Of a stretch of 64,000 nt of DNA, positions 1 to 64,000 are shown piece after piece. The notes beneath the pieces were generated by a model. It ran no database searches, was not told the origin of the DNA, and saw only the letters and a program-made list of their open reading frames with translations. The stretch spans positions 736,001 to 800,000 of the forward strand of contig OZ245817.1 in the NCBI GenBank assembly GCA_965228475.1, read 5' to 3'. How positions within the stretch are numbered: position 1 is the stretch's first letter; every line of letters begins with the position of its first letter. Origin of the DNA: Myxococcota bacterium (lineage in GTDB: Bacteria > Myxococcota_A > UBA9160 > JAFDDA01). A program made the translations under genes and the position numbers.

Positions 1-569
1 GGAATCGATCGTTCGGAGAGAACCGTCTCCGGCAGGGCCCGCTCGGTGCGCTCGCCGTGGAGCTTCACGATGCGCGCCGGGTTGCCGACGGCCGTCGCGT
101 CCGCCGGGACGTCGTGCATGATCACGAACGAGTTGGCGCCGACCCGGGCGTTGCGCCCGACGCGGATCGGGCCGAGCAGCACCGCTCCGGTTCCGACGAA
201 CACGTTGTCCTCGAGGGTCGGGTGCCGCTTGCCGTGCTGCTTCCCCGTTCCGCCGAGGGTGACGTTGTGGAAGAGGGTGCAATCGTCGCCGATCTCGGCG
301 GTCTCGCCGATCACGGTGCCCGTCCCGTGGTCGATGAAGAAGCCCCGGCCGATGCGCGCGGCCGGGTGGATCTCGATCCCGGTCCAGAAGCGCGCGATCG
401 CCGCGATCAGGCGCGGAACGATGGGGACGCCGAGCCCGGCGTGCAGCCAGTGGGCGATGCGGTGCAGCCAGATGGCGTGCAGCGGGGTGTGGCACAGGAG
501 CGTTTCCGCGAGGTTCCGCGCGGCGGGGTCGTTGCGCGCCACCGCATGCAGGTCGTCGAGCCAGGACAC
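1..569 (-). CDS. cysE: Serine O-acetyltransferase (3' end runs off window)
   Basis: Manual translation from GTG at 569: MSWLDDLHAVARNDPAAR...TGIEIHPAARIGRGFFIDHGTGTVIGETAEIGDDCTLFHNVTLGGTGKQHGKRHPTL, the CysE hexapeptide-repeat signature. Absent from the ORF track because the stop lies outside the window. Confidence 0.93.
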   Translation of the reverse strand, partial: MSWLDDLHAVARNDPAARNLAETLLCHTPLHAIWLHRIAHWLHAGLGVPIVPRLIAAIARFWTGIEIHPAARIGRGFFIDHGTGTVIGETAEIGDDCTLFHNVTLGGTGKQHGKRHPTLEDNVFVGTGAVLLGPIRVGRNARVGANSFVIMHDVPADATAVGNPARIVKLHGERTERALPETVLSERSI

Positions 570-659
570 CGGGCCATCTTATAAGGTCCCGTTCTGCGGC
601 GCGAACGGCCCGAATCATCGGCCCGTGAACCCGAAGCGTGCCCCGTGCGTAGGGTGGGT

Positions 660-965
660 ATGGTGGAGCGGCTCTTCCGGCTCGGATACAAGGCGGCCCG
701 GCGCGTGGTCGTGGGCGTCGTGGGCGGCACGGTCGTCCTGCTCGGCTGCGCGATGCTGGTGCTCCCGGGCCCGGCCTTCATCGTGATTCCGGTGGGCCTG
801 GGCATCCTCGGGCTCGAGTTCGCCTGGGCCCGCCGCTGGCTGCGCAAGCTCAAGGAGACGGCCGCCGCGACCGCCTCGAAGTTCCAGACGAACGCGAACG
901 GCCCGGCAGATCCCGAGCCCGCGGTCTCCGAGACCTCGGAGCCGCCTGCTAGCCTCCGCGGATGA
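660..965 (+). CDS. Small two-TM membrane protein, PGPGW-like family
   Basis: VVGGTVVLLGCAMLVLPGPAFIVIPVGLGILGLEFAWARRWL matches the PGP(G)...L..EF.WA pattern. ATGA overlap with the next gene. Confidence 0.75.
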   Translation: MVERLFRLGYKAARRVVVGVVGGTVVLLGCAMLVLPGPAFIVIPVGLGILGLEFAWARRWLRKLKETAAATASKFQTNANGPADPEPAVSETSEPPASLRG

Positions 966-2044
966 GCTACGACCCCTTCTCCCGAGGCCCGCACCCGGTG
1001 GGCGTGATCACCTTCCGGAGCCAGGACCCCGCGCGAAAGCGCGACCTGCCGCTCGAGATCTGGTACCCGGCCACCGCCGCCCACCGCGGGCAGGACCTCG
1101 CCGAGGCGAGCCAGGCGAACTACCAGCCGATGCCGATGGCGCCGCCGAGCCTCCAGGCCGCCGTGCGCGATGCCGAGGCGCTCGCGGGCCCGCACCCCGT
1201 CGTGGCGTTCTCGCACGGGTTCGCCGGGCACCGCTGCCAGTCGACGTTCCTGTGCACCCACCTCGCCAGCCACGGCTACCTCGTCGTCGCGCCGGACCAC
1301 GTCGGCAACACCACGCTCGACGTCATGACCCAGGCGATGAAGCTCTATCAGGAGGGCGGCGGCATGCCCGGGCACGAGGACATGCTCGAGCCGATCCAGG
1401 AGATCGCGGCGCTGCGGCCGGGCGACGTCGGGCAGGCCCTCGACGCCGTCTTGAAGACCGGAGCGCCCGGTGCCCCGGAGGCCGACGCCTCCCGCGTCGG
1501 CGTCTCCGGCCACAGCTTCGGGGGTTGGACCACGCTGATGACCGCGGGTGCGGACGAGCGCATCCGGGCAGCCGTTCCCCTCGCGCCCGCCGGCGGTTCG
1601 ACCGACCTCCCCGTGGACCCCTTCGCGGATTCCATGCAGCTCGACTGGAATCGGGAGGTACCGACGCTCTACATCGTCTCGGACCGCGATTCCGTGCTGC
1701 CCCTGCGCGGCATGCACGAGCTCTACGAGAAGACCCGGGAGCCGCGCCGCATGGTCGTGCTCGAGAACGCGGACCACCAGCACTTCTGCGACAACGCCGA
1801 GCAGATCCACGAGCTCATGCGGGCGATGCCGATGCCCGGGCTCTCGGCCGGGGACGTCGCCTTCGGAAAGGACATGGCCCCGTTCTCGGAGCTCACCCCG
1901 GCGGAGGCGGCGGCGGACGCCGTGCGCGGCCTGACCCTGGCGCACTTCGACGCCGTCCTGGGCGAGCGGGCCGAGGCCGGGGACTGGCTGGCCGAAGCGG
2001 TCGCGAGACTCGCGGACCGCGGGGTCGACGTCTCCGCGCACTAG
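962..2044 (+). CDS. Alpha/beta hydrolase (PAF-acetylhydrolase/dienelactone-hydrolase-like)
   Basis: Motifs EIWYPA, FSHG, LASHGYLVVAPDH, nucleophile elbow GHSFGG, and later Asp (DRDSV) and His (ADHQHF). Confidence 0.85.
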   Translation: MSYDPFSRGPHPVGVITFRSQDPARKRDLPLEIWYPATAAHRGQDLAEASQANYQPMPMAPPSLQAAVRDAEALAGPHPVVAFSHGFAGHRCQSTFLCTHLASHGYLVVAPDHVGNTTLDVMTQAMKLYQEGGGMPGHEDMLEPIQEIAALRPGDVGQALDAVLKTGAPGAPEADASRVGVSGHSFGGWTTLMTAGADERIRAAVPLAPAGGSTDLPVDPFADSMQLDWNREVPTLYIVSDRDSVLPLRGMHELYEKTREPRRMVVLENADHQHFCDNAEQIHELMRAMPMPGLSAGDVAFGKDMAPFSELTPAEAAADAVRGLTLAHFDAVLGERAEAGDWLAEAVARLADRGVDVSAH

Positions 2045-2068
2045 CAGCACGTCGGGCGGGCCGGGCGT

Positions 2069-2590
2069 TCAGCCCCCTTCGCCCCGGACCTCGCTCGCGG
2101 GCAGCACGCGGGAGCGCAGCCGGAAGTACCAGCGGTCCTCGGACGGCTCCCAGCCCGGCTCGGGCTCCTCTTCCTGGTACTTGCGGTAGCCGGTCTTCGC
2201 CGCGTGAACACGCTCGCGCTCGTCCTCGATGCGCTCGATGGTGACCGGGTAGATCGTGTCGCCGATCCGGAGGCGGGCGCTCGGGTCCGCGGTGGCCCAC
2301 TTCGTCCAGCGCTTGCTGTCCCCCATGATCGCCGGCACGTAGATCACGTCGCCGTCCGCGAAGCAGGAGGTCGTGACCGAGTGCGGATCCTCGGGCCGCA
2401 CCTCGAGCACGCAGCGGGAATGGGCATCGCTGAAGGACCAGTCCGTGACGGGCTCGGTGTGGACGGAGCCTTCGAGCGCATCGCCCGGAATGGGTCCGCA
2501 CGGCTGGTTGCCGAGCAGCGCGGTGAAGCTCGCGACGACGAGCAGGTGGGTTCGGCCCGCCGCCGGCCGGAGCGTACGCGGGCCCTTCAT
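2069..2590 (-). CDS. Hypothetical exported protein, DUF2255/split-barrel-like
   Basis: C-terminal part of ORF 2069..2989 from ATG 2590 (ATGA overlap). Hydrophobic N-terminus, then PCGPIPG...KRW...DPSARLRIGDTIYP...KY...WYFRL. Confidence 0.6.
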   Translation of the reverse strand: MKGPRTLRPAAGRTHLLVVASFTALLGNQPCGPIPGDALEGSVHTEPVTDWSFSDAHSRCVLEVRPEDPHSVTTSCFADGDVIYVPAIMGDSKRWTKWATADPSARLRIGDTIYPVTIERIEDERERVHAAKTGYRKYQEEEPEPGWEPSEDRWYFRLRSRVLPASEVRGEGG

Positions 2591-2964
2591 GACGCCGGCG
2601 GAACGATGAACTCGAGGATGTAGCCGTCCGGGTCCTGGACCCACATCTGGCCGCGCTCGGCGCTCGGCGCCAGAACGTCGAGTCCGTGGGAGGCGAGGTG
2701 CTCCCGGGTCTTCTCCCAGTCTTCGACGGCGAAGGCGAAGTGCGGCGCGACCGGGTTGTTGCCCGGCGGCCGCGAGCCCGTGTCGACACCCTCCGGCGTC
2801 ACGATCAAGTGGAGCTCGGCGTTGCCGACCCCGTACCAGACGCCGCCGAGGCCCATCTCGGGCCGGGGGATCGTCTCGAGGCCGAGGACGCCCTCGTAGA
2901 AGGCGCGCGAGCGCTCGAGGTCGCTCACGGAGAGCGAAACGTGGTGGACGGCGGTGGGGGTCAT
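2587..2964 (-). CDS. VOC/glyoxalase family protein
   Basis: MTPTAVHHVSLSVSDLERSRAFYEGVLGL...ELHLI...HFAFAV...DPDGYILEF, with VOC metal ligands H/H/H/E. Confidence 0.88.
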   Translation of the reverse strand: MTPTAVHHVSLSVSDLERSRAFYEGVLGLETIPRPEMGLGGVWYGVGNAELHLIVTPEGVDTGSRPPGNNPVAPHFAFAVEDWEKTREHLASHGLDVLAPSAERGQMWVQDPDGYILEFIVPPAS

Positions 2965-3198
2965 CGGGTCTCCGGTGGCGCCCGCCCATGGGAGCGCAGC
3001 ACCCTCGGGGCCGTCAAGCGGAATCGCGCGAGCGCGGGGGGATGTCGCCACGGTCGGCCCCGGATCCGCTTCATCCGAACGCATCGAATCCGGGAGAACG
3101 CCGAAAGAGGAAAACTTTTCGGCACCTTCGACCGATGTTCGGTAAAACAGGGCTGCGTCGCCGACGCACTCACTTTGACGCACCGGGAGGGGGAATCC

Positions 3199-3930
3199 GT
3201 GCGATTCATCAGCAAGCTCTTCACCATCACTCTGGTCCTGTCGCTCGGGATCTCCGGCGCGGCCACGGCCGACGACATGGGCGGGAGCGGTTTCACCGTC
3301 AACCCGTCGAGTCTGAGCAGCTCCGAGCTCGACGCACGCATCGCCTTCATCGAGGAGCGCCTCGATGCCCACCGCAAGCACGCCTACTACTGGCAGTGGG
3401 GATGGACGGGCTTCTACGGCGCCGGCCTGGTCGTCCAGTCGCTGCGCGCCGGGCTCTCCGAAGACAACGAGCACCAGGCGGACTACGTCGTCTCGGCCGT
3501 GAAGGCCGCCGGCGGCGTCGCCCGCATGCTGCTCTCGCCCCACCCGGGCCGCCAGGGTGCAGACCCGATTCGCGCCATGGGCGGGACCAGCCGCGAAGCC
3601 AAGGCGCGCAAGCTCGCCAAGGCCGAAGAGCTGCTGGTGGAGAACGCCAAGGCCGCGGATCGCCGCTGGTCGACGAAGGCCCACGCGGCCAACGTGCTCG
3701 TGAACCTCGCAGGCGGCGCCATCGTCTGGGGCCTCGGCGCTCCGAGCGACGCGCTCTCCGCCACGCTGCTCGGCATCGCCGTCGGTACGGCGAACATCAT
3801 GTCCTCGCCGTGGTACGCGGACAAGGACTACGCCGAGTACCAGCAGCGCTTCGGCAACCGCACCAGCCGCAAGTGGGACTGGAAGCTCGTGCCCACCATG
3901 GGCGGCGCGGCGGTCCACGTCACGTTCTAG
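3199..3930 (+). CDS. Hypothetical secreted/membrane protein
   Basis: GGAGG SD before GTG 3199. Signal peptide MRFISKLFTITLVLSLGISGAATA, several hydrophobic helices, and a C-terminal beta-strand ending in F. Confidence 0.7.
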   Translation: MRFISKLFTITLVLSLGISGAATADDMGGSGFTVNPSSLSSSELDARIAFIEERLDAHRKHAYYWQWGWTGFYGAGLVVQSLRAGLSEDNEHQADYVVSAVKAAGGVARMLLSPHPGRQGADPIRAMGGTSREAKARKLAKAEELLVENAKAADRRWSTKAHAANVLVNLAGGAIVWGLGAPSDALSATLLGIAVGTANIMSSPWYADKDYAEYQQRFGNRTSRKWDWKLVPTMGGAAVHVTF

Positions 3931-3946
3931 CTCGCGGCGGAGCCTG

Positions 3947-3987
3947 AAAAATGACGGGGCGTCCTCGAAAGAGGGCGCCCCGTTTTC
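3947..3987. terminator. Bidirectional intrinsic terminator
   Basis: AAAAA-tg-ACGGGGCGTCCTC-GAAA-GAGGGCGCCCCGT-TTT between convergent genes. Confidence 0.75.
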
Positions 3988-4007
3988 GTTGGCGTGAGAT
4001 TCCCGGC

Positions 4008-5021
4008 CTAGAAGAAGGCCCGCCCGTGCTCTTCGCTCGTGTGGGGGTTCGGGCCGTCGAGCCGCCGGTCCTTCGAGGCCGCGCGGGACAGCACCTCCCG
4101 GTAGCCGTGCGCGACGTTCGCCCCGTCGAGGGCGCCCCGGGCGCAGAGCAGCTCGTGCATCTCCCCGAGCTTGTAGTGGGGCACGGTCATGAGCAGATGG
4201 TGCTCGAGGTGATAGTTCACGCCGTTGGGCGCGATGAACAGCCGCTCGAGCCAGTTCGCCCGCGTCGTGCGCGTGTTCTGCAGCGGGCTGCTCGGGTCCG
4301 TCGTCATGCTGTGTTCGGCGATGGCGCGGATGCGCGTCACGAGCATGTTCGTCGTGAAGAACGCTGCCAGCCAGAGCAGGTAGAGCGCCGGGTGCCCCGC
4401 CGCCGCCAGCACGCCGAAGAGCACCAGATTGGTGAGGATCATCCCGCGGAAGGCCCGCGTCGTGCCGTGGGTGCGCTTCATCTTGCCCTGCCGGAGGCCG
4501 AGGTCGCGCAGGACCGTGTACTTCGCGCGCTTCCAGCCGGTCTGGCCGGAGAGGTCCCGCCAGATCTTGCGGCGCAGGCTCGCCCGCGTGACGGGGAACG
4601 GCTGCGCGAGGTTCAGGTCCGGATCCTCCCGCGTCCAGGTCTTGGCGTGGTGGGCCATGTGGTACTGGCGGTAGGAGACGAGATCCGTCCAGACCGGGAA
4701 CGCGCAGAGCCACTCGGCGACCCAATCGTTCGTGCGCTTGTTCGAGAACAGCGAGAAGTGCGCGGCCTCGTGCATCATCACCGCCATGCCGAGCTGGCGC
4801 GCGCCGATCACGAACACCGCGAGCAGCACGGTGAGCGGATTCGGCCAGGCCGCGACGAGCGCCATCGAGGCGAAGACGAGGCCCCAGTTGACGGCCACCG
4901 AGAGCCAGGAGCGCCAGTCCTCCATCTCCCGAAGGCCGGCGAGCTCCTCCTTCGAGAGGTAGTCGCGCCAGGGCCAGGGCGAGAGCTTCTCGGCGGGTTC
5001 GGTCACGTAGACATCACTCAT
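4008..5021 (-). CDS. Membrane fatty acid desaturase family protein
   Basis: Three His boxes (HEAAH, HMAHH, HLEHH) plus EH and TM segments. Confidence 0.9.
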   Translation of the reverse strand: MSDVYVTEPAEKLSPWPWRDYLSKEELAGLREMEDWRSWLSVAVNWGLVFASMALVAAWPNPLTVLLAVFVIGARQLGMAVMMHEAAHFSLFSNKRTNDWVAEWLCAFPVWTDLVSYRQYHMAHHAKTWTREDPDLNLAQPFPVTRASLRRKIWRDLSGQTGWKRAKYTVLRDLGLRQGKMKRTHGTTRAFRGMILTNLVLFGVLAAAGHPALYLLWLAAFFTTNMLVTRIRAIAEHSMTTDPSSPLQNTRTTRANWLERLFIAPNGVNYHLEHHLLMTVPHYKLGEMHELLCARGALDGANVAHGYREVLSRAASKDRRLDGPNPHTSEEHGRAFF

Positions 5022-5890
5022 GCAGCTTCTCCGTGAGCGGCCGCGAGCGGCCGGTCGGTCATGCGGGTATCGAGGGGGGCGCGCTCGGAGAGCACGCCGT
5101 GGGCTTCCATGAAGCCGCGCCAGGCATCCCGGCCCAGGCGGTCGTAGCGCTTCATCGCGGCGACGAGGGCGCGGCGTTCGTCGCCGGGGACCAGCTCGTC
5201 GGGGAGCAGCGGGTCGAGGACGATGGCGCGCAGCGCGCGGCCGCCGACGCGGAAAGATTCGACCATCGCCTCGCCGTCCGGGAGGTCCGGCAGCCGATCG
5301 AGACCGGCTTCGATGCCCTCGCGGATTCCGCGAAGCTCCGCGGTCAGGGCTTCCGCACCCCAGAGGCTCCGGGCCCGGACGTCGCGCGCCTCGTCGAGGT
5401 CCGCGAGCCGCACGACCAGCGCCGACGGGTCGTGGCCGAGGTGGAGCAGGTCTTCGCGCAGCGCCGCGGCCCCGCCCGCCAGATTGTTCGGGCGCAGCTC
5501 GAGGCCCGCTTCGAAAGGAGCGAATCCGAGCAGCCGCCGCGCGCGTTCGTCGCGCCGTGCGCGCGCTCGCCCGCCGGGCCGGCTCGCGGCCGTCATCACG
5601 GCGACCCAGTCGCCCCGCCAGGGCACGATGCGCTGCTCGACGTCCCGCCAGCCCGAGACGCGCCGGTTCACGCCCTGGCCGGCAGCGCCGATCCGGTAGC
5701 GACCGCGCTCGTCGCGCTCGGCCTGCCCGGAGCGCAGCAGCCGCGCCAGGGCGACGCGCAGGTTGTTCTCCGGGATGCCGAAGCGCTCGCCCGCCGCGAC
5801 CAGCGCGCGCACGGGCATGGCGCCCCGGCGGAGGGTCGAGAGGAGGTCGAGGATCAGGCTCTTGGGAGACGGCTCCATGGCGGCAGACAT
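5018..5890 (-). CDS. PaaX-family transcriptional regulator
   Basis: N-terminal wHTH (LVAAGERFGIPENNLRVALARL...RG.Y) and C-terminal LDPLLPDELVP typical of PaaX. ATGA-coupled to the desaturase. Start may be 5878. Confidence 0.82.
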   Translation of the reverse strand: MSAAMEPSPKSLILDLLSTLRRGAMPVRALVAAGERFGIPENNLRVALARLLRSGQAERDERGRYRIGAAGQGVNRRVSGWRDVEQRIVPWRGDWVAVMTAASRPGGRARARRDERARRLLGFAPFEAGLELRPNNLAGGAAALREDLLHLGHDPSALVVRLADLDEARDVRARSLWGAEALTAELRGIREGIEAGLDRLPDLPDGEAMVESFRVGGRALRAIVLDPLLPDELVPGDERRALVAAMKRYDRLGRDAWRGFMEAHGVLSERAPLDTRMTDRPLAAAHGEAA

Positions 5891-5929
5891 TACATCGGAA
5901 GGTCTGGTTCTGCCATTGATGTAATGTCT
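5885..5929. promoter_or_regulatory. Long-spacer inverted repeat, candidate operator of the PaaX-like regulator
   Basis: Perfect 12-bp IR AGACATTACATC-N21-GATGTAATGTCT, AT-rich in a GC-rich background, over the regulator's start. Confidence 0.6.
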
Positions 5930-5986
5930 AGAGCCGCAGCTCCGGGCAGCCGGGTGAATTCTTGAGGAGCCCCCCGGGGAGCCGGT

Positions 5987-6640
5987 TTAGTGGAGCCAGC
6001 GCATTCCCGCCGAGGCCCCGACGCCCACGGCGTAGACCCAGAGCGGGATCTCGGTGAGGCCGCGGAAGGCGGCCGCGCTCGAGAAGGGCAGGAAGGAGGT
6101 CGCCTCGAGGTAGGCGCCGAACTCGGGGCCGCGGTCGGCCTTCATGCGCAGCTCCTGGTGCCGGCAGCCGACGATCGCGAACAGCGGCAGCCCCGCGAAG
6201 AAGGCGACGTCCGTCGCGCTCGCGTTGGCGACGAGGTGCCAGAGACCGATCCAGCCGAGGCCCATGAAGAGCGGGTGGCGGGTGATGCGGTGGACGCCGC
6301 GGACGTCCGGCGTCGCCCCGCCGGCGGTCATCGACATCGGGGAGGGCGAGACGATGCCCGCCACCATCAGGATCACCCCGACGGTCATGAGGGCGTAGAG
6401 CGCCCAGGTGAGGGCCGGGGTCATGGTGACGGTCCAGAGCCACGCGCCTTCGTGGCGGTGCCCGAGGTAGACCCAGACGAGAGGCACGAAGAAGAGGAAC
6501 GAAACGATCGAGTAGAGGACCTGGAAGCCCATGTCGCCGAAGCGCGCCACGAGCAGCGGCCGCAGTCCGTGACTCGAGAGCCACATGTGGGTCCCGGCGA
6601 AGCCGAGCCAGAGCAGGACGATCGAGAGCACCGGGGACAT
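5987..6640 (-). CDS. nnrU: NnrU family membrane protein
   Basis: FAGTH...LRPLLVARFG...LYSIVS...GVHRITRHPLFMGLGW...HLVAN, the NnrU pattern. Confidence 0.8.
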   Translation of the reverse strand: MSPVLSIVLLWLGFAGTHMWLSSHGLRPLLVARFGDMGFQVLYSIVSFLFFVPLVWVYLGHRHEGAWLWTVTMTPALTWALYALMTVGVILMVAGIVSPSPMSMTAGGATPDVRGVHRITRHPLFMGLGWIGLWHLVANASATDVAFFAGLPLFAIVGCRHQELRMKADRGPEFGAYLEATSFLPFSSAAAFRGLTEIPLWVYAVGVGASAGMRWLH

Positions 6641-6734
6641 GGCGAGCCTCCTGGGCGCAGGCCGATCATGCAGGCCCGGTCGACGCTCGCGCAAGGATGA
6701 ATCGCAGGGCCGGGCGGCCGCGCCCGGGCGCGCT

Positions 6735-7553
6735 TCAGAACCAGGCGATCCCCGCCGCCACGAAGCTCGCGCCGATCACCAGGAGGAGCGCGGCCGCACC
6801 CGCGCGCGGCGCTTCGAAGGACCCGCGGCGGAGCCTCGCGACCAGGCCGCCCCCGAAGACGCCCGCCAGGAAGACCAGCGCCGTGTAGCCGACGGCGAAG
6901 GCGAGCATGGTGACGACCGAGAGGCCCGCCACGCCCTGGGCCGAGGATGCCGCGAGGACCCCGCCGAGGAGCGGGCTCTGGCACGGCGAGGTGAGCAGGG
7001 CGAAGGTCGCGCCCGCGCCGACGGGGCCGAGGCGGGAGTTTCCACCGAGCGCCTGGCCCGCGAAGGGCACCGGCACGAGCTCGAGCGAGGCCAGCCCGAG
7101 GTAGACGAGCAGTCCGCCGACGAGGACGAGCATCGGCCCGCGTTGGGAGATCAGCACGAAGCCCGCGAGGTCCGCCGCGAGGCCGAGCACGGCGAGCGCG
7201 AGGGCCGCTCCCAGGACGAAGCGCGCCGAGAGCAGCGCCGCCCGCGCCCCGCTCGCGTCCGCGGCCCCGATGTAGGCGACGTTCAGCGGGACGAGCGGAA
7301 GCACGCAGGGGGAGAGGCTCGCGAGCAGGCCGGCGGCGAGCCCCGCCGCGGGCAGCACGAACCATGCGGCGCTGGCGACGCTCTGCTCCGGAAGCAGGCG
7401 CGCCGCCGCGAACTCGAGATCCGTCAGCAGCGAGGCGAGCGGGGTCCACCAGAGCCCGGCCGTGGCCGCCGCCAGCGCGCTGGCGGCGAGCACGAACCCG
7501 AAGGCCCGGTGTCGCCAGAGCGGCAGGGGTGCAGAGACGTCGGCGACGGCCAT
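6735..7553 (-). CDS. ccdA: Cytochrome c biogenesis CcdA/DsbD transmembrane protein
   Basis: Multi-TM protein with SLSPCVLPLVP and TSPCQSP cysteine motifs. Confidence 0.85.
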   Translation of the reverse strand: MAVADVSAPLPLWRHRAFGFVLAASALAAATAGLWWTPLASLLTDLEFAAARLLPEQSVASAAWFVLPAAGLAAGLLASLSPCVLPLVPLNVAYIGAADASGARAALLSARFVLGAALALAVLGLAADLAGFVLISQRGPMLVLVGGLLVYLGLASLELVPVPFAGQALGGNSRLGPVGAGATFALLTSPCQSPLLGGVLAASSAQGVAGLSVVTMLAFAVGYTALVFLAGVFGGGLVARLRRGSFEAPRAGAAALLLVIGASFVAAGIAWF

Positions 7554-7586
7554 GGCAGGGCTCCGCGGGCTCGACGCCCGCGTGGT

Positions 7587-8012
7587 TCAGGACGGGTTCG
7601 CGCGGGCCTCGGCCAGGGGTGCCTCGTAGCTCGCGGCGTCGGTCACGCCCTTCATCGCGGCGACCTTGCTGCGGTCGTCGCCGCGCAGCACCGCGACGGT
7701 GCCCGTGCGGGCCTTGTACTCGGCGAAGAAGGCGGCGATGCCGAGCCGGTCGGCCTCGGCCTGGGCCGCCTCGAGAGCCGGCTTGTCGGTCACGTCGAGG
7801 ATCACGAGGCGGGCTTCACTGCCGACCGTCTCCTCGAGGGCCTCCCAGGTGGCGTTCAGCTTGGTGCAGGTCCCGCACCAATCCGCATGGATCTTCACGA
7901 GGAAGGGCTTGGTGGCGTCCGCTTTCGCCGAGACTTCGCCGGCGGAGGCCTGGCCGGCAGCGAGGGCCAGGACGGCCAGGGCGAGCATTCCGGTGCGCAA
8001 GGCGATTCGCAT
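7587..8012 (-). CDS. Periplasmic thioredoxin-fold protein
   Basis: Signal peptide MRIALRTGMLALAVLALAAGQASA followed by HADWCGTC. Upstream of ccdA. Confidence 0.85.
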   Translation of the reverse strand: MRIALRTGMLALAVLALAAGQASAGEVSAKADATKPFLVKIHADWCGTCTKLNATWEALEETVGSEARLVILDVTDKPALEAAQAEADRLGIAAFFAEYKARTGTVAVLRGDDRSKVAAMKGVTDAASYEAPLAEARANPS

Positions 8013-8021
8013 TCTTCGTTC

Positions 8022-8061
8022 CTTTCGATGGGTCCAGAGCGCTTTCGATGGGTCCAGAGCG
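8022..8061. repeat. Exact 20-bp tandem duplication
   Basis: CTTTCGATGGGTCCAGAGCG x2 in the leader of the thioredoxin gene. Confidence 0.9.
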
Positions 8062-8085
8062 TCAGGCCTGGATCGCCACCCCTTG

Positions 8086-8112
8086 TACGAACGAAGGCCG
8101 GGCCGGGTTACA
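8086..8112 (-). promoter_or_regulatory. Candidate ECF-sigma promoter for thioredoxin-ccdA
   Basis: Minus strand TGTAAC-N17-CGTA resembles the AAC/CGT ECF consensus. Confidence 0.4.
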
Positions 8113-8122
8113 GCGAGGGCGG

Positions 8123-9355
8123 CTAGAGGAGGAGGCCCGCCACGCAGCCCGTCATGAAGGTGGCGAGGGAGCCCGAGAGGATCGAGGTGAAGCCCATCCG
8201 GGCGATGTCGCTGCGGCGCCCCGGGGCGACGGATTCCATCGCCCCGATCAGGATCGCGAGCGAGCCGAAGTTGGCGAAGCCGCAAAGCGCGTAGGAGGCG
8301 ATCACCGCGGTGCGCTCGGAGAGCAAGCCCTGCTCGATCATGCCGCCGAGCTGCTGGTAGGCGAGGAACTCGTTCAGCACCGTCTTCACTCCGAGGAGCG
8401 ATCCCACCTGGGTGGCCTCGCTCCAGGGGATCCCCATGACGAAGGCGAGGGGGGCGAGCAGGACCCCGAGCACGCGCTCGAGGGTCAGCCCCTCGATGCC
8501 GACGACGCTCCCGGCCAGGCCGAGCGCTCCGTTCGCGAAGGCGACCAGGGCGACGAAGGCGATCAGCATGGCGCCGACGAAGGCGCCGAGCTTGAGCCCG
8601 TCGATGGCGCCCGAGGCCGCCGCGTCGATCACGTTGACGGTGGGCACCTCGACCGTGGTCTCCGCCCCGCCCGCGGTCTCCGGCACCTCGGTCTCGGGGA
8701 CCATGACCTTCGCGAGCAGGATCGCGGCCGGCGCCGAGAGCAGGCTCGCCGTCACGAGGTGCCCGGCGAAGTCGCCGCCGCCGAGCATCGTCACGTAGGC
8801 GAAGAGCACCGAGCCCGCGACGGTGGCCATGCCCGTCGTCATCAGGGTGAAGAGCTCCGAGCGCGTCATGCCGTTCACGTAGGGGCGGACGAGCAGCGCG
8901 GATTCCGCCATGCCGACGAAGATGTTCGCGACGGCCGCGAGGCTCTCCGCGCCCGAGAGCCGCATCGTCCGCGAGAGCGCCCGGGCCATGGCGCGGATCA
9001 AGACCTGGATCACGCCCAGGTGATAGAGGACCCCGTAGAGGCTCCCCATGAAGATGATGATCGGGAAGACGGTCATCAGGAAGGACGGGCCGACGTCGTA
9101 GAGCGAGCCGAAGATGAAACGCGAACCCGCCTCGGTGACCGAGAGGATGGCCTCGGCGACGCCGTTCACCGCGGCGAAGAAGGCCCGCCCGACGGGCGTT
9201 CGCAGGAGCAGCAGCGCGAGACCGAGCTGCGCGCCGACGCCGAACAGCACCGTCTGCCACGGGAAGGCGCGCCGGTCGTTCGAGGCGAGCCAGGCGATGC
9301 CGATCATCACGAAGAGGCCGAAGCCGGAAAGGGCGCGCAGGCCGATCTCGTCCAT
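8123..9355 (-). CDS. nupC: NupC/CNT family concentrative nucleoside transporter
   Basis: SGAESLAAVANIFVGM.E, MATVAGSVL, SAPAA, KTVLNEFLAY, YALCGFANFGS. Confidence 0.93.
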   Translation of the reverse strand: MDEIGLRALSGFGLFVMIGIAWLASNDRRAFPWQTVLFGVGAQLGLALLLLRTPVGRAFFAAVNGVAEAILSVTEAGSRFIFGSLYDVGPSFLMTVFPIIIFMGSLYGVLYHLGVIQVLIRAMARALSRTMRLSGAESLAAVANIFVGMAESALLVRPYVNGMTRSELFTLMTTGMATVAGSVLFAYVTMLGGGDFAGHLVTASLLSAPAAILLAKVMVPETEVPETAGGAETTVEVPTVNVIDAAASGAIDGLKLGAFVGAMLIAFVALVAFANGALGLAGSVVGIEGLTLERVLGVLLAPLAFVMGIPWSEATQVGSLLGVKTVLNEFLAYQQLGGMIEQGLLSERTAVIASYALCGFANFGSLAILIGAMESVAPGRRSDIARMGFTSILSGSLATFMTGCVAGLLL

Positions 9356-9366
9356 GGAGACGGATT

Positions 9367-10011
9367 CTACTGATCGGGAGCGAAAGCCGCGGCGAGTTCT
9401 TGGACCGCGGCGGCGGGGTCGTCTGCCGCGGCGACCGCCGAGATCACCGCGGCGAAGCGGGCGCCTGCAGCCGCGACCGCGCCGACGTTCTCCCGGTCGA
9501 TGCCGCCGATCGCGGCGAGCGGCCGCGGCGCCGCGGCGCGGACGGCTTCGGCCAGGGCGGTGAGCCCGCGCGCGCCGTAGGCGGAAGCCTTCGATTCGGT
9601 GCCGAAGACCGGACCGAAGGCGACGTAGTCGAGCGGGAGCCGCGCGGCCTCGGCCCAGTGGGCCGGCTCGTGGGTCGACGCGCCGAGGAGCAGGCGCTCG
9701 CGAGCGGCCGCCGGCAGGCGCTCGACGGGCAGGTCCCCGCGGCCGAGATGCACGCCGTCGGCTCCGGCCAGCAGGGCCAGATCGAAGCGGTCGTTCACGA
9801 AGAAGAGCACGCCGGCGCGCTCGGTCTCGCGGCGGATCGCCTCCGCGAAGCGGAGGCACTGACGGTCCGTCGCATGCTTCGCCCGCAGCTGGACGACGGC
9901 GGCGCCGCCCCGGCAGGCGGCCTCGGCCTGCTCGACCGGGTCCCACTTCCAGCGCGGGTCGTCGTCGGCCAGGACCATGAGCCCCCGGCGCTGCGCGAGG
10001 GAGGGCTTCAG
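9367..10011 (-). CDS. thiE: Thiamine-phosphate synthase
   Basis: VQLRAK, FVNDRFDLA...ADGVHLG, GASTH, GPVFGTESK, AIGGI. The start is either CTG 10011 (after GAGGAGG) or ATG 9978. Confidence 0.9.
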   Translation of the reverse strand: MKPSLAQRRGLMVLADDDPRWKWDPVEQAEAACRGGAAVVQLRAKHATDRQCLRFAEAIRRETERAGVLFFVNDRFDLALLAGADGVHLGRGDLPVERLPAAARERLLLGASTHEPAHWAEAARLPLDYVAFGPVFGTESKASAYGARGLTALAEAVRAAAPRPLAAIGGIDRENVGAVAAAGARFAAVISAVAAADDPAAAVQELAAAFAPDQ

Positions 10012-10021
10012 GCCGCCCTCC

Positions 10022-11479
10022 TCAGTCCCGGCCCGGCAGCGTGATGCCGAGCTCGACGATCTTCTTGCGCAGCGTGTTGCGGTTGATTCCGAGCAGGGCC
10101 GCGGCGCGGATCTGGTTGCCTCCGGTGCGCTCGAGGGCCGCCGCGATGAGCGGGCGCTCGACGCTCTCGACGAGGCGCCGGTGCACGTCGCTCGTCCCTT
10201 CGGGCGCTTCGAGCGCCGCATCGAGGGCCTCGCCGATGAGGTCGTTCATCGAGCCCGGCTCCTCCGCCTCGACGACCGGCGCGTCGAGGAAGCCGAAGTC
10301 GTCCGGGGAGAGCACCTCCCCCGAGGCGAGCACGAGCGCGCGCTTCACGGCGTTCTCGAGCTCGCGCACGTTTCCCGGCCACGGGTGGTGGGCCAGGTGT
10401 TCGAGGGCCGCCTCGGACAGGAAGCGCGGCGCGCCCACGAGCTCCTCCGCGTAGAGGGTGGTGAAGTGCTCGGCGAGGCCGCGGACGTCGTCCTGGCGCT
10501 CGCGCAGGGCGGGCAGGTGGATCGGAACGATGCGCAGCCGGTAGAGGAGGTCTTCGCGGAAGCGTCCCTCCCGGACCATCTGGTCGAGGTCGCGGTGAGT
10601 CGCCGCGACGACGCGCACGTCGACGCGGTCCGCGCGCCGGCCGCCCACCGACGTGACCTCGCCGTTCTGGAGTACGCGCAGGAGCTTGGCCTGGAGGTCG
10701 ATGGCCATGTCGCCGATCTCGTCGAGGAGCAGCGTGCCGCCCGATGCCTCGCGAAAGCGTCCGGGCCGGGCATCGACGGCGCCCGTGAAGGCGCCGCGTT
10801 CGTGGCCGAAGAGTTCGCTCTCGAGCAGCTCGCGCGGGATGGCCGCCGTGTTCACCGCGACGAAGCGCTCGCCGGCCCGGTCGCTCGCTTCGTGGATGGC
10901 GCGGGCGACGCGCTCCTTGCCCGTGCCCGTTTCGCCCGTCACGAGCACCGGGATGTCGCTGGCCGCGACCTTGCCCACGGTCTTGAACACCTCGAGCATG
11001 GCGTTGCAGCGCCCGATCAGCCGGTCGGTCACGGGGACGGAGCCGGCCTCGCGCCGCAGCAACCGCACCTCGCGCTCGAGGTCGCGGTTGCGCAGGGCCT
11101 TCGCGACGAGGAGGCTCGTTTCGGAGAGCGCGAACGGCTTGCGCAGGTAGTCGAGGGCGCCGAGCTTCATCGCCTCCATCGTGTTGTCGAAGGTGCTCTC
11201 GGCCGTCATCACGACGATCGCGGTCTGGCTGCCGAGCGTGCGCACGCGCTCGAGCACCTCGAGTCCCGTTGCGCCCGGCATGCGGATGTCGAGGAAGGCG
11301 ACGTCGAAGTCCTGGCCCGCGAGCGCTTCGAAGGCGGCCTCGCCGTCGCTCACGGTCACGACCTCGTGGCCTTCGTCCGCCAGCCACTCCTGCATGTTCT
11401 CGAGGATCGAGGCTTCGTCGTCCGCGACGAGGACGCGGGCGCGCTCTCCGGGCGGGCTTTGCGTTCCGGGATCACTCAT
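10022..11479 (-). CDS. ntrC: Sigma-54-dependent response regulator, NtrC type
   Basis: REC (VADDE, LDIRMP, KP), AAA+ (GETGTGKE, GAFTGA) and Fis HTH GNQIRAAALLGINRNTLRKKI. Confidence 0.85.
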   Translation of the reverse strand: MSDPGTQSPPGERARVLVADDEASILENMQEWLADEGHEVVTVSDGEAAFEALAGQDFDVAFLDIRMPGATGLEVLERVRTLGSQTAIVVMTAESTFDNTMEAMKLGALDYLRKPFALSETSLLVAKALRNRDLEREVRLLRREAGSVPVTDRLIGRCNAMLEVFKTVGKVAASDIPVLVTGETGTGKERVARAIHEASDRAGERFVAVNTAAIPRELLESELFGHERGAFTGAVDARPGRFREASGGTLLLDEIGDMAIDLQAKLLRVLQNGEVTSVGGRRADRVDVRVVAATHRDLDQMVREGRFREDLLYRLRIVPIHLPALRERQDDVRGLAEHFTTLYAEELVGAPRFLSEAALEHLAHHPWPGNVRELENAVKRALVLASGEVLSPDDFGFLDAPVVEAEEPGSMNDLIGEALDAALEAPEGTSDVHRRLVESVERPLIAAALERTGGNQIRAAALLGINRNTLRKKIVELGITLPGRD

Positions 11480-11561
11480 GGTCTTGCTCCGGCGAGCCAG
11501 GGCGTCGTTCGCTCACTCATAATCTTGCTCCGGCGAGCCAGGGCGTCGTTCGCTCGCTCAT
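11476..11561 (-). repeat. Two 41-nt-period MIRU-like units, each a coupled 14-aa mini-ORF
   Basis: A 39-nt unit occurs at 11482-11520 and 11523-11561 (1 mismatch). Minus-strand ORFs 11517-11561 (MSERTTPWLAGARL) and 11476-11520 (MSERTTPWLAGARP) link ntrB to ntrC by ATGA overlaps. Confidence 0.85.
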
Positions 11562-12664
11562 GTGGGTTCTCCGGCGGTTCGCAGGGGGAGGTGCACCCGG
11601 GCGCGCGTGCCCTTGCCGGGCTCGCCCTCGAGGGCGAGGCGCCCACCGTGGCCCGCGACCCAGTGCTGGGCGATCGCCAGGCCGAGGCCGGTGCCGGCCG
11701 CGCGCGTGGTGAAGAAGGGTTCGGTGATGCGGTCGCGCAGGTCGTCCGGAATCCCGGGCCCGCTGTCGCGGATGGAGATCTCGACGGCGGGGCCGCGCGA
11801 CCGCTCGCCGGTGGCGAGCCGCAGCGCGAGGTCGATGCGCGTGCGGATCTCGAGGCGCGCGTTGCCCTGGGGTTCGCCCTCGTTCATCGCCTGGAGCGCG
11901 TTGCGCACGAGGTTGTGGAAGATCTGGGCGAGGCGGTCCCGGTCCGCCATCAGCTCGGGGATCGAGGGGTCGTAGAGCCGGACGATCTCGACGCCCTCCG
12001 AGAGCGGATCCAGGTCGTGGAGGTCGAGCACGTCGTCGAGCACGCGGTGGAGGTTCACGGCCCTCGGGCGCAGGCGTTCGTCGCGGGCGAGCTCCATGAA
12101 GTCGTCGAGCAGCGCGCTGATGCGGTCCGTCTCGCGCATCACGAGCTCGGCGGTCTTCTTGGCCCGCGGGTCGTCCGAGCGCCGGGCCAGGAGTTCACCG
12201 GCGCCGCGAATCCCGCCGAGCGGGTTCTTCACCTCGTGGGCGATGCCCGCGGCGATGCGTCCGAAGGAAGTCATGCGGTGGCGCTCGGATTCCGCGTCGA
12301 GCAGCTCCCGCTGGATGCTCCGGTCCCGGATCTCGAGGACCACGCCGTCGCCGCGCTCCTCGGCGTCCCGGAACGGCGAGACCGCGATCTCGACGAGCCG
12401 GTTGCCCGAGCCGGTCGCGTCGCCGACCCGCGGCTCGAGCAGGATCTCGTTCTCGACGAGGCCGCGGCCCTCGGCGAGGACCGTGCGCACGTAGCGGGAG
12501 AGCTCGCGGCCGAGCACCTGCTCGACCGGCCGCCGCCGCGCCGTCTCGGCCGAGGTCATGAGCAGCCGGCAGGCGGCGGTGTTCATCTCCCGCACCGTCC
12601 CGCCGGCGTCGATCACCACGACGCCAGAGAGCAGCGCGTCGATCACGAGAGCCAGGTTCTGCAA
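11558..12664 (-). CDS. ntrB: PAS sensor histidine kinase, NtrB type
   Basis: PAS, H-box AHEVKNPL, YDPSIPEL (NtrB-like), N-box, DSGPG, GTGLGL. Probable TTG start at 12664. Confidence 0.82.
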   Translation of the reverse strand: MQNLALVIDALLSGVVVIDAGGTVREMNTAACRLLMTSAETARRRPVEQVLGRELSRYVRTVLAEGRGLVENEILLEPRVGDATGSGNRLVEIAVSPFRDAEERGDGVVLEIRDRSIQRELLDAESERHRMTSFGRIAAGIAHEVKNPLGGIRGAGELLARRSDDPRAKKTAELVMRETDRISALLDDFMELARDERLRPRAVNLHRVLDDVLDLHDLDPLSEGVEIVRLYDPSIPELMADRDRLAQIFHNLVRNALQAMNEGEPQGNARLEIRTRIDLALRLATGERSRGPAVEISIRDSGPGIPDDLRDRITEPFFTTRAAGTGLGLAIAQHWVAGHGGRLALEGEPGKGTRARVHLPLRTAGEPT

Positions 12665-12736
12665 TCCGGCCCCCTCGCTTCGCGCCGCCCCTCGGCCCGC
12701 GCAACCCACCGAAATCAAAGAAGATCGGCGGGTGAG

Positions 12737-12753
12737 TGCCTATTATTTGGGCA
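12737..12753. promoter_or_regulatory. NtrC-type binding box
   Basis: TGCCTATTATTTGGGCA is a 17-bp TGC-N11-GCA palindrome with an AT-rich core, between the divergent ntrB and moeA. Confidence 0.65.
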
Positions 12754-12822
12754 GGCTAGCCGCTCTGCCGCGCTGCGTCGAGCGGCCTTGGCCGAGGCGC
12801 GCGTGCGGGGTAGGGTCCGGCC

Positions 12823-14076
12823 ATGAGGGAAGGGCTCAGCGTCGAAGAGGCCCGCCGTTTCGTGCTCGACGCGGCCGAGCCGCTCGGAGCGGAGACGGTG
12901 CCCGCCGCGGAAGCCCTCGGCCGGGTGCTCGCCGAGCCGGTGCGCTCCGGACGGACCCTCCCCCCGGAAGACAACTCCGCCATGGACGGATACGCCGTGC
13001 GCGCGGCGGACGTGGCGGCCCCCCCGGCGGAACTGCCGGTCGTCTACGAGGTGCCCGCCGGCGGGCACGCGCCGCGCCCCCTGGCTCCCGGCGAGGCGGC
13101 CCGCATCTTCACCGGCGCGCCCGTTCCGCCCGGGTCGGACGCCGTCGTCCGCCAGGAGGACACCGAGCGCACGGGGGATCGCGTCCGCATCGACGTCGGC
13201 GTGCCGGCCGGGGAGAACGTGCGCCGCGCGGGCGAGGACGTCGCGGCGGGGGACGAGGTCTTCGTCGCCGGCGAGCGCCTGCGCCCGGCGCATCTCGGGA
13301 TGATCGCCTCCCTCGGCCGCACCCAGCTGGCCGTGCATCGGCGGCCCCGGGTGGCGCTGCTCTCGGGCGGCGACGAGCTGGTCGAACCGGACGGCGACGT
13401 CACCGGCGGCAAGATCGTCTCCTCGAACTCCTACACGCTGGCCGCCCAGTGCCGCGAGATCGGCGCCGAGCCGCGCTACCTCGGGATCGCCCGCGACGAG
13501 CCCGCGGACATCGAGCGCCGCCTGCGCGCCGGCCTCGCCTGCGACGCCCTCGTGAGCTCCGCGGGCGTCTCGGTCGGCGACCGCGACCACGTGCGCAGCG
13601 TGCTCGAGGCGCTCGGCTGCAAGCTCGAGTTCTGGGGCGTGCGCGTGAAGCCCGGCTACCCCTTCGTCTTCGGCCGCTTCGCCGACGGCCGCGGCCCGCT
13701 GGTCTTCGGCCTTCCCGGCAATCCGGTCTCCGCGATGGTGACCTTCGAGCTGCTCGTCCGGCCGGTGCTGTTGCGTCTCGCAGGCTGGAGCGCCCTTGAC
13801 CGGCCGGTCCTCGACGTCGTCCTCGGCGAGACGCTCACCAAGAAGGCCGGCCGCGCGCACTACGTCCGCGTGCGTCTCGAGCGCCGCGAAGGCCGCGTCG
13901 TCGCGCGGACCACGGGGAACCAGAGCTCGGGGGTGCTCCGCTCGATGGCCCGCGCCCACGGCCTGCTCGTCTTCCCGGAAACGGCGACGCGCCTGGCCGA
14001 AGGCGACTGCGCCCGGGTGCTCCTGCTCGACGACGACTTCCTCGGTGGCGCACCGGACGATGCGGGCGCTCCGTGA
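12823..14076 (+). CDS. moeA: Molybdopterin molybdotransferase
   Basis: SAMDGYAVR, RIFTGAPVP, GDEL, GVSVGDRD, KPG, GLPGNPVS. Confidence 0.95.
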   Translation: MREGLSVEEARRFVLDAAEPLGAETVPAAEALGRVLAEPVRSGRTLPPEDNSAMDGYAVRAADVAAPPAELPVVYEVPAGGHAPRPLAPGEAARIFTGAPVPPGSDAVVRQEDTERTGDRVRIDVGVPAGENVRRAGEDVAAGDEVFVAGERLRPAHLGMIASLGRTQLAVHRRPRVALLSGGDELVEPDGDVTGGKIVSSNSYTLAAQCREIGAEPRYLGIARDEPADIERRLRAGLACDALVSSAGVSVGDRDHVRSVLEALGCKLEFWGVRVKPGYPFVFGRFADGRGPLVFGLPGNPVSAMVTFELLVRPVLLRLAGWSALDRPVLDVVLGETLTKKAGRAHYVRVRLERREGRVVARTTGNQSSGVLRSMARAHGLLVFPETATRLAEGDCARVLLLDDDFLGGAPDDAGAP

Positions 14077-14099
14077 GCGCGCCGCGCGATCCTCGGTGA
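14073..14099 (+). other. 8-aa coupling mini-ORF (MSAPRDPR) between moeA and mobA
   Basis: GTGA overlap with the moeA stop at 14073-14076, and GTGA overlap with the mobA start at 14096-14099. Period 23 nt. Confidence 0.5.
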
Positions 14100-14722
14100 G
14101 CGCTTCGCGGTTCCCGGTCCGCGCTTCGCTCGACGGCGCCGTCCTCCTGGGCGGTGCTTCCTCGCGCATGGGCACCGACAAGGCCACGCTCGAGTTCGCG
14201 GGCCTGCCGAGCGTGGAGCACGTCGCGCGGGCGGTCGCGAGGGTCTGCGAGACGCTCTACCTCGTCGGCGGCGCGCCGCCCGAGACCACCCGCGGCCATC
14301 GCATCCCCGACCCCGAAGGGCCCCAGTGCGCCCTGCGCGGCCTGGTCGCCGCGCTCGACGCTTCGCGAGCCGAGTACGTGCTGGTCCTCGCGACGGATCT
14401 CCCGCTCGTGACGCCGGACCTGTTGCGTGCGCTGGCCGTCGCGCCCGAGGCGGCGGCGGTGGTGCCGCGCGACGAAGGCGGAATCCACCCCCTGTGTGCG
14501 CGCTACCGGCGGGAGCCCGTGCTCTCCGCGGCCGCAGCGCGGCTGGCGTCGGGAAGCCTCGCCCTGCGCGGCGTGCTCGAGGACGTCGGGTTCCATCCCC
14601 TCGAAGGCGACGCTCTGCGCGCGGCGGACCCCGAAGGGCGGGCGCTGTGGAACGTGAATCGGCCGGAGGAGGCGAGGAAGGCGGCCGGCTGGCTCGAGGA
14701 GCGCGCGCAGCGCTCCGGGTGA
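14096..14722 (+). CDS. mobA: Molybdenum cofactor guanylyltransferase
   Basis: LLGGASSRMGTDKA, ATDLP, HPLCARY, NVNRPEE. An alternative start is ATG 14060. Confidence 0.88.
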   Translation: MSASRFPVRASLDGAVLLGGASSRMGTDKATLEFAGLPSVEHVARAVARVCETLYLVGGAPPETTRGHRIPDPEGPQCALRGLVAALDASRAEYVLVLATDLPLVTPDLLRALAVAPEAAAVVPRDEGGIHPLCARYRREPVLSAAAARLASGSLALRGVLEDVGFHPLEGDALRAADPEGRALWNVNRPEEARKAAGWLEERAQRSG

Positions 14723-14729
14723 ACTCGGG

Positions 14730-15077
14730 TCAGCGCCCGAGGAGCCGTTCGATCTGCTCGCGGACGCGGTCCACGGAGAGTGGCCGCCGAAGCAACGCCG
14801 GCTCCGGGCTCTCTTCCGCCGAGGAGGAGAGCAGCACGAACGGCACGGTCGGGAAGCGGCGTTCGCAGAGGTGGCGCAAGAAGAGTCCGGCGCGCGCGCC
14901 TTCGAGCACGTCGTCGGCCACGATCAGGTCGTATCCGATCTCGGAGAGGCGTTCGACGGCGCTCGGAACGCTCGAGGTCGAGTCGATCTCGAAGGCGGGG
15001 TCGATGGCGCTGAGGCCTTCGCGCAGGACCGGGTCCGGCGCAGCGTGGGCTTCCACGATCAGGACGCGACGGGGCAT
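14730..15077 (-). CDS. Stand-alone degenerate receiver (CheY-like) protein
   Basis: RVLIVE...YDLIVAD...VPFVLLS...LRRPLS gives the REC fold pattern, with the acidic pair and the Lys altered. Confidence 0.65.
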   Translation of the reverse strand: MPRRVLIVEAHAAPDPVLREGLSAIDPAFEIDSTSSVPSAVERLSEIGYDLIVADDVLEGARAGLFLRHLCERRFPTVPFVLLSSSAEESPEPALLRRPLSVDRVREQIERLLGR

Positions 15078-15091
15078 GGGAGGGTTTCCGG

Positions 15092-15778
15092 TTACTGCGT
15101 GCTGAAGCGGTAGCCGATGCCCCGCACGGATTGGATGTAGTTCGAGCGCAGGCCGAGCTTCTTGCGCAGGTTCGAGAGGTGGCTGTCGATGGTGCGTTCG
15201 TAGACCACGACGTTGCCCCACACCGCGCTCATCAGTTCTTCCCGCGAGACGGGCTGGTTCTCCTCCCGAGCGAGCTGGAAGAGCAGTCGGAACTCGTGGG
15301 GCGTCAGGTCGAGCTCTTCCTCGCCTTCGCTCCCGTTCAGGAAGGCACGCTGGAGGGTCAGATCGAGGCGGAGGTCGCCGCGCTCGAAGTGTGCGCTCGA
15401 CTCGCGCCGGCCCTGGAGCCGGCGCAGGCGAGCCATCACCCGCGCGTGGAGTTCGCGGCCATCGAGGGGCTGCTCGACGAAGTCGTCGGCGCCCACCGAG
15501 AAGGCGTGGATGCGGTCTTCGGTGTCGCTTCCCGAGGAAACGAAGACGATCGCCGTATCCGCGTGGCGTTCCTGCTGCTGGAGTTCACGGCAGAGGGCGA
15601 AGCCGTCCCCGTCCGGCAGGCGAACGTTCACGACGACGGCGTCGAAGCGGTCGGAGGCGATGCGCTGGCGCGCGGCCTCGATTGACGCCACGGAGGTCAC
15701 GTCGAAGTCGTTGCCGAGGGCCGCAGCGACGATCTCTGCACATTCGATTGAGCTTTCGACCAGCAAGGCCTTCCACAT
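15092..15778 (-). CDS. OmpR/PhoB-family response regulator with atypical receiver
   Basis: GADDF, LTPHEFRLL, VSREELM..VWG, RTIDSHLSNLRKKL, SVRGIGYRF. The SD GAGGAG precedes ATG 15778. Confidence 0.88.
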   Translation of the reverse strand: MWKALLVESSIECAEIVAAALGNDFDVTSVASIEAARQRIASDRFDAVVVNVRLPDGDGFALCRELQQQERHADTAIVFVSSGSDTEDRIHAFSVGADDFVEQPLDGRELHARVMARLRRLQGRRESSAHFERGDLRLDLTLQRAFLNGSEGEEELDLTPHEFRLLFQLAREENQPVSREELMSAVWGNVVVYERTIDSHLSNLRKKLGLRSNYIQSVRGIGYRFSTQ

Positions 15779-15880
15779 CCGCACCCGCTCCTCCATGCGG
15801 AGGTATCGGAGCGTCCTGCGTTCCGCTTGAATGCCGTGGGGACATTGTGTCGTTCGATGCCGACGCCGTGCGAGCGTCCG

Positions 15881-17137
15881 CTAGCGACGGCGGCGGAAGA
15901 GCGCTCGGATCGCGTCGGCGTCGACGGCGTGTGCATCGCCCGCGAAGCGCGCGCGCTCGAGCGACGCGAGGGCGTCTTCGCATGCGGCCGGCGTCGCGTC
16001 GGGGAAAGCCTCTAGCGAAGGCTGGGTCCCATGCCCGTCCGCGCCGCGGCGAAACCCCGGCGGCGCGGCGTCGACGATGCTGCGGACGGCCCGTTCGAGC
16101 GCCGCCAGGCGGGCTTCCGGGCTCTCGGCGCTGTCCGCCTCACGCAGGGCGGCGCGAACCGTTCGCAGCGTGCCGTCACGAGCTCGTCGCGCTCTCACGG
16201 CGCGCACGGCCAGCACGGCGACGAACCCGAATGCGAGAACGACGGCGGCCATGCCCGGCCCGATCGCGCGGGCCGCGCCCGATGGGGAGGCGGCGGCGGG
16301 TTCCTGCGCCGACGCGGCGGGGGCTCCTCCCTGGGGAGCGGGCTCGCGTGCGCCGGGGCCCTCGTGGACGCGGACCTCCACTGGCTCGCTTTCGGCTACG
16401 GCATACCGTTCCGTCTCAGGGTCGAACCACGGGATGCGGAGCGCCGGGATGCGCAGGAGTCCGGGCGCCCGCGGGACGAGGTCGAAGCCCTGGGTGCGGA
16501 CGGTCCGGAGGGCCTGGGTCCCCTGGAAGGTGAGGCGCGCCGGCCGCGGAAAGACCTCGGCCCGGGCGGGGTCGAGGGGGAGCTCCACCCGCGCGAGCGA
16601 GAGGTCCGCCCTTCCTTCGATGAACACGTGGAGCCGGGTGCTTTCCCCGAACCGGAGTTCCGGAGCGACCCGAACCGAAACCGCCGTCGGTCCGACGACG
16701 CCGGTGAACCCTTCGGGCCGTCCCGCCGCCGGGGGCGGGCGGGCCTCGAAGACGGCGGCCGGAAGCACCGCCTCCTGCTCGCCGCAGCGAATGCCGGCCG
16801 CCGGGAGCGTGAGCTCGCCCGCGCGGACCGGGAAGAGCCACACGCGCTCCTCGGTGCGGAGCGTCGAGCCCGAGGGGGACTCGACGCGCGACGTGGTCGA
16901 TCGTGCCTCGAGCCGCTCGACGCGGAAGCCCGGGTAGCGGCGCGCCACGGTCCAGCGAAAGTCCGCCTCCGCCGGACGCACGGTGACCGTGCGCTGGAGG
17001 ATCGGCTGTCCGACGAAGCCCGCCGAGGGTTCGAGGCGGGCGGAGACGAGGCACTCCGCTCCCGCGGAAGGGCCGGGAAGCACCAAGACGCTCGCAAGTA
17101 GCAGCGCACGGAGGACGAGCCTTCGACGCGCGGTCAC
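15881..17137 (-). CDS. BatD family protein
   Basis: Signal-like N-terminus, two Ig-like repeats (LFPVRAGELTLPA, VPRAPGLLRIPALRIPWFDPETERY), FTGVVG and a C-terminal TM. Last gene of the MoxR/VWA operon. Confidence 0.75.
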   Translation of the reverse strand: MTARRRLVLRALLLASVLVLPGPSAGAECLVSARLEPSAGFVGQPILQRTVTVRPAEADFRWTVARRYPGFRVERLEARSTTSRVESPSGSTLRTEERVWLFPVRAGELTLPAAGIRCGEQEAVLPAAVFEARPPPAAGRPEGFTGVVGPTAVSVRVAPELRFGESTRLHVFIEGRADLSLARVELPLDPARAEVFPRPARLTFQGTQALRTVRTQGFDLVPRAPGLLRIPALRIPWFDPETERYAVAESEPVEVRVHEGPGAREPAPQGGAPAASAQEPAAASPSGAARAIGPGMAAVVLAFGFVAVLAVRAVRARRARDGTLRTVRAALREADSAESPEARLAALERAVRSIVDAAPPGFRRGADGHGTQPSLEAFPDATPAACEDALASLERARFAGDAHAVDADAIRALFRRRR

Positions 17138-18735
17138 CAGGGGGAACCCTCGGCGCGCGGGTCGTTCTCGCGAAGCCCGCGCAGCGCGCGCGTCGGGTCG
17201 TCGCGCGTGCGTTCGAGGAAACGCGCGACCTCTTCGGGGGTGAGTTCGGGCGGCGGGGGAAGGCGGGCACGCTCGGGTTCGGGGGTCTCGTCGCTCGAAT
17301 CGTCGGGCGGCTCGGGGGACGAAGCGTCGGCTTCGGAAGGGCTCGGCTGCGGCGGAGGCGGCGGCGGATTCGCTTCGAGCGCCTGGAGCGTCCACTCGAG
17401 ATTGAAGCGCGCCTCGAGATCCTCGGGCGCGAGCGCCACGGCCTCGAAGAAGGCGTCGCGCGCGGCCTCGAAGCGGCCCGCTTCCAGCGCGGCCACCCCG
17501 GCGCCGTAGTACGCTCGCGCGCTTCGCTCGGCTCGGGTACCGAGCAGGGCCGCGGCGCGGAAGGCGCGTTCGGCTTCTAGCCAATGCCCGGCGTCCGCCA
17601 GGGCCAACCCCCGCTCGAAGGCGCGCTGGTCGCGGGGGGCCGAGCCCGGAGCTGCGGCGACGAGACCCAGCGCGACGAGGATCCCGGCGCGCCCCGCGCT
17701 CGGGATGCGCAGCGTCGGCCAGGAAAACGTTCCGAACGATCCGGCGCGGCCGGGCCGGCCCGCGCCGCCCGGGCGGCGGAGCGCATCGAAGAGCAGGAGC
17801 GCCAGGGCGAGGGCCGCCACGGGCACCGTTCGGACGGCGGGGACGCGCCGCTCGATGAAGCCGGTCTCGGCCGCGAGGGCGGCGTCGCGGCGGACGGCCG
17901 CGAGCAGGGCGGCTTCGTCGACGGCGCCGAAGCGGTCCGTCGCGAGCAGCTCGCCGCCGGTGGCCGAGGCGAGGGCGAAGAGCCGCTCGGTGTCGAGCCG
18001 CGTTCGGACGGGGCGGCCGCGCCGGTCGCGCAGTTCGAGCCCCTGGTTCGGGATGGCGGCGCCCTCTTCGCTTCCGAAGCCGACCGCGACGACCCGCACA
18101 CCGTCGCGCAGGAGTTCGGCCCGTCCGAGGTCGGGCGTGGCGTCGGCGTCTTCGCCGTCCGAGAGGACGACGAGCACGCGGGGCCGCTCACTGCCGGGGT
18201 CGAAGGCTTCGAGGGCGCGGGCGACGCCGGCGCCGAGGCGCGAGGCGCCGGGCCGCACGAGGGTCGTGTCGAGGGCGGGAAGCAATCCGGCGAGGGCGGC
18301 GTGGTCGTGACTGAGCGGCGCGACCAGCACGCCGCGCGCCGCGAAGGCGGCCAGTGCGGCGCGGTCGCCCGGCGCGAGGCCGGCGAGCAGTCCCTCGGCC
18401 GCGCGGCGCGCGCGGTCGAGCCGGCTCGGCGGGACGTCGCGCGCGTCCATGCTGCGCGAGACGTCGAGCAACACGACGACGTCGAGGCCCGAGGCCGAGA
18501 CCCGTTCGACGCGCGTACCCGAGCGCGGCCCGAGGGCGGCGATCGCCACCGCGGCGAGCGCGGCAAGCAGGAGGAGTTCTCTCGCTCCGCCGGCGCCTCC
18601 GCGGGCCGAACTCCCGAACAGGAGCCGACGCCTCCGGGCGGCGCGCACGCGGGCCATCGCGACGGCGGCGGCGAGACCGAGCCACGCGAGCGCGAGCGCC
18701 GGGATCCACTCGGGACGGACGAAGAAGGCGGTCAC
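17134..18735 (-). CDS. VWA domain plus TPR protein (BatB/BatC-like fusion)
   Basis: MIDAS LDVSRSM, PSRLDRA, LSDGED, a TM, a TPR (EARFNLE) and a Pro-rich tail ending in W. Confidence 0.85.
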   Translation of the reverse strand: MTAFFVRPEWIPALALAWLGLAAAVAMARVRAARRRRLLFGSSARGGAGGARELLLLAALAAVAIAALGPRSGTRVERVSASGLDVVVLLDVSRSMDARDVPPSRLDRARRAAEGLLAGLAPGDRAALAAFAARGVLVAPLSHDHAALAGLLPALDTTLVRPGASRLGAGVARALEAFDPGSERPRVLVVLSDGEDADATPDLGRAELLRDGVRVVAVGFGSEEGAAIPNQGLELRDRRGRPVRTRLDTERLFALASATGGELLATDRFGAVDEAALLAAVRRDAALAAETGFIERRVPAVRTVPVAALALALLLFDALRRPGGAGRPGRAGSFGTFSWPTLRIPSAGRAGILVALGLVAAAPGSAPRDQRAFERGLALADAGHWLEAERAFRAAALLGTRAERSARAYYGAGVAALEAGRFEAARDAFFEAVALAPEDLEARFNLEWTLQALEANPPPPPPQPSPSEADASSPEPPDDSSDETPEPERARLPPPPELTPEEVARFLERTRDDPTRALRGLRENDPRAEGSPW

Positions 18736-18781
18736 GGGAGGCACTCCCAAGCGCTCACGAGAGGCACTCCCCCGGGCTCAC
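18732..18781 (-). repeat. Two 23-nt-period units, each a coupled 8-aa mini-ORF
   Basis: GTGA at 18781/18758/18735 on the minus strand. ORFs MSPGECLS (18755-18781) and MSAWECLP (18732-18758) bridge the two VWA genes. Confidence 0.75.
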
Positions 18782-19803
18782 GAGATCACCCGCCGCAGGA
18801 CGGAGAACCCGAGCAGCTCGAGCGCGATGAAGCATCCGGCCGCGGCCAGGAAGGGTTCCGGGCGGGGCCGCTCGAGGCGCTCCCCCCGCGCCGGCCGCTC
18901 GACGCGTTCGAGGGCGTCGATGGCCTCGTAGACGGCGCCGAGATCCGCGCCGCTGCGCGCCCGGAAGAACCGGCCCCCGGTGTGCTGCGCGATCGCCTCG
19001 AGCGTTTCCGCGTCGAGGTCGTGGCGGCCGAAGCGCAGCCCGCGCGCGGCCGCACCCTCGGCGGCGCCCATCGCCACGCGGCCCTCCCCGCCGATGCCGA
19101 CGGTGTGGACCCGCACCTGGCTCGCGCGCGCGAGCTCCATCGCCACGTCGACGGGGATCTCGCCCGTGGTGTTGCGGCCATCGGTCAAGAGCACGACGAC
19201 ACGGCCTTCGGGGGACGCGCCGCCGCGTGCGGTGACGCGCCGGACGGCGAGCGCGAGCGCCTCGCCGAGGGCCGTCTCGTTCCCGGCGACGCCCGGCCGC
19301 ACGCGTTCGAGGGCGGCCGCGAGCAGGGCGCCGTCCTGGGTCAGGGGACACTGCGTGAACGCGTCGTCGCCGAAGACCACGAGCCCGACCCGGTCGCCCG
19401 CTTCGGCGCGGGTCCGGGCGAAGCGCGCGACGGTGCGCTGGGCGAGGGCCAGGCGGGTTCCCGGTTCGCCATCGATCTGCGCGTCGAGGGCCTGCATGCT
19501 CCCGGACGCGTCCACGACGAGCAGGAGGTCGAGCCCGAGCTCCGGGGGTGGCGCCGAGGGGCGCAGGCTCGTCGGACCGGCGAAGACGAGGGCCAGGGCC
19601 ACGAGCGCGCCGGCGCGGAGGAAGGCGCGAACGAACCGCTCGAGGTCGCGGGTGCGAAGACCAGCGGTGCGCGCCTCGGCGAAGGCCGGCCAGCTCGCGC
19701 CGCGCGCGCGCCGCCGGAGCAGGGCGGCCGCCGCGAGGAGGCCGGCCCCGCACAGCAGGAACCACTCGGGATGCAGGAAGGTGAAGTCCGCGGGCACGGT
19801 CAC
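18778..19803 (-). CDS. VWA domain protein (BatA-like)
   Basis: F.HPEWF N-terminus, DASGSM, DRVGLVVF, TALGEAL, LTDGRNT, and a C-terminal TM. Confidence 0.87.
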   Translation of the reverse strand: MTVPADFTFLHPEWFLLCGAGLLAAAALLRRRARGASWPAFAEARTAGLRTRDLERFVRAFLRAGALVALALVFAGPTSLRPSAPPPELGLDLLLVVDASGSMQALDAQIDGEPGTRLALAQRTVARFARTRAEAGDRVGLVVFGDDAFTQCPLTQDGALLAAALERVRPGVAGNETALGEALALAVRRVTARGGASPEGRVVVLLTDGRNTTGEIPVDVAMELARASQVRVHTVGIGGEGRVAMGAAEGAAARGLRFGRHDLDAETLEAIAQHTGGRFFRARSGADLGAVYEAIDALERVERPARGERLERPRPEPFLAAAGCFIALELLGFSVLRRVIS

Positions 19804-20756
19804 GTCTCCCGCGGCCGCACCGAGCGGGCGACGAAGGCGAGGGCGTCCTGGAACCAGGCGCGCAGGGCTTCCCGCGAAGCCGGCTCGTCGACGCCGCCGG
19901 GGAAGCGCAGGGCGTCGAGCCGCCGCAGCAGCGCGACGAACTCGGGCCAGTGCGAGAGCAGGCGGCCCGGCGGCCGCCGCGCGGCGATCTCTTCGGTCGT
20001 GAGGCTTTCGAGAGGGCGTGCGCTGCGGATGGCGGCGTAGCGCCGGAGGGCCAGCGCCGCCGCGTCGGCGGCTTCACGCGGATCCGCCTCGGCTTCGGCC
20101 AGCGCCCGGCGCAGATCCCGCTCGGCTCGCTCCCACGCGGGCGTCGTATCTTCCGCTTCGCCGGCACCCGCGGCCCGGGCCCGGCGTCTCCGCAGGAAGC
20201 GCCAGCCCGCCAGCGCGATCAGGGTGGCGAGCGAGCCGGCGGCGGCCGAGCCCCAGGCGGGGAGCCGGCCGCGCGGCGCGGATTCCGGCGCGTCGCGGAG
20301 TCCGAAGGGCACGAGCTGGTCCGGCAGTGCGTCGGAAGCCGAGACGACGACGAAGGGACGCGCCTCGAGGCGGAGCGTGCTCGTTTCGCCCCCGGGCCCT
20401 TCGACGGCGATCTCGCGCGCCGGCCATTCGTATTCTCCCGGGACGTCGCGCACGCGGGCACGGACCTGCGTCGTGTGGGTCCAGCGCCCGCCGTCGCGTT
20501 GCACCGGTCGGCGCTCGGCGTCGAGCAGCCAGAGCGGCGGGATCTCCTTCGGGAACTCGATCGGCGGAAGGTGGTGATCCGGCGCGGTCACGACGACGAC
20601 GTCGATCTTCACGAGCTCGCCCACGCGCAGGGCCGGCGGCTCGAAGACCACCGCGCCGTGGGTTGCGGACGGAGGCGGCGAGGGCTCGGGCGCTTCGCCG
20701 CAGGAAAGCAGAGCGCATCCAGCGAAGAGCGCGCCGAGCACGGTCCGGGCCCTCAT
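19800..20756 (-). CDS. Bat-operon accessory membrane/lipoprotein
   Basis: ATG 20756 (ATGA overlap), lipobox-like LLSC, Ig-like domain, a TM, then LRRY...TTEE...D..RF typical of this operon position. Confidence 0.7.
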   Translation of the reverse strand: MRARTVLGALFAGCALLSCGEAPEPSPPPSATHGAVVFEPPALRVGELVKIDVVVVTAPDHHLPPIEFPKEIPPLWLLDAERRPVQRDGGRWTHTTQVRARVRDVPGEYEWPAREIAVEGPGGETSTLRLEARPFVVVSASDALPDQLVPFGLRDAPESAPRGRLPAWGSAAAGSLATLIALAGWRFLRRRRARAAGAGEAEDTTPAWERAERDLRRALAEAEADPREAADAAALALRRYAAIRSARPLESLTTEEIAARRPPGRLLSHWPEFVALLRRLDALRFPGGVDEPASREALRAWFQDALAFVARSVRPRET

Positions 20757-21724
20757 GCCGCGCCCTCTCCGCGCGCACTCCGCTCGCGAACGAGCGCGAG
20801 CAGGGCGGTCAGCGGGTCCCGGTCGGTTCGCAGCCAGGTGCAGTCCGCCCCGAGGCTCCGCACCCGGCGGGTCACGTCGACGCGGCGCGCGCGCGCCGCG
20901 GCGGCATAGGCTTCGCGGACGCGCCGTCGCCCGGTCTGGAGAACGCCGGAGGGCCCGCCGCCGGCGGCATCGCGCAGCCGCACCGGCCCCGCCGCCGGGA
21001 GCGCGAGTTCGCGCGGATCCACGGGGAGGACGGTCACCAGATCCCGGTGCCGTGCGAGGCTCGCGAGGCCGGGGCCGACGCCGCCGCGCGGCGGCAGTGC
21101 GCCGTCGTCGCGCAGGTCCGAGAGCAGGACGAGGATGCCGCGCCGCGCCCGGCGCGCGTGGAGGTGGCGCGCGAGGCCTTCGACGTCCGCCGCGCCGGCG
21201 CAGGCGCTCGCATCGGCGACGGCGGTCTGGATCACCCGCCACGCGTGCCCCTCGCCGCGCCCGGCCGCGAGTTCGCTGCGGACGCCATCGGCGAAGGTCA
21301 CCAGCGCGACGCGATCGCCCGCGTGGGTCGCGGCCGCGGCCAGCAGGGCCGCCGCGTCGGCAGCGGTCTGGGCCTTGCTCCGGCCGGTGGTGCCGAAACC
21401 CATGCCGGCCGAGACGTCGAGCAGCAGCGTCAGGGTCTGGTCGCGTTCTTCGCGGAAGCGCTTCACGTAGGGGTGACCGCGCCGGGCCGTCGCGTTCCAG
21501 TCGAGGCTGCGCACGTCGTCGCCCGGGGTGTAGGGGCGGAGTTCGTCGAACTCGATCCCGGCGCCGCGGAAGGCGCTCGCGTAGCCGCCGGCGTAGAGGC
21601 TCGCCGCCATGCGGCGGCTGCGCAGGGCCAGCACCCGTGCGGCGCGCGCGAGCTCCGGCATCGCGTCCGCCGAGGTCTGCCAACGGTCCCTGGGGTTTCC
21701 GGCTGCGTGCGCGGGGGCGGCCAT
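20753..21724 (-). CDS. DUF58 family protein
   Basis: FRGAGIEFDELRPYTPGDDVRSLDWNATAR...VKRFREER. Confidence 0.9.
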   Translation of the reverse strand: MAAPAHAAGNPRDRWQTSADAMPELARAARVLALRSRRMAASLYAGGYASAFRGAGIEFDELRPYTPGDDVRSLDWNATARRGHPYVKRFREERDQTLTLLLDVSAGMGFGTTGRSKAQTAADAAALLAAAATHAGDRVALVTFADGVRSELAAGRGEGHAWRVIQTAVADASACAGAADVEGLARHLHARRARRGILVLLSDLRDDGALPPRGGVGPGLASLARHRDLVTVLPVDPRELALPAAGPVRLRDAAGGGPSGVLQTGRRRVREAYAAAARARRVDVTRRVRSLGADCTWLRTDRDPLTALLALVRERSARGEGAA

Positions 21725-21734
21725 GGAGGGGCGG

Positions 21735-22727
21735 TCAGGGGCTTTCGACGGCGGCCAGCACCGCGGTCACGACGTCGTCCGCCGTGATGCCGTCGGCCTC
21801 GGCCTCGTAGGACAGGACGAGGCGGTGGCGAAGGACCGCCGGGGCGATGCGCTTCACGTCGTGCGGAGTGACGAAGCGCCGGCCGTCGAGGAGGGCGCGG
21901 CCCTTGGCCGCGCGAACGAGGAAGACGCTCCCGCGCGGGGACGCGCCGAGGGCGACGGCCGCGCCGGCCGGTCGGCCCGCCAGGGTGGCACCGACGGCGT
22001 CGGGCGTCCGCGTCGCGCGCACCAGGCGCACGGCGTAGTCCGCGACGCTCGGCTCGACGTGGACGTCGGCGGCTTCCGCCTGGAGGCGCCGCACGCCCTC
22101 CGCGTCGAGCAGGCTCGCGAGGTCCGGGGCGGCCTCGCCGTCGCGCGCGACGATCCGGGCTTCTTCCTCGGCCTCGGGGTAGCCGACGAGGATCTTCAGC
22201 AGGAACCGGTCGAGCTCGGCTTCGGGGAGCGGGTAGGTGCCTTCGAGTTCGACCGGGTTCTGGGTCGCCATCACGAAGAACGGCGCGGGCAGGGGGATCG
22301 TGCGGTCGCCGATCGTCACCTGGCGCTCTTCCATCGCTTCGAGCAGCGCCGATTGCACCTTGGCCGGCGCGCGGTTGATTTCGTCGGCCAGCAGGACCGG
22401 CGTGAAGATCGGCCCTTCCTGGAGTTCGAAGCGGCCCTGCTCGTGCAGGTAGATCGGCGTGCCGAGCAGGTCGCCGGGCAGGAGATCCGGCGTGAACTGG
22501 ACGCGTCGGAACCCGAGGCCCAGCACCTCGGCCAGGGTACGGACGGCCGTCGTCTTGGCCACGCCCGGGACGCCCTCGACCAGCACGTGGCCGCCGGCGA
22601 GCAGCCCGAGCAGCAGGCCTTCGACCATCTCGTGCTGGCCGACCACGACCCGCGCGACCTCTTCGAGGAGACGTTTGGTCCCGGCCTCGTCGCCGCTCAT
22701 CCGTTCGATGTCGCTCTCGGAATCCAT
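21735..22727 (-). CDS. moxR: MoxR family AAA+ ATPase
   Basis: EGVPGVAKT, RVQFTPDLLPGD, ADEINRAPAKVQSALLEAMEE, ATQNP.E.EGTYPLPEA. Confidence 0.93.
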   Translation of the reverse strand: MDSESDIERMSGDEAGTKRLLEEVARVVVGQHEMVEGLLLGLLAGGHVLVEGVPGVAKTTAVRTLAEVLGLGFRRVQFTPDLLPGDLLGTPIYLHEQGRFELQEGPIFTPVLLADEINRAPAKVQSALLEAMEERQVTIGDRTIPLPAPFFVMATQNPVELEGTYPLPEAELDRFLLKILVGYPEAEEEARIVARDGEAAPDLASLLDAEGVRRLQAEAADVHVEPSVADYAVRLVRATRTPDAVGATLAGRPAGAAVALGASPRGSVFLVRAAKGRALLDGRRFVTPHDVKRIAPAVLRHRLVLSYEAEADGITADDVVTAVLAAVESP

Positions 22728-22765
22728 TCGGCGCCCCTCGGGCCGGGTTCGATCGGAGCCCAGGC

Positions 22766-23326
22766 CTAGTCTTTCCGACGCCTCACGGGGCGGCTCCGTT
22801 TCGGGCCCGCGGATTTCTCGACCAGCGTGGTCGTCCGGACCCCGGGAACTTCGCGCAGCCGCACCACACGTCCACCGGCCGCTTCGACCTCGGCACGCCC
22901 GACGATCTCGTCGAGGGCCCAGTCCCCGCCCTTGGCGAGTACGTCGGGCAGGACGGCGCGGATCACCGCGAGCGGGGTGTCGGCGCTGAAGCTCGTCACC
23001 CAGTCTACGCATTCGAGGCCCGCCAGGACCTCCATTCTTTGCCGCGCGGTCACGAGGGGGCGCGTCGGGCCCTTGAGCCGGCGCACGCTGGCGTCCGAGT
23101 TGACGGCGACGATCAGCCGGTCTCCGAGCGAGCGGGCCTGTTCGAGGCTCCGCACGTGGCCGACGTGGAGCCAGTCGAAGCAGCCGTTGGTGAAGACGAC
23201 GCGTTCGCCGCGCGCCTGGGCGCGCCGGACGGCCGCCACCAGCCGCTCGCGGTTGAGCAGCTTCGAGCGCGCGCGGCGCGGCGTGGCGCCGGCGCGCGGT
23301 TTCCCGGGGGCGCTAGGAATCCTCAC
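22766..23326 (-). CDS. rfaE2: D-glycero-beta-D-manno-heptose 1-phosphate adenylyltransferase
   Basis: VVFTNGCFD.LHVGH, NSDASVRRLKG..RP, LAKGGDW. Confidence 0.9.
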   Translation of the reverse strand: MRIPSAPGKPRAGATPRRARSKLLNRERLVAAVRRAQARGERVVFTNGCFDWLHVGHVRSLEQARSLGDRLIVAVNSDASVRRLKGPTRPLVTARQRMEVLAGLECVDWVTSFSADTPLAVIRAVLPDVLAKGGDWALDEIVGRAEVEAAGGRVVRLREVPGVRTTTLVEKSAGPKRSRPVRRRKD

Positions 23327-26141
23327 CTCGGGTCGGGGGCGCCGGAGGCGCCGCGACGTTGGGCGTCGAGAGATCCGGCGTCGAGCCTTCGTCGGCGGGG
23401 CTCTCGAAGGCGGACTGGATGGCGGTGATCGCGCGCCGCACGAAGCGCGGCACGCCCTCGACGGCCATGCTCGCCGGGCCGGTCGCGAGGGTCTTCAGCG
23501 GGACGAGGCTCGCATCGGGCGAGCGCCAGGGCCCCGTCACCTCGACGTAGGCGCCCATCAGGTTGTCGTCCTCGCCGAGGATCAGATCCGAGAGCACGGG
23601 GACCACCCCGATCACGCGGTCGATCGCCTTGAAGAAGAAGACGCCCACGACGGCCTCCACCGGGTGCGCCGGGTCGACGCCGTCGACGGTACCCGTCGCG
23701 AGCAGGCGGACGTCCGGCCCGTCGATGCGGAGCTCCTCCGCGTGCACGGTGCCGCGGTCGATGCGGAGCACGGCGTCGATGCTCGAGTAGCGCATCTCGT
23801 CGCGGCGCCGGAACGGATTGAACGTGTCCGTCGCCTTCGCGACGGCGAGCAGCACGGGCAGTTTGCGCAGGATCGCGCCGTCGCGCGCTTCGACGAGCAG
23901 CCGGCCTTCCATGCCCGCGATGACCCGGCGGCCCGGCCGCATCTCGCCGCGGAAGTTTCCGTCGAGCACGACGTCGCCCGTGGCTTCGTGGGGCTCGAGG
24001 CCGATCTTGTCGACGATGCCCGGTGCCTTCGCGCCCTCGACGCGCACCGTCGTCCAGTAGGGGAGCTCGTCCGGCTTCGAGAAATCGATCGTGCCCTCGC
24101 CGAGGCCGCGGCCCGCGATGCCGAGGTCGAGGTCGTAGCTCACGAGCCGGACGTTCTGGCCCTTGGCGTGGAAGCGGCCCGTGCTCTTCAGGACGCGCCA
24201 ATCGCCGAGGTTGTGCGGGTCGAGGTGCCAGCGGCCGCGCGCCCAGACCGGGTCCGCGACGTCGAGCGGTTCGAGCCCGGCGATGGCCGGCCTCACGCCG
24301 ACCTTCACGGAGACGCGCTCGACCTTGCGTTCGCCCTTCGACTGCTGGATCGCCCAGATGCCCTCCGCGCGGATCGGCACGCGGCCCCAGATGCCGTGCT
24401 CGACGAGGATGCGGATGCCGTCCTCGCCCGGGATGGCGCGCGCGAACAGGTTGCGCAGGGGCCAGAGCAGGGTCGGGTGCACGACGTGGTCGAGGTCGAG
24501 GAGCAGCGCGCCCGGCATCTCGCCCGGCGGGCGGTTCGGATCGACGACGATCTGGTACATCGGGCCGAGGCCGAGCATGAGCGGGGCGTTCGGGTCGTCG
24601 GGGATCTCGCGCAGGCCGCGGTTGCCGCCGAGGTTCGTGACGCCGTCGAGGGTGGCGTCGAGCGTCGGCATCCAGTGGCCGCCGCGGCGCCCGCGCACGC
24701 CGCGCAGCTCGAGGCGGTCGCCGCGGAAGGCGACACGGCCCGAGAGGTCCGTCAGGGTGTTGCCTTCGCCCGCGCGCACCGCGAAGCCGGCGAAGCGCGC
24801 CGAGGCTTCGACGGTCTCCGGCAGCAGGCCCACGATGTCGTCGTCGAAGGCGCGCCACCATTCGCCGAGGGTCGCGTCGCCCGAGACCTCGACGTCCTCG
24901 AGCCGCCCGGAGCGCAGCGGTTCGAGCACGCTTTCGACCGTCGCGAGCTGCCGCGGCGGGAGCAGCGCGATCAGGTGGCGGCGCTGCTCGAGGTCGTAGT
25001 GGTCGACGCCGACGCGCGCCATCGTGTGCGAGGGGAGGCCGAGGGGGCGGGCGATCTCGGCCGAGGCGGAGAGTTCGGTCTGCTCCGCGGCGACGAAGGC
25101 CCGTTCGATGCGCAGGCGTTCGGGGTCGATGTCGGCGTCGAGCCCGGCCCGTACGGTCTCGAGGTCGACCGGAACGGGCTCCGCATCCCCGAGCCGGGGC
25201 AGGGAGCCGGCGACCCGCTCGGCGTCGAGGCGCGCCGTGATCTCGAAGACGCCGGGCTGGGGCCGCGCGGCGCGCACGGCGAGCTGGCCGAGGCCGTCGA
25301 TCTCGGCCGTCGGCAGGAAGCTGCGGAGCACCGGACCGGCGGAGGCGAGGGGCCACTCGCGCAGCCGCAGGTCGGCGGCCAGGGCGCCGCGGCGGTCGCG
25401 ATCGAGGTCGAAGGCGAGGGCGGCGGATTCGGCGCCGGCGTCGAGCTTCGCCACCAGGGCGAGCTCGGCCTGGCCGCCGCGGCGCGAGCGCAGCGTGCCG
25501 CGGACGTCCTTCAGCCGGAGCGCCAGGGGCGGGCCCTCCGGGCCGAGGGGCGGCGCCTCGAGCAGGAGTTCCGAGCGCTCGAGGGAGATCTGCTGGCCGC
25601 GCAGGGGGCCCGCGAGGGCGGTCTCGAGCTGGCTCGCGATGGCTTCGAGGAAGCCGACGAGGGGCTCCGGCGGAGCGGCCTCCTCCGCGGCCACCTCCTC
25701 CTCGAGGGCTTCCGGCGAGCGGAGGATCGGGCCCGGCGGCGGCGCGGAGACGGCGGGGAGCGCCTCGCTCTGGCCCAGGCGGGCCCGCACGCCGTCCAGG
25801 GCGAGGGCGCGAAGGTGGACCTCGCCCCGCAGCAGGGCCAGGGGGGCGATCTCGGCCTGGAGCCGGTCGATGGAGAGGGCGGCGACGGCGCCGCCGTTTC
25901 CCGCGGTCTCGATCTCGCCGGCATCGAGCAGGACGCCCTTCATCCAGGCCAGCGCCCCGGCGCCGAAGAAGAGCCGGGCCGAGCCGACCGTGACCGGGGA
26001 GCCGAAACGCTCGGAGAGGGCGGTTTCGAGGCTCGCGCGCGTCCGTTCGGGGCCCCACTGCGAGGCGGCGAGCAGCCCCGCCCCCGCCGCGACGAGGAAC
26101 AGGGCCAGACCGACGATGACGATGCGGACGGGCCGGACCAA
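23313..26141 (-). CDS. AsmA-like/YhdP-type envelope protein
   Basis: N-terminal TM anchor, long beta-rich body, and a C-terminal AsmA_2-like region (ATGTVD...IDRVIGVVPVL...EVTGPWRSP). Confidence 0.7.
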   Translation of the reverse strand: MVRPVRIVIVGLALFLVAAGAGLLAASQWGPERTRASLETALSERFGSPVTVGSARLFFGAGALAWMKGVLLDAGEIETAGNGGAVAALSIDRLQAEIAPLALLRGEVHLRALALDGVRARLGQSEALPAVSAPPPGPILRSPEALEEEVAAEEAAPPEPLVGFLEAIASQLETALAGPLRGQQISLERSELLLEAPPLGPEGPPLALRLKDVRGTLRSRRGGQAELALVAKLDAGAESAALAFDLDRDRRGALAADLRLREWPLASAGPVLRSFLPTAEIDGLGQLAVRAARPQPGVFEITARLDAERVAGSLPRLGDAEPVPVDLETVRAGLDADIDPERLRIERAFVAAEQTELSASAEIARPLGLPSHTMARVGVDHYDLEQRRHLIALLPPRQLATVESVLEPLRSGRLEDVEVSGDATLGEWWRAFDDDIVGLLPETVEASARFAGFAVRAGEGNTLTDLSGRVAFRGDRLELRGVRGRRGGHWMPTLDATLDGVTNLGGNRGLREIPDDPNAPLMLGLGPMYQIVVDPNRPPGEMPGALLLDLDHVVHPTLLWPLRNLFARAIPGEDGIRILVEHGIWGRVPIRAEGIWAIQQSKGERKVERVSVKVGVRPAIAGLEPLDVADPVWARGRWHLDPHNLGDWRVLKSTGRFHAKGQNVRLVSYDLDLGIAGRGLGEGTIDFSKPDELPYWTTVRVEGAKAPGIVDKIGLEPHEATGDVVLDGNFRGEMRPGRRVIAGMEGRLLVEARDGAILRKLPVLLAVAKATDTFNPFRRRDEMRYSSIDAVLRIDRGTVHAEELRIDGPDVRLLATGTVDGVDPAHPVEAVVGVFFFKAIDRVIGVVPVLSDLILGEDDNLMGAYVEVTGPWRSPDASLVPLKTLATGPASMAVEGVPRFVRRAITAIQSAFESPADEGSTPDLSTPNVAAPPAPPTRGEDS

Positions 26142-26527
26142 GGCGCCTCCAGGGGTGGGCGCAATCTAGCATCCGGGGCCTTCCCGGGTGCGAAAGTCGC
26201 GTAAAAGCCGCGCCTTGGCGGCACTCTGCGCGTCAGGGGTATGTGCTCTTTATAGGACGAGAGGGTCACCGGAGGTGTTCGTCTCCAGGGCGCCCCGAGT
26301 CAAGTTCCCTCCATCCTGCGCCCTCACTTCCCCCTCACGAATGTGCGTTTTCGGCCCTAGGTGCCCGCCCGGTCAGGGCTGGCGGGCCCCCGCGTTTCCC
26401 CCGGGGCCGAAGCCCGGCGAACCGTCCAACTCCGCCTTTTTTCTCAAGAAATTCCCCTGCGGGCCGTTCAGGACCCAGAGCGATCGCGTCTGTTGGTCAA
26501 CCACGTGAAGCAAGGGAGTGCGACGCG

Positions 26528-26803
26528 ATGGACCATTTCGGGAACGGGAATGCAATCGATGGAGAGGCTTCCCGCCCGCTCCAGATGAATCGGGTTCGCG
26601 AACTCCGCGAAAACCGGTTGATGACGCAGGCACAACTTGCCCGGAAGGCAAGAGTGGCCCTGCGCACCATCCACAGTGTCGAGAAGGGCATGAACTGTCG
26701 CATGGATACCAAGCGGAAGATCTTGCTGGCTCTCGGGCTGCGATTCGAGGATCGGGACAAGGTCTTTCCGCCGGCCCACCAGCTCGACCCGAGCTTGAAC
26801 TAG
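26528..26803 (+). CDS. Small XRE/HTH transcriptional regulator
   Basis: NRVRELRENRLMTQAQLARKARVALRTIHSVEKG...TKRKILLALG. SD GGGAG before ATG 26528. Confidence 0.85.
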   Translation: MDHFGNGNAIDGEASRPLQMNRVRELRENRLMTQAQLARKARVALRTIHSVEKGMNCRMDTKRKILLALGLRFEDRDKVFPPAHQLDPSLN

Positions 26804-26948
26804 GGCCTCGGGCCCGCCTGGCGGGCCCGGAATCGGGTGCCAAGCAGCCCCGACGCGTCAGCCGAACCTGACGTGTCGGGGCCGCGGTAACATCGGCGAC
26901 CAGGGGAGCACGAGGTCCCCGCCGGGAGTCTCGCTCCAGGAGGTCGTC

Positions 26949-29321
26949 ATTTCGGACCGAGTCACGCTGCTCTCGGACGTCGCAGGGATCGTTTCGCGAT
27001 CCCACGACCTGCCCGAGACGCTGAACAACGTCGTCGAACTGGTCGCGAAGCGGCTGGATGCCGACGTGTGCTCGATCTACCTGACCGACACCGACCTCCA
27101 GCACCTCACCCTCGCCGCGACGATCGGCCTGGCCCGCGAGGCCATCGGGAGCGTGCGGCTCGCCTTCGGCGAGGGCCTGGTCGGCTACGCCGTCGAGCGC
27201 AGCGAACCGATCGCCATCGAGAAGGCCCAGGCGCACCCGCGCTTCAAGTACTTCCCGGAGTCCGGGGAGGAGCTCTACCAATCGCTGATGGCCGCGCCGA
27301 TGGTGGTGCGCGACAACTCGATCGGCGTGCTCGTGGTGCAGACCAAGGCGCCCCGCCGCTTCGACCGGCGCGACATCGAACTGCTCACGACCTGCGCACA
27401 GCTGATCGCTCCCGTCGTGCTGAACGCGCGGCTGCTCGACTTCGTGACGCGGCCCGAGCCGGAGAAGCTGAAGGTCGTCGAGGACCTCGTGCACGCCGGC
27501 GTTCCGTTCCAGGGCGCCCAGGGCGACGGCGGGGAAGGGGAGATCCACCTCACCGGCATCCCGACCTCCTCGGGCGTGGCGATCGGTCCGATCTACCGGC
27601 TCGAAGATCCGGTCGACCACTCGGATCTCGACTACGAGCCGAACGACGACCCGGCCCTCGAGTGGGCGGACCTCGAGGACGCCCTCGTCGAAGCGCGCCG
27701 GGAGCTCGAGAGCGTCCGCTCGGAGACCGGTGCGCGCTTCGGCCCCGAGTTCAGCGCGGTCTTCAACATCCACATCCAGATTCTCGAGGACAAGGGCCTG
27801 ATCGATCGCCTGCGCGCGGCGACGGCGGCGGCGGGCAACGCCCTCGTTGCGTTGAAGCGCGTGCTCGACGACTACCGCCGGACCTTCGACCGCATCGAGA
27901 ACGAGTTCTTCCGGGAGCGCGGCGCGGACATCCAGGACGTCGGCCAGCGCGTGATGGCGAAGCTCCTCGGCGTACGACACCAGAACGTGCCGCTGACCGA
28001 GGGTGCCATCGTCGTGACGCACCAGATCCTGCCCCACCACTTCGCCATGCTCGAGGTGGAGCGCATGGGCGCGATCGTCGCGGAGCACGGCGGGCCGACC
28101 TCCCACGGCGCGATCTTCGCGCGCTCGCTCGAGGTGCCGGCGGCCACGGGCGTCGAGGGCCTGCTCTCCCTCGCGCGGCCCGGGGATCTCGCGATCGTCG
28201 ACGGCGTCTCCGGCCAGGTCCACCTGCGCCCGGACGATGCCCTCGTCGAGGAGTATCAGAAAGCGCGGCAGCGCCACACCGTCGCGGTGGAGCATCTCGA
28301 TGCCCTGCGCGGCCGGCCCGCGGAATCCCGCGACGGGCGGCGCATCGCGCTGACGGCGAACGCCGGCCTGCTGAACGATCTCGTCCTCGCGGACCGCCAC
28401 GGCGCCGAGGGCATCGGCCTGTTCCGCACCGAGCTCCTGGCCCTGGCCCAGCGCGGCTTTCCCGACGAGCGCGAGCAGGAATCGCTCTACCAGCGCGTCG
28501 CGCAGTCCGTGGCGCCGCGGCCGGTCACGATCCGCACCCTCGACGTCGGCGGCGACAAGGAGCTTCCGAACCTCTCGGGCGGGCCCGAGGAGAACCCCCA
28601 GCTCGGCTGGCGCTCGATCCGCCTGGCGCTCTCCCACCGCGACCAGTTCCTGGCCCAGCTGCGCGCCATCCTGCGGGCGAGCGCCTCGGGCAACGTGCGC
28701 ATCCTCCTGCCGATGGTCTCCTGCCTCGGGGAGCTCGAGGAGGCGATGGCGCTGATCGACGAGGCGAAGGGTTCGCTTCGGGCCCAGGGCGTGGCCTTCG
28801 ACGAGGACGTGCCCGTCGGGATCATGATCGAGGTGCCCGCCGCGGCGCTGACGGCGGAGATCCTGGCCGAGCGCTGCGCTTTCTTCAGCATCGGGACGAA
28901 CGATCTCACCCAGTACACGCTCGCGGTGGACCGCGGCAACGAGCGCGTGGCCCACCTCTACGATCCGCTCCACCCCGCCGTGCTCAAGCTGATCGATCAC
29001 ACGGTGCGTGCGGCCGAGCGCGCCGGCATCCCGGTTTCGGTGTGCGGCGAGATGGCTGGCGACGCCCTCGCCGTGCCGCTGCTCGTCGGCCTCGGCATCT
29101 CGGAGCTCTCGGCGACGCCGAGCTCGGTGCCGGTCGTGAAGGAGATCGTGCGCGCCCTCGAGATGGAAGGGGTCGCCGGCGACGCGCGCGCCGCGCTCGG
29201 CGCCCGCACCGCCGAGGAAGTGCACCGGATCGCCGTGGCGCGCCTGCGCCGGGCCGGCCTGTTCGATCACCCGGACATCGGGCCCTGGCTGCGCGCCAGC
29301 TACCCGAACCGCGGTCACTAG
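26949..29321 (+). CDS. ptsP: GAF-containing phosphoenolpyruvate-protein phosphotransferase (EI-Ntr)
   Basis: GAF domain, active-site TSH, GLFRTE, RTLDVGGDK, EENPQLGWRSIR, SIGTNDLTQY, CGEMAG. The start is proposed at ATT 26949 after AGGAGG. Confidence 0.92.
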   Translation: MSDRVTLLSDVAGIVSRSHDLPETLNNVVELVAKRLDADVCSIYLTDTDLQHLTLAATIGLAREAIGSVRLAFGEGLVGYAVERSEPIAIEKAQAHPRFKYFPESGEELYQSLMAAPMVVRDNSIGVLVVQTKAPRRFDRRDIELLTTCAQLIAPVVLNARLLDFVTRPEPEKLKVVEDLVHAGVPFQGAQGDGGEGEIHLTGIPTSSGVAIGPIYRLEDPVDHSDLDYEPNDDPALEWADLEDALVEARRELESVRSETGARFGPEFSAVFNIHIQILEDKGLIDRLRAATAAAGNALVALKRVLDDYRRTFDRIENEFFRERGADIQDVGQRVMAKLLGVRHQNVPLTEGAIVVTHQILPHHFAMLEVERMGAIVAEHGGPTSHGAIFARSLEVPAATGVEGLLSLARPGDLAIVDGVSGQVHLRPDDALVEEYQKARQRHTVAVEHLDALRGRPAESRDGRRIALTANAGLLNDLVLADRHGAEGIGLFRTELLALAQRGFPDEREQESLYQRVAQSVAPRPVTIRTLDVGGDKELPNLSGGPEENPQLGWRSIRLALSHRDQFLAQLRAILRASASGNVRILLPMVSCLGELEEAMALIDEAKGSLRAQGVAFDEDVPVGIMIEVPAAALTAEILAERCAFFSIGTNDLTQYTLAVDRGNERVAHLYDPLHPAVLKLIDHTVRAAERAGIPVSVCGEMAGDALAVPLLVGLGISELSATPSSVPVVKEIVRALEMEGVAGDARAALGARTAEEVHRIAVARLRRAGLFDHPDIGPWLRASYPNRGH

Positions 29322-29438
29322 CTCTCCCGGCCGCTCGGCCGTGCCCCGGGGGCCTCGTTCGTCGACCTCTGGGGCGGGTTGCGCTATCCCCTCCGCGTCC
29401 TCAATCGCGCCATCCCGTGCGAGGAGCCCCCTTCGGCG

Positions 29439-30308
29439 ATGACCACCCTGGCCCAGAACGTGCGCTCGTACGTGGAGCTGACGAAGCCCCGCGTGCTGCT
29501 GCTCGTGATCTTCACGGGGTTGCCCGCCATGGCCCTGGCCGGGGGAGAATGGCCGGCGCCGCTGTTCGCGACGACCGTCCTGCTCGGGATCACCCTGGCG
29601 GCGGGCGCCGCCAACGCCCTCAACTGCTACATCGAGCGCGACCGCGACGTGCGCATGGAGCGCACCGCCGACCGGCCGCTGCCTTCGGGGCGCATGAAGG
29701 CGCGCAACGCGCTGATCTTCGGCGTCGTCCTCTCGGTCGTCGCGACGGGGGTCCTCTGGGCATCGGGCGGGGCGGTGGCTGCCGCTCTCGGCCTGGCGAC
29801 CATCCTCTTCTACGTGTTCGTCTACACGGTCTGGCTGAAGCCCCGGTCGTCCTGGAACGCCGTGATCGGCGGGGCGGCCGGCGCGGCGGCGCCGCTGATC
29901 GCCGATGCGGCTGTGAACGGGAGCGTCGGCCCGGCCGGGCTCCTGCTCTTCGCCATCGTCTTCTTCTGGCAGCCGCCCCACGTCTGGGCCATCGCGCTCT
30001 TCCGCAAGGCGGACTATGCGGCGGCCGGCATCCCGATGCTTCCGAACGAGATCGGCGACCAGCCGACCCGCTGGCGCATGCTTGGGTACTCCCTGGCGCT
30101 GGTGCCGGTGACCCTCGCACCGCTGCCGCTCGGCCTGCTCGGCCCGCTCTACGGTGGGGTGGCCGCGGCCCTCGGGCTGTGGTTCGTCTGGCACAGCGTC
30201 CGCGTGATCCGGGAGCAGACCGACGCCGCCGCGCGCCGCATGTTCGGCGTCTCGCTCGTCTACCTCTTCGCGCTGTTCCTCGCGATGCTGGTCGACTTCG
30301 CCCTCTAG
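29439..30308 (+). CDS. cyoE: Protoheme IX farnesyltransferase (heme O synthase)
   Basis: LTKPR, NCYIERDRD..MERTADRPLPSG, YTVWLK, FFWQPPH.WAIA...DY..AGIPMLP. Confidence 0.94.
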   Translation: MTTLAQNVRSYVELTKPRVLLLVIFTGLPAMALAGGEWPAPLFATTVLLGITLAAGAANALNCYIERDRDVRMERTADRPLPSGRMKARNALIFGVVLSVVATGVLWASGGAVAAALGLATILFYVFVYTVWLKPRSSWNAVIGGAAGAAAPLIADAAVNGSVGPAGLLLFAIVFFWQPPHVWAIALFRKADYAAAGIPMLPNEIGDQPTRWRMLGYSLALVPVTLAPLPLGLLGPLYGGVAAALGLWFVWHSVRVIREQTDAAARRMFGVSLVYLFALFLAMLVDFAL

Positions 30309-30316
30309 CCAGGGCC

Positions 30317-30751
30317 GTGGACCTCTCCTTCCTTCCGGCCGTCAACGCGAGCCTGAACGCCGTGGCGACGCTGCTCCTGCTCTGGGGCCGCTCGCTCGCC
30401 CGCCGTGGGGCGCTCGACACCCACCGCCGCGTCATGATCTCGGCCTTCGGGGTCTCCGCGCTCTTCCTCGTGTTCTACGTGGCGCACAAGATCTGGCGGG
30501 ATTTCGAACACACGCCCTACCACGGCGTCGGCGCGGCCAAGGCCTTCTACCTCGCCCTGCTCGGGACGCACCTGGTCCTCGCGATGCTGGTTCCGGTGCT
30601 CGCGGTCGTCTTGATCCGCCGCGGCCTGCGCGACGACCGCGAGGCCCATCGCCGGCTCGCTCGCTGGGCCTGGCCCGTGTGGCTCTACGTGTCGCTCTCG
30701 GGCATCGCGATCTACGGCATGCTCTACCACTGGAACCCGCCGGCCGTCTGA
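30317..30751 (+). CDS. DUF420 (CtaM-like) oxidase-associated membrane protein
   Basis: LPAVNASLN...HRRVM..AF..SALFLVFY...H..LA...HRRLARWAWPVWLYVS.SG. Confidence 0.85.
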   Translation: MDLSFLPAVNASLNAVATLLLLWGRSLARRGALDTHRRVMISAFGVSALFLVFYVAHKIWRDFEHTPYHGVGAAKAFYLALLGTHLVLAMLVPVLAVVLIRRGLRDDREAHRRLARWAWPVWLYVSLSGIAIYGMLYHWNPPAV

Positions 30752-30836
30752 AAAACAGGACCGTTTTCGGTCCCAATCCGGAGCGTTCCGTAGGGGCGCG
30801 CAGCGCCCGGAAACGTCGTGATTTCGCGGCTCTTGG

Positions 30837-30866
30837 TTGACGCGGCGCGACCGGATCAGCTACCAA
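30837..30866 (+). promoter_or_regulatory. Candidate sigma-70 promoter for the oxidase operon
   Basis: TTGACG-N18-TACCAA, bracketed by a short IR (TCTTGGT...ACCAAGA). Confidence 0.35.
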
Positions 30867-31006
30867 GAGCCCCGCCGGAAAGCCCCCTCTCCTTGGCCTC
30901 CGATGCCCTCTTCCGAGGTGGTGCGCCGGCCAACCAAGACCCGCAGGAGTGCTTCCGACACGAAGCCACCTTCGATGGGATGGACGACCGAACGATGACC
31001 GAATCC

Positions 31007-31684
31007 ATGACCGACCGCGCTGGCGGCACCCGCTTCGTCTTGGCGCTCGCCTGCGGAGTGTTGTTCCTGGCCGCTCCGGTCCGCGCGGACGAGGCGCCGG
31101 CAGGTGCCGAAGCCGAGATGGGCGACGTCGCCCGCGGCGAAGCCCTCTACGACCTCTGTGCCCAGTGCCACGGTGCCGACGGTGCCGGGAACCCGGACAT
31201 CGAGGCGCCGGCCATCGCCGGGCTGCCCGGCTGGTACGTCTCCTCGACGCTGAAGAAGTTCAAGGCCGGCGGCCGCGGGACCCACCCGGACGATTACTCC
31301 GGCATGCGCATGCGCCCCATGTCGATGTCCCTGCGCGGCGAACAGGACATCCCGGACGTGACGGCCTACGTGGCCCAACTCGCGCCGGTCGACCCGGAGC
31401 CCACCCTCGAGGGCGGCGACGCGGCCCGGGGCGCTGCGCTCTACGCGCCCTGCATCGCGTGCCACATGCCCGACGGCGCCGGGAACGCCGCGCTCAGCGC
31501 GCCGCCGCTCATCTACGCGAACGATTGGTACATGTTCTCGCAGCTCAAGAAGTTCAAGGGCGGCGTGCGCGGCACGAACCCCCAGGACGCGATGGGCGCG
31601 CTGATGGTCGGGATGTCCCAGACGCTGGTCGACGACCAGGCGATCAAGGACGTCATCGCTCACATCATGACGCTCTCGAAATAG
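31007..31684 (+). CDS. Diheme cytochrome c (c4-like)
   Basis: Signal peptide, CAQCH and CIACH, with duplicated halves carrying Met ligands (RMRPM, LMVGM). Confidence 0.9.
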   Translation: MTDRAGGTRFVLALACGVLFLAAPVRADEAPAGAEAEMGDVARGEALYDLCAQCHGADGAGNPDIEAPAIAGLPGWYVSSTLKKFKAGGRGTHPDDYSGMRMRPMSMSLRGEQDIPDVTAYVAQLAPVDPEPTLEGGDAARGAALYAPCIACHMPDGAGNAALSAPPLIYANDWYMFSQLKKFKGGVRGTNPQDAMGALMVGMSQTLVDDQAIKDVIAHIMTLSK

Positions 31685-31699
31685 GAGCCCGGCAGCACC

Positions 31700-31804
31700 A
31701 TGGGCAAGGCATATCCCGCAGACGAGTTGGCGAAGCGCATCTTCGTCGTATCCATGTTGGGCGTCGGCCTCTTCATCTCCGTCGTCTTCACCTTCATTCT
31801 CTAG
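31700..31804 (+). CDS. 34-aa single-TM peptide in the oxidase operon
   Basis: MGKAYPADELAKRIFVVSMLGVGLFISVVFTFIL. AGGAG lies upstream, and the ORF fills the gap between the cytochrome c and subunit II. Below the ORF-track cutoff. Confidence 0.7.
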   Translation: MGKAYPADELAKRIFVVSMLGVGLFISVVFTFIL

Positions 31805-31813
31805 GAAGCAAGC

Positions 31814-32506
31814 ATGGTCGAGCGATACATCCTCCAGGCTTCCACCTTCGCCGCCGACATCGACTCGGTGATCAACCTGATCGGTTGGTTGGTCCTGTTC
31901 TGGGGTGGCCTGACGGCGGCGGTCTTCTTCTACCTCCTCTTCCGTTTCCGGAAGAAGGACGGCGTCGGCGCCGAGTACATCACCGGCGAAGAGAAGGAGC
32001 AGAAGCGCTTCATCTCCATTCCCCACTACCTGATCATGTTCTGCGACATCTTCATCATCGTCGCGGCCATCCAGGTCTGGGTGGACGTGAAGCAGCGCCT
32101 GCCCGAGGCGCCCCACGCGACGGTCCGGGTGATCGGCCAGCAGTGGGCCTGGAGCTTCGTCCACCCCGGTGCCGACGGTGCCCTCGACACGGCCGACGAC
32201 ATCCGCACGGTCGACGAGCTGCGCGTCGAGGTCGGCAAGCCCTACCTCTTCGAGCTGACTTCCCGGGACGTGCTGCACAACTTCTCGGTCCCGGTGTTCC
32301 GATTGAAGCAGGACGCGATCCCCGGGCGCACGATCACCGGCTGGTTCGAAGCGACCGAGACCGGGACGTACGACATCCAGTGCGCGGAGATCTGCGGCAT
32401 CGGCCACGGCCTGATGCCGGCTCGCATCGTGATCGAATCGGCCGAGGACCACGCCGCCTGGGTCGCGAGTCAATCTTCCACCCAGCTCGCGGCCGTCGCG
32501 AAGTAG
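31814..32506 (+). CDS. coxB: Cytochrome c oxidase subunit II (CuA)
   Basis: Two TMs, QQWAWSF, DVLHNF, KQDAIPG, CAEICGIGHGLM. Confidence 0.92.
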   Translation: MVERYILQASTFAADIDSVINLIGWLVLFWGGLTAAVFFYLLFRFRKKDGVGAEYITGEEKEQKRFISIPHYLIMFCDIFIIVAAIQVWVDVKQRLPEAPHATVRVIGQQWAWSFVHPGADGALDTADDIRTVDELRVEVGKPYLFELTSRDVLHNFSVPVFRLKQDAIPGRTITGWFEATETGTYDIQCAEICGIGHGLMPARIVIESAEDHAAWVASQSSTQLAAVAK

Positions 32507-32525
32507 CTGGGACCACGGAGCCACC

Positions 32526-34244
32526 ATGGCCGAGACCATCGAGCACCCTGCACACGGCGACGCCGGACACGACGCTCATCACCACCACGAGATGAGCTTC
32601 TGGCAGAAGTACGTGTTCTCCACCGACCACAAGATCATCGCCATGCAGTACATGTTCACGGGCATGGCGATGGCCCTGATCGGAGGGTTCTTCTCCTACG
32701 CCTTCCGCATGCAGCTGGCCTTCCCGGGCATGGAAGTCCCGGGCTTCGGCCTGGTCTCGCCGGCGGACTACAACGCGCTGGTGACGAACCACGGCACGAT
32801 CATGATCTTCTGGGTCGCGATGCCCGTGTTGATCGCGGCCTTCGGGAACTACCTGATCCCGCTGATGGTCGGCTGCGACGACATGGTCTTCCCGAAGATC
32901 AACCGCCTCAGCTACCAGATCTTCCTGCTCTCGGCGATCGTGCTGTTGATCTCGCTCGTGGTGCCGAACGGCGGCTTCGGCGGGGCCTGGACGGCCTATC
33001 CGCCACTCTCCGCGAATCCCAACTACAGCCTCACCCCATTGGGCTCGAGCCTGTGGGTCGTGGCGGTCGCGCTCGAGTTCATCGCCTTCCTGCTCGGCGG
33101 CATCAACTTCATCACCACGGCCATGAACTCCCGCGCGCCCGGCATGAAGCTCTACGACGTGCCGATCGTGGTGTGGATGATCGTCGTGGCGAGCATCCTG
33201 TTCATGGCGTCCGTGGGGCCGCTGATCGCCGGCGCGATCATGCTCTTCATGGACCAGAACATCGGGACCCAGTTCTTCAACCCCGCCTACGGCGGCGACC
33301 CGATCCTCTGGCAGCACCTCTTCTGGTTCTTCGGCCACCCGGAGGTCTACGTCGTGCTGCTGCCCGCCATGGGCATCACCGCCGAGGTCATCACGGTCTT
33401 CGCCCGGAAGAAGCTCTTCGCCTACCGCACCGTGCTCTACACCGTGTTCGGGACCGGCGTGCTCTCCTTCACGGTGTGGGCGCACCATCAGTTCATCGCC
33501 GGCATCGATCCGCGCATGGCGAACGTCTTCACCATCACGACGCTGCTGATCTCCATCCCGCTGGCGGAGATGATGTTCGTCTACGTGGCCACGCTCTACG
33601 GCGGCTCGATCACGTTCTCGACGCCGATGCTCTGGGCGCTCGCGTTCCTCTTCGAGTTCCTGATCGGCGGCGTGACGGGCATCTTCCTGGGCGCGAGCGG
33701 TGCGGACATCTTCTTCCACGACACCTACTTCGTACTCGCCCACTTCCACTACACGTTCTTCCCAATCGCGATCATCGGGACGTTCGCGGGCGTCACGTTC
33801 TGGTTCCCGAAGATGTTCGGCAGGATGATGAACGAGGGGCTCGGCAAGCTCCATTTCTGGCTGACGATCATCCCGTTCAACTTCATCTTCATTCCGCTGT
33901 TCGTGCTCGGCGCGGCCGGCCAGCACCGCCGGATCTACAACTTCGAGAACTACCCGGAGCTGGCCCTGCCCTGGATGCAGGACCTCCGGCAGCTCGCGAC
34001 GGTCTCGCTGGTGATCATGCTCGGCGCCCAGCTCATCTTCTTCTACAACTTCTTCATGAGCCTGGCGCGCGGCAAGAAGGCCGGGAAGAACCCGTGGAAG
34101 GCGAACACGCTCGAGTGGACGGCGGATTCGCCGCCGCCCCACGGCAACTGGCCCGAGGGCCTGCCGACGGTCTACCGCGGCCCCTACGAGTACAGCCATC
34201 CGGACCGCCAGGAAGACTACTGGCCGCAGAACGTCCCGAGCTAG
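32526..34244 (+). CDS. coxA: Heme-copper oxidase subunit I, A1 motif
   Basis: TDHK, HGTIMIF, GWTAYPPL-like, WFFGHPEVY, WAHH, HDTYFVLAHFHY, RR. Confidence 0.95.
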   Translation: MAETIEHPAHGDAGHDAHHHHEMSFWQKYVFSTDHKIIAMQYMFTGMAMALIGGFFSYAFRMQLAFPGMEVPGFGLVSPADYNALVTNHGTIMIFWVAMPVLIAAFGNYLIPLMVGCDDMVFPKINRLSYQIFLLSAIVLLISLVVPNGGFGGAWTAYPPLSANPNYSLTPLGSSLWVVAVALEFIAFLLGGINFITTAMNSRAPGMKLYDVPIVVWMIVVASILFMASVGPLIAGAIMLFMDQNIGTQFFNPAYGGDPILWQHLFWFFGHPEVYVVLLPAMGITAEVITVFARKKLFAYRTVLYTVFGTGVLSFTVWAHHQFIAGIDPRMANVFTITTLLISIPLAEMMFVYVATLYGGSITFSTPMLWALAFLFEFLIGGVTGIFLGASGADIFFHDTYFVLAHFHYTFFPIAIIGTFAGVTFWFPKMFGRMMNEGLGKLHFWLTIIPFNFIFIPLFVLGAAGQHRRIYNFENYPELALPWMQDLRQLATVSLVIMLGAQLIFFYNFFMSLARGKKAGKNPWKANTLEWTADSPPPHGNWPEGLPTVYRGPYEYSHPDRQEDYWPQNVPS

Positions 34245-34256
34245 GACGGGGAAGAC

Positions 34257-34829
34257 ATGAGACCGATCGCCAATACCCGCATCGCTTCCGGAGTCCCGAC
34301 CGGCCGCCTCGCCGTCTGGTGGGTGCTCGCGTCGGAGATCGTGATCTTCGGCGGCGTGCTCGCCTCGTACCTGATGCACCGGCTGGGCAACCCGGACTGG
34401 GCCAGCCAGACGGCATACACCAACGAGTGGATCGGCGGCTTCAACACCTTCGTGCTGCTCACCTCGAGCCTCTCGGCGGTGCTCGCGCACTACGCGGCCG
34501 AGCACGAGCAGGACGGCAAGAAGGCGGCCCGGTACCTCTGGTACACGATCGGAGGCGGCGCGGTCTTCCTCTGCGTCAAGTCCTACGAGTGGTACGTCGA
34601 GATCAGCCACGGGTTCACGATCCAGTCCCACCCGTTCTGGTCGTTCTACTACACGGCGGCGGGCATCCACGCGTCGCACGTCATCGCCGGCATGATCCTC
34701 ATGGCCTTCGTCGCCAAGGACGCCGCCAAGGGCCAGGACCTCCACCGCGTCGAGCTGGTGGGCATCTACTGGCACTTCGTCGACATCGTCTGGATCTTCC
34801 TCTTCCCGCTCCTCTACATCGCGAAGTAG
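34257..34829 (+). CDS. coxC: Cytochrome c oxidase subunit III (short form), copy 1
   Basis: LASEIVIF, NTFVLLTSS, EW, GIHASHV, YWHFVDIVWIFLFP. Confidence 0.88.
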   Translation: MRPIANTRIASGVPTGRLAVWWVLASEIVIFGGVLASYLMHRLGNPDWASQTAYTNEWIGGFNTFVLLTSSLSAVLAHYAAEHEQDGKKAARYLWYTIGGGAVFLCVKSYEWYVEISHGFTIQSHPFWSFYYTAAGIHASHVIAGMILMAFVAKDAAKGQDLHRVELVGIYWHFVDIVWIFLFPLLYIAK

Positions 34830-34848
34830 AGCAAGGAGCCGAATCGAT

Positions 34849-35226
34849 ATGGCCGACCACGGCAGTCAGCACTACATCAAGATCTACTATTGGTTGCTCG
34901 CGCTCCTCGTCGTCAGCATCCTCGGGCCCCTGCTCGGGATCCAGTGGCTCACGCTCGTGACGGCCTTCGGGATCGCGTTCGTGAAGGCCTGGCTGGTCAT
35001 CAAGCACTTCATGCACCTGACCGTGCAGCCGGCCTTCGTCGGCTACCTGCTCTCCAGCTGTCTCGTCTTCATGCTGCTCTTCTTCGCCGGAACCGCTCCC
35101 GACGTCATGAAGAAGGACGGGGACAACTGGGAGAAGGAGCACGTGGTCGTCGTCGGAACCGGCGGCCACCACGACGATCACGGCGAAGGTCACGGAGACG
35201 ATCACGGCGGAGACGCCGCCCACTAG
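34849..35226 (+). CDS. Cytochrome c oxidase subunit IV family, His-rich tail
   Basis: Three TMs with KAWLVIKHFMHL. The C-terminus reads HHDDHGEGHGDDHG. Confidence 0.82.
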   Translation: MADHGSQHYIKIYYWLLALLVVSILGPLLGIQWLTLVTAFGIAFVKAWLVIKHFMHLTVQPAFVGYLLSSCLVFMLLFFAGTAPDVMKKDGDNWEKEHVVVVGTGGHHDDHGEGHGDDHGGDAAH

Positions 35227-35241
35227 CGCCCCGGGGACGCC

Positions 35242-35826
35242 ATGTCCGCACCCTCCCATCTCGAGCTGGTCGACGCCTCGCGCTCTCGCGCGCCGGTGGA
35301 CAGCAACGTCGTCGGGATGCTCCTCTTCCTGATGGTCGAGGCGATGATGTTCGCCGGCCTGATCAGCGCCTTCATGATCGTGCGCTCCAACGCCATCGAG
35401 TGGCCGCCGCCCGGGCAGCCGCGGCTTCCGGTCGAGCGCACCCTGCTGAACACGGCGGCACTCCTGCTCTCCGGCGTCGTCCTGTTCTACGCCGGCCGGG
35501 TGTTCCTGCGCGATCGCGCTGCTGCGCTCCTGCCCATGGGTCTCGCCATGGGCCTGGGCGCCTTCTTCGTCGGCTTCCAGGGCTGGGAGTGGATCCAGCT
35601 CCTGCGCGAAGGCCTGACCCTGACCTCGAGCCAGCATGGCAGCTTCTTCTATCTGGTCGTCGGGATGCACGCGGCCCACGCCGTCGCGGCCCTGGCCGGC
35701 CTGGCCTGGGCCTGGCACCGGCTCTCGGGCCTCACGCTGAACCCGGGCCAGTTCAAGGCCGTCGCCATCTTCTGGTACTTCGTCGTGGTGCTGTGGCCGG
35801 TGCTCTACTGGCGGGTCTACCTGTGA
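35242..35826 (+). CDS. Cytochrome c oxidase subunit III (short form), copy 2
   Basis: GMLLFL.VEAMMFAGL, NTAALLLS, QGWEW, GSFFY...GMHAAH, FWYFV..LW. Confidence 0.85.
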   Translation: MSAPSHLELVDASRSRAPVDSNVVGMLLFLMVEAMMFAGLISAFMIVRSNAIEWPPPGQPRLPVERTLLNTAALLLSGVVLFYAGRVFLRDRAAALLPMGLAMGLGAFFVGFQGWEWIQLLREGLTLTSSQHGSFFYLVVGMHAAHAVAALAGLAWAWHRLSGLTLNPGQFKAVAIFWYFVVVLWPVLYWRVYL

Positions 35827-36101
35827 GCGGCGTGAGGGTCGCCCTCGTGTTCGCGCTGCTCGCGGCCTGGCCGCGCGCCGCCGAGGCCTGCTCGGTCTGT
35901 TTCTCGACGACCGACGAGAACCGCGTGGCCTTCATCGTGACGACGATCTTCCTCTCCGCGGCGCCCCTCGCGATCCTCTTCGGGATCGGCTCCTGGCTGC
36001 GCCGCAGGATCCTGGCTTCCGAGCAGGCGCACGATGCCGCGCGGCAGGCCGGAGCCTCCTCCGCCGCCGAGCCCACGGCGCCCGTCGCACGCCGCGCCTG
36101 A
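35823..36101 (+). CDS. Small exported/membrane protein with CxxC
   Basis: GTGA overlap. VRVALVFALLAAWPRAAEA-CSVCF...AFIVTTIFLS..PL TM. Confidence 0.65.
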   Translation: MSGVRVALVFALLAAWPRAAEACSVCFSTTDENRVAFIVTTIFLSAAPLAILFGIGSWLRRRILASEQAHDAARQAGASSAAEPTAPVARRA

Positions 36102-36119
36102 CCGGGCGGACCGCGCCAG

Positions 36120-36782
36120 GTGACCGTCGGCTACCACGTCGCGGGCGTCGTCAACCTCGTCTTCTACGCCATCGCCCTGGCCGGCACGGCGCACCAGCTG
36201 GCCGTGCTGCGCGGGGCCCGCGCCGCCGGCGACGCCCGCGCGATCGCCGTCGTCTCGCTGAACCAGCTCGCGGTCTCGTTCCTCGCCTACTACGCGTTCT
36301 TCGTCTACGGCTACTGCGTCCGGCCCTTCAACCACTACCTCGTGTGGCCGCGCCTGGTGGGGGTGCTCCTCGTGCTCGCGATCCTCATCGAGCTGGCGCG
36401 GGCCCGGCCCGACCGCCGAGCGCGCCTCGCCGCAACCCTCGCCGCGTGGCTGCTCCTCCCGGCGCTCGGGCTCCTCGTCTTCGCGCCGGAGCTCGCCCCG
36501 GAGGCGAAGCGCCTGCCCCAGGTCCTCTCCGTCGGCGCCGCGGTCCTGGTGGTCCAGGGCTACCTGCATCAGATCGCGCTGGTGCGCCGGGCGGGGGAGG
36601 GCGGCGCGGTCTCGTTCTGGATGCACCTCGGAACCTTCATCAAGGATTTCTCCCTGGCCGGCCTCGGCCTCGCGATGGGCCTCGCCGCCGGCTGGCCGCT
36701 CGTGCTGATGGGGGGCGCGAGCGTGGCGGTGAAGGCCGTCCTGATCGCCGAGCTGCTTCGTCGCCGACGAGGTGCTGGATAG
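36120..36782 (+). CDS. Multi-TM membrane protein, possibly PQ-loop/SWEET-like
   Basis: About 7 hydrophobic segments with two related HQL/HQI...VS repeats. Confidence 0.55.
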   Translation: MTVGYHVAGVVNLVFYAIALAGTAHQLAVLRGARAAGDARAIAVVSLNQLAVSFLAYYAFFVYGYCVRPFNHYLVWPRLVGVLLVLAILIELARARPDRRARLAATLAAWLLLPALGLLVFAPELAPEAKRLPQVLSVGAAVLVVQGYLHQIALVRRAGEGGAVSFWMHLGTFIKDFSLAGLGLAMGLAAGWPLVLMGGASVAVKAVLIAELLRRRRGAG

Positions 36783-36875
36783 TTCCGCCGAAGCGGCTCG
36801 GGACTTCCCCGGACCTCACCGCGGCTCGACCGAAGCGCCCTAACGGCGGAGCGCGTGCGGGTCGAAGAGTCCCGA

Positions 36876-37520
36876 ATGGGAAGCGAATTCGACGGCTCGG
36901 CCTGGCCGAAGGGGACGGTGGTCTCCCTCTCGCGGCTCGCCGGCCGCGGCCAGGCGATGGCGCGGGCCCTCGGGCTGGGCGCGCTGGTCGACGGGGTCGA
37001 CGTCGGCTGCACGCTGCGGGTGCGGCTCGACTCGGGGCGGGCGCTCGAGGTCAGCGCGATCGAAGGCATCGAAGTCGTCGACGATGCGACGCTGCGGATC
37101 GAGACGGCGAACCATCGCTACGAGATGCGTCGCGTCGCGGGCGGCGCCCCGTCGCCCGAAGGAACGCCCTCGATGTTCGACCGCTCCGGGCGCTCGGCGG
37201 ACCCGGAGGCCACCGGGGTCATCCACTACGAGCCGGAGCTCGACGCCCGGCCCGGAGTCTTCGAGGAGGGTTCCCGCGTCCACGTCGTGCAGCTCGACCG
37301 CGACGAGCGCATCGACCTCGGTTCGTGCCGGCTCCTCGGCGGACTCGCGCCCGGTGAGCCCCTCGGCATCGCCACCCCGGGCGGGGTCGTCAGCACGAGT
37401 CCGGTGGCGAAGATCCGGCGCTGCGACGACGGCTCGGTCGAAGTGTCGACCGCGAACCGCAGCTACCGGCTGACCCTCGAGCCGGCCGAAGGCGGCGTCG
37501 GCGAGGGGGCCGAAGCGTGA
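36876..37520 (+). CDS. Hypothetical protein with tandem duplicated small domain
   Basis: Two halves ending VSAIEGIEVVDDATLRIETANHRYEM and TSPVAKIRRCDDGSVEVSTANRSYRL. GTGA-coupled to the next gene. Confidence 0.65.
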   Translation: MGSEFDGSAWPKGTVVSLSRLAGRGQAMARALGLGALVDGVDVGCTLRVRLDSGRALEVSAIEGIEVVDDATLRIETANHRYEMRRVAGGAPSPEGTPSMFDRSGRSADPEATGVIHYEPELDARPGVFEEGSRVHVVQLDRDERIDLGSCRLLGGLAPGEPLGIATPGGVVSTSPVAKIRRCDDGSVEVSTANRSYRLTLEPAEGGVGEGAEA

Positions 37521-39280
37521 GCGACGCCGCGCCCAACACGCCGACCGTTCGCGAGCTCGCCCGCGAGGCCGCCGCGCGCGTGCGCGCCGAGAACGCCGCG
37601 GCCGAGGCCTCGACGGCCCTCGGCCAGCTTCGCATCGTGCTCGAGGCGACGGCCGACCTCGTCGCGATCGAGGGCGGCGGCGGGCTCGACTACGCAAATC
37701 CCGCTGCACGTGGCTTCTTCGGGCTCGGCGCGGACGGGGAGGCCGAGGTCTCCCTGCGCAGCCTCGTCTCCAGCGGCGACCGGAGGGTCTTCGATCAGGC
37801 GCTGCAGTCCCTCGAAGACGCCGCGGTGTGGTCCGGCGAGCTGTCCTTCGAGCGCGCCGATGGCGCCGTGGTTCCGTTCTCGACGGTTCTGGTCGACGCC
37901 GGGGACGACTCCGGCGTGCTCCGGCCGGCAGCGCTGTGCCGCGACCTCTCGATCCAGAAGAGCTACGAGGCGGATCTCGAAGCCCGGCTCTACACGGACG
38001 ACGTGACCCGTCTCCCGAACCGGAAGCGCTTCCTCGAGGATGCGGCCCAGGCCATCCGCAACGCGGGAGCGAGGCCCGAATCCGTCGGCCTGCTCGTCGT
38101 CGACCTCGACCGGTTCCGGCTCGTGAACGACACGCTCGGGCCGGAGGCCGGCGACCGGATCCTGAGCGCCGTCGCCGACCGCATCCAGGGCGTGGTCCGC
38201 CCGGAGGACGTCGTGGCGCGACTCGGCGCCGACGAGTTCGCGGTCCTGTGCGAAGGCATCGGCCCCGACACCCTGGCCCAGGTCGCCGAGCGGGTGCGCG
38301 GCTCCCTCGATCATGCCTTCACCGTCGACCGCCGCGATCTCTACATGACCGCGAGCGTCGGGATGGTGGCCGCCTCGGGCCGGCGCAACCGGCCCGAAAC
38401 CCTGCTCCAGGACGCGAGCGCGGCCCTGCATCGTGCCAAGGACGGCGGCCGCAACCGCGCCGAGGCCTTCGACCCCGTGCGGCGGCTCGAGGCGCGCGCC
38501 CGGCTCGAGATCGAGCAGGAACTCCGCAGCGCCCTGCGCCGCGGCGAGTTGAAGCTCGTCTATCAGAAGGAAGTCTGGCTCGGCAGCGGGGATCTGGTCT
38601 GCCTCGAGGCCCTCCTGCGCTGGACCCATCCGAAGCTCGGGCCCGTCTCGCCCGAGGAGTTCGTTCCGATCGCCGAGTCGACCGGGCTCATGCTGCCGAT
38701 CGGGGAGTGGGTCGTCGCGGAGGTCTGCCGGCAGATCCGCGAATGGGAGGCCGAGGGTCTGCAGGGGACGAGCGTCTCGGTCAACGTCTCGCCGCGGCAG
38801 CTCGCGAGCCCGCACTTCGTCGAGCGCGTCCGCGGCATCGTCGAGAGCAACGGCGTGAAGCCCGAGCAGATCAATCTCGAGGTGACGGAGTCGATGATGG
38901 TCGACCACTCGCGGACGGTGATCGGGCGCCTGCGCAGCCTTCGCGAGGCCGGCTTCACGCTGATCCTCGACGACTTCGGGACCGGCTACTCCTCCCTGAG
39001 CCAGCTGCGGAACCTGCCCTTCAGCGTGCTGAAGATCGACAAGTCCTTCGTGCTCGACCTGATCGAGAACCCGCGAGACCGCCCGCTCGTCGACGCGATG
39101 ATCCGCATGGCCCACGCGCTCGGACGGATGGTCGTGGCGGAGGGCGTCGAGTCCCAGGCCCACGCGGACGTCCTGCGCGAGCTCTCGTGCGAGATGGCCC
39201 AGGGCTGGCACTTCGGGCGGCCGGCGAGCGGCGCCGAGATCACCGAGCTGCTCCTGCGCGAGGCCGCCAAGGAACGTTAG
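37517..39280 (+). CDS. PAS-GGDEF-EAL c-di-GMP metabolising protein
   Basis: PAS, LPNR, RPED I-site, GADEF, EALLRW, DDFGTGYSSL, KIDKSF, AEGVE, QGW. Confidence 0.93.
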   Translation: MSDAAPNTPTVRELAREAAARVRAENAAAEASTALGQLRIVLEATADLVAIEGGGGLDYANPAARGFFGLGADGEAEVSLRSLVSSGDRRVFDQALQSLEDAAVWSGELSFERADGAVVPFSTVLVDAGDDSGVLRPAALCRDLSIQKSYEADLEARLYTDDVTRLPNRKRFLEDAAQAIRNAGARPESVGLLVVDLDRFRLVNDTLGPEAGDRILSAVADRIQGVVRPEDVVARLGADEFAVLCEGIGPDTLAQVAERVRGSLDHAFTVDRRDLYMTASVGMVAASGRRNRPETLLQDASAALHRAKDGGRNRAEAFDPVRRLEARARLEIEQELRSALRRGELKLVYQKEVWLGSGDLVCLEALLRWTHPKLGPVSPEEFVPIAESTGLMLPIGEWVVAEVCRQIREWEAEGLQGTSVSVNVSPRQLASPHFVERVRGIVESNGVKPEQINLEVTESMMVDHSRTVIGRLRSLREAGFTLILDDFGTGYSSLSQLRNLPFSVLKIDKSFVLDLIENPRDRPLVDAMIRMAHALGRMVVAEGVESQAHADVLRELSCEMAQGWHFGRPASGAEITELLLREAAKER

Positions 39281-39284
39281 GGCG

Positions 39285-41912
39285 CTAGCCCACGATGTTG
39301 ACGAGTCGCCCGGGGACCACGATCACCTTCTTCGGCGCGCGTCCCTCGAGGAACTTCTGCACGCGCTCCGAGGCGAGGGCGGCCGCTTCGACGGCGTCCT
39401 TCCCGGCCTCCGCGGGGACCTGGATCTCGTCGCGGCGCTTGCCGTTGACCTGAACCGCGAGGGTGATCGTGTCTTCCACCAGCATCGCCGGGTCCGCTTC
39501 GGGCCAGGGGGCGTAGGCGAGGGACTCGCCGTGGCCGAGCTTGCTCCACAGCTCCTCGGCGATGTGCGGCGCCATCGGCGCGAGCAGCAGGACGAACGCT
39601 TCGGCCGCCGCCCGCGGCACCGGGTCGCCGACGTCGCGCACGAAGATCATCAGCTTGGAGATGGCCGTGTTGAAGCTCATGGCCTCCATGTCGCGGGTCA
39701 CGCCGTCGATCGTCCGGGCGAGGAGGCGCCGCTGCTCTTCACTCCCTTCGCCGTCGGGGAGCGCGCGCAGGGCGTCGCCCTCGTCCTCGTCGACGAGGAG
39801 CCGCCACGAGCGCTGGAGGAAGCGGTAGACGCCCTGGGTGCCGTCCGTCGACCACGGGGCGCCCTTCTCGAGCGGGCCCATGAACATCTCGTAGAGGCGC
39901 ATGGCGTCGGCGCCGAGGTCGGCCACGACTTCGTCCGGCGAGATCACGTTGCCGCGGCTCTTCGACATCTTCTCGCTGACCTCCTCGAGCGGGAGGTCGT
40001 CGATGTCCGGGTGGAGCGGCGTGCCGTCTTCGTCACGGCGGACGTCGGCGAGGTTCACCCAGCGGGCCTTCACCTCGGTGTCGGTCGGGACGTGGATGGC
40101 GCGCTCCGCGCGAACACTCACCTGGGAGGCCGGAACGGCACGGGCTTCGAACGACGGGTCGTCGGCGAGGTTGTCGTCGTAGTAGCGGTAGCTGTAGCCC
40201 TGGACCATGCCCTGATTCACGAGGCGCTGGAACGGCTCCTTCGTGTGGACGAGGCCGAGGTCGTAGAAGACCTTGTGCCAGAAGCGCGCGTAGAGCAGAT
40301 GGAGGACGGCGTGCTCGGCGCCGCCGACGTAGAGGTCGACCGGCATCCAGTAGCGCTCCGCCTCCTCGGACCAGGCGGCATCCGGGTTCTGCGCGTCGCA
40401 GAAGCGCAGGTAGTACCAGCAGCTCCCGGCCCACTGGGGCATGGTGTTCGCGTCGCGCTCGGCGGGCTGGCCCGTCGACGGGTCCGTCGTCTGGATCCAA
40501 TCGTCGACCCGGGCGAGGGGGGAGCGGAAGTCGCCGCTCGGCTTGAAGTCGTCGAGCTCCGGGAGCAGGAGCGGGAGCTCCTCGAGCGGGAGAAGCTTCG
40601 TCGTGCCGTCCTCGCAGTGGATCAGCGGGAAGGGTTCACCCCAGTAGCGCTGTCGGCTGAAGAGCCAGTCGCGAAGCTTGTACGTCACCTCCGCTTCGCC
40701 GCGGCCGTGCTCGACGAGCCAGTCGATCATGCGGCGCTTGGCGTCGGGCGTGGCGAGCCCGTCGAGGAAGTCCGAGTTCACCGCGGAGCCCACGCCGGGG
40801 AAGGCGGCCTCCTCGACGTTGCCCCCGGAGACGACCTCCACGATCGGCAGGTCGAAGGTGCGGGCGAAGGCCCAGTCGCGCTCGTCGTGCCCGGGTACGG
40901 CCATGATGGCGCCGGTGCCGTAGGTGGCGAGGACGTAGTCCGCGATCCAGACCGGGATGCGCTCGCCGCTCACCGGGTGCACGGCGAAGGCGCCGGTATC
41001 GACGCCGGTCTTCTCGTCGGTGTCCGCCGTGCGGAGACGCTCGCTCTTGTGCTTCACGAGATCGACGTAGGCCGTGACGTCGGCGCGCCGGTCTTCGCGG
41101 GTGATCTTCTCGACGAGCGGGTGCTCCGGCGCGAGCACCATGTAGGTCGCACCGAAGAGCGTGTCCGGCCGCGTCGTGAAGACCTCGATCGTCTCGCCCG
41201 GGTGGTCGGCGAGATCGAAGGTGATGCGCGCGCCCTCGGACCGGCCGATCCAATCGCGCTGCATCTTCTTGATGGCCTCGGGCCAGTCCAGCCCTTCGAG
41301 GTCCTCGATCAGCCGGTCCGCGTAGGCGGTGATCTTCAGCATCCACTGGCGCATCGGCCGCCGCTCGACGGGGTGCCCGCCGACCTCGCTCTTGCCGTCG
41401 ATCACCTCTTCGTTCGCGAGCACGGTGCCGAGCGCCGGGCACCAGTTCACCGGCACCTCCGCCTGGTAGGCGAGCCCGCGCTCGTGGAGCTTCGTGAAGA
41501 TCCACTGGGTCCACTTCACGTAGCCCGGGTCCGTCGTGTCGACCTCGCGGGACCAGTCGTAGCTGAAGCCGAGCGAGCGGATCTGGCGCTTGAAGTTGGC
41601 GATGTTGCGCGCCGTGGTCTCACGCGGGTGCGTGCCGGTCTTGACCGCGTACTGTTCGGCCGGGAGGCCGAAGGCGTCCCAGCCCATGGGGTGCAGCACC
41701 GCGAAGCCGCGCATCCGCTTGTAGCGGGCGACGAAGTCCGTCGCCGTGTAGCCCTTCGGGTGGCCGACGTGCAGCCCGTCGCCGGAGGGGTAGGGGAACA
41801 TGTCGAGGACGTAGTACTTGGGCTTGTCCGGGTCGATCTCCGCCCGGAACGTCTCGTGCTCTTCCCAATGGGCCTGCCAGCGGGCCTCGATGGACTTCGG
41901 ATCGTACGGCAT
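39285..41912 (-). CDS. leuS: Leucine--tRNA ligase
   Basis: [69 protein letters not shown]. Confidence 0.97.
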
Positions 41913-42037
41913 GGGCGGAGAGTGCCGGTGCCTCCGGTCCCAGTCAACGCCGTCGCGGCGGCTTCGAACGATGCTCACCGGCCGTCGAGGGCGGGCGCGC
42001 CGCCCCAACCCCGGGCCCCCCTGCTAGCCTGCCGTCC

Positions 42038-42847
42038 ATGGGCACCAGCGCGAAACGCGACCGGCAGATCGTGGTCGTCTCCGACGGGACGGGAGACACG
42101 GCCGGCGCCCTCGTGCGCGCGGCGATGGCGCAATTCTCGACGCCGTGGCGGCTGCGCATCTTCGGCGGCGTCCGGCACAAGTCCCAGCTTCGCCGGCCCG
42201 TGGACCAGGCGGCGCAGGACGGCGCGCTGCTCGTCTTCACCCTCGTCGACCGGGAGGTCGCGCGCTCGCTGCTCGAGGCGGCCAAGCGCAACGGCCTCGC
42301 CGCCGTCGACCTGCTCGAGCCCGTCATGGGCAGCATCGCCTCCCACCTCTCGGCCGAGCCGCGCCGGGAGCCGGGCATCCTCCACGGCTTCAACGACGAG
42401 TACTTCCAACGGGTCGAGGCGGTGGAGTTCGCCGTCCGCCACGACGACGGCGCGAACCTCCGCACCCTGTTCCAGGCCGACCTCGTGCTGACCGGCCCCT
42501 CGCGCACGTCGAAGACGCCGCTCTCGATGTATCTGGCCCAACGGGGCTTCAAGACCGGGAACGTCCCGCTCGTCCCGGGCATCGAGCCGCCGAAGGAGCT
42601 GCTCGAGCTCGACCCGGGCAAGGTGATCGGGCTGCTCGCCCAGTCCGAGGTGCTCGAGACCGTCCGGCGCGCGCGCGTCCACCGGCTCGGGCGCTCTCCC
42701 TACTCGTCCTACTCCGAGTCCGAGGCCGTCGAGCAGGAGCTCGTCTTCGCGCGGCGGCTCTATCGCGAGCGTGGCTGGCGCAGCGTCGACATCACCGGCC
42801 GCGCCGTCGAGGAGAACGCGGCGCGCATCCTCGAAGTCAACGAGTAG
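42038..42847 (+). CDS. ppsR: Pyruvate,water dikinase/PPDK regulatory protein (DUF299)
   Basis: SDGTGDTA, YFQRVEAVEFAVRHDDG, SRTSKTPLSMYLA, AVEENA. Confidence 0.9.
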   Translation: MGTSAKRDRQIVVVSDGTGDTAGALVRAAMAQFSTPWRLRIFGGVRHKSQLRRPVDQAAQDGALLVFTLVDREVARSLLEAAKRNGLAAVDLLEPVMGSIASHLSAEPRREPGILHGFNDEYFQRVEAVEFAVRHDDGANLRTLFQADLVLTGPSRTSKTPLSMYLAQRGFKTGNVPLVPGIEPPKELLELDPGKVIGLLAQSEVLETVRRARVHRLGRSPYSSYSESEAVEQELVFARRLYRERGWRSVDITGRAVEENAARILEVNE

Positions 42848-42860
42848 GGCCGGACGAGAA

Positions 42861-42888
42861 GGGGCGGAGCTGCAAGCAGCCCCGCCCC
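42861..42888. terminator. GC-rich hairpin between convergent genes
   Basis: GGGGCGGAGCTGC-AA-GCAGCCCCGCCCC, with no clear U-tract. Confidence 0.4.
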
Positions 42889-42912
42889 TCGTGCGATCCA
42901 GCGAGCCGCAGG

Positions 42913-45900
42913 CTAGTCGTCCCGCATGCCCTTCTGCCGCTCGAGCTCCTTGTGGGCCTCGAGCGATTCCATCTGGTCCTCGGTCAGCAGCGCGGTGGCC
43001 ACCTTCGGGCGCAGGATGGAGTAGAAGGCCGGCACGATCGTGAGCGCGCCGAGCATGTTGATGACCATGAGGATCACCAGCAGCTGGGCCATCTCGGCCT
43101 GGAAGCGCAGGTTCGAGAACATCCACAGGGCGATGCCGCCGACGATGGTGGTGGCCGTGAAGCTCACCGCCATGCCGGTGGTACGGACGCTCCGTCTCAC
43201 CGCTTCGTCGATGTCTTCGGTATCGACCACCTCCTGTCGGATGCGGTCCACGATGTAGATCGCGTAGTCGACGCCGATGCCGACGCCCACCGACTGCACC
43301 GGCAGGGTGTTGATGTTCAGGCCGACGCCGCGCACGGCCATGTAGGCCAGGGAGAGCATCGTCGCCGTTGCGATCTGCAACAGGATGATGAAGCCCGACG
43401 GCACCGACTTGTACGTCACCGAGTGCAGCACGAAGATCACGAAGAAGATGAGCGAGATGTTCGCCACGTGGCTCCGCTCGACTTCGTCGTTGATCGCGGC
43501 CAGAACGCCCATCGTGCCGCCGGCCATCACGAACTGCATGCCGCGCGTCCAGCTGTTGGTGAGCTGGTAGGCCGGCTTGGAGTCGACCGCCTTCGTGTCC
43601 ATCACGAGCAGGCGGTTCGTGTCCACCTCGACGGCGCGAATGCCGAGCTCGGTGCTCTCGAACCACTGACCGACGTCACCCTCTTCCCAGGTGCCGAGGA
43701 TCTCGGGCCACGGGAAGTGCTCGTCTTCGGGCCAGTCCCAGAGCGTGTTCTCGTAGTCCTCGTGCGCCGCGGCCTGGAACTCCTCGAGCCACTCGGGCAG
43801 TCCGTCCTCGTCCGCCGTCTTCACGGGCAGGGATTCGTAGCTGCCGTCGTCCTGACGGACGCGCACGGTGAGCGTGTGGTGACGGGTGGGAAGCAGCGGG
43901 CCGAGCATGTAGTACCACATGTCCATCAGCTTCTCGGGGTCCGTGTAGCCCGCGTCCTGATGCGCTTCGTCGCGGTCGAGCCGCACCGAGACCTCACCCG
44001 TCGGGTGGTTCTTGATGTACTCCTCCGCGAAGTGCACCACCCGGACGATCGTCTCGCCCTTGTGGTCCGGATAGAAGAACGAGATGTTCGCGTCCTTGCC
44101 CTCGTCGGTCATGTAGGGGCGCAGGAAGCCGGGCGGACCGTTCGTCTGGAGCTGGAAGATGATCTGGCGCACCGTCGCCTGGTCGTCGGGCACGAAGCCC
44201 CACTTCGGGTCGCCGTAGTGGTTCATCTGCCAGGAGCCCGCGATGAAGGGCACGAGCGAGAGCGTCGCGCCGAGGTTCGTGCGCTCCTTCATGTAGCGCT
44301 CGAACTCCTCCATCCGGAGCACGGGCTTGGCGTCGCCGCTGGCGTTGGGGCGGTCGCCGGCCGAGTAGATCACGATCTGATCGACGCCGCCGAAGCGGTC
44401 TGCGATCTCGCCGGTGGCGACGTTGAACTCGTGATTCGGCCACAGGAGCGGTGAGCCCGGCGTGGCCTGGCCGACCTTCGAGTGGAAGAGCGCCATCCAC
44501 GAACCCCAGATGAAGAGCACCACCGTGATGCCGCCCACGATGAACTTGCCGGGCGACGTGGTGGTGATGTTCCCGATGGCGCGTGTGAAGGCGACCATCG
44601 CTTGGGGCAGGAAGTGCTCGTGCTCCTTCGGGGCCGGCAGGTAGCAGATCATCACCGGGTGGAGGATCTCCACCGTGGCGAGAATCGAGAGCACCCAGAA
44701 GGCACCGAACTCGGCCAGGTCCCGCATCTGCGGGATCGTGGTCACCATGATCACGAGCAGGCCCGCGACGTCGGTGATGATGCCGAGCGTGCCCGGGACG
44801 ACCAGCTCGCCCATGGCGATGGTGGCCGCTTCGACCTTCGCCTTCTCCGGATCCTCGTATTGGGGCGCGAGGATCTCGTAGTCCTCGAAGAACCGCTCGG
44901 CCATCTGCACGGTGTGCGAGATGGCGCGCGCGGTGATGATCATCGGGATCACGAGGACCAGCGGGTCGAAGGTGATGCCGCGCCAACCCGTGTAGCCCGT
45001 GCCCCAGATCACCGTCGCGACGGCGGCGATGAAGGGGATGAGCACGCCGTGGAGCCGCCGGAAGTAGGCGAGCAGCAGGGCGAAGATCATCAGGACCGTC
45101 AGCACGACGAACAGGCCGATCTCGTAGGCGTGCTTCAGGATCCAGCCGACGTGGACCGGTTCGCCCGAGACGAAGACCTGGAGATCGCAGCCGGCGGGCC
45201 ATTGGCTCTCGGTGCTCGAGGTCGTGAACAGGCGGGTGACCGAGCTCGTGACGCGGCTCGCGAAGCGCGTGATCGCACCGCCGGACTCACCCGGATGGCA
45301 GGCGGGGTCCTCGAACTCGTACTTGATCCCCTGGATGTGGTCGAAGACGGACTGATAGACCTCGCGGCCCGAGAGCCGGTCGGTGACGAAGCCGGCGGTG
45401 ATCAGCGCACCCTTCTCGTCCTTCGAAACCAGGCGACCGTAGATGAACGGCGGGTTCTGGAGAACGAGCTCCCGGAGCGCGTCGGCTTCCGCCTGGGTCT
45501 CCGGCAGCTTCTTCATGAGCAGGTCCGAGGTGATCGAGCCGTCGGGCTCGATCTGGATCACCCGCGTGCTGCGGTGGGAGACCGACCGGATCTGGTCGTG
45601 GTTGACCGGATAAGGGGGGAACTCCCGGTCGAGGATCTTGTTCAGCTCCGAGGTCTCGATGTCCTCGTTCGCTTCCTCGAGCTCTTCGCGTCGCGCTTCG
45701 CGCGCTTCGGTCTGGCTGTCGTAGCCGATGCCGTCGAGGCGCTGCGTGATCTTCTGGATCTTCTCGAGGCGCTCCGGCGTGAAGATCGTGCCGTCCCGCA
45801 CGACGACCGCGACCGCGACGAGGGAGCCGCTGCCGAACTCCTTCGCGAACTTGTCCTGGGCGTGGATGAACGGGTGGTCCGGCCAGAGCGCCCGCGCCTC

Positions 45901-46092
45901 GGTGTCGACCCGGACGATGGGTCCGGGCAGGGGCGAGCCGAGGCCCGTCATGATGGCGTTCACCATCGGGTAGAGGAAGAACAGCGTTGCGAGAATCAGC
46001 GCAACCGCGATTCCAAAACGCTGGCGCACCACCCACCGCGCAAAACGAAGACTCCCGGTATCCCGAGCGTGGGAGACGGGTTCGTTGGACAT
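42913..46092 (-). CDS. MMPL/RND superfamily transporter
   Basis: Two repeats of 1 TM + large periplasmic domain + 5 TM. Motifs ARAISHTVQ, TDVAG, GVGIGVDYAIY, TGMAV. Confidence 0.88.
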   Translation of the reverse strand: MSNEPVSHARDTGSLRFARWVVRQRFGIAVALILATLFFLYPMVNAIMTGLGSPLPGPIVRVDTEARALWPDHPFIHAQDKFAKEFGSGSLVAVAVVVRDGTIFTPERLEKIQKITQRLDGIGYDSQTEAREARREELEEANEDIETSELNKILDREFPPYPVNHDQIRSVSHRSTRVIQIEPDGSITSDLLMKKLPETQAEADALRELVLQNPPFIYGRLVSKDEKGALITAGFVTDRLSGREVYQSVFDHIQGIKYEFEDPACHPGESGGAITRFASRVTSSVTRLFTTSSTESQWPAGCDLQVFVSGEPVHVGWILKHAYEIGLFVVLTVLMIFALLLAYFRRLHGVLIPFIAAVATVIWGTGYTGWRGITFDPLVLVIPMIITARAISHTVQMAERFFEDYEILAPQYEDPEKAKVEAATIAMGELVVPGTLGIITDVAGLLVIMVTTIPQMRDLAEFGAFWVLSILATVEILHPVMICYLPAPKEHEHFLPQAMVAFTRAIGNITTTSPGKFIVGGITVVLFIWGSWMALFHSKVGQATPGSPLLWPNHEFNVATGEIADRFGGVDQIVIYSAGDRPNASGDAKPVLRMEEFERYMKERTNLGATLSLVPFIAGSWQMNHYGDPKWGFVPDDQATVRQIIFQLQTNGPPGFLRPYMTDEGKDANISFFYPDHKGETIVRVVHFAEEYIKNHPTGEVSVRLDRDEAHQDAGYTDPEKLMDMWYYMLGPLLPTRHHTLTVRVRQDDGSYESLPVKTADEDGLPEWLEEFQAAAHEDYENTLWDWPEDEHFPWPEILGTWEEGDVGQWFESTELGIRAVEVDTNRLLVMDTKAVDSKPAYQLTNSWTRGMQFVMAGGTMGVLAAINDEVERSHVANISLIFFVIFVLHSVTYKSVPSGFIILLQIATATMLSLAYMAVRGVGLNINTLPVQSVGVGIGVDYAIYIVDRIRQEVVDTEDIDEAVRRSVRTTGMAVSFTATTIVGGIALWMFSNLRFQAEMAQLLVILMVINMLGALTIVPAFYSILRPKVATALLTEDQMESLEAHKELERQKGMRDD

Positions 46093-46468
46093 GCTTCCCC
46101 CTGAGACGAGCCGATCATTTCCGGCCGTTCGAACGTTCTAACGACGCCGACGCCCCTCGGACCGATTCAGGTCGACCCGTCGCCGCGCGCACATACCCCG
46201 CCGTCAGCCACCCCTCCCGGGCCGGGAAAGCGCCAGCGCGCCGTCCCGACCCGTCCGTGGCCGGTCCGGTCCAAGGAAGATTTCCTGAGGGCCGAAGCGG
46301 AGGTGGGGGGGCCAATTGCGGCGGCCAGTATACGACGGCGAGCCGCGGTTTCGACGAAAAGTCACGCCAGCGAAACCATCTTGGCGCCCACCGGGTGCGG
46401 CCCGGCGGGGCCGGGTGCCCCCGAGACGGCCGATGGGGCGCGGTTTTCCGGCGTGCTACGCAGGGGCG

Positions 46469-47458
46469 ATGGGGCTCCCCGAGGTCTTCGTCACCCGTGC
46501 CCTCCCGGCGGAGGTGCTGGCGCGGCTCGACGGCCGCGTCTCGTGGCGCTGCTGGCCGGGGGAGGGCGCCCCGTCGCGCGAGGCCCTGCTAGAGGGCGCC
46601 GCCCGCGCCGAGGGTCTCCTCTGCCTCCTGACGGACCCGATCGACGCCACCCTCCTCGACGCCGCCGCGAGCCTCCGGGTGATCTCGAGCTGCTCGGTGG
46701 GGCTCGACCACATCGACCTCGCCGCGGCCAGCGTCCGGGGCATCCCGGTGGGCCACACCCCCGGCGTCCTGGCCGAGACGACCGCGGACCTGACCCTGGC
46801 TCTCGCGCTGGCCGCCGCCCGGCGCATCCCCGAGGCCGATGCCTTCGTCCGTTCCGGGGGCTGGACGCCCGAGCGCCACTGGGCTCCGGACCTGATGCTC
46901 GGCCGGGACCTCCACGGCAGCACGGTCGGGCTGGTCGGCCTCGGGGCCATCGGCCAGGCCGTGGCCCGCCGGCTCGCGGGCTTCGGCTGCCGGGTCCTCG
47001 GCTGGACGCGGAGCGGCCGGGGCGTGCCCGGCGTAGAGGCCGTCTCGCTCGACGCGCTGCTTCGGGCCTCCGATTTCGTGAGCCTTCACGTGGCCTTGGC
47101 CGAGGAGACCCGAGGGCTGCTCGGGGCCGCGGAACTCGCCGCCATGAAGCCCGGCTCGATCCTCGTGAACACCGCCCGCGGCGGCCTCGTGGACGAGGCG
47201 GCGCTCGCCCGAGCGCTGGCCTCGGGTCACCTGGCGGCGGCCGCCCTCGACGTCTTCGAGGGGGAGCCGCTCGACCCGGCGAGCCCGCTCCTCGGGGCGC
47301 CGAACCTCGTCGTGGCGCCCCACATCGGGAGCGCCAGCGTCCGGACGCGGACCCGCATGGCCGAACTCGCCGTCGAGAACCTGCTGGCGGGCCTGGCCGG
47401 CGAACCGATGCCGGCCTGCGCCAACGCCGCGGACCTATCGCGGGCGAGCCGGCTCTAG
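46469..47458 (+). CDS. D-2-hydroxyacid dehydrogenase (glyoxylate reductase/D-glycerate dehydrogenase-like)
   Basis: VG.DHIDL, TPGVL.ETTAD, GLGAIG, NTARG, LDVFEGEP, PHIGSA. Confidence 0.92.
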   Translation: MGLPEVFVTRALPAEVLARLDGRVSWRCWPGEGAPSREALLEGAARAEGLLCLLTDPIDATLLDAAASLRVISSCSVGLDHIDLAAASVRGIPVGHTPGVLAETTADLTLALALAAARRIPEADAFVRSGGWTPERHWAPDLMLGRDLHGSTVGLVGLGAIGQAVARRLAGFGCRVLGWTRSGRGVPGVEAVSLDALLRASDFVSLHVALAEETRGLLGAAELAAMKPGSILVNTARGGLVDEAALARALASGHLAAAALDVFEGEPLDPASPLLGAPNLVVAPHIGSASVRTRTRMAELAVENLLAGLAGEPMPACANAADLSRASRL

Positions 47459-47868
47459 AGCACCTGCCGACACCGCTCGGCGAAGCTCCGAGGCGAGACG
47501 ATCTCTGCGCCGTGGTGCCGCGCTCGGTCCGCGAGCTTCCGGTCCGCCGTCACCACGGCCACGGCTCGCCCCCGGGGCGTGGACTTGACCTCCCGCACCA
47601 GCCACTCGTCCGCGGAAGGGGCGAAGACCTGTCGAACCCTCGAGGCTTCGGGCTGGGGTTCGCCCGGATCGTCCCCATCGAAGACCACCACGATCTCGGC
47701 GTCGACCTCCGGGAGCCCGGCCGCCAGCTCGAGAACGCGCTCCCGGGCGGGCCGGCGCCACCACTCGCTGCGCTCGCGCCCGGTCAGGACGGCGGCGTGC
47801 AACAGGTTGAAGCCATCGACGAGCCAGACCCGGCTCGATTCCGACTCTTCCGCGTGCGGGTCGGCCAT
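47455..47868 (-). CDS. NYN/PIN-domain putative RNase (YacP-like)
   Basis: WLVDGFNLL, VVVFDG, ADEWL, VVTADRKL. The frame is open upstream to ATG 48072. Confidence 0.8.
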   Translation of the reverse strand: MADPHAEESESSRVWLVDGFNLLHAAVLTGRERSEWWRRPARERVLELAAGLPEVDAEIVVVFDGDDPGEPQPEASRVRQVFAPSADEWLVREVKSTPRGRAVAVVTADRKLADRARHHGAEIVSPRSFAERCRQVL

Positions 47869-48194
47869 GGCTAGAGAGTAGGGAGAGGCCCCGCCGGCCC
47901 CAAACCGGCTCGGCGGCTCCTCGAACAGGGCGGCCGCCCCGAGCCCCCCGGCCACGAAGAGGGCCACGATCACCAGCGCGCCGCCCGACTCGCTCCAGAA
48001 CCCCGCCTCGTCCCGCTCCCCGCTGCCCTCGCCGTCCCGCTCCCCGCTGCCCTCTCTCGTTTCCTCGCGCATGGCCGCCCTCCGTCTTCGAGCCCCAGCA
48101 TCCGCCGGCCGCGTGACAGGGGCGGTCACGGCCGGGAGTCGGGCCCGGAGCGCGGCAGGGGCGGTCGCGCCCGGGATGCGATAAACGGGCCTGC

Positions 48195-49052
<858 letters not shown>

Positions 49053-49056
49053 ACCC

Positions 49057-50112
49057 GTGACTTCCTCGGAAACACCCGCCGCGCAGGGCTACCGCTGGCC
49101 GGCCGAGTGGGAGCCCCACGAAGCCACCTGGCTCGCCTGGCCCCACGATCGCGAGACCTGGCCCGGCTGCCTCGAGGCGGCCGAGCGCGCCTTCGTTGCG
49201 ATGGCGCGCGTCCTCGCGCCGAACGAGCGCGTCTGCATCAACGTCGGCGACGCGGCCCTCGAAGCACGCGCCCGCCGCGCCCTCACCGAGGGCGGCGTCG
49301 ACCCCGCCGCCGGCCGCGGCGTCGTCTTCCACCGCATCCCGAGCGACGACGCCTGGATCCGCGACCACGGCCCGAGCTTCCTCGTCCGCGAGCGGGAGGG
49401 CCTGCGGGAGCACGCGCTGCTCGACACCGGCTTCGATGCCTGGGGCGGGAAGTATCCGCCCTGGGATCAGGACGCCGCCGTCCCCGAAGCGATGGCGCGC
49501 ACGCTCGGGCTGCCGCGCTTCTCCGTGCCCGGCGTGCTCGAGGGCGGCTCGATCGACGGCAACGGCGCCGGGACGATCCTCACGACCGAGGAGTGCCTGC
49601 TCCACGAAAACCGCGGCGGCCGGACGCGCGAAGCCTGCGAGGCGCTGCTCGCCGACTGGTTCGGCGCGCGCCAGGTCGTATGGCTCGGCCGCGGCATCGC
49701 CGGCGACGACACCGACGGCCACGTCGACGACGTCACGCGCTTCGTCGCCGAGGACACCGTGGTCACGGTGCTCCCGGAGGACGACACGCATCCCGACGCC
49801 CCCGCGCTCCGCGAGAACGAACGCCGCCTCCGCGCCGCGCGCTGCGCTGAAGGAAAGCCGCTCCGCGTCGTCCCGCTCCCGGCCGCCCCGATCCTGCACG
49901 GCCCCGAGGGACCCCTCCCCGCGAGCTACGCCAACTTCTACCTCGCGAACGGGGTCTGCCTCGTCCCGACCTTCGCCGCCCCGAGCGACGCCCGGGCCCT
50001 CGACGTGCTCGCCGAACTCCTCCCGGGCCGCGACGTCGTCGGCATCGATGCCCGCACGCTCGTCGTGGGCCTCGGCGCCGTCCACTGCCTGACGCAGCAG
50101 CAGCCGCGCTGA
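49057..50112 (+). CDS. aguA: Agmatine deiminase family protein
   Basis: PAEWEPH, WIRDHGP, LEGGSI, DDTDGHVD, SYANF, GAVHCLTQQ. Confidence 0.93.
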   Translation: MTSSETPAAQGYRWPAEWEPHEATWLAWPHDRETWPGCLEAAERAFVAMARVLAPNERVCINVGDAALEARARRALTEGGVDPAAGRGVVFHRIPSDDAWIRDHGPSFLVREREGLREHALLDTGFDAWGGKYPPWDQDAAVPEAMARTLGLPRFSVPGVLEGGSIDGNGAGTILTTEECLLHENRGGRTREACEALLADWFGARQVVWLGRGIAGDDTDGHVDDVTRFVAEDTVVTVLPEDDTHPDAPALRENERRLRAARCAEGKPLRVVPLPAAPILHGPEGPLPASYANFYLANGVCLVPTFAAPSDARALDVLAELLPGRDVVGIDARTLVVGLGAVHCLTQQQPR

Positions 50113-50119
50113 GGCCGGT

Positions 50120-50191
50120 TGTGAAGTAGTTCACAGTCCGCCCGGCCCTGTGAACTACTTCACTTCGCCGCCGGGGCCCCGTCCGTAGTCT
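50120..50191 (+). promoter_or_regulatory. Twin CRP/FNR-family boxes plus candidate -10
   Basis: TGTGA-AGTAGT-TCACA (50120-50135) and TGTGA-ACTACT-TCACT (50149-50164), then TAGTCT at 50186-50191. Confidence 0.65.
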
Positions 50192-50230
50192 CGTCTCGTA
50201 CCAGCGATCCATGCTGGCGCGGAGACACCG

Positions 50231-52711
50231 ATGCCGAACGTCGCCCGACTCGCCTCCCTCTTCATCCTGCTGTCATGCCTGAACAGTGCACCCGCGGAAG
50301 CCAGCGAACCCTACCGCCGTGACCTGAACGCCCCCGGAGACGAGCTCGTCACCTTCGACCCGGGAACCGGGCTCGAATGGCTCGACCCCTCGGTCACGGC
50401 GTGGCTCTCGTACGAAGACATCGTTGCTGGCGTCGGCGGCTTTGCTGCCGCCGGTTGGCGCCACGCGACGCTCTCCGAACTCTGCAACCTGCAGGCTTCC
50501 AGCGTGCTCTCGGTCCCGTGCGGTGAGGAGTTCACGATCACGGAGTACTCGACTTCGGAGATCGAGAGCTTCTCGTCCTGGTGGACCCTGCTCGGAGCCA
50601 GCGGGCCCTTCGGCTGCTCCCTGCAAACCGACGCCGCCTACGACGGTGGGGGCCCGGCCGAAGCGGGACGCTTTCGGATCAACCTTCCGTTCGGCCTCCC
50701 CAACGTCGCGCCCTGCGAGCTCGGTCCGTCTCCTCCGGACACCGTGACCACCGTCTTCGAGTTCGTCACCGTCGCCCGAAACGAACCGGTGGGCGGTCAC
50801 CTCCTCGTGCGAACCGCCTGCAGCGACGGGCAGGACCAGGACGGTGACGGCCTGGTGGATCTCGCCGATCCCGACTGCGCCGACCCGAACGACGCGTCCG
50901 AATGGAGCCTCGCGGAGGGCGACATTCTCGTGGCCGATCTGCACCTGTACCGCGTGGATCCGGCGAGCGGCGCGACGACGCTGCTCGCGTCCTACGTCGA
51001 GGCGTCCGGGGTCGCGGCGGTCGCCGATGGAACCGTGTACTTCTTCGACGAGTTCCGGAGCCGGATCTACCGCATCGATCCCGACGGCCGCATGCCCGTC
51101 ATCTACGTCGACCCGCCGAACAACTGGGATCAGCTGCTGACGTCGACCGCCGACGGGAGACTCGCCTTCGAGAGTGGTGGCACCCTTCGCCTGCTCGATC
51201 CGATCGCGGGGCCCATCGACGCGCTGGGCAGCACGGGCGGTCGCCCGGAGGGTCTCACCGTCACTCCGTCCGGCACGGTGGTCTGGGGGCACTGGGGCCT
51301 TCGCGAGAAGAACCCGGGCGCGGCCGGCTACGTGGAGCTGGCGGACGTCGAGAGCCTCGACGTCGGGCCGATGGACGTCGCGCCCGACGGAAGTCTCCTC
51401 TTCCTCGCCCGCAATACGGAGGAGCTCTACCGGGTTCCCTTGCCCTTCGGCACCGCCGAAGAGCCCGTTGCCCTGAGCGATGGTCTCGCGCCCGCCGACA
51501 TGGACGTCCTCGCGGTCGAGTCGGATGGGTCGTGGCTCTTGAGCGCCGCCTGGCCCGAGAAGGCGATCCTCCGCTTCCCGGCCGGAGGAGGGTCTCCCGA
51601 GACCCTGTCCAGCGAAGGCCCGATCGTGAACCCGCAGCAGGTCGTCGTCTTCCGTCCCCCGGTCGATGGTCCCCAGTGCGCAAACGGCATCGACGACGAC
51701 CACGACGGCCAGGCCGACGCCGTCGATCCGGACTGCTCCGATGCGTCGGACGACAGCGAGTGGCACCTGGTGGCGGGCGAGCCCCTGGCCATCGCGAACG
51801 GGGTCGTCGCGCGCGTGGATCCGCTCTCCGGCGCGGCGACCGTGCTGACCTCGGCCGGCCAGGTAGGGGGTGTCGGTCTCGGGATCGACGGCGCGCTGTA
51901 CGTGACCGAGGACGGCGGCATCATGCGCCTCGATCCCGCCGACGGCTCGAAGGTCCGCGTTGCCTTCACCGAGGGCGCCCAACCCTTCGCCATCGACGGA
52001 GCCGGGGTGCTCTACCACGGCGGGCCGGACTACAACCCCTCGTTCCTCTACGTCGTCGATACGACTACGGGGAGTTGGAGCGGGTCGTCCTATCCCTTCT
52101 ATGACGAACTCGGCGGCCTGGTCGTCGAGCCTGCTGGAACCCTGGTCGCGGTGGAGGGGCCGAGCCTCGCGCGTATCGATCCCGCGACGTTCAGCGTCAC
52201 GACGCTGTGGTCGTCCTTCTCCCGCCCGATCGGAGGCATCGAACTCGAAGCCAGCGGCGATCTCCTGTTCATCAATCGGTACGTGTTCGGGCCCAACGAG
52301 ATCCGTCGCTTCGATCTGCAGGGCGGAGGGTCATCGACCCTGCTCGAGACGCTTCCGGCCGGGCACGCCGGCGGCATCATCGTCGAGCCGGACGGCTCCT
52401 GGTTGGCTGCGAGCGAAGGGGGTCTGTACCGGTTCGCGAACGGGGTGGGGCCGGCGATTCTGCTGCGCTCGACGGCGCAAGATCTCGAGCTCTTCCAGGT
52501 CGAGCTGCCCAGCGGAGCGACCGGCCCCCCGGCGTGCGCCAACGGTCTCGACGACGACGGCGACGGCCTGGTGGACCTTGGTGACCCCCACTGCGCCGAT
52601 GCGAGCGACGGGACCGAGGGGCCGACGGCCTGCGGTCTCGGGACTGAGATCGCCTTCCTGCTCCCGTTGCTCCGCCGGCTCCGCCGGCGGTGCCGTGCGG
52701 CCCGGGCCTAG
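50231..52711 (+). CDS. Secreted repeat protein with two beta-propeller-like regions, Cys/Asp repeats and a C-terminal sorting-like tail
   Basis: Signal peptide, three C.DG.D.D.DG..D..DP.C motifs, NHL/SMP-30-like blades, and the tail CGLGTEIAFLLPLLRRLRRR. Confidence 0.75.
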   Translation: MPNVARLASLFILLSCLNSAPAEASEPYRRDLNAPGDELVTFDPGTGLEWLDPSVTAWLSYEDIVAGVGGFAAAGWRHATLSELCNLQASSVLSVPCGEEFTITEYSTSEIESFSSWWTLLGASGPFGCSLQTDAAYDGGGPAEAGRFRINLPFGLPNVAPCELGPSPPDTVTTVFEFVTVARNEPVGGHLLVRTACSDGQDQDGDGLVDLADPDCADPNDASEWSLAEGDILVADLHLYRVDPASGATTLLASYVEASGVAAVADGTVYFFDEFRSRIYRIDPDGRMPVIYVDPPNNWDQLLTSTADGRLAFESGGTLRLLDPIAGPIDALGSTGGRPEGLTVTPSGTVVWGHWGLREKNPGAAGYVELADVESLDVGPMDVAPDGSLLFLARNTEELYRVPLPFGTAEEPVALSDGLAPADMDVLAVESDGSWLLSAAWPEKAILRFPAGGGSPETLSSEGPIVNPQQVVVFRPPVDGPQCANGIDDDHDGQADAVDPDCSDASDDSEWHLVAGEPLAIANGVVARVDPLSGAATVLTSAGQVGGVGLGIDGALYVTEDGGIMRLDPADGSKVRVAFTEGAQPFAIDGAGVLYHGGPDYNPSFLYVVDTTTGSWSGSSYPFYDELGGLVVEPAGTLVAVEGPSLARIDPATFSVTTLWSSFSRPIGGIELEASGDLLFINRYVFGPNEIRRFDLQGGGSSTLLETLPAGHAGGIIVEPDGSWLAASEGGLYRFANGVGPAILLRSTAQDLELFQVELPSGATGPPACANGLDDDGDGLVDLGDPHCADASDGTEGPTACGLGTEIAFLLPLLRRLRRRCRAARA

Positions 52712-55215
52712 GGCCGCAGCGGCGTTCCGCCGATGAGCGGGTCGCAGGGCTCGGTGCCTTCGAAGAGCTCGAAGGGCGCGAAGCCGCCCGCCGTGGCGTT
52801 GCCGTCGCACAGGCCGTCGCAGGTGTCGACGATCTCGCCGGTCTCGAACCAGGTCGTGATCTGGCTCGCGGCCGCGCCGGTGCGGAAGCTCCGGCCGTGG
52901 GGGTCGCAGCCGGAGGTGGCGTCCTGGTTGCTGAGCGGCGGCACGAAGGGCAGGTCGTCCGGGTTCTCGAGGTCGTACATGCCGAGGTCGTGCCAGACCG
53001 CCGCGCCCTTGAACTTGCCGGCGTCCGCCGATAGCGGGCCGGGGACGTCGGGGACGCCGAGCCGGCCCGAGACGGCCGAGCCGCTCGGCCCGGCGGCGTC
53101 GTGCAGGTTCGGCAGGCCGAGGGTGCGCGCCATGATGTCGGTCGCGACGTTCGGCACGATGCCGTCGAAGCGCGCGACGGTCATCAGCATGTCCTTGGCC
53201 TTGCCGCTCCCGGGCAGCGGGTCCTCGGTCACGTGGCGCAGGTAGCCGGCCGGCTCGCCGCTGTCCCAGAGCTCTTCGGCGAGCCCGAAGAAGAGGGCCT
53301 GGGCCATGGGGTCCGGGTTCAGCAGGCCGAGCGCGATCGAGATCAGGCCGATGGCCGCCGAGCGCTGGATCATGATGCTGAAGTTGCTGCCCGGGACGTC
53401 CGCGCCCACGCGGCCGAGATCCGGCGAGAGCGCCGCGAGCTGGGTCCCCATGACGCCGCCGAGGCTCACGCCGAAGTAGTCGACGTTCTTCGTCCCGGTC
53501 GGGAAGACGCCTTCACCGTCGGGCGTCTGGAAGGCGGGGTGAGCGTTGAAGCGGCCCTCCTTCATCATGCGGCCGAGCACGAGGGCGTTCGTCATGCCCT
53601 GGCGCAGGCGGTCCGGCAGGGCGCCGAAGTTGTTCGCGTCGAACAGCACGCCCTGGAGGATGAAGCTCGGCTGGAAGAGGTTCGAGAAGTCGAGGTCGAA
53701 GCTCGAGAGCCCGAGCCAGTCCGTCGCCCCGGCGATGCGGATGAAGTCCGGCAAGCCGTAGTCGTTCTGCACGTTGCCGAGTGCGCCGGCGAGCCCGACG
53801 GCCTGGCGCGCGTTCCCGAACAGGCCCGGCCCGTGCTGGATCGGCGCGATCTTCTCTTCCCCGGCGGTGAGGACCTCGCAGGGCAGGTTGATCGAGAAGT
53901 TCGCGTTCATGAGGCCCTGGGCCTCGGGCAGGCCGTCGCCGTCGGCGTCGACGAGGCGGCCGCCGGTGACCGGGTCGAGCAGCGGGTCCGAGTCGAGGAA
54001 GAGTGGCGAGGCGAACTGGCCGCGGAGCTGCCGCCAGTGCCGCGTGCCCGGCACGCTGCAATCGTTCTGGATCGAGAAGTCGCCCGCCAGGTCGTCGCCC
54101 GGGCCCGCGAAGGGGTAGACGTGGAAGGTCGGATCGGTCTCGGCGGCGAGCCAGGCGTAGGCGTGGTCGCGCATGGCGAGCATCTCGCGCGTCAGGCCCT
54201 CGTCGCTCTGAACGACGAAGTCGAAGGCGAGCACGAGCTCGCTGCGCACGACGCCGATCTTCTCGAGCTTGCGCAGCACCCAATCCGTGTGCTCCCGGCG
54301 TGCCTCGACGCCGGCGATGTCGCTCGGGCGTCCGTCGCGCAGGGCCGCGAAGACGGGCTCCGCCGCGATGTCCTCGCCGGCCAGATTCTTGAGCCCGCGC
54401 ATCGCGACCAGGTAGCGGTGCCCGGGGCGCAGACCCTCGGCGGGGCGCAGGAAGAGGACGGCGCGGTCGGGCTGGCCCGCGGCGAGCGCGCGGCCGTCCA
54501 TCTCGATGAAGTGCGGAACGGGAACCATGCCCGAGTCGACGTCGATCAGGAGCGTCGGGCTGTCGGGCTGGAGGGAGGTGTCGTCGAAGGTGCGGGTGTC
54601 CGCGCGCAGGTGCGACGCGCCCGAGAGCACCGGGTCGACGCCGCCCGGGAAGTGCATGAGGACCTGGGCGGCGGGGCTGAAGCCGTCCTGCCCGCCGAAG
54701 GGCGCGCTCTGGAGCGAGGCGCCTGAGAGGATGGGAAGTACGCCTTCCGGGTACGCGACCTCGAAGCCGGTCGGCGTCGCCGCGGGGGTGAGGTAACGGG
54801 AAGAGGGGAAGGGGAGCAGGCAGTCGGCGCCGTTCAGGAGCTCGCAGTCGTCCGGGCGGTCGAGGCCGCGGCGCTCGAACCAGTTCTCGGACTCGAGCGT
54901 GACGAGCATGCCGGCCATGTCGAAGACCGCGCGCGCCGAGAGCGCGAAGCGGCCTTCGCCGAGTCCGGCGAGCTCCCCGCGCGCCACGCCGTCCTCGACG
55001 GTGAAGTCCGCGAGGCCGAGGCTCGGCGCGCCGTCCACGGCGAGCTCGAGCTCCACCAGCTCGCCGATCGGCGGAAGCCGGAGGGCCACGGCGCTCGGGC
55101 CCGAGGCCCCGGTGAGCAGTCCGGGCTTCGGCTCGAGGAAGGGGAGACCGGTTTCGACGGAGCAGGAGCTTCCGAGGAAGAGGATCGAGAGCAGGGTGGC
55201 GGTGCGGCGGAACAC
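52708..55215 (-). CDS. Large lipoprotein alpha/beta hydrolase, paralog A
   Basis: GGAGG before GTG 55215, lipobox-like LGSSC, CLLPFPS, DGFSP, GVSLGG, Asp (FDGIVPN), His (DPHG). Confidence 0.78.
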   Translation of the reverse strand: MFRRTATLLSILFLGSSCSVETGLPFLEPKPGLLTGASGPSAVALRLPPIGELVELELAVDGAPSLGLADFTVEDGVARGELAGLGEGRFALSARAVFDMAGMLVTLESENWFERRGLDRPDDCELLNGADCLLPFPSSRYLTPAATPTGFEVAYPEGVLPILSGASLQSAPFGGQDGFSPAAQVLMHFPGGVDPVLSGASHLRADTRTFDDTSLQPDSPTLLIDVDSGMVPVPHFIEMDGRALAAGQPDRAVLFLRPAEGLRPGHRYLVAMRGLKNLAGEDIAAEPVFAALRDGRPSDIAGVEARREHTDWVLRKLEKIGVVRSELVLAFDFVVQSDEGLTREMLAMRDHAYAWLAAETDPTFHVYPFAGPGDDLAGDFSIQNDCSVPGTRHWRQLRGQFASPLFLDSDPLLDPVTGGRLVDADGDGLPEAQGLMNANFSINLPCEVLTAGEEKIAPIQHGPGLFGNARQAVGLAGALGNVQNDYGLPDFIRIAGATDWLGLSSFDLDFSNLFQPSFILQGVLFDANNFGALPDRLRQGMTNALVLGRMMKEGRFNAHPAFQTPDGEGVFPTGTKNVDYFGVSLGGVMGTQLAALSPDLGRVGADVPGSNFSIMIQRSAAIGLISIALGLLNPDPMAQALFFGLAEELWDSGEPAGYLRHVTEDPLPGSGKAKDMLMTVARFDGIVPNVATDIMARTLGLPNLHDAAGPSGSAVSGRLGVPDVPGPLSADAGKFKGAAVWHDLGMYDLENPDDLPFVPPLSNQDATSGCDPHGRSFRTGAAASQITTWFETGEIVDTCDGLCDGNATAGGFAPFELFEGTEPCDPLIGGTPLRP

Positions 55216-55466
55216 GGAACCTCCGAGGGGATGCAGCCCGGGGCCTCCGGGGTGAAACAGGGACAAGGCCGGCGAGCAGCTTGGCCGAATCGGCGACTGA
55301 CCGCCAGTTCAAAGAAGACCCTGACCGAGGCGGGCCCCGTGGCGCTCCTGGGCGAGGGGAATGCCCCGCTTTGCCTTACTTTTCCCTTCCATTTCAGGGA
55401 TTTGACGGCGTATCCTGGCCGGTCGCCAAACGCCCGGTCAACGCCCGACCGAACCTGGAGTTCCCG

Positions 55467-58028
55467 ATGCGCCGTACCTGCACCCTCTTCTTCGCCGTCT
55501 CCGCCGCCGCCTTCCTGAGTGGCTGCGAGCCCGATGGGGACCTCTCGGTCTTCTCCTTCAGCAAGCCCGAGGAAGGCCAGCTCTCCCTCGCCGGGGACGT
55601 CGCCACCCACGTCGTCTTCCCGGCCGGCGTCGACCGCTCGAGCCTCCGCGTCACCCTCGACGGCGAGGACGTGACCGAGCTCTACGAGACCTCCGTGGCG
55701 GACGTGACCGTCGGCCCGGGAGAGCACCAGCTCGTCGCGACGCTCCAGGTAGGAGACCAGCTTCTCACCGCCACGCGCAACTTCGAAGCGATCCTCGTGA
55801 CGAAGCCCGGCGCCTGCGACGGCCTGACCGACGCCGAGTGCTACGCGCTGAACGCCCAGATCGGGGCCGAGTGCGATCTGTTCAACACGGCCGAGTGCCT
55901 GCTCCCGTACCCGTCGGCGAAGTTCCTCGAGCCCGGCCCGACGCCGACCGGACTCACCGCGGCGATCCCGCAGATCGGCATCCCGCGCGTCAACGGCCCG
56001 ATCCAGGTGCCCGCCTCCCTGGCCGACGGGATCGACGGCTTCAGCCCGACGGTCCAGATGCTGATGCATTTCCCGCAGGGCGTGGACGTCGTGGCGTCGG
56101 GCCTCTCGCGGCTGCTGCCGCCGTGCCTCGGGCTGGTCGGCGAAGACCCGGAGTGCGTCGCCGCGACGGGCCCGCCCTGGGACGGCAGCGTCCGCACCCA
56201 CGACGCGCGGTCCCTCGACGCCGACCACCCGACCGTGCTCATGACCTGGAACGGCGAACGCGTCCTCCACTGGACGGAGAACGACATCGCGCCGCAGGAG
56301 TCTGGCCGCCAGGCCTTCCTTCTGCACCCCGCCGAGAGCCTCGAGCCCGGCGGGCGCTACATCGTGGCGGTGCGCAACCTGATCTCGCCCGACGGCCCCG
56401 CCGTCGAAGCGGAGCCCGTCTTCGCCGCCGTGCGCGACGGCCGCCCGACGGACATCCCCCAGCTCCTCGAGCGCCAGCAGAAGAACGAGCACATGTTCAA
56501 AAAGCTCGAGCAGGCCGGCGTCGCGCGCGAGGATCTGATCCTGGCCTTCGAGTTCACCGTGCAGTCGAGCGAGGGGCTGACCCGCCAGATGCTCTCGATG
56601 CGCGATCAGGGCATGCAGTGGCTGGCGGACCAGACCCAGCAGAACTTCACCGTCACCGACGACGGCCGGGCGGACGAGAACGACTGCTCGAACCCGGAGG
56701 AGAACATCTGGCGCGTCGTCGAGGGCCAGTTCAGCGCGCCGCTCTTCCTCGAGTTCCCGCCGAACCAGACCACCGTCGGCGAGCACACCGTCGATGCCGA
56801 CGACCTCCCCGTGCAGAACGGCACCTGGGACGAGGCGCCCTTCCACGTCTCGCTTCCCTGCCTGCTCCATCCCGAGTACGGGGACCCCGCCGCCGCGGTG
56901 CACACGATCCTGCTCGGCCACGGCATCTTCGGCCGGGGCGAGGGCATGGTGCGCGGCGTCGCGCCGGGCGCGGCGGACCTGATGGACTTCTGGCGCGATC
57001 CGCCGGCGCCGCTCGTGGCGCGCGACACGCGGGAGTGGAACTACGTCGCCGGCGCGACGGACTGGAGCGGCTGGAGCAGCCCCGACTTCGTCTGGGTGGG
57101 CGGCGCGATCATCGGCCTGTTCACGAGCAACCTGCACCAGTTCCCGGCCTTCCCGGACCGCCATCGCCAGGGCCAGCTGAACACGCTGATCCTCTCGCGC
57201 ATGATGAACGAGGGCCTCTTCAACCAGGACCCGGCCTTCCAGGATTCCGAGGGCAACGGGCTGCTGCCGGTGCCGAAGGACGACCCGGACTCCGGCCACT
57301 ACTACTACGGGATCAGCATGGGCGGCGTGCAGGGCCTCTTCCACGCCGCGATCTCCCAGGACATCGAGAAGTTCGGGATCGACGTCGGCTCGATGAACTT
57401 CTCCTTCCTGCTGCCGCGCTCGACCCAGTTCAACACCGTGAACCCGAACGACATCGACTTCCGCACGCTGCTCGGGAACGTCGGCCTCTCGGACGATCTC
57501 GACGTGGCGATCGGCGTCGCCCTCCTGCACGAGCTCTGGGTCTCGGCGGATCCGGCCGGCTACATGACGCGCACCGTCGGCAGTGACCTCCTGCCGGGCA
57601 ACAACTTCCCGAAGAAGATCTACATGTCGCCGGCCTGGCTCGACTACCAGGTCTCGAACCACGGCACGGAGATCACGTCGCGGACGCTCGGGCTCTCGAG
57701 CGGGCCGGGCTCGGTCCAGAAGGGCCTCGTCGGGATTCCCGACGTGCCGGACGACGGGCAGGGGCTCGACTCGGCCCTCGTCATGTGGGACACGGGCCTC
57801 CACGACATCCTCGATCCGAACACCCTCGACGAGTACCCGCCCCTCGCGCCGCAGGTCGTCCAGGACCCGAACGGGGATCCCCACGGTGCGCGGCCCTTCA
57901 TCCCGGCGACCCTCCAGACGCTGATGACCTTCCTGCAGCCGGGCGGGCAGATCGAGAACTTCTGCGACGACGACGGCATCTGCGATGCCTCGCAGGCCTG
58001 GGAGTGCGGCGGAGGGAATTGCCCCTGA
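55467..58028 (+). CDS. Large lipoprotein alpha/beta hydrolase, paralog B
   Basis: GGAG before ATG 55467, lipobox LSGC, CLLPYPS, DGFSP, GHGIFG, GISMGG, LDYQVSN, DPHG. Confidence 0.8.
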   Translation: MRRTCTLFFAVSAAAFLSGCEPDGDLSVFSFSKPEEGQLSLAGDVATHVVFPAGVDRSSLRVTLDGEDVTELYETSVADVTVGPGEHQLVATLQVGDQLLTATRNFEAILVTKPGACDGLTDAECYALNAQIGAECDLFNTAECLLPYPSAKFLEPGPTPTGLTAAIPQIGIPRVNGPIQVPASLADGIDGFSPTVQMLMHFPQGVDVVASGLSRLLPPCLGLVGEDPECVAATGPPWDGSVRTHDARSLDADHPTVLMTWNGERVLHWTENDIAPQESGRQAFLLHPAESLEPGGRYIVAVRNLISPDGPAVEAEPVFAAVRDGRPTDIPQLLERQQKNEHMFKKLEQAGVAREDLILAFEFTVQSSEGLTRQMLSMRDQGMQWLADQTQQNFTVTDDGRADENDCSNPEENIWRVVEGQFSAPLFLEFPPNQTTVGEHTVDADDLPVQNGTWDEAPFHVSLPCLLHPEYGDPAAAVHTILLGHGIFGRGEGMVRGVAPGAADLMDFWRDPPAPLVARDTREWNYVAGATDWSGWSSPDFVWVGGAIIGLFTSNLHQFPAFPDRHRQGQLNTLILSRMMNEGLFNQDPAFQDSEGNGLLPVPKDDPDSGHYYYGISMGGVQGLFHAAISQDIEKFGIDVGSMNFSFLLPRSTQFNTVNPNDIDFRTLLGNVGLSDDLDVAIGVALLHELWVSADPAGYMTRTVGSDLLPGNNFPKKIYMSPAWLDYQVSNHGTEITSRTLGLSSGPGSVQKGLVGIPDVPDDGQGLDSALVMWDTGLHDILDPNTLDEYPPLAPQVVQDPNGDPHGARPFIPATLQTLMTFLQPGGQIENFCDDDGICDASQAWECGGGNCP

Positions 58029-58100
58029 CCGAGGCGCCCGCGTCGGGCGCGGCGAGACCGCTCGGGGCACTGCGACGGAACGCCTCGCAATGCCGACATC

Positions 58101-58153
58101 GCGAAACCCCGGTTCGGGCCGGCGAAAGCCCTCCGAAGCGGGGTTTTGCTTTT
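58101..58153 (+). terminator. Extended hairpin with T-rich tail
   Basis: AAACCCCG..TTCGG..GGC-GAAA-GCC..CCGAA..CGGGGTTT followed by TGCTTTT. Confidence 0.5.
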
Positions 58154-58238
58154 GAAACCCGGCCCATGGCGGCTATTCTCCCAACTCCCCGAGCCCTGCC
58201 GCGCCGCGCGGGCTCGAGTGCAAATCGGAGAACGTGTC

Positions 58239-59960
58239 TTGGTCGAGGTATTCCGACACGACGTCGTGATCGTCGGCGGTGGAGCCGCGGGTCTGCGAGC
58301 CGCCATCGAGGTGGTGGAGCAGGATCCGAACGCCACCGTCGCCATGGTCTCGAAGGTCTATCCCATGCGAAGCCACACCGTTTCGGCGGAGGGGGGTTCC
58401 GCGGCCGTCGCGCGCGAGGACGACAGCCTCGAGATGCACGGCTACGACACGGTGAAGGGCTCGGACTTCCTGGGCGACCAGGACGTGATCCAGGCCTTCG
58501 TCGAGGAAGCGCCGAAGGAGCTGACGCGCCTCGAGCATTGGGGCTGCCCCTGGAGCCGCAACGAAGACGGCACCGTGGCCACGCGCGCCTTCGGCGGCAT
58601 GACCACCAAGCGCACGTGGTACGCCGCCGACAAGGTCGGCTTCCACATGCTGCACACGCTCTTCCAGACATCGATGAAGTACGACCGCATCGTCCGCTAC
58701 GACGAGCGCTTCATGACGAAGCTCCTCGTCGAGGACGGCCGCTGCCAGGGCGTCGTGGCGATGGACATCCGCACGGGCGCGATGGAGGTCTACCTCGGCC
58801 GCGCCGTGATCCTCGCGACGGGCGGCGCCGGCAAGATCTTCCCGTTCACCACGAACGGCAACATCAAGACGGGCGACGGCATGGCCGCGGCGTACCGCGC
58901 CGGCGTGCCGTTGAAGGACATGGAGTTCGTCCAGTACCACCCGACCGGGCTGCCGGGAACGGGCATCCTGATCACCGAGGCCACGCGAGGCGAGGGCGGT
59001 CACGTCAAGAACAAGGATGGCGAGCGCTTCCTCGTGACGCGCGACTACGGCGTCGGCACCAAGGCCGAGCTCGGCCCGCGCGACATGATCTCGCGCGCGA
59101 TCGTGCAGGAGATCGAGGCGGGCCGCGGCTTCGAGGGGCCCTACGGCGAGTTCGTCCACCTCGACCTCACGCATCTGGGCGAAGCGAAGCTGAAGGAGCG
59201 CCTGCCCTTCGTGCTCGAGCTCGGGCGCACCTACGCCAACGTCGACCCGGTCACCGAGAGCATCCCGATCCGCCCGGTGGTCCATTACATGATGGGCGGC
59301 GTCGACACGAACATCGACGGCGCGACCGACGTCCCCGGCCTCTACGCCGCGGGCGAGGTCGCCTGCGTCTCGCTCAACGGCGCGAACCGGCTCGGCTCGA
59401 ACTCGCTGTCCGAGTGCGTGGTCTTCGGCGCGCGCTCCGCGCGCAAGGCCCTCGAGTACGCCAAGGGCGTGGGCGACGCCGACGAGGCCCGCCTGCGCAA
59501 GGAAGGCTTCGAAGAGGGCGATCGGCTCGAGAAGCTGCGCGGCAAGTCCGGCGGCGAGAAGATCTCGGCCGTCCGGCGCGATCTCAACACCGCCATGGAG
59601 AAGGGCTTCGGCGTCTACCGCGAAGAGTCCACGCTCCAGCAGGGCGTCGCGGACGTCGCGGCGGTGAAGGCGCGGCTCGCGGACCTGTCCCTCGAGGACA
59701 CGAGCACGGTCTTCAACACCGAGATCATCGCGGCGCTCGAGCTCGTGAACATGGTCGACTGCGCCGAGAGCCTCGCGGCGGCGGCGGCGGTGCGGAAGGA
59801 ATCCCGCGGCGCCCACACCCGCAAGGACTACAAGGAGCGCGACGACGCGCACCACCTGCATCACTCGATGGTCTACTGGGACCCGAACGGCGGCGCGCCG
59901 CGCGTGGACAAGAGTGACGTCACGCTGGGCCACTGGGAGCCCGAGGAGCGGAAGTACTAG
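58239..59960 (+). CDS. frdA: Fumarate reductase/succinate dehydrogenase flavoprotein
   Basis: GGGAAG, RSHTVSAEGG (covalent FAD His), QYHPT, TRGEGG, HYMMGG, GANRLGSNSL, ESRGAH. Confidence 0.92.
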   Translation: MVEVFRHDVVIVGGGAAGLRAAIEVVEQDPNATVAMVSKVYPMRSHTVSAEGGSAAVAREDDSLEMHGYDTVKGSDFLGDQDVIQAFVEEAPKELTRLEHWGCPWSRNEDGTVATRAFGGMTTKRTWYAADKVGFHMLHTLFQTSMKYDRIVRYDERFMTKLLVEDGRCQGVVAMDIRTGAMEVYLGRAVILATGGAGKIFPFTTNGNIKTGDGMAAAYRAGVPLKDMEFVQYHPTGLPGTGILITEATRGEGGHVKNKDGERFLVTRDYGVGTKAELGPRDMISRAIVQEIEAGRGFEGPYGEFVHLDLTHLGEAKLKERLPFVLELGRTYANVDPVTESIPIRPVVHYMMGGVDTNIDGATDVPGLYAAGEVACVSLNGANRLGSNSLSECVVFGARSARKALEYAKGVGDADEARLRKEGFEEGDRLEKLRGKSGGEKISAVRRDLNTAMEKGFGVYREESTLQQGVADVAAVKARLADLSLEDTSTVFNTEIIAALELVNMVDCAESLAAAAAVRKESRGAHTRKDYKERDDAHHLHHSMVYWDPNGGAPRVDKSDVTLGHWEPEERKY

Positions 59961-59962
59961 GC

Positions 59963-60721
59963 ATGGCCGGCAACACGAAGACCTTCGTCGTCACGCGTTT
60001 CGATCCGGACAAGGACGAGGTCCCGAAGACCCAGAGCTACGAGGTGCCGTGCGAGGCGGACTGGAAGGTCCTCGACGCCCTCAACTACATCAAGGACGAG
60101 ATCGATCCGTCGCTCTCCCACCGCTGGAGCTGCCGCATGGCGGTCTGCGGAAGCTGCGGGATGAACGTGAACGGCGAGCCCAAGCTCACCTGCAAGTCGC
60201 GGCTGTCGGACTACGGCGACACGGTCGAGGTCGAGCCGCTCTCGAACTTCCCGGTCGTGCGCGATCTCGTGGTCGAGATGGACGGCTTCATGGAGAAGTT
60301 CCAGGACATGAAGCCCTGGATCCTGCGCGCCAAGGAGCTGGCCGTCGAAGAGGGCACGACGCGGCAGTCGCCCGAGGAGCTCTCGCACTTCAAGCAGTTC
60401 AGCATGTGCATCAACTGCATGCTCTGCTACGCGGCCTGTCCGGTCGTCGGCAAGGAGCCGGGCTTCGCCGGCCCCGCCGCCATCGCGCTCGCCCACCGCT
60501 ACAACCTCGACACCCGCGACGAAGGCCAGCCCGAGCGGCTCGAGGCCCTGCGCGAGGGCGAGGTCTACAACTGCTCCTACGCGAACGAGTGCAGCGAGGT
60601 CTGCCCGAAGGGGGTCGACCCCTCGGCGGCGGTCCAGCAGTCGAAGCTCTTCTCGACGCTCGATTGGGTGACCGGCCTCGTGCTTCCGAAACCCGGCTCC
60701 GACGAGAAGGACGAAGCCTAG
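59963..60721 (+). CDS. frdB: Fumarate reductase iron-sulfur subunit
   Basis: WSCRMAVCGSCG, CINCMLCYAACP, C.....CSEVCPKGVDP, resembling enteric FrdB. Confidence 0.92.
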   Translation: MAGNTKTFVVTRFDPDKDEVPKTQSYEVPCEADWKVLDALNYIKDEIDPSLSHRWSCRMAVCGSCGMNVNGEPKLTCKSRLSDYGDTVEVEPLSNFPVVRDLVVEMDGFMEKFQDMKPWILRAKELAVEEGTTRQSPEELSHFKQFSMCINCMLCYAACPVVGKEPGFAGPAAIALAHRYNLDTRDEGQPERLEALREGEVYNCSYANECSEVCPKGVDPSAAVQQSKLFSTLDWVTGLVLPKPGSDEKDEA

Positions 60722-60723
60722 CC

Positions 60724-61170
60724 ATGGCCATTCCCGCACATCCCGACGCGATGAAGCCCCGCGAGCGGGCGCGCACGCGCACCGCCTCGCCCATGATGGC
60801 CGGCAACTGGTGGACGAAGAACCCGCGCTACGTCGCCTACGTCGCGTACGCCTTCGCCGGCGTCTTCTTCTGGCTCCAGGCGATGATCCTGATCCGCGCG
60901 CTCTGGGCCCTCGGAACGGGGGAGGGCGCCTGGAACGCCTTCCTCGACGACCTGCGCAACCCGATCTACATCGGCTTCCACGTCGTCTCGTTCGCGGTGA
61001 TGGTCTGGTACGGCGCGCGCACGTACTTCAAGCTCTTCGTGAAGACCCAGCCGCCCATGATCGGGCCGCTGCCGCGCCCGCCGGTCGCCATCTTCCCGCC
61101 GCTCCTCGCGGCCGTCTGGATCGGCGCCAGCGCCGCGCTGCTGGTCGTCCTCGGAGGAATCTGGCCGTGA
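60724..61170 (+). CDS. frdC: Fumarate reductase membrane anchor C
   Basis: WW.KNPRY N-terminus, three TMs, WNAFLDDLRNP, and its position after frdB. Confidence 0.72.
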   Translation: MAIPAHPDAMKPRERARTRTASPMMAGNWWTKNPRYVAYVAYAFAGVFFWLQAMILIRALWALGTGEGAWNAFLDDLRNPIYIGFHVVSFAVMVWYGARTYFKLFVKTQPPMIGPLPRPPVAIFPPLLAAVWIGASAALLVVLGGIWP

Positions 61171-61550
61171 GCCACTCGCCGCTCAAGCGCTTCATGAACG
61201 CGATCGAGCCCCTGATCTGGGGCCCCTTCGTGACCGGCAACTTCCTGACGCCCCTGGTCTTCCCGGCCATCATCCTGGCCTTCGGGATCGCCTACCCGCT
61301 CGGCTGGATCCCCGCCGAGGCGCTCTCCTACGAGCGCGCCTTCGCCCTGGCGAGCAACCCGCTCGTGGTGATCGGCGTGCTGGTGATCATCCCGCTCGCC
61401 CTGCTCGCCGGCTCGCACCACCTGCGCTTCGGCCTGATCGACATCGGCAGCGCCGAGGCCGACGGCCCCCGGGCCCTGGTGCTCTACGGCCTGTGGCAGC
61501 TCGGAGCCATCGTCACCGCCGCTGCGGTGGTTCGGATCCTGTTCGACTAG
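61167..61550 (+). CDS. frdD: Fumarate reductase membrane anchor D
   Basis: EPLIWG.F, AYPLG, LSYERA.A.ASNPL, HHLRFGL.D. GTGA overlap. Confidence 0.75.
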   Translation: MSHSPLKRFMNAIEPLIWGPFVTGNFLTPLVFPAIILAFGIAYPLGWIPAEALSYERAFALASNPLVVIGVLVIIPLALLAGSHHLRFGLIDIGSAEADGPRALVLYGLWQLGAIVTAAAVVRILFD

Positions 61551-61576
61551 TGCGAACCGCGGGCTAGCCTTCGCTC

Positions 61577-62122
61577 ATGAGTGAAAGCCCCAACCCGCGA
61601 CAACGCCTGATCGTCCTGATCGTGCTCGGCGGTGCCGCCGTGCTCGGCAGCTACCTGCTGACCTTCTCGCGGCCCGACGCCGCCGCGATCCTGTGGGGCG
61701 GCGTCCCCGAGGCCTGGAAGGGCTTCTACACGACGAACATGTTCCTGGCCGCGGCGGGCTTCTTCCCGTTCACGGCGCTCCTGCTGTCCGCCGACCCGGC
61801 CCGCTTCGCGTTCGCCGGCGGCCGCAGCCACGCGACGCTCTTCTGGTGCTACTTCCTCGTGCTGATCCCGTCGGCGCTCTGGCTCCCGCTCACCTACGCC
61901 TTCGCCGACTCCGGCGGCACCATGGCCCTCTGGTGGGCCGTCCGCATCGACCTCGCCCTCGTCGCCATCGGCTCCCTCGGCATCCTCGTTGCTGCCCTCA
62001 CGCTCCGCCCGGCCCCCAACCGCCTCCTCCAGGTCGTAGCCGTCGTAGGCGCCATCTCCTTCAACGTCCAAACCGTCCTCCTAGACGCCCTCATCTGGCC
62101 CGCCTACTACCCGCTCCCTTGA
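61577..62122 (+). CDS. Hypothetical multi-TM membrane protein
   Basis: About 5 TMs. Motifs LWGGVP...Y...M, LIPSALW.PLT, Q..LLDA.IW. Confidence 0.7.
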   Translation: MSESPNPRQRLIVLIVLGGAAVLGSYLLTFSRPDAAAILWGGVPEAWKGFYTTNMFLAAAGFFPFTALLLSADPARFAFAGGRSHATLFWCYFLVLIPSALWLPLTYAFADSGGTMALWWAVRIDLALVAIGSLGILVAALTLRPAPNRLLQVVAVVGAISFNVQTVLLDALIWPAYYPLP

Positions 62123-62158
62123 ACCCCAGGACGGGGTGCGGTTCGGGTCGCCTCAACT

Positions 62159-62279
62159 CGCGGGGCGGGCCGGGGAAGGCTTCAGCGAAGTAAAGCGCAG
62201 CCCGCACTCGGATCTTCAATGGGTTCCGGTGGTCGCCAGGGCGAGCCATGAGCGGAAGCCTTCCCCGGCCTGCCCCGCG
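62159..62279. repeat. Palindromic element with 25-bp terminal inverted repeats (REP/MITE-like or structured RNA)
   Basis: CGCGGGGCGGGCCGGGGAAGGCTTC (62159-62183) and GAAGCCTTCCCCGGCCTGCCCCGCG (62255-62279), with one mismatch that is a G-U pair on the + strand. Confidence 0.75.
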
Positions 62280-62281
62280 CG

Positions 62282-62713
62282 CTACGAGAAGTGAGACGCG
62301 TCGAATCCCGCAAGCCGCTCGACGAACCACCGCGGCGCCTGCCCCATGAACGCATTCAAATCCCAGTAGTCCCGCCAAAGCGAAACCTTCCCCCCAACCA
62401 CCTCATGCACCGTCACGAAGTGATTCGTGATCTTCTCCCCCGTCTCGAAGTGCCAAGTCTCCGTATGCTCGACCAGCACCTGCCCCGCCTCGGCCACCGT
62501 GCGATGGATGTCGTGCTCGAAGCGCACCACCGGATCGAGTCCGATGCGCAGCCGCTTCACCACGTTTTCCGGGCCCCGGGCACCCGCGTCCGGCGCCGGG
62601 ACGTCCTCGTAGAAGGCGTCGTCCGAGAGCCGCGCCTTCAGCCCATCCCAATCCTTGCGGTAGAGGCAGGCCCAGAGTTCCGCTACCACGCGCTTGTCGT
62701 CTTCGATGGCCAT
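62282..62713 (-). CDS. Limonene-1,2-epoxide hydrolase/SnoaL-like (NTF2 fold)
   Basis: DAFYEDVP, RGPE, EHTETW, VHEV..GKV.LWRDYWD. Confidence 0.82.
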   Translation of the reverse strand: MAIEDDKRVVAELWACLYRKDWDGLKARLSDDAFYEDVPAPDAGARGPENVVKRLRIGLDPVVRFEHDIHRTVAEAGQVLVEHTETWHFETGEKITNHFVTVHEVVGGKVSLWRDYWDLNAFMGQAPRWFVERLAGFDASHFS

Positions 62714-62752
62714 GGCGTCCATGATACGCTCGGGTCTCGCCTCGGAGGACCC

Positions 62753-63133
62753 ATGACGCGCCCCTTCCTCGGTTTCTTCGGCCTGATGTTCGTGGTCTAT
62801 GGGATCTACTGCTTCTTCTCCCCGGGCGCGCTCGCGGAGATCGCCGGCATCGCTTCGGCGACGCCCACCGGCAGTACGGAGCTGCGGGCCATGTACGGCG
62901 GCCTCCAGGCCGGCGCCGGCGCCCTGCTGCTCGCCGGTTTCCTCCGCGCCGATCTCGCGCGGCCCGCGCTGCTCGCCCTCGGCTTCCTCGGCATCGGTCT
63001 CTTCTCCGGCCGGCTGCTCGGCGCGGTGCTCGACGACGGCTGGTCGGCCTACACCGGCATGGCCTTCGCGCTCGAGTTCGCGATGTTCGCCGGCTCCTTC
63101 GCGCTGCTTCGCGGCGTGGAATCCGAGGGCTGA
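62753..63133 (+). CDS. DUF4345-like membrane protein
   Basis: GGAGG SD, 4 TMs, ELRAMYGG, GRLLG...DG-like, E in the last TM. Confidence 0.75.
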   Translation: MTRPFLGFFGLMFVVYGIYCFFSPGALAEIAGIASATPTGSTELRAMYGGLQAGAGALLLAGFLRADLARPALLALGFLGIGLFSGRLLGAVLDDGWSAYTGMAFALEFAMFAGSFALLRGVESEG

Positions 63134-63726
63134 TGGCCGCCACGCTCGAGTTCTGGTTCGAATTCGCCAGCACGTACTCGTACCCGGCGGCGATGCGCGT
63201 GGAAGCGGCCGCCCGCGATCGCGGCGTCCCCCTGGCCTGGCGGCCCTTCCTGCTCGGGCCGATCTTCAAGGCCCAGGGTTGGAACGATTCCCCCTTCAAC
63301 CTCTACCCGGCCAAGGGCCGCTACATGTGGCGGGACCTCGAGCGGGTCTGCGAGGCGCAGGGTCTGCCCCTGCGTCGGCCCTCGGACTTTCCGCGCAACG
63401 GCCTCCACGCCGCACGCGTCGCCCATCGGCACCAGGACGAAGCCTGGCTCCCGGGTTTCGTCCGCGCCGTCTACCGGGCGAACTTCGCCGAAGACCGGGA
63501 CCCGGCCGATCCGGCCGTTCTCGCCGCGATCCTCTCGGACCTCGGACAGCCCGCGGAGGCGGTGCTGGCCGCCGCCGCCGAGCCCGCGGCGAAGGCGGGG
63601 CTCCGGGAACAGACGGAGCGGGCGGCCGAGGCGGGGCTGTTCGGCGCTCCGAGCTTCCGGGTCGACGGGGAGCTCTTCTGGGGAAACGACCGTTTGGAGA
63701 TGGCGCTCGAGCGCGCCGCGGCATGA
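63133..63726 (+). CDS. 2-hydroxychromene-2-carboxylate isomerase/DsbA-like (GST kappa) protein
   Basis: FWFEFASTYSY, WRPFLLGPIF, YMWRDLER, GLFGAPSF.VDGELFWGNDRL. Confidence 0.88.
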   Translation: MAATLEFWFEFASTYSYPAAMRVEAAARDRGVPLAWRPFLLGPIFKAQGWNDSPFNLYPAKGRYMWRDLERVCEAQGLPLRRPSDFPRNGLHAARVAHRHQDEAWLPGFVRAVYRANFAEDRDPADPAVLAAILSDLGQPAEAVLAAAAEPAAKAGLREQTERAAEAGLFGAPSFRVDGELFWGNDRLEMALERAAA

Positions 63727-63766
63727 ACACGAGACACGGGCTCTACACACGGACAAGGAGATCGAG

Positions 63767-64000
63767 ATGGCTTTCTTGATGGACCGCTTCGCCCCCCAGA
63801 CCTATGCGGCCCTGCGCATCGTGACGGGTCTGCTCTTCCTGTGGCACGGCACGCAGAAGCTCTTCGGCTTCCCCGCGGCCGCCCACGAAGGGACGCCGGC
63901 CTTCGTCACCTACGTGGCGGGCGGCATCGAGCTCGTCGGCGGCGCGCTCGTGATGATCGGCCTGCAGACCAAGCCGGCGGCCTTCCTGTGCAGCGGGCTC
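63767..64000 (+). CDS. DoxX family membrane protein (truncated by window end)
   Basis: AGGAG SD. MAFLMDRFAPQTYAALRIVTGLLFLWHGTQKLFGFP...AGGIELVGG. Confidence 0.85.
   Translation, partial: MAFLMDRFAPQTYAALRIVTGLLFLWHGTQKLFGFPAAAHEGTPAFVTYVAGGIELVGGALVMIGLQTKPAAFLCSGL

Follow-up and report, generated by a model that had tools for sequence, protein, structure and literature searches.

In the Pereira/Sousa classification, the A1 subtype of the heme-copper oxidases is characterized by E286 and a D channel, together with a K channel that comprises K362, T359 and S299 in subunit I and an entrance Glu (E101) in subunit II (Rhodobacter sphaeroides numbering, Rs, is used for these positions throughout). 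The K-channel lysine is regarded as essential in A-family oxidases, including the mitochondrial enzyme. The R. sphaeroides K362M mutant is almost inactive, with active-site reduction blocked, and it is this phenotype which shows that the D channel of canonical enzymes cannot take over from the K channel during the reductive half of the cycle. An analogue of the K channel without lysine is known from the B-family ba3 oxidase of T. thermophilus, where Ser, Thr and Tyr hydroxyls on helices VI–VIII form the path and a Glu from a transmembrane helix of subunit II forms its entrance. This enzyme, which has neither a D channel nor E286, is a precedent both for a subunit II carboxylate and for a helix VII lining. 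According to the accessible parts of two reports, Lys-free family-A oxidases are also known in acidophilic iron oxidisers, Thioclava and some archaea; in these, the Lys at K354/K362 is missing, as is the entrance Glu of COX2, and D-channel residues are kept (10.1101/2020.03.01.968255; PMC8239418). The volume of the R. sphaeroides K channel is described, in the part of a further source available to us, as bounded by G324, G327, A356, I363, S365 and W366 of subunit I and by H96, L100 and E101 of subunit II (PMC10341450).

The window analysed here, a stretch of 64,000 nucleotides from a Myxococcota bacterium, holds an A-family oxidase that lacks this K channel. Its coxI gene (32526..34244; this and all other features given below are on the + strand) encodes a CoxI of 572 aa with the GHPEVY motif and without the K-pathway residues. 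CoxI matches Pfam COX1 (8e-129) and, in phmmer, subunit I of R. sphaeroides (1m56_A, E 6.4e-124). It shares 38–40% identity and the same fold with the canonical A1 aa3 enzymes of R. sphaeroides (1M56/2GSM) and P. denitrificans (1AR1/1QLE), and its AF2 model (pLDDT 87.8) reached Foldseek TM-scores of about 0.83–0.91 to solved A-family oxidases. Among the structure matches is the R. sphaeroides K362M mutant (3OM3), which has Met at 362 as does CoxI. The score against TIGR02891 (CtaD_CoxA) is 579.8, below the cut-off of 670.75.

The helix VI–VIII block is gapless in the phmmer alignment, with the Rs number equal to the query residue plus 13. In helix VIII (33555..33584) IPLAEMMFVY is aligned over VPTGIKIFSW of R. 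sphaeroides, so that L346 (T359), A347 (G360), E348 (I361), M349 (K362), V352 (S365) and Y353 (W366) give the changes T359L, G360A, I361E, K362M, S365V and W366Y. In helix VI, GITAEV lies over GIVSHV, and A286 and E287 (33381..33386) correspond to S299A and H300E. An earlier note on this DNA had claimed T359L, I361E, K362M, S365V and the loss of the S299 equivalent in GITAE; all of these hold in the gapless alignment, the helix VIII codons were checked, and Met and Leu, not Lys or Thr, are found at the aligned helix VIII positions. The metal-ligand His residues and GHPEVY reported in the same note are likewise in place. CoxI keeps the equivalents of H102, H284, H333, H334, H419 and H421, the six His that bind heme a, heme a3 and CuB in the twelve-helix subunit I of the A family, as well as E286, Y288, N121, D132, N139 and N207. 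GHPEVY is found at residues 270–275 and is invariant in the clade described below, with the Tyr-His cross-link itself being predicted. The protein thus combines the helix VI Glu and D channel of the A1 subtype (E286, N121, D132, N139 and N207 are all invariant) with the loss of its K-channel set, having M349, L346 and A286 in CoxI and Q63 in CoxII.

The oxidase gene cluster is headed by ctaB (29379..30308; Pfam UbiA 1.9e-60), whose product scores 319 bits against a cut-off of 246 for the NCBIfam heme o synthase family NF003349. Next comes a gene for a DUF420 membrane protein (30305..30751; Pfam DUF420 1.5e-35; start codon uncertain), which also adjoins the operon in loci L004, L011 and L045, and then one for a diheme c-type cytochrome (30818..31684; two Pfam Cytochrom_C stretches, 2.6e-25) that is likely the electron donor to CuA. 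Downstream of coxII and coxI lie genes for a CoxIII-like subunit of 190 aa (34257..34829; Pfam COX3 3e-15), a caa3-type subunit IV of 125 aa (34849..35226; TIGR02229 score 38.2, above the cut-off of 37.25) and a second CoxIII-like subunit of 194 aa (35242..35826; Pfam COX3 5.6e-21), all three syntenic in the clade loci. That the operon is intact, as had been claimed, is borne out by the six-gene order, which is whole in 16 of 18 clade loci and broken by contig ends in the other two. The diheme cytochrome gene stands directly upstream of coxII in all 17 clade loci among L004–L021 that extend that far, a count that leaves out L010, which begins inside coxI. The separate diheme cytochrome c gene and the two 5-TM CoxIII-like subunits distinguish the clade from canonical aa3 oxidases, with which it shares the six His, GHPEVY, the D-channel Asn and Asp residues, the Arg pair and CuA.

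The K-pathway changes are fixed in a tight clade (71–90% identity). Among the best 120 database relatives (79–90% identity), every one has P[IL]AE[ML] and no Lys, and the PLAEM sequence is therefore not unique to one protein. In a 170-row alignment the Lys-free group comprises 53 rows, all of them without K362, T359 and S299, and in the tree it appears as a single clade of 51 rows (support 100), surrounded by Lys-bearing groups. The nearest Lys-bearing relatives are 'PSA[IV]K' enzymes (41–49% identity) within the same 110-row supergroup (support 99). These sister oxidases (Acidobacteriota, Binatia and Gemmatimonadota; L023–L079) have a similar gene order around coxII-coxI-coxIII, but retain K362, S359, S299, S201 and the entrance Glu of CoxII, and the second transmembrane helix (TM2) of their CoxII bears no acid. 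Clade members come from MAGs assigned to Myxococcota, Gemmatimonadota, Verrucomicrobiota and Bdellovibrionota, those with labels of other phyla being from soil and the sea. At an identity of at least 71%, the enzyme turned up in 40 of the 151 genomes sampled from the phylum and in 20 of the 23 that belong to the same order. Literature searches returned nothing on this clade. The helix VI Glu at Rs 300 was considered as a special feature and dropped, since Lys-bearing enzymes often have it too (21 of 42 'canonical' rows read E, and 22 of 55 sister rows read E or D).

Within its own genome, CoxI is the sole A-family oxidase, beside a cbb3 and a cNOR-like enzyme, and cytochrome bd was not found there. 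The clade enzyme also stands alone as A-type oxidase in the L019 genome, and in a complete 2.9-Mb relative no other heme-copper oxidase was found. The operon contains ctaB and the genome a CtaA match (G000:C1:3289750-3290559), as for an aa3 heme type, the heme bound being predicted; the CuA site and the upstream diheme cytochrome c gene mark a cytochrome c oxidase. Judged from its sequence, CoxI serves as catalytic subunit in a functional aa3-type cytochrome c oxidase that belongs to a large, conserved A-family subclade.

The loss of the K pathway extends to subunit II. The coxII gene (31814..32506) encodes a CoxII of 230 aa with invariant CuA ligands (H155, C190, E192, C194, H198 and M201), scoring 145.4 and so just under the TIGR02866 (CoxB) cut-off of 147.7. 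In place of the K-entrance Glu (Rs E101-II), CoxII has Q63 (32000-32002). The Glu is kept in 54 of 56 other operons; in the 19 core-clade operons this position is occupied by Q (7), L (5), H (3), E (2), I (1) or V (1). Compared with canonical aa3 oxidases, TM2 is four residues longer and carries two clade-specific residues, H71 (32024-32026) and the buried D78 (32045-32047). D78 is found in 19/19 core and 3/3 basal operons, and H71 in 19/19 core operons and not in the basal members.

A predicted CoxI–CoxII complex had an interface score of 0.91 (best control 0.00); 116 of 157 solved complexes attain this mark, against 2 of 215 mismatched pairs. The runs agreed in ≥98% of contacts with a partner pLDDT of ≥87. 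As CoxI and CoxII are a textbook pair with many solved structures, this pass may reflect likeness to them and not the new geometry. The predicted interface comprises CoxI residues 343–344, 347–348 and 350–352, with 346 and 349 outside, and CoxII residues 63–64, 66–67, 70–71, 74–75 and 78. Position 361 (E348) faces subunit II in the prediction and not the old channel. From the interface list and helix arithmetic, on which all residue depths and contacts given here are based, D78 could lie above T359, roughly level with Rs 353/354.

The same kind of residue is seen wherever the lysine is missing in our comparison. None of 54 CoxII proteins from Lys-bearing operons has an acidic residue inside TM2, whereas all 24 from Lys-free operons do, and a buried TM2 carboxylate is present in all three Lys-free lineages examined, the three on which the association with Lys loss is based. 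In an acidobacterial pair without the lysine (L033/L036), the entrance Glu is gone, and TM2 shows the same insertion with a Glu in the D78 column; for CoxI and CoxII alike, the trees place this pair amid acidobacterial sequences that have the lysine. In a further lineage, the P0128 type, 79 of 80 loci are without Lys and a second TM2 acid is found at the entrance Glu + 7 in all 47 loci with TM2 covered. A tblastn search for CoxII upstream of coxI in these loci gave no match; coxII is found downstream of coxI, after coxIII and coxIV. In both L033/L036 and P0128 the upper D channel is of the canonical kind, and position 197 is not Glu. By their placement in the trees, at least one of the three Lys-free lineages is of independent origin, while the CoxI tree does not settle whether the P0128 type is independent of the clade. 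The A-family K pathway may be modular, with loss of the lysine being answered by a buried TM2 carboxylate that acts as proton relay halfway across the membrane (here Asp78/His71 plus Glu361-Thr323) on at least two and probably three occasions, a generalization to which we would give somewhat less than an even chance.

The published Lys-free oxidases are called A2-type and deep-branching, whereas the present clade carries the A1 motif and is placed within the Lys-bearing 'PSAIK' enzymes. Compared by description, the accessible portions of those accounts make no mention of a buried subunit II carboxylate, of E197/F201 or of E361-T323. The named clusters of our other Lys-free representatives belong to Hydrothermarchaeota, Desulfurococcales and Kofleriaceae and not to iron oxidisers, and cluster members of P0189 and of P0218 (included for comparison) carry archaeal names.

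The D channel has been altered as well. Its residues had been claimed to be present, and this holds for the Asn, Asp and Glu (N121, D132, N139, S142, N207 and E286 are invariant in the clade), but not for the upper channel, where E184-F185-I186-A187-F188 of helix IV (33075..33089) correspond to S197E, G198F, S200A and S201F relative to canonical aa3. E197, by which the upper D channel gains a second buried Glu, and F201 are found in all 53 Lys-free rows and in none of the 97 Lys-bearing rows, and are also invariant in the 201 + 24 + 3 Lys-free rows of a larger set (two core subgroups, separated by the residue at 361, and the basal members). An extra Asp at the mouth of the channel, D131, is invariant in the core clade. 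E197, the bulky Phe and this second Asp would equally fit a supply of protons through the D channel only. Other changed neighbours are M335Q beside the CuB ligands and P480H beside the Arg pair at the heme propionates, whereas the Arg481/482 pair itself, the three CuB His, the cross-link Tyr, E286 and the CuA site are invariant in the clade.

The K362M mutant is close to inactive, yet the clade is under strong purifying selection and supplies the sole A-type oxidase of many genomes, and compensating changes must therefore be present. Since the canonical K pathway is absent from both subunits of an intact and conserved enzyme, an alternative supply of protons is required. The earlier note had inferred such a route through the new Glu or the D channel alone; the need for a route stands and is strengthened by subunit II, the Glu as an essential element does not, and supply by the D channel alone remains a rival. 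We consider the best reading, about which we are evenly divided, to be that K-type proton input has shifted to the interface of subunits I and II. Electrons would pass from the diheme cytochrome c to CuA, heme a and the heme a3/CuB site. The K pathway has been dismantled in both core subunits, K362, T359, S299 and S365 having given way to hydrophobic residues and the CoxII entrance Glu being no longer conserved. In this reading, K-type protons enter between CoxI helix VIII/VII and the lengthened CoxII TM2, with the buried Asp78, and also His71, as putative protonatable groups. Closer to the active-site Tyr, Ser356 and Ser327 may take part. Ser356 (S343, Rs A356; 33552..33554) is invariant across the whole Lys-free clade, Rs 356 being Ser in 201/201, 24/24 and 3/3 Lys-free rows and G or A in all 97 Lys-bearing rows; S327 is invariant in the same 201 + 24 + 3 rows and the position is mostly G or A elsewhere. 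In most members, the query included, Glu361-Thr323(-Thr319) would form a group roughly level with the lost Lys, the threonines being part of a helix VII hydroxyl ladder (33441..33467) of T306 (A319), T310 (I323) and S314 (G327). The D channel is kept, its upper part rebuilt around E197 with F198/F201. As the I-type subclade (Ile or Val at 361) and the basal members lack E361 and T323, and the basal ones also H71, there is no evident continuous polar path from the cytoplasm to D78 in these enzymes. Any resemblance to ba3 would be one of design: the sequence relation to CoxI is remote (E 1e-9 to 1e-11), and the clade, unlike ba3, keeps the D channel and E286.

Another proposal is that Glu361, one residue away from the lost Lys, replaces Lys362 one for one within helix VIII. 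Of 225 core-clade cluster representatives, 201 carry E361, always together with T323 (T310 in the query), and E361 is shared by all of the best 120 relatives; moreover, the other Lys-free representatives P0204, P0227 and P0189 have an acid at position 360. The remaining 24 representatives, however, have Ile or Val at 361, always with L323, so that the co-variation rule fits 225/225. The only other changes that co-vary with I/V361 are F198I, T319S, M344A and I359V, with no compensating polar gain, and helix VIII of this I-type subclade is fully hydrophobic at 359–366. One I-type enzyme, that of the Puniceicoccaceae isolate of L019, nevertheless has no other A-type oxidase beside it in its genome. 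E361 is also missing from the basal Lys-free members (L041, L048 and P0122). The I/V361-L323 subclade and the basal members rule out Glu361 as an essential, general substitute for the lysine, and with position 361 facing subunit II in the model we regard even a one-for-one swap as improbable. The hydrophobic helix VIII of the I-type subclade would suit an enzyme in which the K route has been abolished and all chemical and pumped protons pass through the D channel, D78/H71 and E361/T323 then being structural or electrostatic. The strict association of E197/F201 with the Lys-free group and the invariant D-channel residues, D131 among them, point the same way, and a preprint by Degli Esposti, in the part available, supposes that other Lys-free oxidases retain just the D channel (10.1101/2020.03.01.968255). 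Yet L033/L036 and P0128 combine a canonical upper D channel with the buried TM2 carboxylate, and the invariance of the CoxII Asp, S356 and S327 would be left unexplained. The canonical D channel, furthermore, cannot stand in for the K channel in the reductive phase. Supply by the D channel only is the main rival, and we consider it rather unlikely.

A different chemistry had also been suggested for this enzyme. The new buried carboxylates (E197, E361 and D78 of CoxII) and the M335Q and P480H changes might be taken as signs of an NO reductase, a non-pumping oxidase or Na+ translocation. NO reductases (cNOR, qNOR and the newer NOR families), however, are without the cross-link Tyr and have an FeB site with Glu ligands or altered His ligands, whereas the Tyr and the three CuB His are retained here; E286, CuA and Arg481/482 are invariant too, and the genome has its own NorB/NorC-like pair with NorQ (L003). 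In addition, the sequence gives no hint of a Na+ site, and several genomes have no A-type oxidase besides the clade enzyme. These observations speak against the suggestion, and we consider changed chemistry or coupling very improbable. To decay, a pseudogene or an assembly error we give practically no credence: the sub-threshold NCBIfam scores are all that would favour it, whereas the coxI frame is open with a third-position GC of 0.96, P[IL]AE[ML] recurs throughout the best relatives, the clade is widespread with a conserved operon, and the AF2 model matches solved oxidases.

In this clade nature has fixed the very K362M change that nearly inactivates the enzyme in the laboratory, and has done so in a conserved respiratory enzyme that serves a whole bacterial order as its only high-oxygen oxidase. 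The clade offers a test of what the K pathway is needed for, be it proton delivery, charge compensation or both, and could show whether a subunit II carboxylate can replace the lysine. Should the interface reading be right, the clade would represent a widespread natural proton-pumping A1-type oxidase whose reductive-phase protons move along the boundary between subunits I and II, a route that is not known from any oxidase studied so far. With at least one isolate in the lineage and only a handful of candidate residues (D78 and H71 in CoxII; E361, T323, S356, S327 and E197 in CoxI), the reading is directly testable. The clade also matters for annotation, its proteins falling below the NCBI equivalog cut-offs and often bearing the label 'cbb3-type' in public records.

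The query gene coxI (32526–34244, + strand) encodes a heme-copper oxidase subunit I of 572 aa (Pfam COX1, 8e-129), and its best solved relatives are the aa3 oxidases of R. sphaeroides (E = 6e-124) and P. denitrificans (E = 3e-123). An AlphaFold2 model from a 50-row alignment has a mean pLDDT of 87.8 and a pTM of 0.89, and its TM-scores against solved subunit I structures of the A family are 0.83–0.91. The other genes of the oxidase cluster run in the same direction and were assigned by family profile matches: ctaB (29379–30308), DUF420 (30305–30751), a diheme cytochrome c (30818–31684), coxII (31814–32506), a first CoxIII-like gene (34257–34829), a caa3-type subunit IV (34849–35226) and a second CoxIII-like gene (35242–35826).

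The phmmer alignment of CoxI with 1m56_A is gapless over the helix VI–VIII block, where the query residue plus 13 gives the R. sphaeroides number used here for CoxI unless stated. IPLAEMMFVY (33555–33584) lies over VPTGIKIFSW, giving T359L, G360A, I361E, K362M, S365V and W366Y, and GITAEV over GIVSHV gives S299A and H300E. This alignment and a check of the codons confirm what the earlier note had claimed, namely that the K-channel residues of helices VIII and VI are replaced while the metal ligands, GHPEVY and D-channel residues are kept. The six His ligands, E286, the cross-link Tyr (Y288), N121, D132, N139 and N207 are all in place. The note overlooked that Glu at position 300 is ordinary in Lys-bearing enzymes, and that the upper D channel is non-canonical (S197E, G198F, S200A and S201F).

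CoxII is altered as well. The conserved Glu that opens TM2 at the K-channel entrance (R. sphaeroides E101, P. denitrificans E78) occurs in 54 of 56 other operons. In 19 operons of the core of the query clade (the Lys-free A-family relatives of the query) the position holds Q (7), L (5), H (3), E (2), I (1) or V (1), with Q63 in the window. As the entrance Glu is unconserved in the core clade, three independent elements of the K pathway are without constraint, and the loss of the canonical pathway is shown for both subunits. General background includes the K362M phenotype, in which canonical aa3 oxidase loses turnover, the K-channel analogue of ba3 oxidases and the A1/A2 classification.

The feature is real and conserved. 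The motif P[IL]AE[ML], without Lys, occurs in all of the 120 best of 8000 scored database relatives (79–90% identity), so the PLAEM sequence whose conservation the earlier note had left to be checked is not unique to the window. Among 50%-identity representatives the clade is essentially one full-length protein at 75% identity, followed by one at 63% and then by Lys-bearing proteins at ≤46%. In species-representative genomes, enzymes with 71–81% identity were found in MAGs labelled Myxococcota, Polyangiales, Archangiaceae, Bradymonadia, Gemmatimonadales, Longimicrobiales, Bdellovibrionaceae and Eisenbacteria, and in a Puniceicoccaceae isolate. Of 18 clade loci, 16 have the whole series cytochrome c-coxII-coxI-coxIIIa-coxIV-coxIIIb in this order, and two are truncated at contig ends. 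In a CoxI FastTree of 158 rows, all 51 Lys-free rows of the clade type form one group (support 100), in which two Binataceae sequences are basal and the database representative P0122 comes next, ahead of the 48-row core. The phylogenetic placement called for earlier thus puts the group inside a 110-row supergroup (support 99) that includes Lys-bearing 'PSA[IV]K' enzymes. At least seven changes of the Lys state are needed on this tree, so the A family has lost the Lys repeatedly.

G+C over the oxidase operon (window 30000–36000) is 0.64–0.68 vs 0.70–0.77 in the flanks. Together with the CoxI identity of 71–81% across phylum labels this would fit a horizontal spread of the operon; the lower G+C could alternatively reflect membrane-protein composition. 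Numerous clade members (P0005, P0006, P0015, P0059, P0073 and others) are named 'cbb3-type cytochrome c oxidase subunit I' at NCBI, a misnomer for A-family proteins that is consistent with scores under the CtaD equivalog cut-off.

The CoxI gene is very likely functional. Three genes of the COX1 family are present in the genome of the window, a single contig of 5.0 Mb: the query, that of a cbb3 CcoN/O/P set (G000:C1:1517042-1521325, locus L002) and, ≈12 kb from it, that of a cNOR-like NorB of 447 aa, accompanied by a NorC-like cytochrome and an AAA protein of NorQ type (G000:C1:1502143-1506348, locus L003). CtaA heme A synthase is encoded elsewhere in this genome, and no cytochrome bd was found in it. 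A CoxI match of at least 71% identity is present in 40 of 151 sampled genomes of the phylum, the own genome included, and in 20 of 23 genomes of the order, 15 of these 20 being without a second hit at E ≤ 1e-100. The genomes of five relatives were examined for other heme-copper oxidases; the clade enzyme is the sole one on a 2.9-Mb Longimicrobiales chromosome, and the sole A-type enzyme in the Puniceicoccaceae isolate and a Bdellovibrionaceae MAG. Decay is unlikely given the motif kept in 120 of 120 relatives and the conserved operon, and the different chemistry that the earlier note had raised is also judged unlikely. One long-read MAG ('uncultured delta proteobacterium', L045:7001-8718) carries an equivalent operon with coxI and coxIIIa in several tblastn pieces of differing frames, which looks like long-read homopolymer frameshifts rather than a pseudogene.

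Clade-specific residues were called against 97 Lys-bearing rows. In the K region, A356S and G327S are invariant throughout the three sub-types (201, 24 and 3 rows), and most members additionally have I361E, I323T and A319T; T319, T323 and S327 follow each other on helix VII with i, i+4, i+8 spacing. Also fixed are M335Q adjoining the CuB ligands, P480H adjoining the Arg pair at the heme propionates, and D131 and R140 at the D mouth. TM2 of CoxII is longer by four residues and carries D78 (window numbering), invariant in 19/19 core and 3/3 basal operons, and H71, invariant in the 19 core operons. A molecular dynamics study of R. sphaeroides oxidase (PMC10341450) names P315, G324, G327, A356, I363, S365 and W366 from subunit I, together with H96, L100 and E101 from subunit II, as the boundary of the K-channel volume, and counts S197, S200 and S201 within the D-channel volume. 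By these definitions the new hydroxyls line the former K channel, and E197 and F201 belong to the upper D channel.

The new Glu361, one of the alternative routes suggested in the earlier note, is not the key residue. A further search that started from the Puniceicoccaceae protein gave a subclade of 24 cluster representatives (82–92% identical to it) with helix VIII V-A-[IV]-[MIV]-L. Among 225 core-clade representatives, E361 occurs with T323 in 201 and I/V361 with L323 in 24, with no exceptions, so the two residues behave as a coupled pair. The simplest account of this covariation would be a hydrogen bond between them, joining helix VIII to helix VII. The only further co-varying positions are F198I, T319S, M344A and I359V, none a polar gain, and the switch to a hydrophobic pair needs no other adjustment. 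Basal Lys-free sequences likewise lack E361, and a one-for-one replacement of Lys362 by Glu361 is therefore unlikely.

The predicted CoxI-CoxII complex scored 0.91 vs 0.00 for the best control. Among solved complexes 116 of 157 reach this mark, as do 2 of 215 mismatched pairs; for such a textbook pair the score indicates no more than resemblance to oxidases of known structure. At least 98% of contacts are shared between runs, with partner pLDDT ≥87. In query numbering the predicted interface comprises helix VIII residues 340–341, 343–344, 347–348, 350–352 and 354–355 of CoxI and TM2 residues 63–64, 66–67, 70–71, 74–75, 78 and 81–82 of CoxII; the lost T359 and K362 positions (346 and 349) are absent from it. 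In the model E348 (E361), S343 (S356), H71 and D78 would thus all be on faces that meet between the subunits. By helix arithmetic, H71 would lie about 6–12 Å above the old entrance Glu, roughly at S365–K362 depth, and D78 about 16–22 Å above it, between T359 and the active-site level.

Acidic residues inside TM2 occur in none of 54 Lys-bearing and all 24 Lys-free CoxII proteins of the genome loci. Two of the 24 belong to Acidobacteriaceae MAGs (L033 and L036, coxI at 7001–8764 in both) with helix VIII P-A-T-I-V-S-L-L-W. In their CoxII the entrance Glu is gone, the D78 column holds a Glu alongside an equivalent TM2 insertion, and Glu residues have been gained in mid-TM2. Their CoxI nests among Lys-bearing acidobacterial enzymes, and in a tree without the TM2 columns their CoxII falls in the starred 35-row set with Lys-type sequences, apart from the clade, so the TM2 acid was gained independently. 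Their new helix VIII hydroxyls, T360 and S363, are predicted on the face contacting subunit II. A third Lys-free lineage, the large P0128 type, was taken from metagenomes (L084–L163) as a test of the TM2-acid idea. Lys is absent from 79 of its 80 loci, with the motif PS[VI]-x-x-L (mostly PSVIIL or PSVVIL). Of the 47 loci that cover TM2, 46 retain the entrance Glu and all 47 show a further acid at +7 from that position (E 45, D 2), at the depth of H71 in the window CoxII. The TM2 acid position differs from that of the present clade, as does the operon order, with coxII downstream of coxIV (ctaA-ctaB-coxI-coxIII-coxIV-coxII in L084).

A replacement proton route is what we infer from these features. 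In the best reading, held at about even odds, the protons of the reductive phase arrive at Tyr288 along a K-type path displaced to the interface between subunits I and II. Asp78 and His71 of subunit II would be its relays; S356/S327 would stand close to its upper end, and members of the E type (those with E361) would add the E361-T323-T319 set at mid-depth. The lower half of such a path is not evident in I-type (I/V361) and basal members, which counts against it. In the main rival reading, which we consider less likely, the K route is abolished and all protons enter via the D channel. The adaptation would then lie in its second Glu (E197, invariant, with F198/F201 beside it) and in the double-Asp mouth; yet the other two Lys-free lineages have TM2 acids with an ordinary upper D channel. 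The interface route and supply by the D channel alone are not mutually exclusive.

Lys-free family-A oxidases are already in print, and full-text searches yielded no account of the query clade, although its members may be among the sequences analysed in the Degli Esposti papers. For acidophilic iron oxidisers and relatives, a COX1 that is hydrophobic at the K354 position and a COX2 lacking E78 are reported, retention of the D channel is supposed, and rus-like clusters with diheme c4 and duplicated COX3 are noted in Gemmatimonadetes (Degli Esposti, bioRxiv 10.1101/2020.03.01.968255). Seven K-channel losses were inferred among archaeal enzymes (Degli Esposti, PMC8239418), and Lys-free enzymes of the A family are not discussed in the available part of a PNAS paper that describes new NOR families (PMC11214002).

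Four more 50%-identity representatives are Lys-free A-family proteins, with Asp or Glu (P0204, P0227 and P0189) or Gly (P0218) at position 360 of helix VIII; archaeal names (Desulfurococcales, Hydrothermarchaeota) occur among cluster members of P0189 and P0218. The CoxI of an 'uncultured proteobacterium' MAG (L024:7001-8668), nested among Lys-bearing sister sequences, has Gln at the CuB ligands H284 and H333 and Val at K362, and may be a CuB-less oxidase homologue. Four large window ORFs (818–915 aa) with gene-like codon G+C, at 17584–20040, 50231–52711 (+), 52708–55266 (−) and 55281–58028 (+), had no Pfam match at E ≤ 1e-5. For a small ORF (35817–36101, +) overlapping the end of coxIIIb, a single membrane helix is predicted and a CSVC motif is present; neither Pfam nor NCBIfam gave a family match, and tblastn matches (32–47% identity) occupy the equivalent place in six clade loci (L004, L005, L006, L008, L010 and L045).
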